Assembly (NCBI GenBank): GCA_965644315.1 | Contig: CBFFRQ010000031.1 | Location: forward strand, 1-64,000 | From: Caecitellus pseudoparvulus | Taxonomy: Eukaryota; Protista; Bigyra: Bicosoecida | Reading direction: 5' to 3' | DNA: 64,000 bases | Part shown: piece by piece, positions 1 to 64,000 of the stretch | How positions within the stretch are numbered: the stretch's first letter is position 1 | How the letters are laid out: the number at the start of each line of letters is the position of its first letter | The notes under the pieces: model-generated | Databases searched by the model: none | What the model saw: only the letters and a program-made list of their open reading frames with translations | Told to the model about the DNA's origin: nothing | Made by a program: the position numbers and the translations under genes

Positions 1-1147
1 AACCCTAACCCTAACCCTAACCCTAACCCTAACCCTAACCCTAACCCTAACCCTAACCCTAACCCTAACCCTAACCCTAACCCTAACCCTAACCCTAACC
101 CTAACCCTAACCCTAACCCTAACCCTAACCCTAACCCTAACCCTAACCCTAACCCTAACCCTAACCCTAACCCTAACCCTAACCCTAACCCTAACCCTAA
201 CCCTAACCCTAACCCTAACCCTAACCCTAACCCTAACCCTAACCCTAACCCTAACCCTAACCCTAACCCTAACCCTAACCCTAACCCTAACCCTAACCCT
301 AACCCTAACCCTAACCCTAACCCTAACCCTAACCCTAACCCTAACCCTAACCCTAACCCTAACCCTAACCCTAACCCTAACCCTAACCCTAACCCTAACC
401 CTAACCCTAACCCTAACCCTAACCCTAACCCTAACCCTAACCCTAACCCTAACCCTAACCCTAACCCTAACCCTAACCCTAACCCTAACCCTAACCCTAA
501 CCCTAACCCTAACCCTAACCCTAACCCTAACCCTAACCCTAACCCTAACCCTAACCCTAACCCTAACCCTAACCCTAACCCTAACCCTAACCCTAACCCT
601 AACCCTAACCCTAACCCTAACCCTAACCCTAACCCTAACCCTAACCCTAACCCTAACCCTAACCCTAACCCTAACCCTAACCCTAACCCTAACCCTAACC
701 CTAACCCTAACCCTAACCCTAACCCTAACCCTAACCCTAACCCTAACCCTAACCCTAACCCTAACCCTAACCCTAACCCTAACCCTAACCCTAACCCTAA
801 CCCTAACCCTAACCCTAACCCTAACCCTAACCCTAACCCTAACCCTAACCCTAACCCTAACCCTAACCCTAACCCTAACCCTAACCCTAACCCTAACCCT
901 AACCCTAACCCTAACCCTAACCCTAACCCTAACCCTAACCCTAACCCTAACCCTAACCCTAACCCTAACCCTAACCCTAACCCTAACCCTAACCCTAACC
1001 CTAACCCTAACCCTAACCCTAACCCTAACCCTAACCCTAACCCTAACCCTAACCCTAACCCTAACCCTAACCCTAACCCTAACCCTAACCCTAACCCTAA
1101 CCCTAACCCTAACCCTAACCCTAACCCTAACCCTAACCCTAACCTAA
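1..1147. repeat. Terminal telomere tract (CCCTAA)n / (TTAGGG)n, ~190 units
   Basis: Uninterrupted AACCCT hexamers from base 1 to 1140, then a variant AACCTAA. The C-rich strand on + marks a left chromosome end. Confidence 0.99.
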
Positions 1148-1372
1148 ACTTTCCAAATGTCAAGCTAATCACAAGTTGTGAAGTGCTAACATTGCCTAAT
1201 CCAGGCGCTCGTGCACCCAAGTGTGGTGTTGCACAGTGCTTGCTGGTTGGGTGGTGCGCACCGGGGCGGGGTAGTGCGAATTCCGCACACCATCGCACCG
1301 TGGCTCCCAGTTTGCGCCCTCGGTCGGGGCATGCACCTGGGATCGACATCAAAAGCATCATTGACAAGCATC

Positions 1373-3456
1373 ATGAACGCCCAAGTGGATCAAGTCCTGG
1401 GGGTCCTCTTCGTGGAGGGGTGCCTGAAGCGCAAGCAAGTGCTCGGCCCCAGAACAGGTGTCTTCACTGACATGCCACGTCGGGGTGCCGCACGCACCTT
1501 CGAGCTTGGAGGACCCCTGCCCAAGACTGATCATGATAGTTCATCTTCGGCACGGGACATGTGGCTCGAGGTCTATGGGGAAGCCGCCGAACGGCTGATC
1601 CCAGGGCTGAGTGCGGAATTCGGCAACGCCAATGCGGCCCTGCGCCAGGGACCCACCGGATCGCCAACCATCCTCGTCACGCTCGGAAGTGAGGGTGATT
1701 CACCAACAGTGGCACGTCAACTTCGCATTCTTGCTGCTCAAGAGGACGACTTCGCCATTCGAGTCGGCCAAGGTGGGTTCGTCGCCGTGGCCTACACCAA
1801 CACCAAGCAGTTCGCATCGGCGAAGGCGAAAGTGAAGGTGAAGGCCCACCCCACCGCCATCCAAGTGGCCCACCAAGTGACCAAGGAAGCAACCGAAATC
1901 GCCTGCCAGTCAGGTGATGTTGCCAAGGTCATGTGCCTCGTTAGGTCCCACTTCGACCATGGCCCCGTGCCAGCCCAAGCCGTCCGTCCCAGTGTCAGAC
2001 AATCCGTCCCCTCCGAGGGTGATGCACCTGTCGACACCAAGACACCATCGACCTGGACTGACACTCAGCTCGACAAGGCACCGAAGAAGAAGAAGACCCG
2101 TCGAGGCAAGCGAGGAAAGGGCAAGTCAGCCGGACGATCCCTCACCTTCGAGGACGTCTTCATCAAGAACGTCCGGCCACCTGCACCTCGACCAACCTCA
2201 CCACCTGCCACCCAAGGCTCACCCAAAGATACCGTCACCACCCCTGTGGTGCATGCCATGTTGCCTTCATCAAGGGTGCAGCGGGGCGTCGACCGCAAGT
2301 GGCCGTCCCCCACCCCGTCGGGCGAGGCAAGCCCCGAGGTGCACCGGTATCGGCCGTCTGCAGCAGCAGCATGGGAGGTGATCACAAGGGTGGTGCCTCT
2401 TCATGACAGTGTGCGGACACCCGAGCACCTGGCCGAGTACCCCATCAAGCCTGGCCCTCTGGCCGACCTGCTGTCATCGACCCACGTGTACTCTAACGTG
2501 GGGGGCGGGCCTGTGTCCAGGCCTGTCTCGAGACGGCAGCAGGGGAGAGGGTCTTCGAGGCTGGGGACCTCCTCCTACTCCAGCATGCAGCCACCATCAA
2601 CGCTGCCCAGCTTGCCTTCAAGCACATGGTCAGGCAGCTGGAGGGGGTGGTCAGTGACTCGTCCAGCTCGGACATCATGGACGTCGGCCAGAAGCCACCC
2701 TCCCCCTTCCGCTCAGACGGGCAACGGGTGGCCGTCTTCCGCAACATGCTGCACCAGCACTCGCCGGATGACACCTTCCTGGCCCCAGGTACACCACCAG
2801 TCCTGCTTCCCGGCCTGCACCTGCTCATCGACCGCATCAACCAAGGGTACCGTGCCCCAGCCGGGCATGATGACCTTGGCCAGGCCGGCGTCGACCCCAG
2901 CCAGGTTGATGAAGAGGGTGACCAAGAGGGGCACCTCGACGGAGTGCTGTATGCCTTCGCACTTCGAGAGGTGTGGACCGACAACACGGCCCATCTGCAG
3001 CTCATCCTCGTCGACCATGATCGAGGCAAGCTGGTGCTGTGGAACCCCGACATCCCTGACCTCCATGACGAGCTGCCCCTGCACAAGTGCATGACCCGGC
3101 TGGCAGCCGAAGGCATCAACGTCTTGTACCGGATCTGGACCACACCCGAGGCGGGCAGTCCAGCACCCTTCCGGGACAGGCTTCGAGGGGCACTCCAGTC
3201 TCTCCGAGATGACTTCCCCCCCCTGCCTCACAAGGCCACCGACGGCACCGTGCACCCCCAGACCCTCATCGCTGGCAAGGGCACAAGGGTGGCCATGCCT
3301 CATGGGCGGATGACCCGACAGCAGGCCGCCACCCTGGAGGCTGAGGTCAAGGACCCCCTCAAGCGGCTGGTGCCTGAAGACGGCGAGGGTCGCCTGCCCA
3401 AGGTCAAGGATGTGCCCCACATCTCGATCGGGCAGATGGGTGGACGCCTGATGTAA
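1373..3456 (+). CDS. Unit A protein of unknown function (ORF1/Gag-like candidate), split by a -1 frameshift at the G-run 2500-2505
   Basis: The 1211..3094 frame reads protein-like from the ATG at 1373 to ~2500, including a basic KAPKKKKTRRGKRGKGK patch, then turns Ser/Pro-rich. The frame of ORF 2626..3456 is open from the G-run (GRACVQACLETAAGERVFEAG...). Joined length is ~690 aa. Confidence 0.5.
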
Positions 3457-3870
3457 GTCACCTGTGGGGGCATACTCCCTGTGCCACACATGACTGAAGC
3501 TTTGTGTCGCGACCGACGCACATAGCTGACATCGGACATTGGAAAGTCCAACCCAACCTCACCATCACCAACCCAACATCGATACCAACACATCAGGACT
3601 CGGCTCAGTGGAAGGGGAAGGCACTTGCAGCAAGATCTGTGAGGCCGCCCCCAAACCTGAGCCGAAGGGACAGCCGGGCTGGGTCGTGTGCTTGCATCTC
3701 AGCAACACCCAGTCCGTGTCGAGTCCATATCCTCCAGCCCACACCGCCACCCAAGCCAAGCAAGTCGGGTCTCCACCCCTGGACATCGGACCGAGACGGA
3801 CGAGACTGGACTGGACGGACAAGACAAGAGTGGACCGAGACCTGGACCTACACCTCAAGACCATCCCACC

Positions 3871-4090
3871 GGGGCGGGCGCTGAAGCGCCAAGACAGACG
3901 GCGACTTATACAACGGACACGAGTCTGTGCTAGTCGCAAAGCCGTGCAAGCGGTGCCGTCGTGGTGTCTGTGTCACTGCATTCTGTTGTGGCGCAGGTGG
4001 CACCACATGTCCAAGCCCAAGCTGTACCATGATGTAGCCTGCATGGAGGCAATCTGCAATGCATTGAGTAGCTAACCCTAACCCTAACCT
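3871..4090 (+). ncRNA. Structured RNA module, copy 1, ending in telomeric C-strand repeats
   Basis: Hairpins GGCGC-TGAA-GCGCC, ACGGAC-ACGA-GTCTGT, CCGT-GCAA-GCGG, GTGGTGTC..GGCACCAC and CCATG..CATGG, then AATGCATT-N6-CTAACCCTAACC. Homologous to 9270-9460 and 11669-11875. Confidence 0.8.
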
Positions 4091-4094
4091 TCGG

Positions 4095-7000
4095 GTGAAG
4101 CTTGGCATACGATCTCATGCAAGAGTCTCATCAGCACGACAGGTAGCCGCTCCGCCCTGGTGGTCTTCAGCAACCGAAGAAGGGAAGGTCGCACAGCAGA
4201 CCTTCAGGACGTGCCTCGATGAGGCGACGAGGATGGAAGAGGCACAGCATCCCCCCACCTCTGCCTGGACTCTACAGTGCATGAACACTGCGATTGCCCA
4301 AGCTGCGAAAGAAGCTCACGCAATCTCAAGAGTGCCCCGGACTGAGCTCCCACAACCGCAAACCGCCATCCAAACCCAAAGCCGAGTAAAGAAGCGCATG
4401 ACAGCGCGAGTGTCGCAAATCAAAAGAATTCGAGAGCGGGTCAAGCGGCGTCTAGTGCTGATCCAATCTGGAGGAGCGATGGCCCCAGCCTCTCTCAAAC
4501 TCCAAGTACAGGAGCAACTCTCAATGCTGGAGGAAGATGAGAGCAGCTGTCTGAGGGAGAGAAAGACGGCAATGCGCACCTGCACCCGACTCACTGCCAA
4601 GCTGAGGAAGAAGACCCTTGCTTGTGTCAAAGCACGCATCAAAGACCTGGCTAAGTCTGACCCCTTCAAAGCTCATGTGCACATCCGCCGGCTTTCAGGG
4701 AGGCCGCGCAACTCGGGCAGCTCGGCAATATCTTCAGTCATGACAGACACAGGATCCCTCAGCTCAGATCCTGACACACTACGTCAAGAGGTGGCGAAAC
4801 AAATGGGTGCCATCATCAGCAAACCTACTCTCCCTCGCACACCACTGAAGTATGGACTTGGTCGATTCCTTCCTTCATCAACTCCGGAGTTCCAGCCCCC
4901 AGAAGACTGGCTTCCAAACACATCAGAGGTCCTCCGCTGTATAACAGCACTGAGCCTGCACCGCCACCCCGGCTCAGGAAAGTTTCAGGCGGAGCATATC
5001 AAATACGCAAGCACACCCTTTCGCCTTGCATATGCTCAGACCTTGATCAACTCCCTGTCAAGCGGAACGTGCCCTGAGCTGTACCATGATGGAATAGGTA
5101 CCCTGATCCCGAAGAAGACGAGCGAGGTGGGCCGGCCGGCATCCTACAGACTGATTGTCTGTAGGCCAGCCCCTGCAAAGCTGTTCTTCTCAGCAGTGGC
5201 GGCCTCCCTGGAAAAGTGGATGTCCAGCTGGATATCTCCTGAGCAGGCAGGCTTCACAGCCCGACGCAACACTCACGAACAAGTCATCGCTCTCCAAGAA
5301 GCAGTCAAAGGGCATTTGCGACACTCACCTTCAACTCGACAAGTCCTTATCTTGTTTGTTGATTTCAAAGGGGCGTTTGACTCGGTCAGCCATTCTTGCA
5401 TCACGGAGATCCTCAGAGATGCAAAAGTCCCTGCTCCGCTCCTCAATCTGGTCAACAGCTACATGCACAAAGCTACCGTCTCCATCAACACGGCAGCAGG
5501 ACTCTGCCCCCCCCTGCGTGTCACAACGGGTGTTCCCCAAGGGGGTGCTCTTTCACCACTGCTCTTCAAGATTGCAATCGACGTTGTCTCAAAGCGCCTG
5601 GCAGAACTCCCGCAACAAGGGGTCCAAGGCACAGGTATCTCAACTCCTGACGGATACCTCACACACACGTTGTATGCTGACGACTTGGCGTGCTTAGCAA
5701 CCACCCCATCAGGACTGCATCGAATGTTCAAAGAGGTCAAGACAATTGGAGAACGATCAGGGTTGCTGATAAACCCCCGGAAGAGTGGGGTGATGATCAT
5801 CCCTGGTCGTGACGGGACCTCATCACAACACACCAGCGACAGACAGAAGGCCCTGTGGAGATCGAAGTACCTGAGAAGTGGTGAAGAGCTGAAAGTGAAC
5901 GGCACACCCATCATTCGAACTCCCACGTACATGTACCTTGGAGTCCCCATGGCTGAGAACCTCATCCGGTCCAGAGCACTTGCACTTGAGAAGGCGCAGA
6001 TGGCCTGCACACATGCTGGGTTCTCCTGTGGAGCGGTCTTCTCAGGGGCCTGGCTAGGAGTGAAGCTGAAGAACCAGATTGGAAGAGCTATTGTCACATC
6101 CTCAGCCGACTATGTCCTGTGCACACAAGCCAACAGCCTCTTGATACCTCTGCGACAGGTTGACCGGGGCGTGTCCAAAGCCCTGAGCAAGAGCCTTCTC
6201 TGCACACAGAGCTCACTCATGAGGCCACACAGTGCCGCAACACTCGCACTATGCGGTATCAAACCAGCCCACATCAGGTCAACTCAGCTTCGTGTGAACC
6301 TCTTCCGAAAGATGCTTGCACGCCTCCATGATCGCTCCCCCTTGGCAAAGTCCCTCCTCCTCACCATTCCCCAAGCCATAGACATGCTACCACCAAGCAT
6401 CTCGACCGCGTTCGTTGTCCAAAGCACTGTACAACTGCAGCACCACCAAGCCAAACAAACGCCACTACCTTGGGCACTGTTTGGGATCCTTGACCTATGG
6501 ATGTATGGATGTCTGCCCGATCTGAACGATCTGAAAGATGCTTGCCTAGCAGAGGGGTCACGAAAGCAGCAAGCACTCACAGCAGTTCTCACATGTCTGA
6601 AGAAGCCACCACACTCTGCGAAGATCGAGGTGATGGGCATTGCGGTACCACCCATGGCAACTATAGACACCCCTCCGCAGTTTCAGTCACTCACATCATG
6701 GCAGACACGACACCAGGTGGTTGCCTCATATCTGCATGTGGTGCAAACCAAGCAGAGCATAGCAGCCGGCTACTCCGCATCGTCAAGACTCCCAAGCGCC
6801 ATCAAACCACGCCCTCATCATGTTGGCATTGGAGCACAACACTTCACAATGCTGCACCCGATCCCATCTGGGATCAGCCCCCTCCTGTGGGCATGCGCCG
6901 AGGACAAGCCTCTCTGCAACATGGTTCATCAGTGGCAGACACTACAACTCTTACATGGAGGGGATGACCCAACACTCTACTCGACCTGTCCACTGTGTGC

Positions 7001-7163
7001 CACTGAAGTCCCTGCAGACCTCCACCGCCACGTCATCCTCCACTGCCACAACCTCAACACACCAAGGCGAGCAGCCATTGAGAGACTTACAAATCTCCTT
7101 CAAGAATGTGAGGACGAGGCAAGCACTCCGAAGACAACTGTCCAACACCCCCTCAAGCTGTGA
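4095..7163 (+). CDS. Non-LTR (LINE-type) reverse transcriptase with C-terminal CCHC zinc knuckle; no endonuclease domain visible
   Basis: Motifs PPWW linker, SYRLI, QAGF, FVDFKGAFDSV, GVPQGGALSPLLF, YADD, GLLINPRKS, YMYLG and CPLC..HVILHC. The ORF opens right at the telomeric junction without an ATG (first ATG ~4232). Confidence 0.95.
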   Translation: MKLGIRSHARVSSARQVAAPPWWSSATEEGKVAQQTFRTCLDEATRMEEAQHPPTSAWTLQCMNTAIAQAAKEAHAISRVPRTELPQPQTAIQTQSRVKKRMTARVSQIKRIRERVKRRLVLIQSGGAMAPASLKLQVQEQLSMLEEDESSCLRERKTAMRTCTRLTAKLRKKTLACVKARIKDLAKSDPFKAHVHIRRLSGRPRNSGSSAISSVMTDTGSLSSDPDTLRQEVAKQMGAIISKPTLPRTPLKYGLGRFLPSSTPEFQPPEDWLPNTSEVLRCITALSLHRHPGSGKFQAEHIKYASTPFRLAYAQTLINSLSSGTCPELYHDGIGTLIPKKTSEVGRPASYRLIVCRPAPAKLFFSAVAASLEKWMSSWISPEQAGFTARRNTHEQVIALQEAVKGHLRHSPSTRQVLILFVDFKGAFDSVSHSCITEILRDAKVPAPLLNLVNSYMHKATVSINTAAGLCPPLRVTTGVPQGGALSPLLFKIAIDVVSKRLAELPQQGVQGTGISTPDGYLTHTLYADDLACLATTPSGLHRMFKEVKTIGERSGLLINPRKSGVMIIPGRDGTSSQHTSDRQKALWRSKYLRSGEELKVNGTPIIRTPTYMYLGVPMAENLIRSRALALEKAQMACTHAGFSCGAVFSGAWLGVKLKNQIGRAIVTSSADYVLCTQANSLLIPLRQVDRGVSKALSKSLLCTQSSLMRPHSAATLALCGIKPAHIRSTQLRVNLFRKMLARLHDRSPLAKSLLLTIPQAIDMLPPSISTAFVVQSTVQLQHHQAKQTPLPWALFGILDLWMYGCLPDLNDLKDACLAEGSRKQQALTAVLTCLKKPPHSAKIEVMGIAVPPMATIDTPPQFQSLTSWQTRHQVVASYLHVVQTKQSIAAGYSASSRLPSAIKPRPHHVGIGAQHFTMLHPIPSGISPLLWACAEDKPLCNMVHQWQTLQLLHGGDDPTLYSTCPLCATEVPADLHRHVILHCHNLNTPRRAAIERLTNLLQECEDEASTPKTTVQHPLKL

Positions 7164-7711
7164 CTAGAGCCATACGTGCCAGCTTCACTAACTTGTGCGT
7201 TCCGGAAGACCATGAAGAAGCCATGTACCGCCTCATTCTCTGTGGTCAATGGCCATGGTATTGGGGACAAGGCGATACAGGCCAACAAACATCCAGAGAG
7301 CAGGCCAGTGTGTACAGCTTCCCATACATAAGGTTCCACAAGGGGACACAGACAAGATCTCCACCCCGCTCTTGGAAGGATCTCCAGCGGCGCGCTGCTG
7401 AGTTTGCTGGGGACGCATGGCGAGCAATCGTGGCAGCCCTTCTTCGAGACAGGCACCCTGATAGACTCCATGTACATTCCCATGCAAGGCATCTCTGGTG
7501 GTCAGTGTTTGGCAGAGACACTCCACTACCTGGGCACAGAGACGCAGATCCCTCTGTAGTCACTAAGCATCCCCGACCACCCAAACCTGCAAGAATTAGA
7601 CGCTTTTTTCCAGCACGAGCCGGACAAGTACCTTCCCATGAAGGCAAGGTACAGCAAACTTTGCGGAGTATGCTTCGCCGGAACGTGGACGCTCAACACG
7701 ACAGCCCCTGA
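7112..7711 (+). CDS. Probable frameshifted C-terminal continuation of the RT protein
   Basis: The -1 frame is open from 7112, overlaps the RT stop at 7161-7163 and reads protein-like (EEAMYRLILCGQWPW...). Confidence 0.4.
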   Translation, partial: GRGKHSEDNCPTPPQAVTRAIRASFTNLCVPEDHEEAMYRLILCGQWPWYWGQGDTGQQTSREQASVYSFPYIRFHKGTQTRSPPRSWKDLQRRAAEFAGDAWRAIVAALLRDRHPDRLHVHSHARHLWWSVFGRDTPLPGHRDADPSVVTKHPRPPKPARIRRFFPARAGQVPSHEGKVQQTLRSMLRRNVDAQHDSP

Positions 7712-7832
7712 CAATTCCCGCACTCAACCACCCTCTAAAAAGTGTGGCGAGGGTCGTCATGTCCCCCCCAACCGACCCACATGCTCCTAGACACCACCTT
7801 CGATTCCAAACATTAGAACAAACAACGCCCTC

Positions 7833-8834
7833 ACAGCATACACAGGCCATGCAACCTGTCCGTTCCTGGATCCTGACCATGCAGCACCGCTGCGTGCCGC
7901 CCGTCGCCCTCCAACACCTCCTTCATGGCCAATCCGCCGGCCCACAGGCCGCCACACCATCCCATCCGGGCCACGATACTGACCTGACAGCATACACAGG
8001 CCATGCACCCTGCCTGCTACTGGATCCTGACTGCGCAGCACCGCTGCGTGCCGCCCGTCGCCCTCCAACACCTCCTTCATGGCCAATCCGCCGGCCCACA
8101 GGCCGCCACACCATCCCATCCGGGCCACGATACTGACCTGACAGCATACACAGGCCATGCACCCTGCCTGCTACTGGATCCTGACCATGCAGCACCGCTG
8201 CGTGCCGCCCGTCGCCCTCCAACACCTCCTTCATGGCCAATCCGCCGGCCCACAGGCCGCCACACCATCCCATCCGGGCCACGATACTGACCTGACATCA
8301 TACACAGGCCATGCACCCTGCCTGCTACTGGATCCTGACCATGCAGCACCGCTGCGTGCCGCCCATCGCCCTCCAACACCTCCTTCATGGCCAATCCGCC
8401 GGCCCACAGGCCGCCACACCATCCCATCCGGGCCACGATACTGACCTGACAGCATACACAGGCCATGCACCCTGCCTGCTACTGGATCCTGACCATGCAG
8501 CACCGCTGCGTGCCGCCCGTCGCTCTCCAACACCTCCTTCATGGCCAATCCGCCGGCCCACAGGCCGCCACACCATCCCATCCAGGCCACGATACTGACC
8601 TGACAGCATGCACAGGTCATGCACCCTGCCTGCTACTGGATCCTGACCATGCAGCACCGCTGCGTGCCGCCCGTCGCCCTCCAACACCTCCTTCATGGCC
8701 AATCCGCCGGCCCACAGGCCGCCACACCATCCCATCCAGGCCACGATACTGACCTGACATCATACACAGGCCATGCACCCTGCCTGCTACTGGATCCTGA
8801 CCATGCAGCACCGCTGCGTGCCGCCCGTCGCCCT
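7833..8834 (+). repeat. Tandem array, 154-bp unit, ~6.5 copies, in the 3' region of unit B
   Basis: ACAGCATACACAGGCCATGCA recurs at 7833, 7987, 8141 and onward with few substitutions. The ORF track shows the same 154-nt periodicity (8003, 8157, 8311, 8465, 8619). Confidence 0.97.
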
Positions 8835-9269
8835 GTTTGCGTTTGTCTGCTGACAGCGCACCAGCCCTCACAGCCCCAGCAAGTGGTGAAGTCAGGATCC
8901 CGTGACGCGACACGATTAAATGATGCAGGACTTGCACGATGATAACACTTTGTCCAAGCAGTTGATTTGTTCGTGCTGCAACAGTCGCTCCACAGCTCAT
9001 GGGCTCACCTGTACAATTGCGGAAAACGCACATGGATCCTTCGATTTCCGCACACGCACCTGCTCTCCAAAGCCATGAAACCGGCGCACGTGCAAAGAGA
9101 ATGCCCTTTCAGTGACTAATTTTACGTTCCTGCATAAAATGGTGTTGAGATTTTGACTGAAAAGTGTGAGCCCCGGTGTGATTGCCTGGTTTGCTGAACT
9201 ATGGCATTTACAAGTTTCGTGAATGATGGGAAAATCAGTGTTTCGAGGACCACCAAGACCTTTTCCTTT

Positions 9270-9460
9270 TGGAGCGGATACTGAAGTATCCTAGCACATG
9301 GCGACATATATAACGGACTTAAGTCTGTGTTTGTTGCAGAGCCATGCAAATGGTAGCCATGCTGATGTGAGTGACCGCCTCGCGGTTTGTAACATCTACT
9401 GTGAAGCTCCAGCTGAACCGCACATGAACAAGTGTGGAAGTGAAATGCATTACATCTGAC
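9270..9460 (+). ncRNA. Structured RNA module, copy 2, joined to the internal telomere tract
   Basis: GGATAC-TGAA-GTATCC, ACGGAC-TTAA-GTCTGT, CCAT-GCAA-ATGG, TGGAGC..GCTCCA and CCGCAC..GTGTGG, then AATGCATTACATCTGA-CTAACCC. Confidence 0.8.
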
Positions 9461-9672
9461 TAACCCTAACCCTAACCCTAACCCTAACCCTAACCCTAAC
9501 CCTAACCCTAACCCTAACCCTAACCCTAACCCTAACCCTAACCCTAACCCTAACCCTAACCCTAACCCTAACCCTAACCCTAACCCTAACCCTAACCCTA
9601 ACCCTAACCCTAACCCTAACCCTAACCCTAACCCTAACCCTAACCCTAACCCCTAACCCTAACCCTAACCCT
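9460..9672. repeat. Internal telomeric tract (~35 CCCTAA units, one CCCCTAA variant near 9650), same orientation as the terminal telomere
   Basis: Read directly from the sequence. Confidence 0.99.
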
Positions 9673-10427
9673 GCTGCTTTTTGTCCTCTTGTTGTTCCTC
9701 CTGTGAGTTCTTCAAAATATACGCAAACTTTAGCCATTAGTTCCATATTAAATTTTTCAATTAGTGGTTGAGATGATGAATTAATAACATTCTTAAGCCC
9801 TAGCATATCTTCAATAAATCTAATTAATGTAGATTTGCCGCAACCTTCAGGACCTTTTAAAACTATCATAGACGTATTTTTATTACCTTGAATCATATTA
9901 GCTATCCATTTAATTAAATAATTATAATTCTCCTCGTTTCCATTTGATAAGACACGTAAGAAATAATTTTTTAGTAAATAATCAACTTTCTCTTTTAAAT
10001 CGTCTGATGTTTGTTCGTATGGTTCAGGTTTAAATTTGAGAGGTGGTAATAAATTAAATTGGTTTTCTTTTAATTCTTCGTGATGAAATTTAACAACTGC
10101 TTTTTTAAATCCAATATATGAATTTTTGAACCAATATTTTAAAGGCTTAGGAAACACTTGTAATTTTTTATTAAAAATTTTATCAGATATGAATTTATCA
10201 TTAACTATGTATTTTTCAGCATCTTCACATTTAAAAATGGTTTTAGATATGTAAGCCTTACATTTTAATAATAAATCATCATCTGTTATATTCTTATTAC
10301 GTGCTTTTTTAACTATGTCTTCTATTGCTTCTTCTTCATACATTTTAATAAGTTTATCAATTGCGAATTTTGGTTGTTGAATATCCATTATATAATATAC
10401 TAGATAAAATATTTTTTCTTTAAACAT
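9673..10427 (-). pseudogene. D5-like superfamily 3 (primase-)helicase, C-terminally truncated; the frame runs on into telomere repeats (VRVRVR)
   Basis: NYNYLIKWIANMIQ pre-Walker helix, Walker A GPEGCGKST, Walker B VCVYFEE. The sequence is cut ~12 codons after Walker B. Alternative ATG at 10388. Confidence 0.85.
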
Positions 10428-10483
10428 ATTTTTTTATTTAGATATTTTATATTTTTAAAAATTCCTAGATAAAATATCCTAGA
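10401..10483 (-). promoter_or_regulatory. Cluster of four AT-flanked TCTA motifs resembling the CroV/mavirus late promoter
   Basis: TAGA on + at 10401, 10439, 10466 and 10480. Two lie 12-16 nt upstream of the candidate ATGs at 10388 and 10427. Confidence 0.55.
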
Positions 10484-11668
10484 TATAATTTTATGATTTT
10501 CATATTTTATATTTTAAAATGTGAGAGACTGTTTTTTATTATATATTCGCACACGCCCCACGCTATGTCGGATTTAGTGATTAAGTGATTAAGTGATTAA
10601 GTGTTAAGGGTTATAATGGATTTAGTGTTAAATGATATATGAATAAGTGATTTACAATGTATCTTTTTATTTTGTCATTTCGCCTCCTTTGATTGTTTCT
10701 AAAATAGGGTAATTGGATGGATGGTTGATTGCTTCAATTTTGTTTGGACTGATTGTCAGATAAGGGCTAAGAATAGTCTCAGAAAATATATATATATATA
10801 TATTTATTATATTTTTTATATTATTTCTATTTTTTGTAGTGATAACCCTTAAGATAACACTTATAAAATAGTAGTAAAAAGTAAGTAAAAAATATAGTAA
10901 AGGGTTTATAAGTGATTGTTTTTATAGGGATAGTGTCTAATAAGTGTTATAGATATAATATAAATATATCTAAAAATGGTATATATAAATAAAGTCTAAA
11001 AATATAGTATAAAAATATATCTGTTTTTAGTCGCAAACTGCGGCAGCAGTTGAGACATATCGCTCATAAATTCATTTATGAATTTATTGTCCCCCACGGT
11101 CGTGGTTGAGCGAAGTGCAGGTGCGCATGGAGGCGATGTCCTTGATCGATGATGAAACCTGTGGAAAGTTGGAAGATGATGAAGTGAATGTGTCCAGTAT
11201 ACTTACATGATGGCTCGGGGTCCATGTGCAGCTCCAGTGAAAATCCTGTGACGGGGCGCGCGGAATTTGGCAGGGTGAACACGCGGGCGCGCGGGGAAAC
11301 GTCGCAGGCGGGGCGCACCGGTCCTCAGGGCCTTGATTGATGGAATGACTGGATGTTCTGTAAAAAGGAGGAGGTGTTCGTGGTGTTCTTGGTGCTCGGG
11401 TGGCGTTGTTCCGGCTGTGCGCGCTGCTACCACCGGCGTGGTGCAGTGCAGCACCGTCGTGAAACGCTACCCGAAGGCGGCCACTGCGGCTCAGGACAGC
11501 GCGCAGTGGCCCCAGGCACACGTGCAGTGCCTGGCAAGGGCCAGGAGAAGCGGGGGGTTTCTGAATTATGAAGCGAAGTGTGGACTGGGACGAAGCAGGA
11601 GTGGACCCGGCCCCCTCTGGCTCAGCCGACTGAGCCGAGAGGGCGCGGGCGGGGCAGTTCGACACGTA

Positions 11669-11875
11669 TGGGCGGGCGCGGGCGCGCCCTAGCAAGCGGC
11701 GGCTCATACAACGGACGTATGTCCGTGATGGCTGCAGACCCACGAGAGTGGGAGCCGCTGTAGCGCTCCTGGTGTGCCTTGTGCACAGCAGCGAGCGCTA
11801 CATGTGATGCCCAAGCTGTATCGCGTGCAAGCGTGAAGGCGACATGCAATGCATTCAATGAGCTAACCCTAACCT
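11669..11875 (+). ncRNA. Structured RNA module, copy 3, ending in CTAACCCTAACCT
   Basis: GGGCGC-GGGC-GCGCCC, ACGGAC-GTAT-GTCCGT, CCCAC-GAGA-GTGGG, TGTAGCGCTC..GAGCGCTACA, TGGGC..GCCCA and CGCGT-GCAA-GCGTG, then AATGCATT-N7-CTAACCCTAACC. Confidence 0.8.
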
Positions 11876-14006
11876 GGAGGGGGAAGTGCTCCCCACAAAC
11901 GCCAAGGGCCTCGAAATCGCCATAGCAGGGATAATGGTGCAGGAACTCAAAGCCATTGGCATTGAGACGATCCCTGTCATCGTCACTGACCTGGATTCCG
12001 CTGTGCATGCGGCTTTCGACGGGTTTGCTCTGGTGCATGTCGCTGACAAGAACCACTACATGAAGAGCTTCTGCAAGCCCCTGTCTGAGATGCCAAGCAA
12101 GCTGGCGACAGCAACAACAGCCCTGCCATCTATCACACGCCGTGAAGTGATCCAGGACATCAAGCAGGGCACCTTGGCGGCGCGGGGAGCTGCGCGCCCA
12201 GCCAAGGTTGCGCGACCAGCTGCCGCAGCCCATACGTCGCCACAGCCTGACAGCATGGAGGCCATGCCACGTATCAACCAGAGCGACTATGCAGCATTAT
12301 ACAGAGCTGCTAAGACTGAACAACCCGACCGCTTGACTGAGCCGCTCGTGCAGAAGCTGCTTCTTGTCACGGGGGCAGGGGAGGCCATCCCCGACCTGGA
12401 GCGTGGCTTCCTGCAGAAGCGCTACCTGGCAGCACTTGCCGACGCGAAAGCAGGGCCAACTGAGGAGGACGAACAGCACCCAGAGGACTTTGATGATGAC
12501 AGTGACGAGGAAGGAGGGGCAGCTGCGCCCACTACCCCCACAGCCAGAGGCGCCACCAAGCGAAGCAGGTCGGCTGCTGCTCCACTCAAGACCAAGGCTG
12601 CCGGGAAGTGGTTGCAAAGCAAGATGCGCCGCAACGTCCTGCAGGCTGTAGGAATTGCAACGCAACTTGGAACTCCGTATCGTGCCAGGGAGCTCATGCA
12701 GATCTCCGTACAGCACTACTGTGGCGACCACTCACAGTGCCACCTGCTCTTCAACAAGCAACCTGGAGATTGCCGAGCTGGGGCTATCTTCAGCCCCGAT
12801 GGTCCAGCTGCACAGTACATGACAGCCCTCTTTGATCAGTACTTCGGATATGTTGGCCAAGTCAGGCTGGACTCGCTGGGTGTCCTTCTTCTGCTCCACA
12901 CAAACGCGTGTGAAAGCTTTGGGGCTGGCGCACGGAGGTACACCCCAAAGGACAACGCCTTCCGCACACGCTGGCCTGATGGCACCTTGAAGCAACTCGC
13001 AGACGTGCACATGGGCTGTGCACTTTCACGAGAGGTCATCTTGAAGGAGCTGGGCTGCAGCATGCCCCGCTCCATGCAGCGGGTGTACAGCGAGGATGAC
13101 GAGCGCAAGGCACGGGCCGTGGAGCAGTCCCTGTCTGGAGCAAGCAGTGCAAGGAAGGCCAAGCAAAACAGGGCACGCATCGTCACCTGCAGCAAGGTGA
13201 CAAAGTCTGCCATTGACACGTATAAGGTGGAGGGGCTGTCCGGTGCACAGCTCGAGCGCGCCGCGAAGCTCGCTGCCACAGCCGGCTTGCGGCAGGTGTT
13301 AGGAAAGCACGCAGCCACCCGCAGAGTTGTGGCGGGGGCAGCCAAGGCAGTGCTGGGTGGAGGAGGGCCACATCCAAGACAGCCGATGCCGCAAGGGCGA
13401 GTTACTGTTGTGGAAGGGTCTTGCGTCGGGCGGCCGAAGCGTGGTCGGCGTCGACGAAAGAGCCCGGTGGTGCCAGAAAGCACACAAGACCCTGCAGTCC
13501 CCCTAGAAGAAGAACCAGAGGAAGCGGGTTTTGAAGAGACTGAAGATGAGGGTTGTGGCGGAGAGTTCATCGCCCAGCAGCCTCGGGCATTCACAGGCTT
13601 CCTTGACCAGGAGGAGGGTGCAGCGTACGGGTGGCAGCACGGCGCCGTTCGGTACGCCCCGGACGCCTTCGACGTTCCCGTGTACGGGATCGAGTACTTT
13701 GTGCTGGGCAGGTGGACACAGTCGCTCTTCCATGCCCGTAAGCTGGACATGGCAGACGGGGAAGTGGACCCGGAGGAAGGGGCACCTGACGTGACGGAGC
13801 GGGGGGGACCGATGTGCCTGCGGCGTGTACGGCTGTACGGCATGAGGCCCCAGGAGGAAGGGGACGACGAAGACTGTCGGCCTGTCGGGGACATGGTTGA
13901 CATTGCCACTGTGCCTCTGGCCCAGGGGCCCCTGCGCGCGTACTCCTTCGAGGTTGCAGCGCAGGAGGCTGCTGAGGCTGCCGCGATGCCGTCTCCTGGG
14001 AAGTAA
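11876..14006 (+). pseudogene. Mutator-like DDE transposase, N-terminally truncated at the telomeric junction
   Basis: IVTDLDS (cf. DGDS), DKNH (cf. CxxH/DxxH), HYCGDHSQC and HTNACESF match the motif order of Mutator-like transposases. The first catalytic Asp region is missing. Confidence 0.65.
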
Positions 14007-15353
14007 GTATTGCATTTCTGGCTACCCAGATGACTTGAACCCAGTGCCACTGACGCCAAAGGCATCCTGGATGACTGTCACAAGCTCTTGTGGCAGTGGA
14101 AACCTGCGCCCAGCACACAGGAGCACGCGAGCAGCCAGAGTGTAGCAAGTGAACCTGCGAGCAGCCCCAACACGCCTTGTGTTTGAGGACGACAGGGTTG
14201 CCAATTCAACACCACTCAATGTCGAGGCCCCTTGCTCCAGCAACCACTCATGAAGTTCTTTCTTGGCGCTCTGTGTCAGTGCGCCGTACAGCTGTTGAGC
14301 TGCGATGGTGAGGTGGCGAAGTTGGAGCTCCGGAGGCCTCATGCAACGCCATTGAAACTCTTACCCCACGTTCCGTCCTCATGGCATGATGGTGACAGCT
14401 CCTCCGCGGCCGCTGCAAGGCCAGGCACCTCTGGAAGCTCAACAACTGCCAGCTCCTCTGCAGTTCTGCCCTTCAGTGCCTCCTCGCCGCCACCTGTAGC
14501 TGTGACTTGACGGCGGGTGCGTTTCCGGGGCCGTTTTGGCATGCTAATCAGGGGCCAGAGCACGCTCAGGTGAAGAGACCAAAATAAGAATACGGCGGCC
14601 GGATGAATTGGAATGGTGTGCAAATGAAGGCATTCCTTTGTATTTTGGTGGCGCCCTGCTCACTGTACAAGCCGCCCCTTTGTGCCGGTGAGGAGGGCAA
14701 TCCCGAAACGCCCGCAGAAACCCCTTGCCCGGATTGACCGTGAGCCCATAAACTTATTCTCGACGCACCGTTCTCTTGGCGTTCTTTGACCATGAAAGTG
14801 GCTTTTCTTTGGTGTGCTGCGCCTACTTGCTGCCGGAGAATTGATCCACACTTGCCTGGGTCATAGGCAGAGCCTGTCCATACGCGCTTCAGGCACATCT
14901 CTTCCCTCTATGTCCCCGTCGGCCTGGCCCCGCCACAGCTTCAGACACGAGGCCAAACTGGACACACTCTCCGCCTTGGCACAACTCAAACCGAGTCTTG
15001 CCACGGGCGGCAGAAATTCAACCTGGAAATCAGCATGCAATGAAATTCTTTAACTCGCAATCGGTGTGAGCCAGTCTATCCGTGCACTGCGTCAGGAGGT
15101 GGTGCGTGCAGCGCTGGCGTGTCGCTTTCCATTGCGATTTCCGCACAAGTAGCCCTGCCGCACTCTTCGCACAAAGACGGACACAGCCGTTTCACCTGCA
15201 TGTTCACAGGTTTGATATCATCAACTGTTCCCATCTTCCCCTGCTGTGCACCTGCTGCTCTTCTGCGCGACATCACGGACCTTCGCTTGCACGTACCTGG
15301 CTCAACCTGTGGCTCAAACTTCAACATCGGCCACTGACATCCTGGGGCCAGTC

Positions 15354-16517
15354 ATGGCAACCATTGGTGATCCAACACACCTCAAGACCCAGTGGAAAGA
15401 CGCTTGTAGAGAGGAGGATGCAGATCAGCTTTGGCAATTCTTGCAGCAAGCCAGCGGCCACACTGCCACTTTCTTTGAGGCACTGGGCAGTTCAGACACA
15501 ACAGATGGGTTTCAGGCTGCATGCCAGAGAGGACATTTGAAGTTGATGCGCGAGCTGCTGAAACTGGTAGGTGGTCTGGCAGTGGATGTGCACGCGGCGG
15601 ATTGGTATGGATCTGAGGCGGCCTTCCGAGCGGCATGTGCCAATGGTCACATTGACATCGTGCGTGAGCTGCTGGGCCTGACTGGGGTGCGAGAAGTTGA
15701 TGTGCATGCGGCGGATGATGAGGGACCTGAGGCCGCCTTCCGAGCCGCATGTGCCAATGGTCACATTGACATCGTGCGTGAGCTGCTGGGTCTAACTGGG
15801 GCGCGGGCAGTGGATGTACACGCGGCGGATGGGGGTGGACCTGAGGCCGCCTTCCAGTGGGCATGCCGCAATGGCCATACAGACGTTGTGCGCGAGCTGC
15901 TGGCCCTCTCTGGGGCGCGGGAAGTGGATGTGCACGCGGCGGATGATGATGGACCTGAGTCCGCCTTTCGAGACGCATGCCTCCACGGCCGTACAAACGT
16001 TGTGCGTGAACTGTTGGGCCTGACTGGGGCGCGGGAAGTGGATGTTCACGTGGCGGATGAGATAAGCCCTGAGTTCGCATTCCGAGTAGCATGCAGATAT
16101 GGCCGTACAAACGTTGTGCGTGAACTGCTGGCCCTCTCTGGGGCACGGGAAGTGGATGTACATGCAGCAGATGGGGATGGACCTGAGGTCGCCTTCCGAT
16201 GGGCATGCCGCAGGGGCCGCACAGACGTCGTGCGTGAGCTGCTGGCCCTGACTGGGGCGCGGGAAGTGGACGTGCACGCGGCAGATGAGGACGGACCTGA
16301 GGCCGCCTTCGGAAGCGCATGCAAGGCTGGCCACAAAGACACCATGCGTGAGCTGTTGGGCCTCACGGGTCACCGGGCAATTCCAGCTGTCATCTGGCAA
16401 CACAAAGGTGGGTATGTTGCGCAAGCTGCTCGTGATGCAGTGTGGACTGGCACCAGCACTCGTCATGGGCGGCGTGCGATGCTCTTCCTGAGATCCCGTG
16501 GTTTGGGGCGAGTGTGA
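15354..16517 (+). CDS. Ankyrin-repeat protein (~8 repeats of 38 aa)
   Basis: Repeats of VDVHAADxxGPEAAFRxACxxGHxDxVRELLxLTGAR. The ATG at 15354 aligns with the N-terminus of the paralog at 24437. Confidence 0.9.
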   Translation: MATIGDPTHLKTQWKDACREEDADQLWQFLQQASGHTATFFEALGSSDTTDGFQAACQRGHLKLMRELLKLVGGLAVDVHAADWYGSEAAFRAACANGHIDIVRELLGLTGVREVDVHAADDEGPEAAFRAACANGHIDIVRELLGLTGARAVDVHAADGGGPEAAFQWACRNGHTDVVRELLALSGAREVDVHAADDDGPESAFRDACLHGRTNVVRELLGLTGAREVDVHVADEISPEFAFRVACRYGRTNVVRELLALSGAREVDVHAADGDGPEVAFRWACRRGRTDVVRELLALTGAREVDVHAADEDGPEAAFGSACKAGHKDTMRELLGLTGHRAIPAVIWQHKGGYVAQAARDAVWTGTSTRHGRRAMLFLRSRGLGRV

Positions 16518-18356
16518 TGAAAATGCACCACTGAAGTGACCGTGACCGCCATGGAGTCAGCTCGATCTGGCCAGCATAGCAGCCCACTCGCCTTCACACA
16601 CACACTGTTGCCACCATGACTTCTTGGCATGGCTTCCACCTCGTTCCCCCGGGCTGCTGCTTTTCAAAATGCCTCTTCAATTGACTTCCTGACTATTCTA
16701 CAGCTCTGCTTCTCACCAACATTCTCCTACTACCTTCCACTAGCATGCCAGCGCCGACGCTTGACTTTGGTGCGAGGTGTTCCATCTCCCAGATGCCCGA
16801 GAATCGCTCTGATCTGTGTTTACGCTGAACTCTGGCTTTGCCTTCCTCCTTTCCGAGTGCGATGATCGGTTGCCTGTGCAGCCAAATCCACACTTCCACC
16901 TCAAGCTTGGATGATCAGGTCAATCGAAGCGTCAAGCTGGCACCAAAAATGACCTGCGCGCACGACCCTTCATGATATCTGCATCAGCTGCCCCGGCCTG
17001 TACCCCGCCCTCCCACAATGCGGGAGTGGCTTCCACACATCCAACTTCTCGCGCCCAGCCTGGACAACTGCTTCCTGCGACACCAGTGCTCGGAAAGTTT
17101 CGCTGCCAGCCTTGCTCCGGACTTCACAAGGTATTCACACAAGAGTAGCCACTAGTGGATCTGAAGCGAGTTTTCTCTGGCCTGCCCCTCCCCACACTTC
17201 GCTCTGTTACCCACCTTCATTTGTCTGTCCAACGCAGCGTTCATATCCATCGCAGTCAGGAAGTGCACCGCTTGTATCCAAGCCATTCTCCGCATTGTTC
17301 CGTATCTTGCATGTTCCAACGGCTTCCAGGGCCCGCCATAAGCGGTGGCAGGACGAGGCCAAGAGCGTGCTGCTTCGGGGAAAACGCAAGTTGCTCGGGG
17401 CGGAGGTGAAGTTCTTGACCTTCGCCTTCTGTGGCATTTCACTTTTGCGATCCAGCCCCCTTCACCCTGACAGCTGGCCAAACTATCTCCATCCACCCGG
17501 CTTTCTCCGAAGTCGCCACGGCACGCCAGTGGGGCAGTTCGATCACCTTGACTTATCTGCGATGTTCAGTCTGAGCACTTGCAGTTTCAGGTGAATCTCT
17601 GGCCCCCCCGCCGACAACTTGGCCAGCAAGCTGCTAGTGGTTCCACGAGCAATTCATCTCCACAGCGGCTGCAAACTTCCAAAGCAGAAGCGGCATACGG
17701 GAAGGTTCGCAACCTTCACACCTTGTGCAAGGTGCTTTTCATGGTCATTGGCTCATCAAGCACAGCAGTCGCCCACAATATAGGTTTATTTCTCCAGAAT
17801 CGGCAGCGCCTCACATGCAAACCACAACCGATTTCCGCAGCACAGTTCGCAGTTCTGCATAGCCCCCTGGCGGCCTGTCCCTCAGCAGTGGTAGGAAACA
17901 GAGCCTCTTCTCAATCTCAATTGCAATAAGCACTGAAGCTCGCCGCCCTAGCCTCCCACTCCTGCTTCCTTCGCTTCCAGGCTGCATTGTACCTTTGACT
18001 GGCTCAGCTCACCACCAGCAACGCATGGTGGAAGTCGCCGTTCACGAAGGCATGGCTGATCATGCGTGAGTTCTCCAATCCAAATCAAGTGGCATCTTAC
18101 TATATAATGGAAATTGTAAGCTTGCTTGTTTGGTCAGCTCCAATGGCGGTGCAGCCTCGACTTATAAAGGGAAGGCTTGCGCCCTGTCCACGGTGCGACG
18201 CGCGATGAGCCCGGCAAGCTGCTTCGCGTTGCACATGCTGCACTTGTTCAAGCTCACTGGAAAATGAATTACATGCACAAGGAGGGTCTTGCGAAAAAGC
18301 TCCACGGCACTTCAACGGTTGGAGTCGATGTCGATGGTTCTGGGCAGCTCTATCGG

Positions 18357-21300
18357 TCAAGGGCTCTTTCGCGCAGGTGCAGGCATGAAGTCGTCGCCCA
18401 TCATCACATGCACCAGCGGGGAGTCCAGGTACTTCGCGCATTGCTCCAAGTACCGTTTGTTTGTCACAAGGTCTGTGTTCGTGATGTACAGCATGTGCAC
18501 CCGCCACTCTGGCATGCTGACTCCCTCCAAAGGCTCTGCAGTCACCCTTAGCTTCTTGAGATTGCCACTCCCAGGCTGGCAGCCAGCCATTCCAGCAGCA
18601 CCATCTGCATCACTCTCAGACAACAGCTCTGCCTTAATCCGCACGTCTGCCTCCAGCAGCTGCAGCCAGGAGTTCACAACAGACATACGCCCCATTGAGC
18701 CCTGTGCACTCGCCGCACCAGAAGCGGGCGTTTTCCTTTGGCCTTCTGCGCGCGACAGCATCACGCTCCCATCCGAGAGAAGCTCATGGCGTGACTCCTC
18801 TGAGAGCACCACCTGTGCAATGCCACGCAAGGCAAGGGGAACACCCTTAGGTGCTCTTTTCTCTTTTGCGTGGGTGTACAAGTCGGAGTGTGTCACTTCC
18901 ACAAGCACTGCGTGCTTCACACCCTCTTTGTCATGATACACCAGCAAGGCGTCGACGCCAGGGTCCTTACCCCACGTATGGATGACCCAGGACTCGCCTG
19001 GCCCGATGTTGCGCAAGGATGCCAGTACATCTGCTGGCACCTCGGAGTTGTCGAGCCTGAGCACGGTTGGCGGCGCGCCGAGGTCCACCTGCACATCCTT
19101 TTGACCTTTCTTTGCGTTCGACAGATTGAGCCGCGATTGCAAGCAAGTGACATAGAACAGTGATGGAGGCGACATCACCTCCATCAGCTCCGACGTGCTT
19201 TGGTTCTTGGGGTACTCAACGTGCTTCAGAACCTCTTCGAGAGCGAACTTCTGGCCCACACCCAGTGCACGGTGTCCACACACACCAAGCGCCATGAGAG
19301 ATAGCACATCACGCTCCAAGGTTTCCCGCTTTGACGGAGAACGGTCCAACAGGTTCGACATTTTGCGCCGGTCGGTACAGTCAAAGTCCCCGAACGTCAG
19401 CACCTGCAGCGAAGCATGCCTGGCAGCCAAGGACGCAAACAGCGCGTTGCCAGCAACAGCTGCGCGTGTCACGTTGATGCGGGACACCATGGAGGCGTGC
19501 AAGAGTCCAGAAAGCTGATCCCCGACATGTACTCCCCATGTGGCTTCTGTGATGGCTGGCCAGGTGAGCTTCTTCAGCATGCCAGTTTCCAGATTCAGTT
19601 GCTTCATGCGCCGTTTGAGCATTGACAACTGTTTGGTATACTCATTAAAGAGGGCTCCTCTGTGCCCCATGCGCTCTAGATCGCGAGAGTAGCGCAAGAT
19701 AGCGCGCGGGATACTACCAAAGTACACCAGCGCTTCCTTGAGCTCACGATCAGTTGGGCTCGCTGGCGCGCAGTCCATCCCTGTGCCTGGCAGCAAAAGC
19801 TCTGCATCTGCACGACTGCGCAGCACTGCCACCATGTTTTCTATAGTGGTTGGCCCCAGATCGTAGGGCACATCCCACGATTGGCTCTCGAAAGTAACTT
19901 CCAGGCTGGAGTCTGTGGAGCATGACATGACGCGCATCGTGCCGATGGCTTCATGCTGGCCCTTCCAATCACACCAAGATTCAAGGGCCTTCTTCGTAAA
20001 GCTCCGCATTCCTCCCCTCGCATACTCAAGCAAATCATTCGCTTCGTCTACTATCACAACGCGTGGACTGCGCAAAGGTCCCTTGCCTGGCACACCAAAC
20101 AAACCTTGCAGTGCGTTCATGACTGTCTGCGGAGACGGCCTTGAAGAGCCCAGCAGCGGAAGCATGCGCGCCTGCAGCTCATGTCCACTCAGAGCGTCCC
20201 CTGCACATGTGCTCAATCCCCGAAGCAGCGTGTCTACTTCACCATGAACAAATTCGCCGCCATCAGACATGTACAGCACGTCAGCCCCCAGGCCCACGGC
20301 CGAGATGCTGGCCAGCGCTGCCAGAATGATGCTCTTGCCGCACCCAGGCACCCCGGTCAGCAAATGCCCTGGGCGCTCGGACACCAATGCCTGTGCACAG
20401 CTTGCAAGGAAGGCAATGCGCTCCGGCGTCCACACGATGCTTAGCGTGCGGACCACCTTGCGCGGCAGCTGCTCCAGTGTGCCGTCCAGGCGCGGCCGCA
20501 CAGCATGCACCTGAACGAAGTCTGAATCGTTCTGCCTGAACGTGAGTGGGTGCAAGGTCGGTGGTGTGCCCTCGTCAATCGCCGCGCGAATAACATACTC
20601 GCTCTGATAGTCACAGAACGGAAAACCTGTGGAGCTGTCCGGTGCAAGAAGCCGCGTTGCGAAGGCTACAACCTCGCCGTTCTCATCTAGCACAGCCATT
20701 GGTTCAGTGATGGTCGCAGTGTCATGAAGTGTTTCTTCGCTTCCTGTGGCACCGTCTGGGTCTTTTGCCTTTCCGTCGTGCTCCCTTTGCAGTTCAGCTT
20801 TTGCCCTCTCAAACCATTTCAACACCCCGTCCTTGCCTCTCAGCATCGCTTTCCCCAGATCAAGCTTCCAGCCCAGCACATGCTGCACCGCCTGACGGTG
20901 GCCAGCTTCTGGCATGTACTCCTGCCCGGCTGCACTGTCAAGCAGCACTTCCCGCAGTGGCAGCACCACATTTGAGACACGTGCAGAGGAGAGTGCAGAA
21001 GCCCATGAAGCCTCCATTTCTTCTCTCTTTTTTGCAGCGGCAGCCTCCTCCTTCTCTCTCTCCTTAGCAGCGGCAGCCTCCTTCTTTGCAGCAGCAGCGT
21101 CTTTCTTTGCCCTTTCCTTGGCAGCAGCAGCCTCCTTCTTTTCTTTCTTCTTTGCACTCTTCTTTGCATCAGTATCCGCAGTGGCAGCAAGACTCAACTC
21201 CTCAGAGAGTAAGGTGCCCAGCGATCGCCCAAATCGATGTGATCTCACGTTGAAGAGGTACTGAAGAACCTTGCTGTCCATCTTCTCGGCAGGCAGGTAG

Positions 21301-21613
21301 AGCAGCGTGTTCATGCCGCGCACTATCTTTCCCTTTGCAGCCTCTCGATCCGACCCGTCCAGATCCCGCAGGATACCTGGCAGTGCGGGACAAGTTAGTG
21401 CCAGAGCTGCTGCGGTAGTTGGGAAGGTTCCCTGCGCCAGTCGCAAAATAGAAGTGCGCCAACGCTTGCGGCAGCAGGCAAGTACAAATGCCACCTCAAC
21501 ACAGCACGTACCCGTGGCAGCTCAGGAGGCAGATACTCCACGGCCTCCTCCAGCCCAAGATCACGCAGGGCAGTGTGCAGTCCCCCAGGCTCATACGCAG
21601 ACGGCGATACCAT
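18357..21613 (-). CDS. Crinkler/RHS-like protein: short N-terminal header, Lys/Ala/Glu coiled coil, P-loop NTPase and putative C-terminal PD-(D/E)XK-like domain; intron 21432-21511
   Basis: Walker A LLTGVPGCGKS, Walker B VVIVDEAN, C-terminal PGVDALLVY..VLVEVT. Removing an 80-nt GTACGT..GCAG intron joins the ATG at 21613 in frame to ORF 18357..21494. Confidence 0.7.
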
Positions 21614-22476
21614 CGCCTGAAGGACAGAGTCACGGTTCGGCCGCACTACGCCGCTGCTGCTGAAGCACGCTGCCCCCGTGCCCGGCCAGGATCGCCAAAC
21701 CCGAGTAGCTGACGCATGCCCACGTTGTGGAACACAGTCAGCTCTGCCTTTCCAGGCATGTGCCACGAAAGCGGCGACTTCGACGGAAGAGGCGTGCCTT
21801 GAAACGCCGAGTGAAACGCCACCGAGCAAACCGCTCGCAGCGGCACTCCTGAGCGCCCTTTGGCATACAGCAGCTGCTGTGCGAGAAGGGAGTGTCATAA
21901 TTCGGAGAGTATGCCAGATTAGTTGTGCCGGGCGCACCGGTGCTCGATGCGAAGGTCCACTAGGTGTGAGCTTGTGCTGACAGGTGAACCGCAGCACTGT
22001 TCAAAACTCCCAGTCCCTTGAGATGCTGACAGGCGAGCTTGCATACGTCTCTCACGACCAAATCTTGCGCTTTGGGTTTGTGAGATGACAAGCACATTCC
22101 AATTGTGGGCGAATAGTGTGTGTTTGGTTGCACAGTTGTTACTCGCGAGTCTGGCCTTGGCGCTTGCCGCTTGGCCCTCATGCTTGGGCTTGTTGCATTG
22201 TGAAAATCACTTCTAAACCTCGCGCTCAGGCCAGTCTGGGCCGATTTAGATGCCAAGAGGAATCTGACGAAACTGTTTTGCCAATCTGGAGGCCGAAATC
22301 GGCAAGGTGCATTCAAACGGCGGACAAACGGGCAACGTGCCCGCGCCTGGCGCCGCTTTCACTTGGAAACCAGCCCCTCGGCTGCTGATCGTCACCACGT
22401 TGACCTCGTGCACTATCGACACAGGTCTGGATCACAGTGTCGTCGAGGAAGTCGAGCTCGACGCTTTGAACAGGTC

Positions 22477-23688
22477 CTACCGCAGCTTCTGTCCGCGATC
22501 CCCACCGACGACCGCCTTGACAAACGAGCCAAGTTCCCCGCTACACGCGGCACGCACATCAATGGCTCGTTCACCTGATAGACTCAGTAGCTCGCGGATG
22601 ATGCGGAACTGGCCGCTTATGCATGCCAGTACAAAGCCCGCTTCGCGTAACTTGCTGTCTCCAGCATGCACATCTATGTACCTGTCACCAGTAAGGCTCA
22701 GCAGCTCGCGGACAACCTCGATGTGGCCGTGACCACAGGCGGCTATGAAGCCCCCTTCTGTCATGTCCCCTCCCTTTGCATGCACATCAATGTACCTGTC
22801 ACCAGTCAGGCTCAGAAGCTTGCGGACGACGCCAACATGGCCGTTCATGCATGCACCTATGAAGCCCCCCTCTGGCATTCCATTCACACTCGCGTGCACG
22901 TCAACGGCCTTGCTGCCCGTCAGGCTAAGTAACTCGTGGAGCACGCCGACGTGGCCATGAGCGCATGCGAGTCTAAAGCCAGCTTCAGGCCCGTTGGCGT
23001 CCTTGGCATGGACGTCCACCTCCCGGTCGCCTGCGAGCTTGAGGAGCTCGCGGACGACACACGCGTGGCCATTCTCACAGGCACGTCGAAAGGCCACTTC
23101 TGGCCCGTCACTATCAGCTTGGCTCACAGTGACTGCGCGCTTGCCGGTGAGGGCCAGGAGTTCGCACACGATGTGCACTTGCCCATGTGCGCAGGCGACC
23201 TGGAAACCTGTTTCCAAACCATATGCATCCTTGGAGAAGGTTCCCACTTTGCCATGAACCTCTGCCATCATACTCGCATCTACGCTTGTCCAGGCAAAGG
23301 CGAGGTCGGCGTCAGCAGCGGCGCTGCCCTTTCTCCTGCCCCTCTTCGGCCGTGGAGATGGGAGATCAAGCAAGTAGCGGACAATGTTCAGGTGCCCTAC
23401 CTCGCACGCAGCAATGAAAGCCCCTTTGCGCCTGCACCTGTCCCCCTCTTCCTTTCTCCCAGGCTTGTCTTGCCAGCTCGTCAGCAGCGCGTGAAGCAGC
23501 TCTACGCTTCCTACCTCGCAAGCTACCTGCATGGCTTGGATGCCGTGGGTCAGGGTCAATGATTTGCCCAGGAAGCCCTTATTGCCCGCGTTGCACCTCA
23601 GCAGGCCAAGAAGCAGCTCAGCATCATTCGTTGAGCAGGCTTTCTCCCACAAGGCGACCACTCCAGCTGAGCGCGCGTCACTTGCCAT
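22477..23688 (-). CDS. Ankyrin-repeat protein (same 38-aa family)
   Basis: Repeats such as GPEAGFRLACAHGHVGVLHELLSLTG. The N-terminal WEKAC..DA..L motif is shared with the paralogs, which supports the ATG at 23688. Confidence 0.85.
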   Translation of the reverse strand: MASDARSAGVVALWEKACSTNDAELLLGLLRCNAGNKGFLGKSLTLTHGIQAMQVACEVGSVELLHALLTSWQDKPGRKEEGDRCRRKGAFIAACEVGHLNIVRYLLDLPSPRPKRGRRKGSAAADADLAFAWTSVDASMMAEVHGKVGTFSKDAYGLETGFQVACAHGQVHIVCELLALTGKRAVTVSQADSDGPEVAFRRACENGHACVVRELLKLAGDREVDVHAKDANGPEAGFRLACAHGHVGVLHELLSLTGSKAVDVHASVNGMPEGGFIGACMNGHVGVVRKLLSLTGDRYIDVHAKGGDMTEGGFIAACGHGHIEVVRELLSLTGDRYIDVHAGDSKLREAGFVLACISGQFRIIRELLSLSGERAIDVRAACSGELGSFVKAVVGGDRGQKLR

Positions 23689-24436
23689 GTTGCGTTTGAG
23701 TGCGTCGAATTCCGCTCGAGGTGCTGCACCGAACGGCAAGCACTGAGACGGCTGGAGAGTGGATATATGAGACGACCGCAAGGTGGGCATTGAAATGAAG
23801 CTTGCTGAAGGCTCTTTGTAGTTTGGATTAGTCGAGCGTTTGCTTGTGCTTTGCGGGAAAGGAGGGAAAGGGGGGGGGCTGCAAGAGCCAGCGTTGCGCA
23901 GGAGCACTTCGCAGCTGACGTTGCAGCGGCACGACCCGCGCACACCGCGACCTCTTAGCTCTACTGCGCACATCGGTGGATCAGTGACAAAGGAAACGGC
24001 ATTTACTGCACCTCTTTCGACGCCCTCAACGATTGCTGCAGCTCGTAACGAACCAGCTGCCACGGTACTTGCGCTGCGGAGCAGGAAAGCGCAAAGAGTG
24101 CCCTTCATGCACTCTGTAGAGGCCCTACAGAAGTCCCACAGGAAGGTGCGCAGAACAAACACTGATCCTGGCTGCCCTGATTGATATCAGGCATCGCTCC
24201 CAGCCCATGGCCCCTCACACGCCGGACAGACATGCGACCCAGCCAACGCTCTTCGCCACACACCTTGAGAATGCCAGACAAAACCACGGTCCCCGCCCTT
24301 ATGTGCGCCACATTATCTCCAGCTCTCATCCGTCACCATAGCGTCACGGAGTCTGCCCTGCGCTGTGCTGCCCCCTTCGCATCTTGCCGTGAACATCGCA
24401 CCCATGCGGTAATTGCCACCTCGCCCCGCACACGCG

Positions 24437-25348
24437 ATGGCAAGCCAGTGCGCCCCAGAGGCGACTGCGGCACAGTGGGAAGAGGCGTGTGCTCAGCTTG
24501 ATGCAGACCGCCTGTGGCGCATCTTGCGATGGGCCAGTGACCAGCCCGCCTCTTTGGCCGAGGCGTTGGGTCGAGCAGACACCACAGCTGGGTTTCAGGC
24601 TGCATGTTGGAGCGGGCACTTGGAGCTGGTGCGAGGTCTGTTGGCGCTGACGGGTGATCTTGCAGTAGATGTGCATGCAAAGAATGAGTATGGCTTCCGG
24701 TATGCTTGTCGAAATGGCCACTTGAGTGTTGTCCGCGAGCTCCTGGCACTCACCGATGAGATGGCAGTGGATGTGCATGCAGAAGATGGTGGTGGTCCTG
24801 AGGCTGGGCTCCGGTGGGCATGCCACAATGGACACTTGCAGGTGGTCCATGAGTTGCTTGCCCAAAGTGGCAGTCGAGCTGCTGACGTGCACCTCAAGCG
24901 AGAGCACATGTTTCGTGGCGCTTGTCGGCGCGGGCAGGTGGACATCGTGCGTGCTCTCCTTGCTCTTGAGGGGCATCGTGCTGTGGACGTGCACGCTCCG
25001 GATCGTCATGGCCATGACGCAGCCTTTAGAAGTGCATGCACCAACGGCCACACGGAAGTCGTGCGTGTGCTGTTGGCCCTGTCTGGAGCCCAGGCACTAG
25101 TCGTTGATGCACGCATGTGGCAGAGCCCGAAAGCCGCCTTCCGAGCCGCATGCACACATGGCCGCACAGGTGTTGTTTGTGAGCTGTTGGGCCTCACTGG
25201 CCCCCGCGCCATCCCAGACCACGTCTGGCGCCATGCAGGCGATTTCGCGATTCTTGCTGCCCGTGATGCAGTGTGGGCTGGCACCAGCACTCGGCAAGGG
25301 CGGCGTTCAATGCTCTTGCTGAGGTCACGTGGTGCGGTGCGAGCGTGA
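24437..25348 (+). CDS. Ankyrin-repeat protein, paralog of 15354..16517
   Basis: Shares the N-terminus (W..AC..DAD.LW..L), the ankyrin repeats and the C-terminus (AARDAVW.GTSTR.GRR.ML.LRSRG). Confidence 0.9.
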   Translation: MASQCAPEATAAQWEEACAQLDADRLWRILRWASDQPASLAEALGRADTTAGFQAACWSGHLELVRGLLALTGDLAVDVHAKNEYGFRYACRNGHLSVVRELLALTDEMAVDVHAEDGGGPEAGLRWACHNGHLQVVHELLAQSGSRAADVHLKREHMFRGACRRGQVDIVRALLALEGHRAVDVHAPDRHGHDAAFRSACTNGHTEVVRVLLALSGAQALVVDARMWQSPKAAFRAACTHGRTGVVCELLGLTGPRAIPDHVWRHAGDFAILAARDAVWAGTSTRQGRRSMLLLRSRGAVRA

Positions 25349-26152
25349 TGAAACTGCACGACTGAAGTGACAATGACCGCCATGGAGTCAGCTGGATCTG
25401 GTATGCTATGCACGACGCCATTCTCAGAGACACTCCGCGAACCCCATCAGTCATGGAGAGGGCATTTGCATCGCTCTCCTCGGTTACTTTGCTTTCGAAG
25501 CGGCACTCCAATAGCCCTCCCGGCCACTTCACAGCTTTGCTTCTCACCACCCAATTCCCCTCGCCAAGTGCGTTCAGGTCAACATAGGAAACGAACGTTC
25601 ATCGAGCTCATCTACCTCTAAGATGTCCATTTTCAATTAAATTCGTCTTGGAGCTGAAGACTGGCTTTGCCTTCCCCCGTTCCGAGTGCGAAGGTCGGTT
25701 GCCTGCACAACAAACTCCACTTTCCTACCGTAAGCTTGAATGCGCGGGCCAATTTATGCGCCAAACAATGCACACAAAGGGACCCTGCGTGCATGTCTCC
25801 CCACGATCTCTACAGGTGCCCCGCCGCCTCACTTTGCATCTACCACGGAGCAGGGCATCTAGAACGTCCCACCCTCTACACACAGGATGGCACGTGAGGT
25901 AGGCATGACGGGCAGGGTTCAACAGGTGTGGAGGCAGGATGGGCAATCCTAGTCTTTAGAGGTTTGTGGCGACTGCGCCCTGCCGGCTGGCCAGCTGGTG
26001 AGACTGGGGCTGAACCAGCATATAGCGAGCATGGCCAAGCTGGTGGTGGAGTCGGCCCCACCGCGGAAAGGGGAGAGCCCACCGTGCCGTGGTCTCCACC
26101 CTGCTACGTGACCTGGCCATGTATTCTTTGTCTCAAGGAAAGAAATGTGGAG

Positions 26153-27814
26153 TCAATGAAGCACACTTCTGCGCATAAACTGCCGGTACACGTCCAGGCA
26201 ACCCAAACCCCACCACCTTCCATGGTCCACAAGCCAACCAGCATCCACGGCGGCATCAATGCTCTGAGTGACAGAAGGGGTGGTGAGAGCAGCTTCCGCG
26301 GGGATGGTTCCGTCGCCTGCCGCGGCTGCAGTAGATGGTGGCAGGCGAGACAGGTGCCACTCAAGGGCCTGCTCAAACAGTCGTTTGGGAACGATGAAGT
26401 CCGTGAAGTGGAAGTCCAGTCTGGTAACTTCGGCAAGTTCCTTTCGCTTCTCATCCGAGAACAAGCCCATGAAAGTACCCACCACCTGCTCCAACCTTTG
26501 GCCACCTTCGGCTTGACCAGGCTTGGCCATCTCCGTTGAGGGAAACGGCCATGGATCAGTTGGATCCCAGTGTGCAAGATAATTTGCAGCCGCCAAAGCA
26601 AGCTTTTTAGGTGTGTGCCCGTACCGCTCCATGACGTGTTCCAGGAAAGCAACTCGTCGCTCTCGCTCGCACAAACCATCACTGCCCTCCCAGCCAGACC
26701 CATACAGTGCATCGAGCTTCCTTGCCATAGCCAGTGCTGCAGCACTCGGTAGCTCATCAGCACGCCGCTGATACAGAGAAAATGACACATCTACTTCCCT
26801 GCAAGCGTGGGTGAGGAGGAAGGCTGTGATGGACTCGCTGTCCCATGCTGGGTCCCCCACTCGGATCTCGTTGAGCTTGTGTCTGCCCCAGTTCCGCCGC
26901 AGAGTCCTGTGCGTGAACACACCCGGAAAATGATGAGGCCTTTCGTCGGAAAGGAAAAGCTGCCCGGCCCGCTGAAAGGTTGTGCACAGGACCAAGCCCA
27001 CAGCCGAGCTGGACGAGGACAGCAATCCCCGTAGCTGCAATGTCCACCGCTTGGCACACTCATAGGTGAAGTGATCACCCTGGAAGAAATGCTCGGCTTC
27101 ATCCACGTGTGCAATCACGGCAATTTGGGCCTGCTTTAGCACGGCGCTGGCCAGCTCCAGCCGGTGGCCTGTGCCGGCATCTTGAAGTGTCTTTTGCACT
27201 TCCGGGGAAAGGACCTTGGGGGCTGCGCTGCCAGCAGTACCCTCCAAGGGCGCATGGAGCAGTAGCTGCTGCACATTAACTATGTTGCTTGGTGCTTCAC
27301 GTGCTGTGTCGGCCAGCACCTCGAGCGCGTCAACCACTGACCCGTGTCGGCCCAGTGTCCGCAGCTCGATTGCCGCTGACCTGAGCAGCCACTCATGAAA
27401 CGACGCAGTCTCACTTGATACATGGTCCCCCAGTTTGATGTGAAAGTACAGGGTGATCCTGCCATCCCCGGGCAAGGCGTTCCTCGCAGTCATCTGGGCG
27501 CCGAAACTTCTCATCAGATGTGACTTGCCGATGCCGGTCGAGCCAGTCAACAAGTAGGCAGGGGTCACTGAGGATTTGGTAAACAGACACCGATTCATGG
27601 ATAGCAGTCTCATAAATGCGGGTATGACGTGATGCAGTGGAAGAAAAGTCGAGCTCTTGCTTCGTGTCATGTCTCCCAGCAGCTGCTTGTCATCCTCACG
27701 CCTAACCGGGTAGTCTGGGAAAGGAAGACCCATCTTGCACATCTTCTCGAAAGGCCCACTTCGAACTGAGCTTTCCCTGGGCTCAAGGCTTGTTGCTCCC
27801 GCTTCCATGTCCAC
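26153..27814 (-). CDS. P-loop NTPase of unknown function (Crinkler/STAND-like)
   Basis: 553-aa ORF with Walker A YLLTGSTGIGKS and Walker B IAHVDEAE. Confidence 0.7.
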   Translation of the reverse strand: MDMEAGATSLEPRESSVRSGPFEKMCKMGLPFPDYPVRREDDKQLLGDMTRSKSSTFLPLHHVIPAFMRLLSMNRCLFTKSSVTPAYLLTGSTGIGKSHLMRSFGAQMTARNALPGDGRITLYFHIKLGDHVSSETASFHEWLLRSAAIELRTLGRHGSVVDALEVLADTAREAPSNIVNVQQLLLHAPLEGTAGSAAPKVLSPEVQKTLQDAGTGHRLELASAVLKQAQIAVIAHVDEAEHFFQGDHFTYECAKRWTLQLRGLLSSSSSAVGLVLCTTFQRAGQLFLSDERPHHFPGVFTHRTLRRNWGRHKLNEIRVGDPAWDSESITAFLLTHACREVDVSFSLYQRRADELPSAAALAMARKLDALYGSGWEGSDGLCERERRVAFLEHVMERYGHTPKKLALAAANYLAHWDPTDPWPFPSTEMAKPGQAEGGQRLEQVVGTFMGLFSDEKRKELAEVTRLDFHFTDFIVPKRLFEQALEWHLSRLPPSTAAAAGDGTIPAEAALTTPSVTQSIDAAVDAGWLVDHGRWWGLGCLDVYRQFMRRSVLH

Positions 27815-28800
27815 GAGTGCAAATCGTGAGCCGGAGTCACAGAGCGCGGAACGCAGGGACCAGCACCCGCGAGCAAGCTACACAACACGCTACAATTCCC
27901 CACTCACTGTTGGTGCTGAGTATTGTAGTGTCGACTTTGCCTGAAAGCTCAGGTTATCTGAGACAGGTTTGCCTCCCTCGGTGCTCAGAGACGGTGCAGT
28001 GCGGTAATAGAGCTGCCGGCCACCGCGCAACGCAAACCTGACAAACCAGGGGCAGACCAGTCGCAGGCATGGGCGGGGAAGGGTATGCTCCACCATCAAA
28101 AGTTAGCGCTATTCCAATGGCGTCGTGTCTTGCGCCCGTGCAAAGTAATGTGTTGGCAACACCACAGTGGCTGTGGTGCGCAAACAGAATGCAGGGGGGT
28201 ACGTACCCCTTTCCTTTCCGGCGCCTGCGCCACACAGGACAGCCCTTTCCCCGGCCTATGATTCTCCATGCAATCGCCCCAGGACAGCGATCCGCAGCGT
28301 GACAAATATCCGTGTCTCTCTTGCTTCACTGGCCTGTGCTCCGCCACAGCCTCAATAGCAAGCACTTGGCCAGCATCCTGTCAGGGACATACCACCCCAG
28401 GAAGGATGGTCCTGCATCCATTCACGCAATGCGTGCCAAGCCTTCCCGCCTGCTCAAGTCACTCGGCCGGGGACTCTTCCCTCTTGCCTGTCTTCTCTGG
28501 CTGCTACCAGCCCCTCACTCAGCGCCAAACAGCAAGCTCGAGGCGTGTGCCTCAGATGTCGTGACAGGGCAGCCCCAGACACTCTCAAGACAGAGCATTC
28601 AAAACCGCACCACTTGTGCGGGTTCATGCTCCATAGGTACAACAGCACCCGCATTGCGCCTTGCACACTTGCTCCAGCCCGCTTCTCTTTCAGGAGCAAG
28701 TGTGAAGTGATTGTGGTGAAAGAAAAAGGTTGCAATGCATTGAACTTCCGAACCACAGCTTGCTCAGATGCCTTAATCTGCTAAACGGCACAGGAGAGAC

Positions 28801-31800
28801 CTACATCAGGATGCACATAGATTGCGACGTGCTGGAAATCAGCCCGTCCAAACCCTCAAACTTGGCTGCTCGCTGTCGAAAACTGTCTGGAATTCTGCGA
28901 TCCCCAGTCAGGCCCAGCAATTCCCGCACGATGCCGATGTGGTCTTTGAAACACGCCAACCGGAAGCAAGCCTCAGGTCCATCCCCGTCGGCCGCGTGCA
29001 CGTCCACTGCCCGCGCCCCAGACAATGCCAACAGCTCACGCACAACGTCAGTGTGGCCCCAGCGGCAAGCTAAGCGGAAGGCAGCCTCAGGTCCATCCCT
29101 GTCCGCAACATGCACATCCACTGCCCGCGCCCCAGACAATGCCAACAGCTCACGCACAACGTCAGTGTGGCCCCAGCGGCAAGCTAAGCGGAAGGCAGCC
29201 TCAGGTCCATCCCTGTCCGCAACATGCACATCCACTTCTCGCGCCCCAGACAATGCCAACAGCTCACGCACAACGTCAGTGTGGCCCCAGCGGCAAGCTA
29301 AGCGGAAGGCAGCCTCAGGTCCATCCCTGTCCGCAACATGCACATCCACTGCCCGCGCCCCAGTCAGGGCCAGCAGCTCACGTACGATGCCTGTGCGGCC
29401 AATGTCACAGGCCCACACCAAGGCACTTTCAAGCCAACCATCGCCCACTGCACGAACATCCACTTCCCGCGCCCCAGAGAGGGCCAGAAGCTCGCGCACG
29501 ACGTTGGCATGACCATACTCACATGCCCACCGAAAGGCAGCCTCAGGTCCATTACGATCTGCCGCGTGCACATCCACTTCCCGCACCCCAGTGAGAGCAA
29601 GCAGCTCGCGCACAACGTCTGCGTGGCCCCAGCGGCAAGCTAAGCGGAAGGCAGCCTCAGGCCCATGTCTATCTGCCGCGTGCACATCCACTTCCCGTGC
29701 CCCAGTGAGAGCCAGCAGCTCTTGCATGATGTCAATGTAGCCGTAGGCACATGCCAATCTGAACGCTGCCTGGGGTCCACCCCCAGCGACTGCGTGCACA
29801 TCCACTGCCCGCGCCCCAGTAAGGGCCAACAGCTCTCGCACAACGTCAGTGTGGCCTTTGAAACACGCCAACCGGAAGCAAGCCTCAGGTCCATACTCAT
29901 CCGCAACATGCACATCCACTTCTCGCGCCCCAGACAATGCCAACAGCTCACGCACAACGTCAGTGTGGCCCCAGCGGCAAGCTAAGCGGAAGGCAGCCTC
30001 AGGTCCATCCCTGTCCGCAACATGCACATCCACTTCTCGCGCCCCAGTCAGGGCCAGCAGCTCACGTATGATGCCTGTGTGGCCCCAGCGGCAAGCTAAG
30101 CGGAAGGCAGCCTCAGGTCCATCCCTGTCCGCTGCATGCACATCCACTGCCCGCGCCCCAGTCAGGGCCAGCAGCTCACGTACAACGTCCGGGTTGCCTT
30201 CACGGCATGCATCTCGGAACGGCGCCTCAAATCCGTATACATCAGCTGCATGCACATCCACTGCCCGAGCCCCAGTCAGGGCCAGCAGCTCACGCACTCT
30301 CTCAAGCTTACCAATCCGACAAGCTGCCACAAACACAATGGTGTTCGTTTCACTAAGAGTCTCCACTTCACCGCCTGGCCCTGGTGGTTCAGGCTGTGCT
30401 GCCTCAGCCTCAGCTGCCTCTGCCTGACCTGCCACTCCACCTGCCTGCTCCCCGTCAATAAAGCACTTCACAGCACTCTCCACACCAGACAGGCGCTCCA
30501 CGCTTCCTGCGACTGCTTCATACGCCATCGCATATGCACCCATGCAGCAACCGCTCCCTCCGTGCTCTAACACCCCCAACGCGCTCGACAGCGCATGCTC
30601 ACTGACTTCACCGCTGCTCACGAACACTGACCCAACGCCGGATCCGCCATCCAACGCACCACCTCCCACTCCAAGCACCTCGCGCAGCACACTCAACACA
30701 CCCTCACAATCGCCAATGCCGTCAGCAGACCAAGATGTGCCCCACACACCGCCACACGCACTCAGCACCACCTCAATGCCACCCCCCTCCAGTGCGCCCA
30801 CCAGGTCACCCACACTGCCACTCCCCACACCCACCACCACAAAGCTCCCCACACCCACACCACCCAGACTGACTCCGCACGCCTCCGCCACAGCACACAC
30901 ACCCAGCACCTTCACAGCCACGCGCTGCTTCATCTCCAGCCCAACATCGCCCCACGCTTCATCCTCCAGGAACACCATCAACGGCCACCCCGCCTCACAC
31001 TGCACCTGCACCGTGACACTGCTCCTCTCGCCAACCGGCTCATTAGCCCTGCCCGCTGAAGTACTGTGTGCCACCGCGACTCTGCGTGCAGCCTGCGCCA
31101 TCCGAGGCAGGCCATGGGCGATGCGAGCTGCTTCGCCACGCTTCACAGCGCCAACACTCGTGGCAAGGGCCCTCGCACCCGCGTCCACACTCCCTGCCCA
31201 CTGCTCCACATCGTCAGCTCCACCAACATCCTCACCATCAATTCGGCTCCTCGACTGGAAAACACTTGTATCCTTGCCGTTCATGCACTCTACGCCACCT
31301 GACAAGTCCAGCCCACTCACAGCCCTCACCTTCCGACCACTCATCACCAGTGCACACCCCAACAGTCCACGCAGCTCCTCCACTGCACTCGCTGCACTCT
31401 CCAAGTGCTCCGCAGCACTCTCACTCCTCAGATCGCCTGCCGCCTCGCCTCGCAGCCACTCAGCCTGCTGCCGCATGCCAGCCAGAGCCGCATCCGTCGC
31501 TGCCTCGCCACCAGCATCATGTGTGCCTGAGCCACCCTCCGCAGCCACACCCACATCCGCCCCCTCGAAGCCTTGCCACCATCGCGTTAGGTCAGCCAGC
31601 GCACCCTTCAAGTTCACACCGCTCCGCACACAGCTCCAAGCCTCCAAAATGGCATCCCACAGCGCATCACCTTCTGGGACTGCATCAGCACTCACACCGT
31701 TCGCCGCCTGGTGCAGCACATCCACCGCGGCGAAGCACCGGAACGACAGGTACTGCAGCGCAGCACACACACCACCTCGCTCACGCTGCCCCGCCAACAA

Positions 31801-31992
31801 ACCAGCCTGCTCCAACAGCGCACTCCCTGCCTCACGCAGTGCAGCTTCCAGCTCCACCAGGCTCATGGCCGATGGGGCGTCGCCTGCAACAGGCACTTCG
31901 CCACGCCCAATGGCTGCCAGTCCTCTCAGAGCTGGGCCGTGGGCCATGACGCTGCCTGGCAGGCACTGCATCTTACCCAAGCATGCAGCCAC
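28801..31992 (-). CDS. Helical N-terminal domain, degenerate kinase-like segment and ~13 ankyrin repeats
   Basis: 1063-aa ORF with a C-terminal 114-bp DNA repeat array. The N-terminal half is homologous to 33568..36267. The true start may lie slightly upstream. Confidence 0.85.
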   Translation of the reverse strand: MAACLGKMQCLPGSVMAHGPALRGLAAIGRGEVPVAGDAPSAMSLVELEAALREAGSALLEQAGLLAGQRERGGVCAALQYLSFRCFAAVDVLHQAANGVSADAVPEGDALWDAILEAWSCVRSGVNLKGALADLTRWWQGFEGADVGVAAEGGSGTHDAGGEAATDAALAGMRQQAEWLRGEAAGDLRSESAAEHLESAASAVEELRGLLGCALVMSGRKVRAVSGLDLSGGVECMNGKDTSVFQSRSRIDGEDVGGADDVEQWAGSVDAGARALATSVGAVKRGEAARIAHGLPRMAQAARRVAVAHSTSAGRANEPVGERSSVTVQVQCEAGWPLMVFLEDEAWGDVGLEMKQRVAVKVLGVCAVAEACGVSLGGVGVGSFVVVGVGSGSVGDLVGALEGGGIEVVLSACGGVWGTSWSADGIGDCEGVLSVLREVLGVGGGALDGGSGVGSVFVSSGEVSEHALSSALGVLEHGGSGCCMGAYAMAYEAVAGSVERLSGVESAVKCFIDGEQAGGVAGQAEAAEAEAAQPEPPGPGGEVETLSETNTIVFVAACRIGKLERVRELLALTGARAVDVHAADVYGFEAPFRDACREGNPDVVRELLALTGARAVDVHAADRDGPEAAFRLACRWGHTGIIRELLALTGAREVDVHVADRDGPEAAFRLACRWGHTDVVRELLALSGAREVDVHVADEYGPEACFRLACFKGHTDVVRELLALTGARAVDVHAVAGGGPQAAFRLACAYGYIDIMQELLALTGAREVDVHAADRHGPEAAFRLACRWGHADVVRELLALTGVREVDVHAADRNGPEAAFRWACEYGHANVVRELLALSGAREVDVRAVGDGWLESALVWACDIGRTGIVRELLALTGARAVDVHVADRDGPEAAFRLACRWGHTDVVRELLALSGAREVDVHVADRDGPEAAFRLACRWGHTDVVRELLALSGARAVDVHVADRDGPEAAFRLACRWGHTDVVRELLALSGARAVDVHAADGDGPEACFRLACFKDHIGIVRELLGLTGDRRIPDSFRQRAAKFEGLDGLISSTSQSMCILM
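28900..30310 (-). repeat. Intragenic 114-bp tandem repeats encoding ankyrin units, several near-identical
   Basis: GACAATGCCAACAGCTCACGCACAACGTCAGTGTGGCCCCAGCGGCAAGC recurs at 29021, 29135, ~29249 and ~29933. Confidence 0.95.
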
Positions 31993-33567
31993 GGCCTCAG
32001 TATGTATGCCGCTGACGCCTGTAGTGGCCGCTGCCTGTGGTGTTGGGGAAGCGTAGGACGTTGTGTGCTGTGAAGTATAGCCAAAGCGCTTCTCGCAAGT
32101 GCTGGCGAAAGCGAGGCGCCATGCTCACAGCCACGCACCATGGCGATGGATGGCAGGGTCTTGGCCAAGAGTGGCAGTACGAAAGAGGTGGCTTCTGTGG
32201 GATGTAGGCAGCAGGCAGGTGTGTTGGGGTGGCGGGGAGACAGTGTGTTTGTTTACGAATGTGGGCGCAACTTCCGCACTTGCAGCAGTGCATCCTCACC
32301 TACTGCGGTCAGGCGAAGAGACGCGGGCTTGGGCACACTTATGGTGCGCTTTCTTTCGCTTCTCAGGCCTGTGTTATTGTTTGCTGAACTACAGTTGTGT
32401 GCATTATGGCAATGTGTGTGTGGCTTGGTCTGGCCACGCGATACCCCAGCTTCGCGACTGAGCCAAAAGTCCACAGGCCAGGTTGCCGTCATCCTCACCA
32501 TGACAGTCCTCAACATGCTGCACACTTCCTCGTTTAGTTGGGAAGACACTGACTTGCGTCGCAACGACGTGGCAGTGACCGCATCGGCAACACTACGCTG
32601 GATGGCATCGTCTACCACCTGGCAAGACGGATCGGCTCGACGGCAGCACATCACGCCCACAGCCAGCTGTGCCTACCAGTGGCGCCATTCGCCACGCTGT
32701 GTGCTGGGGCAGCCGAGGGCCATGCGCATGTCGCCCGTGGCTTGTCTGCCATAGGGGCGCTGGCGCTGTTGGTGGAGGTAGTGGCGTCCTTCCGCCACAC
32801 ACCCCTGGCCTCGGCCTCGTCCACTGTGCAGCAGACTGTCGTGCGCCTGCTCCAGGCAATGTCGGCAAGACCAGCCGAGTGGCCACCGGACATGATGGGT
32901 GACTTGTCGTGTCTGGTGGGTTCAGCCACCGCAACTTAGGCCCATGGCTGCGAGACCGGCACTGCCACTGCCCTCCCAGCCTGCTCACGGCTAAAGGACT
33001 AAGTGCGAGTGCGGGTGTGTGAAGCTGCCCCTGTAGCAGCGGCTGTGGAACTTTCGGTTGAGCCTGTCCAGGGTATGGCGGTTGAACGCATGAAGCAACG
33101 CCAACACCTTCTCCACAGCGTTGCCTCGTACTTTCCGGTAAACAATCAGTAGTAGCACCTCAGTCCATCCCAACCTCGGTCATAGACATGTGGCGGCGAA
33201 TCCCTGCCTCCCTCCGCCCGTACCTCGAGCAGCAAGCCACCTGCGCCAAACCTGCGAGCCACACCCATGCGCAGCCAACGCTTTCATGCCAAGTGTGCTC
33301 TATTTTCCAAGCTCGTCTCAAACTTCAGCGGTCCAAACCAATACATAGATTGCATTTACGTCTGAATACAGTCAGTTCTGTTCCCAATCTGCCATGGCTG
33401 CACTGTTGTAGGGCTTTGCGTCTTCGGCGTGGTGGAGCAAATTCCGCACGCTCCGCCCGCACTGGCAAGGCAAAACAGGGCACTATCAAACACTAGCGCC
33501 CCGATTCCCAAGCTATCGTCGGTCAATGCACGAACATGCCTCCGTGGGGCAGCCACTTGCATTCACT

Positions 33568-36267
33568 TCAGCGAGCAGCGCCTTGAGTTTCGGGCCGATA
33601 GGCCACGGCTCGATCCCCGCCGAGGGCAAGCAGCTCGTCCACAACTGCCTTGTGGTGATACACACAAGCCATGCGGAAGCCGGCATCATTGCGTACATGA
33701 ACGTCCACTCTTCGATCTCCTGTCAAGGCCAGGAGCTGCTGCACGACAGCAACATGGCCGTTTCGGCATGCGACCCGAAAGGCAGACTCTTCGTCAACGT
33801 GCACGTCCACTTCACGTGGCCCAGTCAGTGCCAACAGCTCCCGAACAACATCTGTTCGGCCTCCTTCGCATGCCCATCGGAAGGCTGTCTCTGGGACGCC
33901 CTTCGTTGCTGTGTGCACGTCTACCTCACGGTCGCCGACGAGCCCCAGCAGCTCACGCACAACATCAGTGCGGCCATTCGAGCAGGCCATGCGGAAGCCA
34001 GCTTCTGGTCCATTCTTGTCTTTCGCGTGCACATCCACTGGTGTGTGGGTCGAGCGTGCCAGAATTTCTTCGACATAGTCGCTGTCGCCGCTCTCGACAG
34101 CCCACTGCAGAATGCCGGAGAGGCTGGACTCTGCTGCATCGCTTTCGTCTTCCTGCCGGCAACCGAGAGACAGGAGAATGCGGACAACGTCAATGTGTCC
34201 ATTCGCACAAGCCATGCGGAAGGCGGCTTCAGGGCCACTCTGATCTGCAGCGTGGACATCCACTGCAGCCTCGCCTTGCAGTCGCAGCATCCTCCTCACT
34301 TCACCAACATTGCCAGTCGCGCATGCTACGGTAAATGGTGGTGCATCCTCGGGCACAGGCAGTGTTGGCACTGCTTGAGAACTCTGTCGCCTGAGGATTT
34401 CCTGAACAAGCGCCAGATCACCTGTTCTACACGCAAAGTCCAACAAAGCGACATCTTCCGATGCCCAGCTCGGTCGGGGAACGGCTTCAGATGATCTTGC
34501 GGGGTCAGTTGGGCTCGTGCCTTCCTCCTCCCCGCTCAAGCCACCTCCTGAGCCAGTGCTGGGATCAGGAAGCACTTGGCCATCGCTGGTGCCTTCCTCT
34601 GCGTCGCCCCCGCCGCCTTCCTCTTGGCCATCGCTGGTGCCTTTCTCTTGGCCATCGCTGGTGCCTTCCTCTGCGTCGCCCCCGCCGCCTTCCTCTTGGC
34701 CATCGCTGGTGCCTTCCTCTTCGTCATCACTGCTTGATAACGTCGCGTCCTCTGCCCTTGCGGCTACACAGGCTGATGCGTACGCTGTCTGACAAGGGTG
34801 AAGCTCAGCCCCGAGCATGGTATCCAGCTGCTCTTGAAGGTGGCACCACGGCAAAGCGTCGTCAGCGTTGATGGGGGACCCCCCGATACGTGCTCCAGCC
34901 CCAGCGATGCCTGCAATTTCGCGAAAAACGACTTGCAGGCTCTCTCGAAGGGGGACTGTGCGCGGGCGTGTCCACAGGTCAGCGCACGCAGATAACAGTA
35001 CTTGGCAGTCGGCAGTCACGAAAGCATCGACGAACTCCTCAACAGTGGACGCTGAGAGTCCCAACACAACAAAGCTGTCCAGTTCAACGTGCCCAACTGG
35101 AACGTCGCACGCCTCGGCCACTGCAAGCAAGCCCAAGATCTTCTCGCAGAGGACCTTCCTCACTTCCCACGCCACGTCAGCCCAAGCATCATCGCGGACC
35201 AAACTGCTGAGAGGCCAGCACTTTTCGCAGTGAACCTGCACAGTCACTTCTGTTAGAGCTCCCAGTGCATCTTCTGGGCCTCCGTCAATGCTGGAATGTC
35301 TGAATGCAATTCCCAGCGCCCGTTGAACCAAGGGAGGGTACCCTCCGGCCAACCTTGCTCTTTCGGCTTGAAGGGACGCTGCTGCGCTGGTAGCCAAAGC
35401 AGCGACGCCGACTTTAACGCTCTTTGTCCAAGCGGCAACTCCCATTCGGGAGGTGTCCCAAGCTGGCAGGATGCAGTGGGAAGAGCCATACACAGACAGC
35501 GACTCGGTATGGAACTGAGAAACCAGCTCGGGCATACTAATGCCAGTCACTGGCCGCAGCCGCTTGCCACTGAGCGGCTGGCGAAGGTGCAGCGTGCCCT
35601 TCACCAGCTCCATTGCCTCGGCGGTTGACTCTAGATGGCCTGCAGCCTCTTCACTCTGCAGGTCACCCGCGACTTCTCCACGAAGCCACTCAGCCTGCTG
35701 CAGCAGGGATGCCAGGGCGTCAGAATGCGTCGTGCTTTCGCCGTCTTCGCTAGCCGCTGCTCCTCCGCCAACGACCCCCGCTCTTGTCTCTTGATACTTC
35801 ACCCACCAAGTGGAGAGACCAGCCAGAGCTTCTTCACAGGTGCGGGAGTGCTTCACGGACATCCACACCCGCAGGATGGGACGCCACACTGCACTGCACA
35901 CGGGCAGGGTATCAATGTCGATTCCCGAAAGCGCCTGGCAAAGTACTTCCACGGCACTGAAACACCGGAAGGAGCAGTAACGCAACGCAGCGCTCGCGTC
36001 GGCTCGTCCCTCCTCTCCCCTCAGCGCTTCGCTGCGCCGGGACAGGGAGCACCCAGCCTTGAGAAGCAAGTCACGCATCTCAACGATACTGAGATCACTC
36101 GCACATCCAAAAGAAGGTGGACTTTTTCCACGCCCTATCGCGATCATGCAGCGCAGGGCGGCTGCACACACTTGCTGCGCTTGCGGTGAGCCAAGCACTT
36201 TCGTCAAGCACGCCTGCGCAACTTCGGACTGTGGAAAGTGTGCAAAGCCCGACTGCTGGCCATCCAC
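33568..36267 (-). CDS. Paralog of 28801..31992 with fewer ankyrin repeats and an acidic linker
   Basis: Shared blocks SFRCF.AV.VL.QA, QQAEWLRGE.AGDL.SE.AA.HLES and VAEAC.V. Linker has EEGTSDGQ repeats (~34580-34720). Confidence 0.85.
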   Translation of the reverse strand: MDGQQSGFAHFPQSEVAQACLTKVLGSPQAQQVCAAALRCMIAIGRGKSPPSFGCASDLSIVEMRDLLLKAGCSLSRRSEALRGEEGRADASAALRYCSFRCFSAVEVLCQALSGIDIDTLPVCSAVWRPILRVWMSVKHSRTCEEALAGLSTWWVKYQETRAGVVGGGAAASEDGESTTHSDALASLLQQAEWLRGEVAGDLQSEEAAGHLESTAEAMELVKGTLHLRQPLSGKRLRPVTGISMPELVSQFHTESLSVYGSSHCILPAWDTSRMGVAAWTKSVKVGVAALATSAAASLQAERARLAGGYPPLVQRALGIAFRHSSIDGGPEDALGALTEVTVQVHCEKCWPLSSLVRDDAWADVAWEVRKVLCEKILGLLAVAEACDVPVGHVELDSFVVLGLSASTVEEFVDAFVTADCQVLLSACADLWTRPRTVPLRESLQVVFREIAGIAGAGARIGGSPINADDALPWCHLQEQLDTMLGAELHPCQTAYASACVAARAEDATLSSSDDEEEGTSDGQEEGGGGDAEEGTSDGQEKGTSDGQEEGGGGDAEEGTSDGQVLPDPSTGSGGGLSGEEEGTSPTDPARSSEAVPRPSWASEDVALLDFACRTGDLALVQEILRRQSSQAVPTLPVPEDAPPFTVACATGNVGEVRRMLRLQGEAAVDVHAADQSGPEAAFRMACANGHIDVVRILLSLGCRQEDESDAAESSLSGILQWAVESGDSDYVEEILARSTHTPVDVHAKDKNGPEAGFRMACSNGRTDVVRELLGLVGDREVDVHTATKGVPETAFRWACEGGRTDVVRELLALTGPREVDVHVDEESAFRVACRNGHVAVVQQLLALTGDRRVDVHVRNDAGFRMACVYHHKAVVDELLALGGDRAVAYRPETQGAAR

Positions 36268-37120
36268 GGGAGCAGAAGCCTCTGCAGCTTCCCCTTGTGT
36301 TGCTGTGATGCCTATTGTTGCCTGCGCACAGCGCAGCTAGCTCAGTGTGGCAACAGCACTTCCGTTTGCGGCAGCACTAGCGACAAGCAGGTGCAGTCCG
36401 CACGTTGCACACGCAGGTCTCGCTCCCTCGCTGCTTCCCACTCACCATGCTCGTACAAGTGAATCTGGGTGCTTCTTGAAGCCTGAGTCAAAGTCGGGTC
36501 GCGGCAGCTCAGTGGTGGCGTGCCTTGTTTGACCTTCCCTCACAGCAACTCACCTCGTCAGGAAACCCCGCAACAGCCTTGTCGCCGAGAGTAAACCACA
36601 AGGAGACTCGGTGATGCAAACTGGCACGGTTGAAACGTTTAAGTGGTGAAGACAGGCTTGAATGTGATTGAGATTTCGAATGTGCCCAGGCAACCTTCTC
36701 TGCGCGTCCGGTTGGGCCCAGCGTTTCGCTCCGGCTACCCCCTCGCATGGAACGGACTCGAAGGCACAACCCTCTCACCCGTGGCATATGCTTAGATAGG
36801 CCTCAGATAGGGTGGTTAAGGGCATGTCCAACTACTTCAGTCACTCCCCGACGCTCAAGGCCGGTCCTTGCTCCGGCAAAGGACCCCAGACGCACAAAGG
36901 CAGCACCAAACCAATCCACGCCGAGTGACTGTGTTTGGCAACCTTCAGCTACTTGGCGTGTCAGACATATCGCATGAGCTGCTGCCAGCGGCAAATCAGG
37001 CAGCGAGCCAGCCAACAATGTTGCGTCCCCAGGCAGTGGAAGCTACCCTGCTCTGCATCGCATGAAGAAGTTCCTCCTCCACTTTGGAGCTGACCGTGCA
37101 CCCCAGTGCAGCACACCCTC

Positions 37121-37812
37121 TCACCAGCCGTATCCTCGCCTGCGGGCTGTCTTGGCATTCGCCTTGGCTTCCTCTGTGGCCTTCTCCAAGGCTTCTGTAG
37201 TTTCACCCACCAGCGCTGTCTGGCCATCCAGCTCGTCCTGCATCCCTCGCCCCGCCTCAGCGAGGCCATCCAGCTTGGAGCTGATGGATTCCAATAGTGC
37301 GGCTTGCTTGGCTTCTTCGTGTTGCAGTTGCGGCGCAGATGCCGTGGCGAAGCGAGCTTCAGACGGCGCTTGGACAGCATGGGCTTGGCGTTGCCTCTGT
37401 GAATCCCCCTGGCCGGCGTCGCTGGTGCTGGGAGCCTTTCCAATTGAGCTCGCGGGGCCTTGTCCATACTCAGGGATATGACTTCGCTCTGGGGGGCCTG
37501 TCCACCAACTGCACGAGAGGAACGCAAAACTGGGCGTGATCCACTGGCGTTGCAGGCGCGTTTCGCCGCAACATACTTCACGATCGAACCCCAGAACGTC
37601 ATTCCCCTGAGGGTATGAGCCGCCTTCTTGTTCTGGTACTCCAACTCATGGGTCTTGTCCCGTGTCCGCTGCAGAGTTTGGCGCTGCTCCAAGAGTTCAG
37701 AGCCGGTTTGGGCGGCCAGGTCTTCGCACTCGGCCAGCGACGCAGTGGCAGCCGCCAAGCTGGCCGTCGTTGCCTGGGCGCTCTGCATCGCCGCTTGCTC
37801 AGGGTGGGCCAT
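37121..37812 (-). CDS. SNAP-25/Sec9-like Qbc SNARE (two SNARE motifs, one intron ~37510-37576)
   Basis: First motif: EDLAAQTGSELLEQRQTLQR..KKAAHTLRGMTFWGS. After a GTATGT..GCAG intron, a second motif ELDGQTALVGETTEALEKA ends in TGA at 37121. Confidence 0.6.
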
Positions 37813-38056
37813 GGTGCCTCTGCGCTAGTCTTCAGATGATAACTCGTTCATTCAGCACGCGTGCAAGTTGGTCGTGAGTCTTTGCATTCCATGTGAAATG
37901 TGTACTCCACCTAGACTCCGCTTCCAGAGGTGCATCCCCACCACAATTCCATGACTCCCCCCCATACACCACGTATTCGAGGACCAGGGTAAAACATGAT
38001 ATCTCAATCCACCGCTGCAGCATACGTTGCCAAGGCTCTGCGCCCAGCAGCAGGCG

Positions 38057-41000
38057 CTAGGTGGAGGGAGCCGCGCTGCAAGACACGGCTTCGCGGACCT
38101 GATCACGTCCCCCCCCGCGCAGGGTCTCCTGCCAGAGGTGGCCAAAGTCAAAGTCACCCATGCCAGCTGTGGCCTCCCCTCGCCCTGCACTGGTCCTTGC
38201 CCCATCTCCGCCAAGCTTGCCTGCAGTTGGGGAAGAGAGCGTCGAGGTCCTGGGGCGCCGGCTGACCTTCACCCTGCGCAAACCAGGCAAGGACAAAGTT
38301 GCGTCATCCAGGCCGGAGGAGGTGGCGGACAGGCCTTCGTGGGTCCCTTCAAGCTGTTTCTCGGCAACGTCTGAGCCAGACGCTTCCCGTCCATCCGCAC
38401 GCAGGCCGAACCGGGGCTCCCCTGCAAGCATCTGGGACACCATGGCTTTCGCACCCCGCCACAGCCGGTGGCCTTTTGCGAGGCGAGCCCTTCGCTGCGC
38501 ATCTCGAACAGCTGCCCGAGCAGCCTCCGCGCGTCTGCCTGCGGCAACGGCTTCCACTGCCTGGGCGCCGATGGCGCGCACTTGGCGGGTCAGCGTCTCC
38601 ATTGCCGCGCCGACCTTCGCCAAGCGTGCACGCGCCGCACGCGCTCGAGCTGCCTGCACTTTGGCCTCGTTCTTCTGTCCCGCAGCCAGCGCCACTGCCA
38701 CTGAGTCCCGGACGTTGTCAATCAAGGCGCTCATGGGGGGGACCGGGGGGGCCTGCAGCTGCTGCTCCAGCCACAGTACCAAGGAGTCAGTGCTGGCGGC
38801 CAGCGGCGCGGGCTCTGTCTGCTCCGCAGCAGGAGCCTTCCTGGCGTCGCTAGCACCTGAGGGTGCGTGCATCGTTGCCGCTGCTGCGGCTGCCGTGGTA
38901 CCGTACCGCCATGAGGTCATGGAGAGCCAGGAACCCCCCGCACCCAGCGTGGACGCCGGCACTTCCATGCCTGACAGCAGCTGCGCAAGTAGCCAAGGGT
39001 CGTCCGTGCACTTTGCCACCGCCCGGAGCGCTTCGTCTGAAGCTCTCATAAAAGCACCACACATTCTGAGCATGACAGCAGCAAAGTCTCGCTCTCCAGC
39101 CTTCGCAGCGAGCAGCGCCAAGTGCAGCAGCCGGACAGACCCCGAGCACTCCTTGATGTGCGCTGCGCAATTCACAGCCACCGACTCGAATGCAGGCTCC
39201 AAGGCGGCCACAACCTCTGCTTCTGCGTCCAAGGCAGCTCCACAACGCTGCAGCATCGTCACACACAGCAAGTCACGAGTGCCCATGAGGCCAGCAGACG
39301 AGAGCTTCGAGCGAACCTCGGGGGGGTTCGTCATGGTCAGCAGGTTGATGATGCCGACGGCGTGGACGAACAGGGAGGAAGGGCACATGTGTCCCAGCAG
39401 CGACACGATAGACCGGACCAGCTTGCTGAAGCTCACAGCGAACGTCTCAGCCGTGTCCCCGGGCAGGCGTGCGTCGCGGTGAATGCCGTGCAAGACAGCC
39501 CGGAGGGCAGCCACTTGCATGGCAGCATCGTCGCTGCTCTTCAGGATGTCTTGCCAGCCCTTGCCTTGTCCAAGCGCCGCATGCACCGTCGAAAACGACT
39601 GCTGCCCCAAGGCGCCGTTGGCGTACTTCGACCTGGAGCTGCTGCGCATGTGCAGGTCGTGCACGAGGACCAACTGCAAGAGTGCGTGCACACCAGCCAC
39701 GATCGCATCCCCCACACTGCCACTGCCGAATGGTTCGTGCCCCAATGAACCGTCCACGGACACGCCGCCACCGTCAGCGGCCGGTGCGTCCCCCAGGCAA
39801 GCGTCTCTCGCCTCCACGCGGCCTGTTGTGGAGTCGCTGCCCTCCAGCGATCTGGCCGGGACCCCAGCTGTGTGGGCGCTGCCGGCGCCTATGCCTGACG
39901 TGGCATCTTCCTGACCCTCTCGGCCGGAACCTGCCGCCACGTCAGAGGCGGCACGAGTTGCTGCCAGCTCCGTGTGGCCGCCCAACAGCTCCATGTCCAA
40001 GAGACTGCTGCTGACCGTGCTCGTACCGTCTGCGGAAGCAAACACTGGGTGCCGAACGGACGATCCTGGCAGGGTGAGGCCTCTGTCACCCGCTGCCGCC
40101 CCTTCAGGGCCGTCGTACATGGCTGAAGCGAGCTGAGCGAGTGAGGAGGCGCTGGCATACCCACCGTCTCGCCAGGCTGCCTCAAATGAACACAGACTCC
40201 GGAACCAATTCCCGGTAGAGAGCCACGCGGAGATGTTTTCATGGGCTGCAGCCGTCCGGGACACACTCACAGCTCGCTCAATGTCTGACAGGGCCCGCAG
40301 GACGACTTGCCCGTCTCGGCAGTGCGCCAGAAGCATGAACAGCGCATTCAGGAACGCTGGCTGTTCAAAGGACAGCTCACTGCCGTGATGCCACGCATTG
40401 AAGCGGCGGGATCCATGGTCACTGCTGCCAGCCAGGGAACCCTTGCTGCCTTCCCGGCGCAGCCCCCCCAAGCCGCCAGACGCGGGGTCTGTGGGGTCGA
40501 CCCCCGCCCGGAAGTACCCCGCTATGAGCCCCAGCAGCGCTTGGACGATGTCAGAAGTGATGGACCATCGGGCGAGGGAGGCCGCGACGGCATGAACACC
40601 GCCAGCAACGATGAAGGCACAGGCCTCTGCGTGCTTGCCTTGTCGCTGCAGCAGCACGGAGAGCAGCTTGATGCCAGAACATCGCACAGCCGGCAAGGAG
40701 CAATCTAGCAGCACCATGGGCAGCGTCCAGATATTGTCGCTAGCGTCGATGATGCGTTGCAGGAGCACCGTGCCGCCGGCGCTCATGAGGCCCATCAGCA
40801 GCGTGCTGACCACGTCCGCCACCATTGCCAGGGAGCCAGCCCCGGCAGTCGTGCTTGCTTTTGACTGGCTCGCTGCAGCATGCAGAAAGCTGACAAAGGC
40901 AGCTGCATCCACCAGAGGCAGCGTTTGGTACTTGGAGGGACTGCTGGGCCCACCTTGCCCGCAGTGCAAGAGGCTGCGACGCAAGGCAGCGAGGAGGGGC

Positions 41001-44000
41001 GTGCGAAGGCGGCGGTTTCCCTGGCTCAGCAACGCGATTTCCTCTGTTGGCACTAGAAGTCCATCTGCCAAAGGGGATGGGGGCAGCAGGTGTGGGTAGG
41101 CGAGGCGAAGCAAGTCAAGGAGGCGGGCCAGGCCGGGGCCATCCCCCACGCCTCGCTGAGAGCTGGCTTTATCGCGCAGCGCAAACCAGGCCTCCAGGGA
41201 TGCAGCGTCTTCCAATAAAGACTCGGCTACTTCATCTCCTACCTTTGCCTGCACTCCAGTGAGACGCCGCGCGACCAGAGACAGGGCACTGTCACTGACC
41301 GAGCCCCTCACTGCTGGGGCTTGAGTTGCCCCTGTCACCATGACAGCATCGCAGAAGGGCAGCAAGCTCAAGATGAGATCCAGGGCAGCGCCTTGCGTCA
41401 GGCGCCGGGCACCGCCGCTTGCATGCCGCAGCAGCGTACGGCGCTGCGCGGTTCGCCCGCCCAGCATGGACGGCACACTCGTCGACTGCGTCGTGGAGGA
41501 GGCAGCAGAATCCACTGCCCCCCCTCGTGCACTGGCGTACGCATCTGCAGCTCCACTGCAAGCAGAGTCTGCAGGCATCATGTCAAATAGCTCGGCAAAC
41601 GCCTCACGGGACCACAACATAGCCGCCAAGGTGGACTCGCGGTGTGTTTCAACCGGCGCAGAGTCACTGAATGGGGAGGTCATGTCAGGGCTCGCGAAAG
41701 ATATCGCCTCGATCATGCTGCTCTGCAGGTTCGCAAACTTGATCCTGCACCTCTGAAGCTGAGACAGCAGGACGTACTCCAAAGCAGCAAAGCCATCGTT
41801 ACCCGACCACCACTCGCCCAAAGAGGGCGTCGAGAGGCCTGGCGCGGGCCTCCCCACAAGCTGTACCACAACGCGCAGTGCTGCTTGCTGCTGCCGTGGA
41901 GATGCTGTCAGCATGGGAAGCAAGGCTGTGAGCAGGCCCAAGCGCATGTCGGCCCCCGAGGCAGCAGCCGAGTCGCCCTCGAGCGACAGCGCTGGTTGAG
42001 TTGTCGCCACAGCCAACATGGAGTCGCGAATTCGTGGGCGTGGTACTGGGTTGGGAAGGCTGGTGCTCGTGGTGGCGCTCGACTCGCCTGGGGCATCACT
42101 GCCTGTCCGTGGCGTTGACGAGTGTGCAGCAGCCAGCGCTTGTGGCTGTCCCGAACCCCGCTGCGGCTGGCCTCCTGTGAGCACGCCCCACACAGCAGTC
42201 GGTGTGAGATTTGCGGCCGAAAGCGTGGCAGCCAGGGACTCCTGCTCGCTGCCTCCCAGTTGAGCGGAGGGTGAAGGCCACGCTCGCAGTTCGTGGAGCA
42301 CTTGCGGTGTCCAAGACGGGCCTGCAGCCAAGACTACGCAGCCAATGCCTCCTGTGTACGCGCCCAGCCCACATGTCCCGCACAGTGACCATGGCGCGCG
42401 TGCCAGGTCATCCACGGAAAGGTCAGGCAGGGGCGCAACTTTCCGAGCAACCTCCGACGTGTTCACCCACAGCCCCGCGCTCACTCCATTCGAGTGCTCC
42501 ACGCTGCAGATGCTGAGGCCGATATGATGCCACTGGGCGCCCTGACCGGGCAGAACAAACTCCGGAAACGCAATGCGGGCGACCTCTTGCCAAGCCTGTC
42601 CGTGCAAGGCGTGAAAGCAGAGAACCAGCATGCAGCCACCCTTGGCGGCGTGCAGCTCCACGCTCAGCCTGCCTGTCGCGCATTCACTCGCAATGACCTG
42701 AACGTGGTCAGCATGGTGAAGGGGGCTCAGCTCGGGGCGAATCCAAAGGGCTAAGTTCAAACCTGGCCCATCGTGAGGGGCCACAGGGAGCAAGTGTCCG
42801 CTTGTCACTGCCCGCCCCACCCAACCAGACAATGGTGGCTGCAACGGCGACTCCAGAAGGCAGCCGATCATAAACAGCAGCTGCAACTGGAGGTCTTCGT
42901 ACCTTTGCAAGATTGCCAAGGATCCCTGTCTGGCCACCGCCGGCTCGGACAACGACGACTCCCACGCAAGAGAGCTGCTGTTTTGTGGAGACGTTGCTGA
43001 GAGCGCGGCTGCCTCCCTGGCAGCCCGCGCTCGCGCCATGCGGGCAGCCTCCACCTTCTTTGCGGCTTTGTCTTTCATGCGCACCGCAGTGGAAGCTGCA
43101 GTGGGCAGTATAGAGCAAGCCAGCAGGGTCGTCACATCCTCAGCAGTGCAACGGAAGTCAAAGAGGGCAACGCACAACGTCGTGACACACGGCAAGACAT
43201 CCACGGAGGCCGTTGCCATGAGGCCCAGGAGTGAGTTCGTGAAGGCAGGGCAAGACCAAGTGGAGGCAACTGTGTCCGACACCCGCGCTGCCCATTCCAG
43301 CGTTCGCAGCACGTCACACGCTGCCTCGGGCGAAATGCAGGAAAGCAACTCCAGCAATGGACGTGCCCACCCCACATGCGCGCATAAAATGTAGCGTGAT
43401 TGCGAGCGACTTGCCGCCTCGTCTACACCCCCCTGTGTGGCCGCCAATTCGAACGGGCCAGACCTGCGGTCTGCAGCACAGTGCCACGTCACGCCGCACA
43501 ATCCGCCTGCCTGAGGCGACTCAGCCCAGCAGCACAACGTCAAGCAAAGCTTCCCTACACTAGAAACTGAGCAGCAAGAAACGAGAGCGTGCAAGTGAGA
43601 TGCCAGCCATGCTGGTTCTAGCGCAGCCTGTGCGCGTCGGACACCGGCTCCGCCAGGCCCCAGCACACCCAAGCAAGCCTCTGCGACATCAAATCCCATG
43701 CCTTTCAGAGTCTGGGCAGTCTCTTCACCACGAGCCAGCTGCACCAAGCCCTGAACCATGCCACTTTGCAACAAGCGAGCTCGAGCGGCTGCAGTGGAGG
43801 TTGCGTCAGCCGTGGAATCGTCTAACGTTGCCAACAGGTCACGCACTGCACGTGCTGCCTGAGCACAATCAGTTTGCAGCCGATGGACAAGTGCTTGTGC
43901 CGCTTGATCCCCCAGCGCACGAGCAGAAGCGCAACCCTCGTCACTGGGCCATGCGCATGCTGCCATCAAGCTATCTGCCAGAACCACACACGAGCCAGAT

Positions 44001-45544
44001 GTCCTGACTTTGGCCCACAGGCTACTCTCCAGCATGGAACTCCAAGCTTGCGCACGGACTTGCTCTTCTCCAATCGCGCGACAGGCTTGCAGTAGAGCTG
44101 CCCAGGTCGTTTGAATACCAGGAGAGCCTCGGCAGGCAGCCTGGACAGCACGGAGCGCCAGGCTGCTGTCGCGCTCCTGCTCAGGGCGATCTGTTGCTGC
44201 CAAGCCCGCCAGTAACAGAGATGCTGCATCGCTCCACGATGGAGCGTCTGGCTGGTCAAGAAAGGGGTCGAGCAAGCCACGTATGGCTGACAACGGCGCC
44301 CTCGAACACACAGTTTGCGCTGCTCCATCCAGAGCAGAAACCGGGGCCTGGCAGAGCGCGGCTAGTGCAACACCAGCAACTACAGAGGGGCTTTGGAGTC
44401 GGGAGCATTCGAGAATAACTTGCCATTCAGGCCCTTGACCTTCCCAGGCACGACTCCAACGGACCATTCGCTCTGACAATGCCTGGCAAGGCACAGCTCC
44501 CAGCCGCGGCGCTGCTGCGCAAAACAGAGCCACAGTTGCAACACTTGGGGAAGCAACGTCAACACTCGTAATGAGTTTTCCCAAGACACCCTGCCAGTGC
44601 CCCTTCACCGCATGCTCCCCTTCAGCCAAGCTTCCTCCTCGGGTCAGGAGCACACACACAGTGGCAGTGCCAAGCCCGCGGGCAGCCTTGCTCAACTCCA
44701 AGCTGGGTTCAAGGATCGAAACGGGCACCTCCGCCTCCTCGAACCAATTGGACCTCGCAGCTCTGCCCCCGTCATGATCGCCGCTCAAGTCTTCACTGGC
44801 TGGGGCACTCGCGTGGGCGGCGGTGTCAACGGGAGCTGCGCCACCAACTGACGCACGAAGACGTCTCACGAGAGACGTCACTTCCTCGATGAGCACCCCT
44901 GACACCATCCGCTGGGCGACAGAGCGCTCAGCACTGCCGGCGCCTGCATCTGCTGCCTTGCAATCTGGCAGTGAAATGCTCAAAGGGGGAGGGAGACTCC
45001 CCAGCGCACCCAGCACGGCGCAGGCTGCAGACACCCACGCTGAGCTGATTTCACCTGTTGACAGGGCTTTGACCACTAGCGGTGGTATCCACAGGCGAGC
45101 GCATGAGTCTTGAAGCTCAGCTGGCAGCTCTCCGCAGCTCGCCAGTGCAAAACCAGCAGCTTCAGGGAACTCGTCCAGGAATCGAGGCAGCCCCAGCACC
45201 ACAGCCGCTTGCAACGTTCCACGAGGGCGTGAGTGGGTCAAACAATGCGCTATTCCAAGAATGAAAGTTTCGATGGCATGCGATGGTGCTGAGCTGCCTT
45301 GCAGCGCGAGCAGACACTGCTCTGCTACGCCAGCAGCGTTTCGCTGAATGTGCTGTTTCCACGGAGCAGGCACACCTTCTTGGTCTTGCGGGGGGAACAA
45401 CTCATCGGGACCAAGCCCTTCTACTACCAACATCCCATGCTCCGTTCGGAGCTGGGGCAGCTCCAGCAAGCTCTCACAAGCTGCCACTGCAGCTGGCGTA
45501 GACCTGCGCATGTGGGGCGAAACGCCAGTGCACGCTGCGGCCAC
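38057..45544 (-). CDS. Large helical-repeat protein with a ConA/LamG-like domain, resembling the N-terminal part of neurobeachin/LRBA proteins
   Basis: 2495-aa ORF. LNLALWIRP..WHHIGLSI..LWVN fits a LamG-like fold and ARM-like helical segments follow. No BEACH or WD40 domain is seen. Confidence 0.55.
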   Translation of the reverse strand: MAAACTGVSPHMRRSTPAAVAACESLLELPQLRTEHGMLVVEGLGPDELFPPQDQEGVPAPWKQHIQRNAAGVAEQCLLALQGSSAPSHAIETFILGIAHCLTHSRPRGTLQAAVVLGLPRFLDEFPEAAGFALASCGELPAELQDSCARLWIPPLVVKALSTGEISSAWVSAACAVLGALGSLPPPLSISLPDCKAADAGAGSAERSVAQRMVSGVLIEEVTSLVRRLRASVGGAAPVDTAAHASAPASEDLSGDHDGGRAARSNWFEEAEVPVSILEPSLELSKAARGLGTATVCVLLTRGGSLAEGEHAVKGHWQGVLGKLITSVDVASPSVATVALFCAAAPRLGAVPCQALSERMVRWSRAWEGQGPEWQVILECSRLQSPSVVAGVALAALCQAPVSALDGAAQTVCSRAPLSAIRGLLDPFLDQPDAPSWSDAASLLLAGLAATDRPEQERDSSLALRAVQAACRGSPGIQTTWAALLQACRAIGEEQVRAQAWSSMLESSLWAKVRTSGSCVVLADSLMAACAWPSDEGCASARALGDQAAQALVHRLQTDCAQAARAVRDLLATLDDSTADATSTAAARARLLQSGMVQGLVQLARGEETAQTLKGMGFDVAEACLGVLGPGGAGVRRAQAALEPAWLASHLHALVSCCSVSSVGKLCLTLCCWAESPQAGGLCGVTWHCAADRRSGPFELAATQGGVDEAASRSQSRYILCAHVGWARPLLELLSCISPEAACDVLRTLEWAARVSDTVASTWSCPAFTNSLLGLMATASVDVLPCVTTLCVALFDFRCTAEDVTTLLACSILPTAASTAVRMKDKAAKKVEAARMARARAAREAAALSATSPQNSSSLAWESSLSEPAVARQGSLAILQRYEDLQLQLLFMIGCLLESPLQPPLSGWVGRAVTSGHLLPVAPHDGPGLNLALWIRPELSPLHHADHVQVIASECATGRLSVELHAAKGGCMLVLCFHALHGQAWQEVARIAFPEFVLPGQGAQWHHIGLSICSVEHSNGVSAGLWVNTSEVARKVAPLPDLSVDDLARAPWSLCGTCGLGAYTGGIGCVVLAAGPSWTPQVLHELRAWPSPSAQLGGSEQESLAATLSAANLTPTAVWGVLTGGQPQRGSGQPQALAAAHSSTPRTGSDAPGESSATTSTSLPNPVPRPRIRDSMLAVATTQPALSLEGDSAAASGADMRLGLLTALLPMLTASPRQQQAALRVVVQLVGRPAPGLSTPSLGEWWSGNDGFAALEYVLLSQLQRCRIKFANLQSSMIEAISFASPDMTSPFSDSAPVETHRESTLAAMLWSREAFAELFDMMPADSACSGAADAYASARGGAVDSAASSTTQSTSVPSMLGGRTAQRRTLLRHASGGARRLTQGAALDLILSLLPFCDAVMVTGATQAPAVRGSVSDSALSLVARRLTGVQAKVGDEVAESLLEDAASLEAWFALRDKASSQRGVGDGPGLARLLDLLRLAYPHLLPPSPLADGLLVPTEEIALLSQGNRRLRTPLLAALRRSLLHCGQGGPSSPSKYQTLPLVDAAAFVSFLHAAASQSKASTTAGAGSLAMVADVVSTLLMGLMSAGGTVLLQRIIDASDNIWTLPMVLLDCSLPAVRCSGIKLLSVLLQRQGKHAEACAFIVAGGVHAVAASLARWSITSDIVQALLGLIAGYFRAGVDPTDPASGGLGGLRREGSKGSLAGSSDHGSRRFNAWHHGSELSFEQPAFLNALFMLLAHCRDGQVVLRALSDIERAVSVSRTAAAHENISAWLSTGNWFRSLCSFEAAWRDGGYASASSLAQLASAMYDGPEGAAAGDRGLTLPGSSVRHPVFASADGTSTVSSSLLDMELLGGHTELAATRAASDVAAGSGREGQEDATSGIGAGSAHTAGVPARSLEGSDSTTGRVEARDACLGDAPAADGGGVSVDGSLGHEPFGSGSVGDAIVAGVHALLQLVLVHDLHMRSSSRSKYANGALGQQSFSTVHAALGQGKGWQDILKSSDDAAMQVAALRAVLHGIHRDARLPGDTAETFAVSFSKLVRSIVSLLGHMCPSSLFVHAVGIINLLTMTNPPEVRSKLSSAGLMGTRDLLCVTMLQRCGAALDAEAEVVAALEPAFESVAVNCAAHIKECSGSVRLLHLALLAAKAGERDFAAVMLRMCGAFMRASDEALRAVAKCTDDPWLLAQLLSGMEVPASTLGAGGSWLSMTSWRYGTTAAAAAATMHAPSGASDARKAPAAEQTEPAPLAASTDSLVLWLEQQLQAPPVPPMSALIDNVRDSVAVALAAGQKNEAKVQAARARAARARLAKVGAAMETLTRQVRAIGAQAVEAVAAGRRAEAARAAVRDAQRRARLAKGHRLWRGAKAMVSQMLAGEPRFGLRADGREASGSDVAEKQLEGTHEGLSATSSGLDDATLSLPGLRRVKVSRRPRTSTLSSPTAGKLGGDGARTSAGRGEATAGMGDFDFGHLWQETLRGGGRDQVREAVSCSAAPST

Positions 45545-46211
45545 ACGCCCACTGAGCGCAGCGTTCGCACCCAGCTGTGCTTCCTGCTACATGGCCTGCG
45601 CTTGCGTGCACATCTGCCATGTCTCTGCGTCCGTGGTCAGGCACTTGTAGTCGCGCTTCTATCAAGCCAGCCGTGCAAGTTTAGCTGGCCCAAGCGCCTT
45701 GCAGTGAGCTGACGCCCGAGCTTGGAAGGGCTTTCAGAGCCCAGCAAAGCGAAAACACCGACAGGTGGGGATGCTAAGCTCTTAAGATGGAACAAATTCA
45801 AGAAATCGTTCGCTTCTCTTTTCGATTGAGGAGGTCTTTGAGATGTACTAGTGAATGAATGCTTCAGTATGAACCACTCGTGCTAGACTGTGAGAGGAGA
45901 CTAGATCGTCGACTGGCTCAGCGTTCACAGGCCCTCTTGAGCTTGCCGGAGTGTATGACTGGGCACCTGCTTCCTTCACCGCACACGTGACGGACCCGGC
46001 ATGTGTCTCATCGTGAGAGCACGTTGGGCTTCCTTGCACTGAGCGCTGGCGTGAGCTCTCTTTCGTGCATGGCTTGGATTTGGATAATCGCACATGCCGA
46101 TAAAATACACCTCTCCGCCTGGAAACCAGCACACTGACATGCCCATCCTCACGCTGCTAGCAGTCTGCTGCAGTCACCTTCGTTTCCGATCCGCCTCACA
46201 CAACTGTCGCC

Positions 46212-47051
46212 ATGGCTGACGGAGACGTCAAGATCACCCTGTCCAGCCAGGTGCGTGTCCGCCCCCCGGCGCCGCTTCCCTTGCCTGGGCGACATGGCTG
46301 CGAACTGTGCGGCGTACACAGGAAGGCACCCGCTTTGAGGTCCCTCTGCGAGTCGCGAACATGAGCAAGCTCGTGGAGACCATGACAGAGGATGGAGGTG
46401 CGTCGTCGCTGAGAAACTGGCCGAAACGCCGACGGCACGCCCCCCTTCCCTGGCCCTGCAGACACCGAGGAGGAGGTTCCCCTCATGGACGTCAAGGCCT
46501 CTGTCCTGGAGAAGGTCATTCAATTCTGCACGCACCATGCAGACCCCGCGAATGCCTTCCCCGACATCGAAAAGGTTCGCTCTGCCACCAGCTGCACTTC
46601 CGATGCTACCACGCCAACTTCCACCTTGCCGCTCTCTCATCCCAGCCCTTGAAAACGGCAAACTTGGCCGAGGTAGTGCCTCAGTGGGATGCTTCCTTTG
46701 TGGAGGTGGAACAAGAAATGCTCTTTGAGCTCATCTTGGTGAGGTCGACGTGCACGTGGCCTGAGCCGCTCCATGGCTGCACCCAGCAACTGCACCTGCA
46801 CAGGCCGCGAACTACCTGGACATCAAGCCGCTCCTGGACCTCACCTGTGCCAAGGTTGCTACCATGATGAAGGGCAAGACTCCAGAGGAGATTAGGAAGG
46901 TCTTCAACATCAAGAACGACTTCACGCCTGTCCGTGCTTGCGAGGCGTGCGCCGCTCTACACGCACCCCTGCACGCTGCCACTGCGCCGGCCTTGCACAG
47001 GAGGAAGAGGCGCAGGTGAGGGAGGAGAACAGGTGGTGTGAAGAGGCTTGA
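46212..47051 (+). CDS. SKP1: SKP1 (SCF ubiquitin ligase adaptor), 6 exons
   Basis: Exons 46212-46250, 46321-46397, 46462-46574, 46646-46738, 46804-46929 and 47001-47051 with GT-AG introns. They give ..[85 protein letters not shown]. Confidence 0.97.
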
Positions 47052-47268
47052 GGACTCTGTCCTGCTGGGTGGAAGGGGCGGCTCGAAGTGACGCGCGATG
47101 CGTGGTTGAGGCTGTTGCCCCCCTGCGCTGCCACCACTGCTGTCTTCGTGCCTTGGCAAAATGCACAACTTCTCCGCGGATGCATGAAGCTTGCCTCCCT
47201 GTCCGTGCACGTGCCTGGCGAAGCCGCCTCCCCCATGCCTGTGCGCCTGGGCATGCGTCACAGCAAGC

Positions 47269-50200
47269 ATGGCTTCGCTGTGCAAAAGGAAGCCACTGTT
47301 GCTTGGCCTCCTGGCGCTCGCTGCCTTCACAGTCCCACTCAAGGCCGACGTCTTGAGTGCTTCCCTTGTAGGTTTGAATGTATCCTTCGCCGCTGTGAGT
47401 GTTTGGCGGCTGCATTGCTGCCTCAAACGCTGGCGTTGCAACGTGAAACTCTCTGCGTTTTGCGAGTAGAGTTGCTCAAATGGACGATCTGCATTTGTGT
47501 GGGGTGGCCTTCACGCACAAAGTAGCGATGATGTGCACGGTCAGGCGCCCGTACTGAGCTTCTCATCTCGGTCAGGCCGTGCACTGGACATGCACTCCCA
47601 CTCCACGCCACTGGACTGGACTGGTGCTTGGACCCGCACACTCGCGTCCACTGGCGAGAAAAGGCTGTACACGATTCGGGCACTGGGTGTGTAGGGCGCG
47701 TGTTTCGAAGGGATCCCTTGCCTCCGCCCAGCAGAGACCCATTTTTCACGACCACCGCTCCCCTTCCTCCGCGCAGAACCTGGACGGCTCGGTATCTTCA
47801 GCTTCAGCTCCACCTCCGGGCATTTTCTCAAAGGTATGCGATTGACGCATTGTAGGTTGCTTCATGGATCCATTTGCGTGCCTCACCCTACCACGCAGGA
47901 GTAATTGAAGGGTGGGGGGGGCTGGGAGGTCTGCCCGCCAACGCTTCGCTCAGCATCCACAGTGAGACTGCCTGGCTTGACCCTTCAGCGGGCGAAGGCT
48001 CACACTTGGCAGAGTCTCGAGCCCGAATCTCGATGCAAGTTCCCTTTGCTTCCTTTCAGACCGCTGCTGCAGTCTGGGAGCGTGTGACCCCACCGCACAC
48101 GGCGTTCGGCGCGGGCATCTGCCTGAACGCAAGCGTCGTCTCGTTCGGCGGGGGTGGGCCAGACCTTGCCACCCCTGGGCCTCAATTGTCAAGCGCTGCC
48201 TGGGGCTTTGATGCATCGTCCCAAACGTGGCAAGGGGTGCCGATGCGGGCGTGGGAGAACCCAGCGTTCTGTGGCACAGCTCCCACCGGCGCGTGCTCTG
48301 TGCCGGGTGCGCGCAAAGGTCACACTCTGACCCCGCTGCCAGCTCAACTTGGCTACACCAATGACTCCACCTACTTGGACTGGAGGCTGCGAGGCCTTGG
48401 ATCTCGGGGCCATCTCTTCCCCCCTGCAGTGGAGGCGGCTCCGATGATCCCCACTCAGTGGACACAAGCAGAGGCTGGTGGGCACCCCACAGCCTTTGTC
48501 ATGATTGGAGGGATGGACAGCTCCTCTGCTGCCCTTGACGATGTTTGGTTTGGTACTGTTGATGCTGGGTCAGGGTCTTCCTCAGGCGCGGACTGGCGAG
48601 GCATCCAGTGGAAGCCGCTGATGTCGTCCTGTGCTGCTGTGTCTGCCGCTCACACCGCTGGGCACATTTCCCTCTCAGAATATGCGCTGACGCCTGCGCA
48701 GGTTTCTGCGTGTACGATGCAGCAACCCCCAGGACGCTTCTTCCACACGACGTCGCTGCACAGGTCAGGGGAAGGCAGGACCTGTGTCGTTGTGTTCGGG
48801 GGACGCTCAGAAGGAGCGGTGCTGGGTGATGCGTGGCGCCTTTGCCCTCTGCAGAACCCATATGCCCCCTTGCTGTGGGAAGAGCTCACAGGGACTTGGC
48901 ACGGAGACCAGGCAACTGTTGCAAGGCAGAAGCGGTTCTTGCACTCTGGGGTTGCGCTGCAAAACAAGCTCTTTGTGGTGGGGGGGCTGGGGGCGCATGG
49001 GACGTTGCAGCGAAGCGCCTTCGTTGCAGATGTCAACACGGGCGCGCTGTCATACCCGGGCGGGTACCGCGATGAGGAATCATGGGCATCAATGGTCAGC
49101 GTTGGGGCCATTCGAGCCGCATCTCGAAACTCCACAGGGAGCAGCTCGATTGCACTCAAGGCCGCTGGTTCGAGCGGACAAGAACCATGGACAGCGGGAG
49201 CAGCCAGCGCGGTCTTGCTTCTTGAGGCAGCCTCCAGCAGTAGCACAGATGGGCTCCCTCTCCAGACAGTGCCTCAAGCTGGCGTGCTTGTACTGGTGGG
49301 GGGCTGGGCTGGAAGCGGCGCGGAGCCGGAAGCTGTCGTTCGCTGGGTGGCAAACGTGACATCAGTTTGCCCGCCTGGGGCGGCTGGGAACGCAACTTGG
49401 AGCATCAGCAAACAGTCGTTCAGCTGCTCTGCGTGCACTCCTGGTCGGTTCTCAGTCGGAAACACGGCAGAGTGCTCTGTGTGCCGAGCGGGCACGTTCC
49501 AGCCTGCATTTGGCCAGTCAGCTTGCGATCAATGTGCTCTGGGTCGCGTTGGGACTAAAGAGGGGCAGTCTTCATCGACATCATGCGTGAATTGCGCCCC
49601 TGGTCTATTTTCTGCCCATCTCGGAGCTTCAGTCTGCTCCAGCTGTGGTCCTGGTCGCTTCGCAAACGAGCACGGAGCGACTGCGTGTACTTCGTGCACT
49701 GCAGGCATGGCCAATGCCAGGCACAATCAAACTTCGTGCACTGATTGCCCCGAGGGTCGCTTCGCGCCCTTCGACGAAGCATCTGCTTGCGAAGCGTGTG
49801 GCGCAGGGCTCTTCGCGCCGCTTTCAGCCTCTGACTCCTGCTTGCCGTGTTCCCCAGGAACGCACAGCCATGGACCTGGAGCTCACATGTGTCAACGCTG
49901 CCGTGCCGGTACATTTGGTACATCATGGGGTGCGACCTCTGCCCAGTCTTGCGCCCCTTGTCCCGCTGGAAGGTACTCTGCCGTCGCTGGAGCCACAGCG
50001 TGCGACCTGTGTTTGGCAGGCCATGCCTCGAAGCAAGTAGGGGCAAACATGTCAGCCACGTGTGAGCTGTGTCGTCCGGGGTACTTCTCAGCGGACCATG
50101 GAAGCAAGGAGTGCTTTGCATGCCCGTTGGGAAGGTACGGTGCCGTGCACGGTTCAACGTCTTGCGTTGCCTGTCCAAGCGGAAGGTACGGGGACATGGC

Positions 50201-53200
50201 ACCTTCCACGGCAGCCACAGACTGTCTTTCCTGCCCTTCAGAGAAGCCAAACTCAGTTGCGGGCTCTACTTCACAACTTGCATGTGTTCTGTGCGAGAGT
50301 GGATACATGCCCACTGCGTCTGGCTGCCAGCCTTGCCCCGCCGGCAGGTGGAGCGCTGCAGACGCCTCTCTTGAGAGGCTGCAGGCAGCTGTGCAGCACA
50401 AGGACGACTCCCACATCCCTGCAGGACCCCTTCGGCATGGAAGCGTTTTCCCAGGTGTCACCCTGCTCAGCGGCGGTGCATGCTTGCCCTGCCCAGCAGG
50501 GCACTTCTCCCTCTCGGCAAGTGCAACTTGCACGGCATGCCCACAAGGAACAAGCTCCAGCCCTGGATCAGAAACCTGCCTGCCATGCAGTGCAGCAGCG
50601 GGTTGTCCTCGGGGTAGGAATGGTCAAGTTTGTAGTGGACATGGGCAGTGTATGTTCGGAGGCTGCATCTGCGCGAAAGAGTGGCGTGGAGCATTTGACT
50701 GTTCACGGCCCGCATGTGAAGGCCAGTGTGCACCGGTTGGTGCACGCTTTGCAAGCTCCATCTTCGTAGCTTCTCAGGAAAGCGGTGCGGTCTTCCGCAG
50801 TGGCGCAGGATCTGTTCGATCGAGCTTGCTTCCCTCGTTTCCGCCGGCATGTGCCAGGCGCACGGCGCTGGAGCCCCTTGTCTTCGTTGACCTCCGCATT
50901 CCGGCCGAGAACTCCCAGGGCGGGAATTACAGTCTGCGTGTAACAAGTAGTGGGGAACTTCCTGCCGCTGTCAACGTCACAGCCACGCTGTACCCCTCCG
51001 AGGCTGTTGCCACCATAGCAGATGCTCCGTTTGAACCGGAGGGGTCGACCGCCACCTTTTGCTCGAGTGCAGCTTCGCCCCCGCTCCACGAACACTCAAC
51101 ATCGTACCCCAGCATGGCAGTGGCACCAGGCACAAGCATTCCCATTCAGACAAGTGGTGCAGGAAGGGCTCTGGTTTCGCTCTCGTTAGTGTCGTCAGAC
51201 ACAGGACCACTTTGGCGCTGCTTAGAGCTCCGGCTCCAGCTGTCCAACAGAAGCAACAGCTCAGTGTCAGACACTGCTGCTGTCGTGTGGTCACAGGGGC
51301 GCCGAGATGGCGGGGTGCTTCGCCTGGAAACTGCCGCAGATGGAAGCTCCCTCCGCTCTTGGCCTGCTGTCGTGCAGGCCCCGCCTGGCAAAGTTGTGCA
51401 GGTGAACGTTTCCATGTCCCCAGCTGCTCTGCAAGCCCATGACAGGTTGGCCTGCGATCTCGTTCTGGTCTTAGTGCCATCAACTTACAGCCTTGTGGAA
51501 AGTTTCAATGTTCGTTCACTGTTGGAGCCGGCGCTGAGAAGCATCGCAACTGGCCAGGTCAATGTGCGGGCGAACATTGTCATCATGATCAATGGAACGG
51601 CTTCTCAGGTTGCTTCAGACTGGTCGTCAGATTGGGGCAGTCTTGCGGATCAGGCGGCTCAAGCCATCCTTGGTTGCTGCGCCACTGATGGGGGCTCGGA
51701 CTTGGCGCCGCTGTGGAGCGAAGAGCTCAAAAGCTCCCTCACGGACAAGTGGCGCTGGATCGCGGGCACGCCCACGCACAGACAGGTGATCATTGTCACA
51801 GGTAGCCGCGTGGGAGGACTCTGGAAGAACGACACTCTTGCAGCCTTTGCTCGTGGGCTGTCACTTGATCTCGCGCTGGTTAACGTGCTAGGAACGCTGC
51901 CGCCACCCTCATCGGCGCTTGAAAGTCGTCTCGTACACTCCCAGCAGCTCGCAACCGCTGCCCGTGACTTTCCCGCAAGCCTTCAGCGCGCAGTGCTCCG
52001 CTCTTTCAACTGCACATGGCCAGCGCGAAGCTCTCGAACTGCCAGCCTTGTGCCGCTATCTGCCTTCCCGGTTTGCTGGGAGGAGACTAGCGGCCACCTT
52101 GTGTTTCTTCCATTCAATGTCTCTTGCACTGCTTGCACATCTAGCGGGACAGCGACAGGTGCCCTGTCGCAGAGCAGTTCGGATGACTTTCCTCTGCATG
52201 TTCCAGGAGAGCGCTCCGTTACCGTGCGCGTGCTGGCGGTTGACACCGACACGGTGTGCAACCAAAGGCACGTGGAGCAAGCTGTGGCGGGACTTGACCT
52301 GCCGTTTGCACTTCCCAGTATTGAAAGTGGTGCAGAATGGGCGCGCAATGACTCGTCGGTGCGAGCAGGCTCACTTGATGCTGAAGAAGCCCAGCAGCTG
52401 TGGCGGGCAGCTGCTCTGAAGCTGAGCCCGTTGCACAATGTGTCGTGGAGAGGGTTGGTGCCACTTCCAGCCCCAGCAGAACCAAGTGCACCATGGGACA
52501 AGGGGGCAGGCTCTCCGTGGGCCAGTGCTAGGGTGAGTCTCGCGAGCAGTCCCAGTTCTCCGCAGCACACGGATGCTTCTGGCCAACCGATGCCCAGTCG
52601 AGTGGAGGCCGATGATCATCCTAGCTGGGGCTCGGAGCTGCACGAAGAGCCAATAGTCTGGAACCTTGGAGCTAATGCCACCGACCAAGGAGCGTTCTTT
52701 GAAGACTCTGTTGCTATAACGCTGGATCCCCCATCGCAGAAGCCAGTGCCAATCTTCGTGAGGGCATACTCTCGAGTGCTCGGAGAGCCTGAGAGGGACG
52801 CCTACCCCCACCTGCACCAACTTCAGCTCTGGGTCTCGTACTTAGCCTTTCCTCAAAGCACGCCCGCTGTCCCGCACAGGCGGTGGAGCCCCGCCCCATC
52901 ACTGAATAGGCACCACCTCACCTTTGGCACACCTCCGTCCCTTCAAGGGTTCGCCTTCCACAAGTGGCAAGAGCTGGTGGACGGGTACTACGCAACGAAC
53001 CTGTCTTGGGCCTCGGAACACACAGTCCCTAGTCTGGACATAGTGATGGACAGCTCCCTCACTTCCAGCTCGCCAGAGCTCGGCAACGCTGCCCAAGCCC
53101 CAAACTGTTCAAGCGCATTCCCTTCCTCACCTGCATGTGCCTACAGCATCAGCCAGAACGCGACAGATATGACACTAGCACTTGCCTTGAACTTTTCCAG

Positions 53201-56195
53201 CTCACCTGATTGGGAGTTCCGTTGGGCCGCGTTCTTCCCAGAGGCAACCCTGGCCGCAGCAACCATCAGACTGGTGTACTCTGACAGCCCCGGCTCCACT
53301 GCCCAGTTCACCTCGCTGGGGCTCGGCGTCTTGCCCGAAACACAGTGCCTTGCACCAAACGGTACGTACGCAGCACTGCCATCCATGTTCAGACTTGCAT
53401 CAAAAGTGTCCAGTCCAGGACTCAGTGACTCCACCCCAGCGCTGGCTGCTGATGAGTTGCCAACCCCCACGGCAATGCGGCTTGCAAGCGGCGCTTGGCA
53501 AGACATTGGCGGCACGGGGCTTGAACTTGACGAAAATGGACGGATGCACATGAAGAGTAAGCGCAGGGACCAGGCATTGTCTCAGCTAAGTGGCTTGACA
53601 GAGAGAACAGAAGAGTGCACAAGCGGGGGGCTAGGAGCCACGATGTTCTGGGACACAGCTATGGTCGCAGGCCAGTCTCCAAGTCAGCGACCCCTGAGGC
53701 ATCTGCCTGATGCATGTGATTCTAACTTGCCACGCCCTGCCATTGGCGTGCTGGGCGCAAAGCAATACTTTGATGCCTTGAGCAGCATGCGCCTGGAGCA
53801 GTGCCCCGCCAGCTTCGCATGCGCGGCGGGGCATGCTACCAAGTGTGGTCTGTTTGGTGCAGACTCGTACTCCCGTGGGGGGCAGCAATTGTGCACAGCC
53901 TGTCGGCAGGGTTTTGCGTGCTTTGCAGGCATCGCCTTGCCCTGCCCTTCCACGCACTTCCGAGACGCCCGGACACGGGCGTGTATTTCTTGCGAGGAAC
54001 GTGCAGGCACAACCTGTGCCGCAGGCGTGCTGTGGAACAGATGCCCCGTCGGTCGGTTCTATGCTTCGCGGAGCGCGGGTGCACCCGCCCACCAAGCTGG
54101 AACCTGCGTGCCCTGTGCCCGCGGAAAGTTTTCAGACTCTTTGGGAGCCACAGCTTGCTCACGGTGCGCACCCGGAAGGTCCGCTGCCTTTGGGAGGACT
54201 GCATGCTATGCATGCTCGCCAGGCTCATCCACAGATGACAGCGAACCTGGGCAGGAGCACTGGGGACACGGCCTGGTCCAGGGTAGCCAGCCAGTTTCCG
54301 AGCCTCCCGGACGTTTCTGTGTCTCTTGTGCGGCGGGGCGGTACAGCTCGCAGTCAGGCAGCTCAGTGTGTGAGTCATGCCCGCCGGGGGAGTTTTCCCA
54401 GGGTGCGCGCAGGCACTGCAGCTTGCTTCCTCGACGGCAGCCTCCCCTGGTCACCAGTCAACTCTCCAGTGGACTGGGAGGTCGCATCTTGGGACCCCTT
54501 GCGACCCAGGGCGATAACATGGTGCCAATAGACAGTTCTCATGATCCCGTCCAACCCCTGGTCTCCGATCCGCAGGATTCATTGGGGATTCCAGCGTGGC
54601 TTGAAGCCCCGACCTTCGCGACAGACCCACAGCGCGCCCCCTTCGCAACGGCATACTTCGCCTCGGCTGCCAGACTGCAGGCATTGTTTGGCAACATGGC
54701 CGCGCGAGGAAATCACACAAGCGCGACGGTAGGGTCGATCTCTGGAGTCGCAGTGATGCCACACGAGGCTTGTTCGCGAGACGGGCCTGGTCCATGCTCA
54801 TTCAGTCTCCCCAGGCGTGAAGGAACACAGAACATATGCCAAGAGTTGCATGCACTGCTTCAGAGAACAGGAACCCATGGGTTCACAGTGGCTAACCACA
54901 GTTGTCAGGCCCAACCATCGAACTGGGCTGACAGTGACCTTCGGGCGTTAAGCGAGGATCTGTCGCTGGCAGCATGGTTTGTACCTTTGCAATCTGCGAA
55001 CCTCCTAGCCATGTCGACAGCGGCCGCTCTACACCTGTCCGCACACAACTCATCCCACTCTGTTCAACTGATAGCAGAGGCTTTTCTCCCTACGAAGAGC
55101 TTCGCTCCATCTTGGGGCCGAGCGGCCATCGCTTTGTTGCCCGCGTCCAGTGTCAGCCAGCTGACCTGGTTTGATGTGGGCCTTGCAGCCGGCGCCCTCT
55201 CAGATGACAGCCTGAATGACACTGCAATTGAGGCCTTGGCAGTCATCGGGCACCCTCTCACCGCTGCCCCTCAGCAATCCGCTGTGGGGCACTTGTATCA
55301 AAGCTCACCGACCGCTCGAGCTGTTTCTAGCCTTCCTGTCGGGGGCGCGGCAGAGTGTACATTCATCGACCAGCCGTGGACGGACTGGGTCAAAGGAGAA
55401 CTACAGCCGCTGAGCAATGCTGGAGAAAAGAGTGCGCCTCGCCTTCGCGCTCTGCAACTGGCCCACGGTGCACTGGTGCTCAACTCGAAGAGGCCGTGGG
55501 CCATGCTGCAACACTGGCACTTCTTGTCCCCGCCACCCGCGCTTCCCACGGCGCTGCAAGCTGCGATGTTGGACATCTCGAAGTCATACGGACTCAACCT
55601 CCGAGCCCGCATGTTCCATCTTCTTGCTGTGGGTAGCCCAGGCTTCAGAGTCAGCGGCTGTGCGTTCCGCAACGTAACTGTGCCTCCCCTCCATGTGTCT
55701 CCGCATGCTGCCTCTGCCCCTGTGCACGTAGAGCTGCAGAGGAGAGGGTGGGCATCAGTGAACAGTGTTGTGCAGTATGTGCAGATCTTCTCTAACGTCT
55801 CTCGAGGAGACCCTGTCCCCGGCGTCGAGCTTGAGGAAGTGCCGTCCAGTGAGCCAACGCTTGTTGTACATTCCGACAGCGCGACCGGGCGGCCGGGTCC
55901 ATCAGCTATTCACGTTCCACCTGCCTACATTCTGCACAGACCAAATTGTGGCGAACCTGCTCTGTGCTACTTTCTCGTGCCTCAGTTTCTGCTTCGGGGA
56001 GTCGTGGAGACGTTTGAGCAGTACGAGTCCTGGTCCAGATCCTTCGAGGATCCGCTTCGGGAACCCCTGAGGCCACGAAACGGCAGCATACTTCTGGAAT
56101 CCCGCGTCACACAGCAATTGAACGATGTCTGGCTAGGCCTGATCCAGGAATGGCTCCGTGTTGAGGCCGCTGTGTGCACGTGCACCCGTCGTTAG
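47269..56195 (+). CDS. Giant secreted/surface protein with Kelch repeats, Cys-rich GCC2/GCC3 (ephrin-receptor-like) repeats and an EGF-like motif
   Basis: 2773-aa ORF 47874..56195 with Kelch motifs (PGARKGHTL, PPGRFFHTT, VVFGG, FVVGG), many C..C..G.F/Y repeats and CSGHGQC.FG.C.C. A signal-peptide-like exon starts at 47269 (MASLCKRKPLLLGLLALAAF). The 5' exon structure is uncertain. Confidence 0.75.
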
Positions 56196-56491
56196 CTGTT
56201 GCTGATGCCCCCGGCGAGACTAGGTAACTCGCTTGCACGGGCAAGCATCGGGGCAGTACGCACTGAATTCCACCCGGCCCCCACACAACCGAAACATAGC
56301 GCACACCTGCTGTAGGGAATGGGGGCTTGCAACCTGCAAAGCAGCCACGTAGGCGCCCGTGCCGAGACTGCTTGTGAAAGCCAGGTTCCTCGGGCATACT
56401 GAGTTTGTCTGGGATTGACCCGCAACCTGTCTACGCAGGCAAGAAGCGGCCCACGGGGCCAATACATGATTCCAAATCACACTCTGCTACC

Positions 56492-57841
56492 ATGATCGGA
56501 AGCTCTCTGCTGCGCCACCGAATCCAGGCTGTCGCCCGGTCCTGGGCTCGAGCGCGGAAATTGGATGGCAACACAACCCCCGCACCTGACTTCCTTGCAG
56601 CGTGCAAAGGCGCTGCTGCGTTCCAAGCGACGATTTCACAAACTTCTGACGTGAAACATGTGCTGCAACAGGCCCATGGTGAGCGGCTCGTGTCTTTAAC
56701 GATTCTGAACGATGGTCCAGAGTCGCTGGAGGCTGGCCTGGCCTGCGCTCACGGGCTCTCGGATGCCCTTGTGAGCTTGGCTGTGCAGCCATCTGGCTTC
56801 CATGCTGGGCCAGTGCAGGGCTTCTTGGAGGAACTGCCCCCTCTGCCAGCTGTCGAGCACGTGGACCTCAGCGGGAGCAGACTCCGCGCCCAAGGCGCGT
56901 CCAGCCTCTCTGCCGCCCTGCTCCGCACGAAGCACCTGCAGTCACTACAGCTTGATTTTTGTGACTTGAGCTCTCGAGGTGCACAGTGCATTCTAGAAGC
57001 TGCTGCTCAGCTGGGACATGTCTCAAGGGTGTCTTTGCGAGGCTTGCACGGAAGCCTTGCCGCGTCTGACCTGCCAGCAGTCTTGCCACACCTGCCGTGG
57101 CTGCAGACGCTGGACCTCAGCAACTCGCCTCTGTCCCCAGATGGCGCAGAGGCCCTGTCGGCGACATTTCCACACATGCAGCGCCTGCAGCGCCTAGTGC
57201 TGCAGGGCGCCGCCCTTGACACAGGCTTATCGGTGCAAATGCGGCGGAGCCTGCAGCGCTGCCACAGCTTGCAAGTTCTTGACCTTGCTCGCAACCCGGA
57301 GCTAGGAGACCAAGGGGTCCAGGCGTGGCTTGACGCATCACTAAATTTCCCCATGCTGCAGTCACTGTTTGTGCATGGGTGTGGATCGAGCCAGCCATCA
57401 GTGCAGACTGCCGCAAGAACAGTCTTGAGCAGCCGCACCCTGACAGGGCTATCGTTGGGTGACTCCGAGACAGTCGCCGACTTCGGCCCGCTGCTCGATG
57501 CTCTAGTGTCAAGAGCTGCCTCCCTTCCGTGGGAAGCCTTGCACCTTGCTGGTGCTGCTGGGCCGCCGACTGCACTGCAACCGCTGTCCAAGTCTCAGAT
57601 GGACAAGTGCCTCGAAGGGGCCCTAGCGGTGTCGTGCATGAGCTTCCAAGATGTTGATGGCCACAACCTCTTGCAAAGCACCCAAACAGGCAGCCCTTCG
57701 GCTCGCAGCTGTGGCGCGCTTGATCCCCCGACACTGCAGGGTGCCATTGAGGATGCTGCCGTAGCGGCTGGCCTGCTCCCTGCCGACTTCCCAGGCAGAA
57801 AGCAGGCTGCGGCACTATTCCTGCGCGGATTTCACACTTGA
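56492..57841 (+). CDS. Leucine-rich repeat protein, ribonuclease-inhibitor-like
   Basis: Repeats such as LQTLDLSNSPLSPDGAEALS, LQSLQLDFCDLSSRGA and LQVLDLARNPELGDQG. Confidence 0.85.
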   Translation: MIGSSLLRHRIQAVARSWARARKLDGNTTPAPDFLAACKGAAAFQATISQTSDVKHVLQQAHGERLVSLTILNDGPESLEAGLACAHGLSDALVSLAVQPSGFHAGPVQGFLEELPPLPAVEHVDLSGSRLRAQGASSLSAALLRTKHLQSLQLDFCDLSSRGAQCILEAAAQLGHVSRVSLRGLHGSLAASDLPAVLPHLPWLQTLDLSNSPLSPDGAEALSATFPHMQRLQRLVLQGAALDTGLSVQMRRSLQRCHSLQVLDLARNPELGDQGVQAWLDASLNFPMLQSLFVHGCGSSQPSVQTAARTVLSSRTLTGLSLGDSETVADFGPLLDALVSRAASLPWEALHLAGAAGPPTALQPLSKSQMDKCLEGALAVSCMSFQDVDGHNLLQSTQTGSPSARSCGALDPPTLQGAIEDAAVAAGLLPADFPGRKQAAALFLRGFHT

Positions 57842-60496
57842 CGCCGCTTGTGCTTCAGGAGCACCGAGCGGGCCGCGGGCAAGAGCGCGCCTGAGCGCTT
57901 CCTTCTCGAGGGCGGCAGGCGCTGGATCGTCCCTCAGCACGGCCCCTTGTAGAGCTACCTTTTCAGAGGCGATGGCTGAGATGTGCTCCTCCACAGAGTC
58001 CTTGGAGGCCACTCGCAAGACACAGCACAGGTGCTGCTGGCCGATGCGGTGGATGCGGTCTTCACACTGGGCGTCGTTCGTCGGGTTGAAATCTGCGGAG
58101 TTGCGCCGGCCAACGTTGAGAGGAGCAGGCATGGGCTTGGGCACGGCACGACGCACCTGGGTCAAGGATTACTGCATGGTGGGCAGCAGTCAGTGTAAGC
58201 CCAACTCCCCCCGCCTTTGTAGACACCAGGAAGAGTTGAATCCCCGCGTCCTGCTGAAACTCGTCGACGATGGCGAGCCTCTCCTTGACGGGGGTGGAGC
58301 CATCCAGCCGCCTCCACGACCACCCTGCCACCGACCCTGCTCCCTCAAGGATGTCCAGCATTGTCGTGAACTGACTAAAGACAACGAGCTTGCGGGGGGC
58401 GATCGCACTCAGCATGTCCCTCACGATCCTGCGGGTGATGGCGAGCAGGCATGCGCGGCGCACATCGGCGCGGAGCGCGGTGCGCAAGCGTACATGACTT
58501 TATTGCTCTCTAAGAACACGCTGCTTGGAAGCTGCATGTCCCGCCAGCCCTCCTCCACGGCCATGCGGTGCAGCTCAAAGTCGCTGTACCCCAGCAGCCG
58601 CTCAGCTGCTCCTTGGAGCCTCTGTGACGCGGCACCGTGAGGTCTTTCAGTGCGGCAAAGCTGTTGTCGCCCAGACTCTGCCACTGCGGTGTTTTCCTCA
58701 CCTTCAAGCCCCCACTCCACACCGTCAGCTCCGCTTTCGTCGGGGCCATTCCTGTGTCAGGCAGGCGCTGCACAGCACCGCTCGGCTCGTGCGGCGCCAG
58801 AGTGCTCCTTGGAGCCTTACCTGGAAATGCATCTTCAAACAGTCTTGCCGCCATGCACAGCACAGCTACATGACTGTATCGTGAGCGAACCAGCAGAGGG
58901 TGGCAGGCGATCTTTCGGAGCACGGCGAGGTCATTGCGCCTGCTCCCCACCGTGTCAGTCACGCCCCCGACCAGGGGGAGGTGCTGCCGATCTTCCAGGG
59001 TTTGATGTGGCCGCTGCATGGTGAAGATACAGGCATCGTAGAGCTCCTGTTGACTGACGTGCAGGGCGGCCCTCACTCGCTTTACCACTTTCGGGGGGAT
59101 CTGCGGGAAGCGTTGCGCGTGCGCTCCGACCTCAGTTGCGATGCCGGCGGGCTGCAATACGCACAAGGTCTCGCAGCACAACAGCCTTGCTGCGCCTCAA
59201 AACCAGGTGGTGCAGCAGCTCAGCGATGCGCGTGGCACCTGAGTCTGCCTTGGCGCGCGGCGCGCCAGAGCAAGGCTTGTCCACCCATGCCTGCAAAGAC
59301 ACGGCAAGACCATGAAGGACATCAGACAGCATGCCGTCGGCCAGTGCTTCCTCCCATGCAAGGGTATCGCCTGGAGCGACTCCTTCTGAAGCAATGCTTC
59401 GCTGCCGTGCCACACCCTGCTTGCGCACAGCGGAGCTGAACTCCGACACCGCCCGGACCAACACGTCGCAGGAGAGGAAGGCAAGTATGTTCACCAGCTC
59501 TCGAAGGTTGTTCTGGATAGGCGTTCCAGTTACGAGCAGTCGCATGCCAGTGGGAGTTCGGTGCAGAGCCTTGAACTTGGCCGTGTTGGAGTTGCGCAGT
59601 TCGTGGGCTTCGTCAAGCACCATGACACCGAAGCGCCCGCCGGCCAACTGCAGCACTTCGTCCCACTCACAGCGCTCACTGCCACTCGCGAACTTAGATG
59701 CAGCTTCCACTGTTCGGTACGATACCAGCACGACACTCCCTGGTGCCAGTGCCGTTTGCCGCCAACTGGCCAGCAGCTGCCTCCGGCTCGCAGCAGAGCC
59801 ATCCAACACCAGCTGCGGCGCAGAGGGCACCCAGCGCCGGAGTTCGCGGCACCAGTTCTCCAGCAAGGAGGATGGAGCGACGATGAGGTGGGGCCCACCA
59901 CTGCCCCCCCTCCCGTTCGTCAGGAACGCTGCACAGGCGTGCCGAACTGGCAGGGGTGCCCAGGCGCAGTCGCCGAAGGTCCGCAGCCAAGCAAGGAAGG
60001 CCAGGACCTGAACGGTCTTTCCCAAGCCCATGTCATCGGCCAGAATCGCGGGCGAACCTGCCAAGTATCGACTTGCAAGCCAACGAACTCCTGTGCCGTG
60101 CGCGATGCGTGTGGCTGCACACCCTGCGCGGATTTTGAGCTCGCGTTGCTCCGTCGCCGCCGGCACCGTACCGTCAGCTTGGAAAGGCTTCAGAGCAAGC
60201 GGTGGCATGGAATGTGATCCAAGCTTCACACGTTTAAGCTGGATATCCTTCATCTGTCGTTTGAGATGGTACGCGATGAGGGACTTTGCCAGCCTCGCGT
60301 TTCGCGTCCACGTGGCGTGGCAACGCACCACCGTGTCTGCCTGCAACGCGGTTTGCCGCAACACCGCGACGATGTCCTCCACAACAGTCTCAGACATCCT
60401 GATGTGTGCATCTTCGTCTGCATCGCTCTCGCTCTCGCTCCCTGCTCGCTCGGCAACTTGGGCTGCAGCATCAAGGTCCGCGACAGATGCTGCCAT
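57815..60496 (-). CDS. SNF2-family chromatin remodeller, SMARCAD1/Fun30-like, multi-exon
   Basis: ILADDMGLGKTVQ, PHLIVAPSSLLENW, LDEAH, TGTPIQNNL, LRKIACHPLL, FSQFTTMLDIL, RLDGST, STKAGGVGLTL and DFNPTND.Q.EDR.HRIGQ, spread over ORFs 59132..60511, 58510..59181, 58062..58487 and 57815..58165. Confidence 0.88.
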
Positions 60497-60681
60497 GCCG
60501 CAGACTCTCAAGCTTGCTGAATGGCTGACCTCTTGAGGCAGACCTGGCTTGCAATTCGGCGGAGAAGGGAAAATGGGATGGGAAGACTCAAGGGGCTGGG
60601 GGAGGAAATTGCCAGGTGGGGCTGGCTGCCTCGTGCATTGGGTTGCGTTGCATCGCTTTTGTCACAGGCCACACTGGTGAG

Positions 60682-63600
60682 CTACACCTTCACGCCCCGC
60701 AACACTGACAGCCTGTCCAGTACGACAGACCGCATGCCGTCACCCCCGTCCCTGAAGTTTCGGCCGAGCATGTCAAAGCACTTGTCCACCGTCTCTGCGT
60801 CTTCATCAACGCCAGGATGAAGCGCGGGCAACGTCGGCCCAGACACAGTCCCGATGGCGCAGCGAGCCGGGTCGAACTTGAGAGCATCTGTGATAGCCTT
60901 GCCCAGAGCCTGGAGCTGTGACACGGCAAGCTTCAGAGCATCGGCACTGGGATCACTGGACCCCGCTGCCTTGCCACCGCGCACCTTCTTCTTGCCTTTC
61001 TTGGCCTTCTTCTTGGTCGGCAGAGCCTTGAACAAGTCGGTCAGCAAGAGTGGCACTGTGGCCAGGACCGACTGAAGAGCGAGCCCAGCCCTGGCTGCAA
61101 CACGAGGGCAGCCGCAGAACTCGGCGGGGGGTGCTTCCTGCAGCGCAGCGCTGAGCCCTTCAAGCTTGGAAGCCAAGTGCCCCAGCTCAACCTGGACCGT
61201 GTCCAAGTCAGGGCCGCCGGCTTGCACTGTAGCTGCCAGGGCCTTACCGGTGTGGGCCAAGCAGCCCCAGCATGAACCTGCGTACTCTTTGCCTGGGTAA
61301 GTCAGGGCGCTGGAGCAGACATCCCAGGCGCTGCCAGCCACACCTGTACCTCCGAAAGCCATCGGCATCCCACAGCCCACGCCCTCGCCCTCGACGGCGA
61401 GCAGAGCTGCCGCTGCGTCTTGCAGGGTGCCCGCCTTGGTCACCGTGCTTTCGGCGTTGTGTTGCAGTGCCCACAACAAAAGCTGCTGCTGGGCTTGCAG
61501 CAGGAGAGCTGCCTGCACGCGCTGTTGCCGCCGCCACCTCGCCGCGGCCACGCACTCCGCGGGGTCATCAAGAGTGGTGGGCGTGAGGACGTCCACGTCA
61601 GTGTTGTCCACCAGCGTGTTCAGCGCATCTGCAGCGCTGCTCTCCATCACGCCATCAGGCCACTCCCCTCCCAGCACGACAGCCTTCAGCCAGTCCCGCG
61701 CCTCCACCGGCGAGCGCGAGGGGAGCGCCACAAGGCCGTTGGCGGCCCGCGCTGCCGCCAGGGACAGGGACGACTTCATTCGCCGCCCAAAGCTGTCAAA
61801 GTCCAGTGCGGGCGCGCAGTTGCCTTTGGCGTACGCTGTCTTTGTGTTCTGCGGCACCTCCACCGTGATGTCCTTGTGCATGGAGCAGGTGCGCAGGGCA
61901 ACCTTGGACGCGCCCTCCACTTGCCCATACGCCAGCATGGCCGGCAGCGCAAACGCCTGCAGAGAGTCGTACTGCATCTGCTTCATGTCCAGGGACTTGA
62001 ACGTGACAAAGTGCCCCACAGGCGAGCCTGTGAGCGCGTACAGCCGCATGAGCTGCAGCTTGAGCTGGAAGTTGTGCTCGCTTGCGTCCAGCGCCAGCTC
62101 GCACAGCGCAATGGCTTGGGTCAGGATGGACAGGGCGGCCTCCTTGTCACTTGTGTCCTTGATGCGGGCGCTTGCGCATCGCACCATGGCCTCGCTGGCC
62201 AGCAGTGGCAGCTCGTCCCCAGGCAGCACGCCTCGTTGAGCGGCCTTGGCCTTGTGAGTGCACAGGCAGAATCGCCACGTAGAGCTCAGTGCGCACGCAC
62301 ACTGCCACCATGTGTCGGCCGTTGAGTCGGCCGTGCTGCTGGCGTCCAGGGCCTGAGGCAAGCAGTCCACAAGAAGCGACAGGTGAACTGCCGTGGTGAA
62401 TGTCTGGATGCCACGCGTGGCAGTCAGCACTGCATCGGGGACCGCCCCGCTGCTTTCACTTGCCTCCCCATCACCTGAACCTGACGCAGGGGCCGCTGCA
62501 AGTGCCTCGGTGACTGCCTGCACTGTGGCTTCAGTGGGGCGCGTGTCGCGGGCAATTTGTGCCAGGCATGTCACAAGAGCCGTCCGGGCTGCAGGTGGAA
62601 GAAGCCCCGGCGCAAACGTCCCGTTCCACGCCAGCGCAAATGCTGGCGCGCCTTCTGCAGCCGCTGAAGGCTTGGAGGCCCAGCCAAGCCAGCCGGGGCC
62701 AGCTCGTGCCGCCCTGGCATACCGGCGCAGTGGCGAGAAGGGCGTCGCGACGGGGCTGGCTTTCACACAGCCGTCACCCCGCATCACGTCTTCAGCCACG
62801 GGAGGGTGAGTGGAAAGAGGCCCCCGCTCAGACAGACTTGGTGCTTGCGAAGCGCCGCCTCCGCCCGCCCCGGCACTTGCGCGGGCCTCCGTCCACGGCG
62901 CCAGCAGCGTGTGCAGGTCAGGCACGGCACACGCCTTGTGCGCGAAACCCTCCAAGTACTTCACCAATGCCCCTGTTGCCTTGCTCCATGGCTCTCCAGA
63001 GCAAGTGAAACTCGTGAGGGCTCCGGAGAGAGTGCCACTGGGCATCACCGACCACGCAGCTGCCAGCTGGGCCGCCACCGGACTGCCCTCGGCGCTGGTA
63101 CAGGCTTGCTCAGCGTGCAGCATGCGCAGCGCGATGTACACTAGGCCTAGCAGGGGCCCACGCCCCGCAGACGCCTTCTTCTCGGAGAGGTTCGTCAACA
63201 ACACAACGCACGCCGCGAGGGAGGGCCGGGCGTCGGCCATCCCAGAGCCCAGAGCCTGTGCTGCTGCATGCACTTGGGCGCCGGTAGCATCGGCGGGAAT
63301 GCCAGGGGGTGTGAGCAGCGCCGCCAACTCGGGCGTGAGCTCAGCCGCACAGCCCAGCTCCGCGCACATGCACGCGGCCTCCACCAGCCCCGTGACGTAC
63401 GCCCAGTCATCGCCGTCCACCACCAGAAGCAGCTGCACGTACGTTACCCACGCTTCACGCCACTGGCCAGCGGCACATTGCAGGTCGACTCGCTCCCGCA
63501 GTAAGTCTGCCGGCTGCAGGACCTGCCCTGCTCGCTCGGAGTCGTCCGCGGCGCTGTCGGATGTGGGCAGCCATCCTCGAGCTGCCTCCGCCTTCTCCCT

Positions 63601-64000
63601 GCGCGCCAGCAGCTCCAAGGCCTCTGGGAAGGAGCCCTGGCGACGCAGCGTGTGCACGGCGAGGGAAAAGACAGACGCCGGCACAGAGGTGAGGTCGCTG
63701 TGGCCCTTGGACAGCATCATGCTGGACAGCCGCAGAGCCATGCTGGCGGGTTTGGGCAGCGGCGCGTGCAGCGGCTCCGAGCCGAAGGCACCAGCGACGG
63801 CCCGGGTGGCCACCAAGTGGCCTGTCAGCGCGGCCCACACAGCAAACGTGGGGTCGTCACTGCGCTTGAACAGCTGCATGGACAGCTTCTGCATGTCCGC
63901 CAGCTTGCCAGTGTTGAGGTAGCAGAAGTGCAGCTCCTTGTGGAAGCCCTCGGAGTCGGGGCAGGCCTGCACCGCCCCCTCCATGAGCCGCGTCGCTGCA
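60682..64000 (-). CDS. NAA25: NatB auxiliary subunit NAA25/MDM20-like; 5' end lies beyond the window
   Basis: MQKLSMQLFK, DDWAY and NFQLKLQLMRLY..G..LDMKQMQYDSL match NAA25/Mdm20 signature segments. Confidence 0.75.
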   Translation of the reverse strand, partial: AATRLMEGAVQACPDSEGFHKELHFCYLNTGKLADMQKLSMQLFKRSDDPTFAVWAALTGHLVATRAVAGAFGSEPLHAPLPKPASMALRLSSMMLSKGHSDLTSVPASVFSLAVHTLRRQGSFPEALELLARREKAEAARGWLPTSDSAADDSERAGQVLQPADLLRERVDLQCAAGQWREAWVTYVQLLLVVDGDDWAYVTGLVEAACMCAELGCAAELTPELAALLTPPGIPADATGAQVHAAAQALGSGMADARPSLAACVVLLTNLSEKKASAGRGPLLGLVYIALRMLHAEQACTSAEGSPVAAQLAAAWSVMPSGTLSGALTSFTCSGEPWSKATGALVKYLEGFAHKACAVPDLHTLLAPWTEARASAGAGGGGASQAPSLSERGPLSTHPPVAEDVMRGDGCVKASPVATPFSPLRRYARAARAGPGWLGWASKPSAAAEGAPAFALAWNGTFAPGLLPPAARTALVTCLAQIARDTRPTEATVQAVTEALAAAPASGSGDGEASESSGAVPDAVLTATRGIQTFTTAVHLSLLVDCLPQALDASSTADSTADTWWQCACALSSTWRFCLCTHKAKAAQRGVLPGDELPLLASEAMVRCASARIKDTSDKEAALSILTQAIALCELALDASEHNFQLKLQLMRLYALTGSPVGHFVTFKSLDMKQMQYDSLQAFALPAMLAYGQVEGASKVALRTCSMHKDITVEVPQNTKTAYAKGNCAPALDFDSFGRRMKSSLSLAAARAANGLVALPSRSPVEARDWLKAVVLGGEWPDGVMESSAADALNTLVDNTDVDVLTPTTLDDPAECVAAARWRRQQRVQAALLLQAQQQLLLWALQHNAESTVTKAGTLQDAAAALLAVEGEGVGCGMPMAFGGTGVAGSAWDVCSSALTYPGKEYAGSCWGCLAHTGKALAATVQAGGPDLDTVQVELGHLASKLEGLSAALQEAPPAEFCGCPRVAARAGLALQSVLATVPLLLTDLFKALPTKKKAKKGKKKVRGGKAAGSSDPSADALKLAVSQLQALGKAITDALKFDPARCAIGTVSGPTLPALHPGVDEDAETVDKCFDMLGRNFRDGGDGMRSVVLDRLSVLRGVKV

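What the first reader, a model, noticed from the sequence alone, without database searches (positions are those of the whole stretch)
3871..11875. Unrecognised ~200-nt structured RNA module, three diverged copies, each fused to telomeric C-strand repeats
Seen in sequence: copies at 3871-4090, 9270-9460 and 11669-11875 are collinear and keep the same helices with different sequence (copy1 / copy2 / copy3). Long-range closing helix: GGGC:GCCC / TGGAGC:GCTCCA / TGGGC:GCCCA. Hairpin: GGCGC-TGAA-GCGCC / GGATAC-TGAA-GTATCC / GGGCGC-GGGC-GCGCCC. Junction helix: GACGGC:GCCGTC / CATGGC:GCCATG / AGCGGC:GCCGCT. Inner helix: GCGACT:AGTCGC / GCGACA:TGTTGC / GCGGCT:GGCTGC (its first GC overlaps the previous helix, so the register is ambiguous). 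Hairpin ACGGAC-NNNN-GTCYGT has three different loops. GNRA hairpin: CCGT-GCAA-GCGG / CCAT-GCAA-ATGG / CCCAC-GAGA-GTGGG. A long variable hairpin, conserved AGCTG and another hairpin follow, then invariant AATGCATT, 6-8 nt and CTAACCCTAACC. G-U pairs and GNRA loops favour a + strand RNA. Inference: this is a selected cis-acting RNA (RT-recognition signal, ribozyme or telomerase-RNA-like domain). I cannot match it to hammerhead, HDV, group I/II or tRNA folds.
Basis: partly seen in the sequence, partly recalled or inferred. Interest (0 to 1): 0.95.

Follow-up and report, generated by a model that had tools for sequence, protein, structure and literature searches.

The report
Telomere-docking RNA of nuclease-less retrotransposon
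A previously uncatalogued folded RNA of about 195 bases ends each of three mobile units stacked on one chromosome tip of a marine protist, and most likely lets a LINE retrotransposon that has lost its DNA-cutting domain copy itself onto the telomere instead.

Summary
The three copies are 63-64% identical, all on the + strand. Of 50 consensus pairs, 22 show compensatory double changes, more than any of 850 null alignments. Rfam has no match, and no fourth copy occurs in the window. The window begins with a telomere. Copy 1 sits exactly where the APE endonuclease lies in a collinear relative (47-52% identical) of the neighbouring LINE reverse transcriptase, and the endonuclease is cleanly gone. 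Copy 2 ends that LINE and is followed by 35 telomeric repeats that cut a virophage-like helicase gene. Copy 3 is joined through 12 nt of repeat to a probably truncated transposase gene. Best reading (0.6): a 3'-terminal RNA that the RT recognises and that presents a CUAACC tail to the G-rich overhang, so units are added to chromosome ends without nicking. This works like Athena/Coprina/Terminon elements but is not a member: the RT is LINE-type and there is no hammerhead. Rivals are TRAS-like insertion with endonuclease supplied in trans, and a telomerase-like reiterative RNP. Limits: three copies, one chromosome end, no further copies in public data, no experiment.

The parts
1..1144 (+). terminal telomere, (CCCTAA)x190; left chromosome end
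1145..3456 (+). unit A coding region: N-terminal part of the LINE polyprotein in two overlapping frames (1211-3094 and 2497-3456); stops 3 codons before where the APE domain starts in the relative; 5' end capped by the telomere
   Evidence: 3004-3441 = L007 aa 1-147, 52% identical, third codon positions 35%
3457..3871 (+). unit A spacer / 3' UTR; no residual APE similarity
3872..4071 (+). RNA module copy 1
4072..4089 (+). tail of copy 1, (CTAACC)x3
4090..7163 (+). unit B ORF: non-LTR (LINE) reverse transcriptase with C-terminal CCHC, beginning in the last strand of the missing APE domain; first ATG at 4233
7148..7711 (+). C-terminal helical extension of the RT protein, in another frame than 4090-7163 (frame change in a C run near 7150; relatives read through); no restriction-like nuclease fold
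7829..8834 (+). 154-bp tandem array, 6.5 copies, 97% matches, in the 3' UTR of unit B
9269..9459 (+). RNA module copy 2, 3' end of unit B
9460..9672 (+). 35 telomeric repeats: former chromosome end
9673..11035 (-). AT-rich (24% GC) virophage/Polinton-like-virus fragment; D5-like primase-helicase ORF 10427-9673 cut by the telomere tract just after Walker B
11036..11668 (+). unit C upstream sequence, 59% GC, no recognised coding; a 30-nt block also found upstream of copy 1
11669..11862 (+). RNA module copy 3
11863..11874 (+). tail of copy 3, (CTAACC)x2
11875..14006 (+). target of copy 3: ORF with a weak Mutator-like transposase match that starts at profile position 221 of 357, i.e. probably broken at the junction
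   Evidence: E 0.004, below the family cut-off

Best explanation
The module is the 3'-terminal cis element of a telomere-attaching retroelement system derived from an APE-type LINE. Shown: each copy is a conserved + strand RNA fold followed by CUAACC repeats starting in one register; the three lie head-to-tail at a chromosome end with 5' ends toward the telomere; the RT ORF lacks the APE domain that its relatives have. Inferred: transcripts end in module plus a short CUAACC tail; the RT binds the fold (multi-helix junction, YAUAYA loop, UGMAAUGCAUU); the unpaired tail anneals to the G-rich 3' overhang of a short telomere or freshly seeded break; the DNA 3' OH primes reverse transcription without nicking; erosion and telomerase capping then truncate the 5' end. 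Units A (N-terminal protein only), B (RT) and C (no recognised ORF) carry old, diverged versions of the same signal and share the RT.
For: Polarity: a left telomere's overhang is the - strand, and a + strand RNA ending in CUAACC is the one that can pair with it and extend it leftwards (sequence). Copies 2 and 3 are 3'-terminal: what follows is a 35-repeat tract cutting a D5 helicase ORF at residue 241 of a protein that continues about 230 aa in its relative, or 12 nt of repeat joined to a truncated transposase-like ORF. APE loss: L007 aa 1-147 and 418-919 match 3004-3441 and 4095-5597; its APE (PF03372, aa 184-409, E 1e-6) has no counterpart; both flanks show third-position divergence typical of coding constraint. 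The loss is derived: the RT groups 100/99 with L019 and the APE-bearing P0128 and P0129. No second nuclease: the C-terminal domain models as all-helical with no fold match. Tail positions 3-12 are 73-100% unpaired in all copies. No copy away from CCCTAA junctions in 64 kb. Precedent: EN-deficient Athena/Coprina/Terminon elements attach to G-overhangs through reverse-complement repeats beside a 3' fold (PMC6431247; bioRxiv 2021.04.23.441226); EN-independent L1 inserts at uncapped telomeres (PMC4700185).
Against: One chromosome end and three copies; no other copy was found in public collections, so genome-wide restriction to telomeres is untested. Whether the tail is in the RNA or is target DNA cannot be read from one genome copy. 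Unit B could be an ordinary 5'-truncated copy of an APE-bearing element. The RT ORF has no AUG until codon 56, though the upstream codons are conserved (39% aa), so its translation is unexplained. Related LINE contigs show no module, but they end within about 500 bp of the ORF while unit B's module lies 1.5 kb downstream.
Confidence: 0.6

Rival explanations
1. TRAS-like system: the module is a large 3' UTR recognition signal of an APE-proficient LINE family that nicks and inserts into telomeric repeats. The repeats are target DNA, unit B is a chance 5' truncation, and A and C are non-autonomous passengers.
For: Close relatives keep APE (L007). TRAS1/SART1 insert in a fixed register and need only 2-3 repeats (PMC7265360), which fits a constant junction phase and tails of 2 and 3 repeats. 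The junction retains the last few APE-strand codons with CC/CCT microhomology, like a healed break.
Against: A ends about 3 codons before APE and B starts within about 10 codons of its end; a random truncation landing there is of the order of 1% (my estimate, 30-60 nt in about 6 kb). No poly(A) at any junction. Modules 1 and 2 are 37% diverged with unalignable UTRs, so A is not a recent deletion of B's family.
Confidence: 0.17
2. Telomerase-like RNP: the CUAACCCUAAC(C) tail is a reiterated template and the module is its anchoring/boundary domain. The LINE RT (or host TERT) adds repeats by slippage and sometimes runs through the boundary, copying the whole unit onto the end.
For: All tails start at CUAAC, the 5' boundary of the vertebrate template (own knowledge). 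Copy 3's tail is one 12-nt pass. A conserved motif lies 6-8 nt upstream, and the first CU of the tail is predicted to pair with an AG in every copy, as a boundary would. Three of four telomere junctions read CTAACC|T, suggesting one seeding mechanism.
Against: No conserved pseudoknot 3' of the tail, a feature of all published TRs (PMC8287931). The RT matches R2 and L1 structures, not TERT. The same facts follow from simple annealing to telomerase-made GGTTAG-3' ends. The terminal 190 repeats have no module. The AG partner differs in copy 2. Four junctions are few.
Confidence: 0.12
3. The module is a self-cleaving ribozyme of an unknown class that makes the unit RNA's ends, as the hammerhead is proposed to in Terminons. 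This is compatible with the best explanation as an added role.
For: Size, nested junctions, GNRA loops, an invariant internal loop, and an invariant GC with three possible partners. Analogy to the HHR in Terminons.
Against: No CUGANGA/GAAA core, no HDV-like topology on either strand, no group I or II core. No Rfam ribozyme at E<10. No covarying pseudoknot found. A cut 3' of the tail would need conserved downstream sequence, which is absent.
Confidence: 0.15
4. Intergenic IRES (dicistrovirus-IGR-like) that starts the downstream ORF at a non-AUG GCU codon.
For: Copy 1 lies between two ORFs. Copies 1 and 3 run in frame as GCU AAC CCU AAC into long ORFs. ORF B has conserved codons upstream of its first AUG.
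Against: Copy 2 is followed by 35 repeats and an antisense ORF. Copy 3's ORF looks like a broken transposase. Two of three frames of CCCTAA are open, so matching frames arise by chance one time in three. No Rfam IRES hit and no pseudoknot at the start codon.
Confidence: 0.05
5. Neutral old duplicates of a GC-rich sequence, or retro-copied fragments of the host telomerase RNA (TERC-ITS-like).
For: TERC fragments beside telomeric repeats are known in rodents (PMC2246262).
Against: Neutral divergence never reproduced the covariation. TERC-ITS fragments are 31-118 nt pieces of one gene in opposite orientation to the repeats; here 195-nt full folds are co-oriented and separately selected.
Confidence: 0.02

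Closest known systems
Athena / Coprina / Terminon endonuclease-deficient Penelope-like elements
   Same: No endonuclease; 3'-terminal RNA fold directly followed by short reverse-complement telomeric repeats; head-to-tail chains at chromosome ends; 5' ends truncated and capped by telomeric repeats; captured foreign ORFs (PMC6431247; bioRxiv 2021.04.23.441226).
   Different: The RT is non-LTR/LINE type with a CCHC C-terminus and APE-bearing relatives, not PLE/TERT-like. The fold is about 195 nt with no hammerhead core. It would be a convergent solution.
TRAS1 / SART1 (Bombyx, APE-type telomeric LINEs)
   Same: APE-lineage LINE at telomeric repeats, fixed junction phase, structured 3' UTR read by the RT; TRAS-like C-strand polarity (own knowledge).
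   Different: These keep and need APE and end in poly(A); here APE is absent and there is no poly(A).
HeT-A / TART / TAHRE (Drosophila)
   Same: Terminal addition, 5' ends distal, division of labour between an ORF1-only unit and an RT unit.
   Different: TART and TAHRE keep a conserved APE (PMC5537684); they use oligo(A) tails and the host has no telomeric repeats.
MoTeR / FoTeR (fungal telomeric non-LTR elements)
   Same: 3' ends followed by a few TAACCC repeats (PMC12857005).
   Different: They carry a C-terminal restriction-like endonuclease; the C-terminal domain here is helical with no such motif.
Telomerase RNA
   Same: Structured RNA with a CUAACCCUAAC stretch and a conserved element just upstream.
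   Different: The template-like stretch is at the 3' end with no pseudoknot after it; several diverged copies are embedded in retroelement units.

Membership tests
Athena/Coprina/Terminon EN- PLE | RT of the Penelope/TERT clade | tested here: not met
   PDB matches are R2 (1e-20) and L1 ORF2 (2e-15), no TERT; clade with APE-bearing LINEs 100/99
Athena/Coprina/Terminon EN- PLE | Hammerhead ribozyme as the 3' fold | tested here: not met
   no CUGANGA or relaxed core on either strand; no Rfam hit
Athena/Coprina/Terminon EN- PLE | No endonuclease domain | tested here: met
   for this copy
Athena/Coprina/Terminon EN- PLE | Short reverse-complement telomeric repeats right after the 3' fold; head-to-tail terminal chain, 5' capped by repeats | tested here: met
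Athena/Coprina/Terminon EN- PLE | Repeats present in the element RNA | not testable with these tools
   needs RNA-seq or 3' RACE
Non-LTR (LINE) retrotransposon, APE lineage | Non-LTR RT with C-terminal CCHC | tested here: met
   RVT_1 E 2e-29; CxxC-H-C invariant in five relatives
Non-LTR (LINE) retrotransposon, APE lineage | APE domain N-terminal to RT | tested here: not met
   present in L007, P0128, P0129, absent from the window
Non-LTR (LINE) retrotransposon, APE lineage | Assignment to a named clade | tested here: inconclusive
   deep branches unresolved and no curated references in the tree
TRAS/SART | Telomere-specific APE | tested here: not met
   supply in trans not excluded
TRAS/SART | Poly(A) at the 3' junction | tested here: not met
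   spacers GAGTAG, ACATCTGA, CAATGAG
MoTeR/FoTeR/R2-type (RLE) | C-terminal PD-(D/E)XK nuclease after CCHC | tested here: not met
   no RHN/PD motifs in alignment; all-helical model, pLDDT 64, no PDB fold match
Telomerase RNA | Template of 1.5-2 repeats, single-stranded | tested here: met
   12-nt stretch, mostly unpaired; formal only
Telomerase RNA | Conserved pseudoknot 3' of the template | tested here: not met
   sequence after the tail is unrelated target DNA in each copy
Telomerase RNA | Reiterative templating with TERT | not testable with these tools
   needs an assay
HDV-like ribozyme | Nested double pseudoknot with L3 YYC, J1/4 GG and J4/2 C | tested here: not met
   strict descriptor 0 hits on both strands of all copies; a loose one hit copies 1 and 3 but not copy 2. 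My descriptor was not validated on known ribozymes.
Any Rfam 15 family (incl. GIR1, twister, pistol, hatchet, IRES, group I/II, SRP, RNase P) | CM match | tested here: not met
   ARAGORN negative

The most novel reading that the evidence does not exclude
A LINE has re-run the step proposed for the origin of telomerase: it lost its endonuclease, split into a non-RT unit and an RT unit, and acquired a dedicated structured RNA whose 3' CUAACCCUAACC serves as a reiterated template, so the retroelement RNP itself adds TTAGGG repeats as well as copying itself.
Probability: 0.12. Interest if true: 0.95.

Novelty: new variant of a known kind. Interest (0 to 1): 0.78.

Why it matters
Nuclease-free attachment to telomeres through an RNA fold plus complementary repeats is described for Penelope-like elements. 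For LINEs I found it described only as an opportunistic event of endonuclease-independent L1 in repair-deficient cells. My literature searches turned up no natural LINE family built this way, though the library lacks most subscription papers. If real, it is an independent origin of the Terminon strategy with a different RT and a new RNA fold, and APE-bearing relatives are in hand as the ancestral state. It gives a small testable system (one RT, one 200-nt RNA, one telomeric primer) for the old question of how a retrotransposon RT and its RNA could become telomerase-like. The RNA is also a new structured motif absent from Rfam.

Tried and rejected
Rfam at gathering and E<10: only chance snoRNA/lncRNA scores. 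Pattern scans of viral, metagenome and GTDB (85) collections gave only chance hits: no module around them by eye (22, 43, 55) or by CM (78, 90). CM R1 finds no fourth copy in the window or in any related locus. Protein search with the unit A domain was blank; that tool sees only proteins of 0.55-1.75 times the query length, so this says nothing about longer kin, and homology came instead from L007. Exact look-ups of window proteins failed. AlphaFold of the unit A domain was unusable (pLDDT 34), so a possible Cys-His-Asp protease there stays a guess from the alignment. The host could not be named: accessions gave no papers; the same species is in ENA ZHEN20-1 / SRR6144757 (99.2% over 14.9 kb), and near-identical genes occur in SRR8404393/4 and SUHA22-1. 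The primary Terminon and Athena papers were not held; I cite a review and a later paper by the same group. Rejected: decayed APE in 3457-4090; group I P7 and group II domain V resemblances; tRNA/tmRNA (117); IRES as the general role. No contig taken for human was met.
Full report
Observation. The three segments exist as described and are homologous: 63-64% identity, with local scores far above shuffles. The consensus fold has a closing helix, a 5' hairpin, a three-way junction (junction helix, inner helix with a YAUAYA internal loop and the ACGGAC/GUCYGU hairpin, GNRA hairpin), a long variable hairpin and a 3' hairpin after AGCUG. 22 of 50 pairs change on both sides and 94.6% of cells pair. 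Since the structure came from these same rows, I refolded nulls from scratch: none of 400 column shuffles and none of 450 neutral-divergence simulations reach the energy or the number of double changes. The + strand is preferred (-69.6 vs -49.6 kcal/mol). The 3' motif is UGMAAUGCAUU, and all tails start at CTAACC. The fold between AGCUG and the tail is less certain than the 5' domain: single-copy predictions disagree there. Rfam has no match. A covariance model finds only these three copies in 64 kb, and the only CCCTAA runs in the window are the terminal telomere and the three tails. The 600 bp upstream of the copies are unrelated, apart from one 30-nt block shared by copies 1 and 3.

Context. 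The window is the left end of a chromosome of an intron-poor, probably flagellated marine protist (about 60% GC). The same species occurs in public metagenomes but could not be named; it is not human. Bases 1-1144 are telomere. ORF 4068-7163 is a non-LTR reverse transcriptase. Its relatives are LINEs with one giant ORF containing APE and RT, and the RT forms a 100/99 clade with them. The decisive comparison is L007. Its residues 1-147 match window 3004-3441 (52%) and residues 418-919 match 4095-5597 (47%). Its APE domain in between (PF03372) has no counterpart in the window; 3442-4094, holding copy 1 and three repeats, stands in its place. The upstream ORF stops about three codons before the APE start and the RT ORF resumes in the last APE strand; both flanks have coding-type substitution patterns. 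The C-terminal domain is helical with a CCHC knuckle and shows no restriction-like nuclease. Copy 2 closes the RT unit's 3' UTR and is followed by 35 repeats that cut an AT-rich, virophage-like D5 helicase ORF in mid-domain. Copy 3 is joined by 12 nt of repeat to an ORF whose weak Mutator-like match lacks the first 220 profile positions (below cut-off). So copies 2 and 3 are 3' ends laid onto former broken chromosome ends.

Mechanism. Shown: fold, position, polarity, and loss of APE in this copy. From established telomere biology: at a left end the 3' overhang is the G-rich - strand, and only a + strand RNA ending in CUAACC can anneal to it and be copied outward. That yields units with distal 5' ends, as seen. 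Inferred: the module is the RT's handle, the tail (predicted unpaired beyond its first two bases) docks on the overhang, and no nick is needed. Read from inside out, the end was broken in the transposase-like gene, received unit C, broke again in the viral fragment, was capped with 35 repeats, received B and A (together or in turn), and was capped with 190 repeats. Modules 1 and 2 are as diverged from each other as from module 3, so the units are old lineages sharing one signal. I put this at 0.6. Unexplained: how ORF B is translated (first AUG 46 codons after homology starts), why three of four junctions read CTAACC|T, and why an invariant GC has three possible invariant partners.

Rivals. 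TRAS-like insertion with APE in trans (0.17) fits the fixed phase and short tails (PMC7265360), but needs a chance truncation at the domain boundary and finds no poly(A). A telomerase-like reiterative RNP (0.12) fits the register, the 12-nt tail and the upstream motif, but lacks the pseudoknot of telomerase RNAs (PMC8287931) and is not required by the data. An unknown ribozyme (0.15, not exclusive) has only analogy; known cores were not found. IRES (0.05) fails for copies 2 and 3. Neutral duplicates are excluded.

Comparison. It works like Athena/Coprina/Terminon elements, which lack an endonuclease and attach to G-overhangs by reverse-complement repeats next to a hammerhead (PMC6431247; bioRxiv 2021.04.23.441226). 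It is not a member, because two defining features were tested and not met: PLE-type RT and hammerhead. It is an APE-lineage LINE by RT but fails the APE test; TART/TAHRE and TRAS/SART keep APE (PMC5537684), and FoTeR/MoTeR keep an RLE (PMC12857005). Endonuclease-independent L1 insertion at telomeres is known only in repair-deficient cells (PMC4700185).

Limits and verdict. All attempts to enlarge the alignment failed. Related LINE contigs end too early to show their 3' ends. Everything therefore rests on three copies at one chromosome end, without expression or activity data. The RNA is real, selected and uncatalogued. Its most likely role is a known strategy reached with different parts. Novelty: new variant of a known kind; interest 0.78.

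Noticed in passing
window 9673-11035: AT-rich fragment of a virophage/Polinton-like virus: D5 primase-helicase 39% identical to one on a 21.7-kb IMG/VR contig (L024) that also has a packaging ATPase-like and a tyrosine-recombinase-like gene; GATTAAGT repeats at 10571-10652 may belong to its terminal region.
   Followed up: partly
window 2490-2560: Frame change between the two unit A ORFs at a G run followed by a 12-bp hairpin; could be a programmed -1 frameshift or a homopolymer error. The downstream frame has Cys...His...Asp positions that line up with P0128/P0129 and recall a cysteine protease.
   Followed up: partly
window junctions 1144, 4089, 11874 vs 9672: Three of four telomere-to-unique junctions read CTAACC|T, i.e. 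the first repeat has two Cs; may reveal the template's 3' flank of whichever enzyme seeds the repeats.
   Followed up: partly
window 3806-3836 and 11581-11607: A 30-nt block shared upstream of copies 1 and 3 (p<0.001), absent before copy 2; possible promoter or extra element of the non-RT units.
   Followed up: no
window 15246-36267: Subtelomeric cluster of ankyrin-repeat genes with a 38-aa (114-bp) unit on both strands, interleaved with two AAA/NACHT-like NTPase ORFs (18357-21494, 26153-27814).
   Followed up: no
window 38057-45544 (-): 2495-aa ORF with no Pfam match.
   Followed up: no
L004:1-20 and 7579-18753: A distant APE-bearing relative with a 3724-aa single ORF lies 7.5 kb from a CCCTAA contig end in the same polarity, suggesting the lineage was subtelomeric before losing APE; the contig stops at the ORF end.
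   Followed up: partly
L006:496-497: This relative is 96% identical to the window up to 6615, lacks about 80 bp, then is 76% identical: looks like a recombinant or deleted subfamily copy.
   Followed up: no
L054:2064-2561: An isolated RT fragment of the family (60% identical) among DNA-transposon debris in the host's metagenome sample, without module or repeats: some family members sit away from telomere junctions.
   Followed up: partly
L023: A 236-kb viral contig carries a distant LINE-type RT (25% identity); unrelated to the module and not examined further.
   Followed up: no
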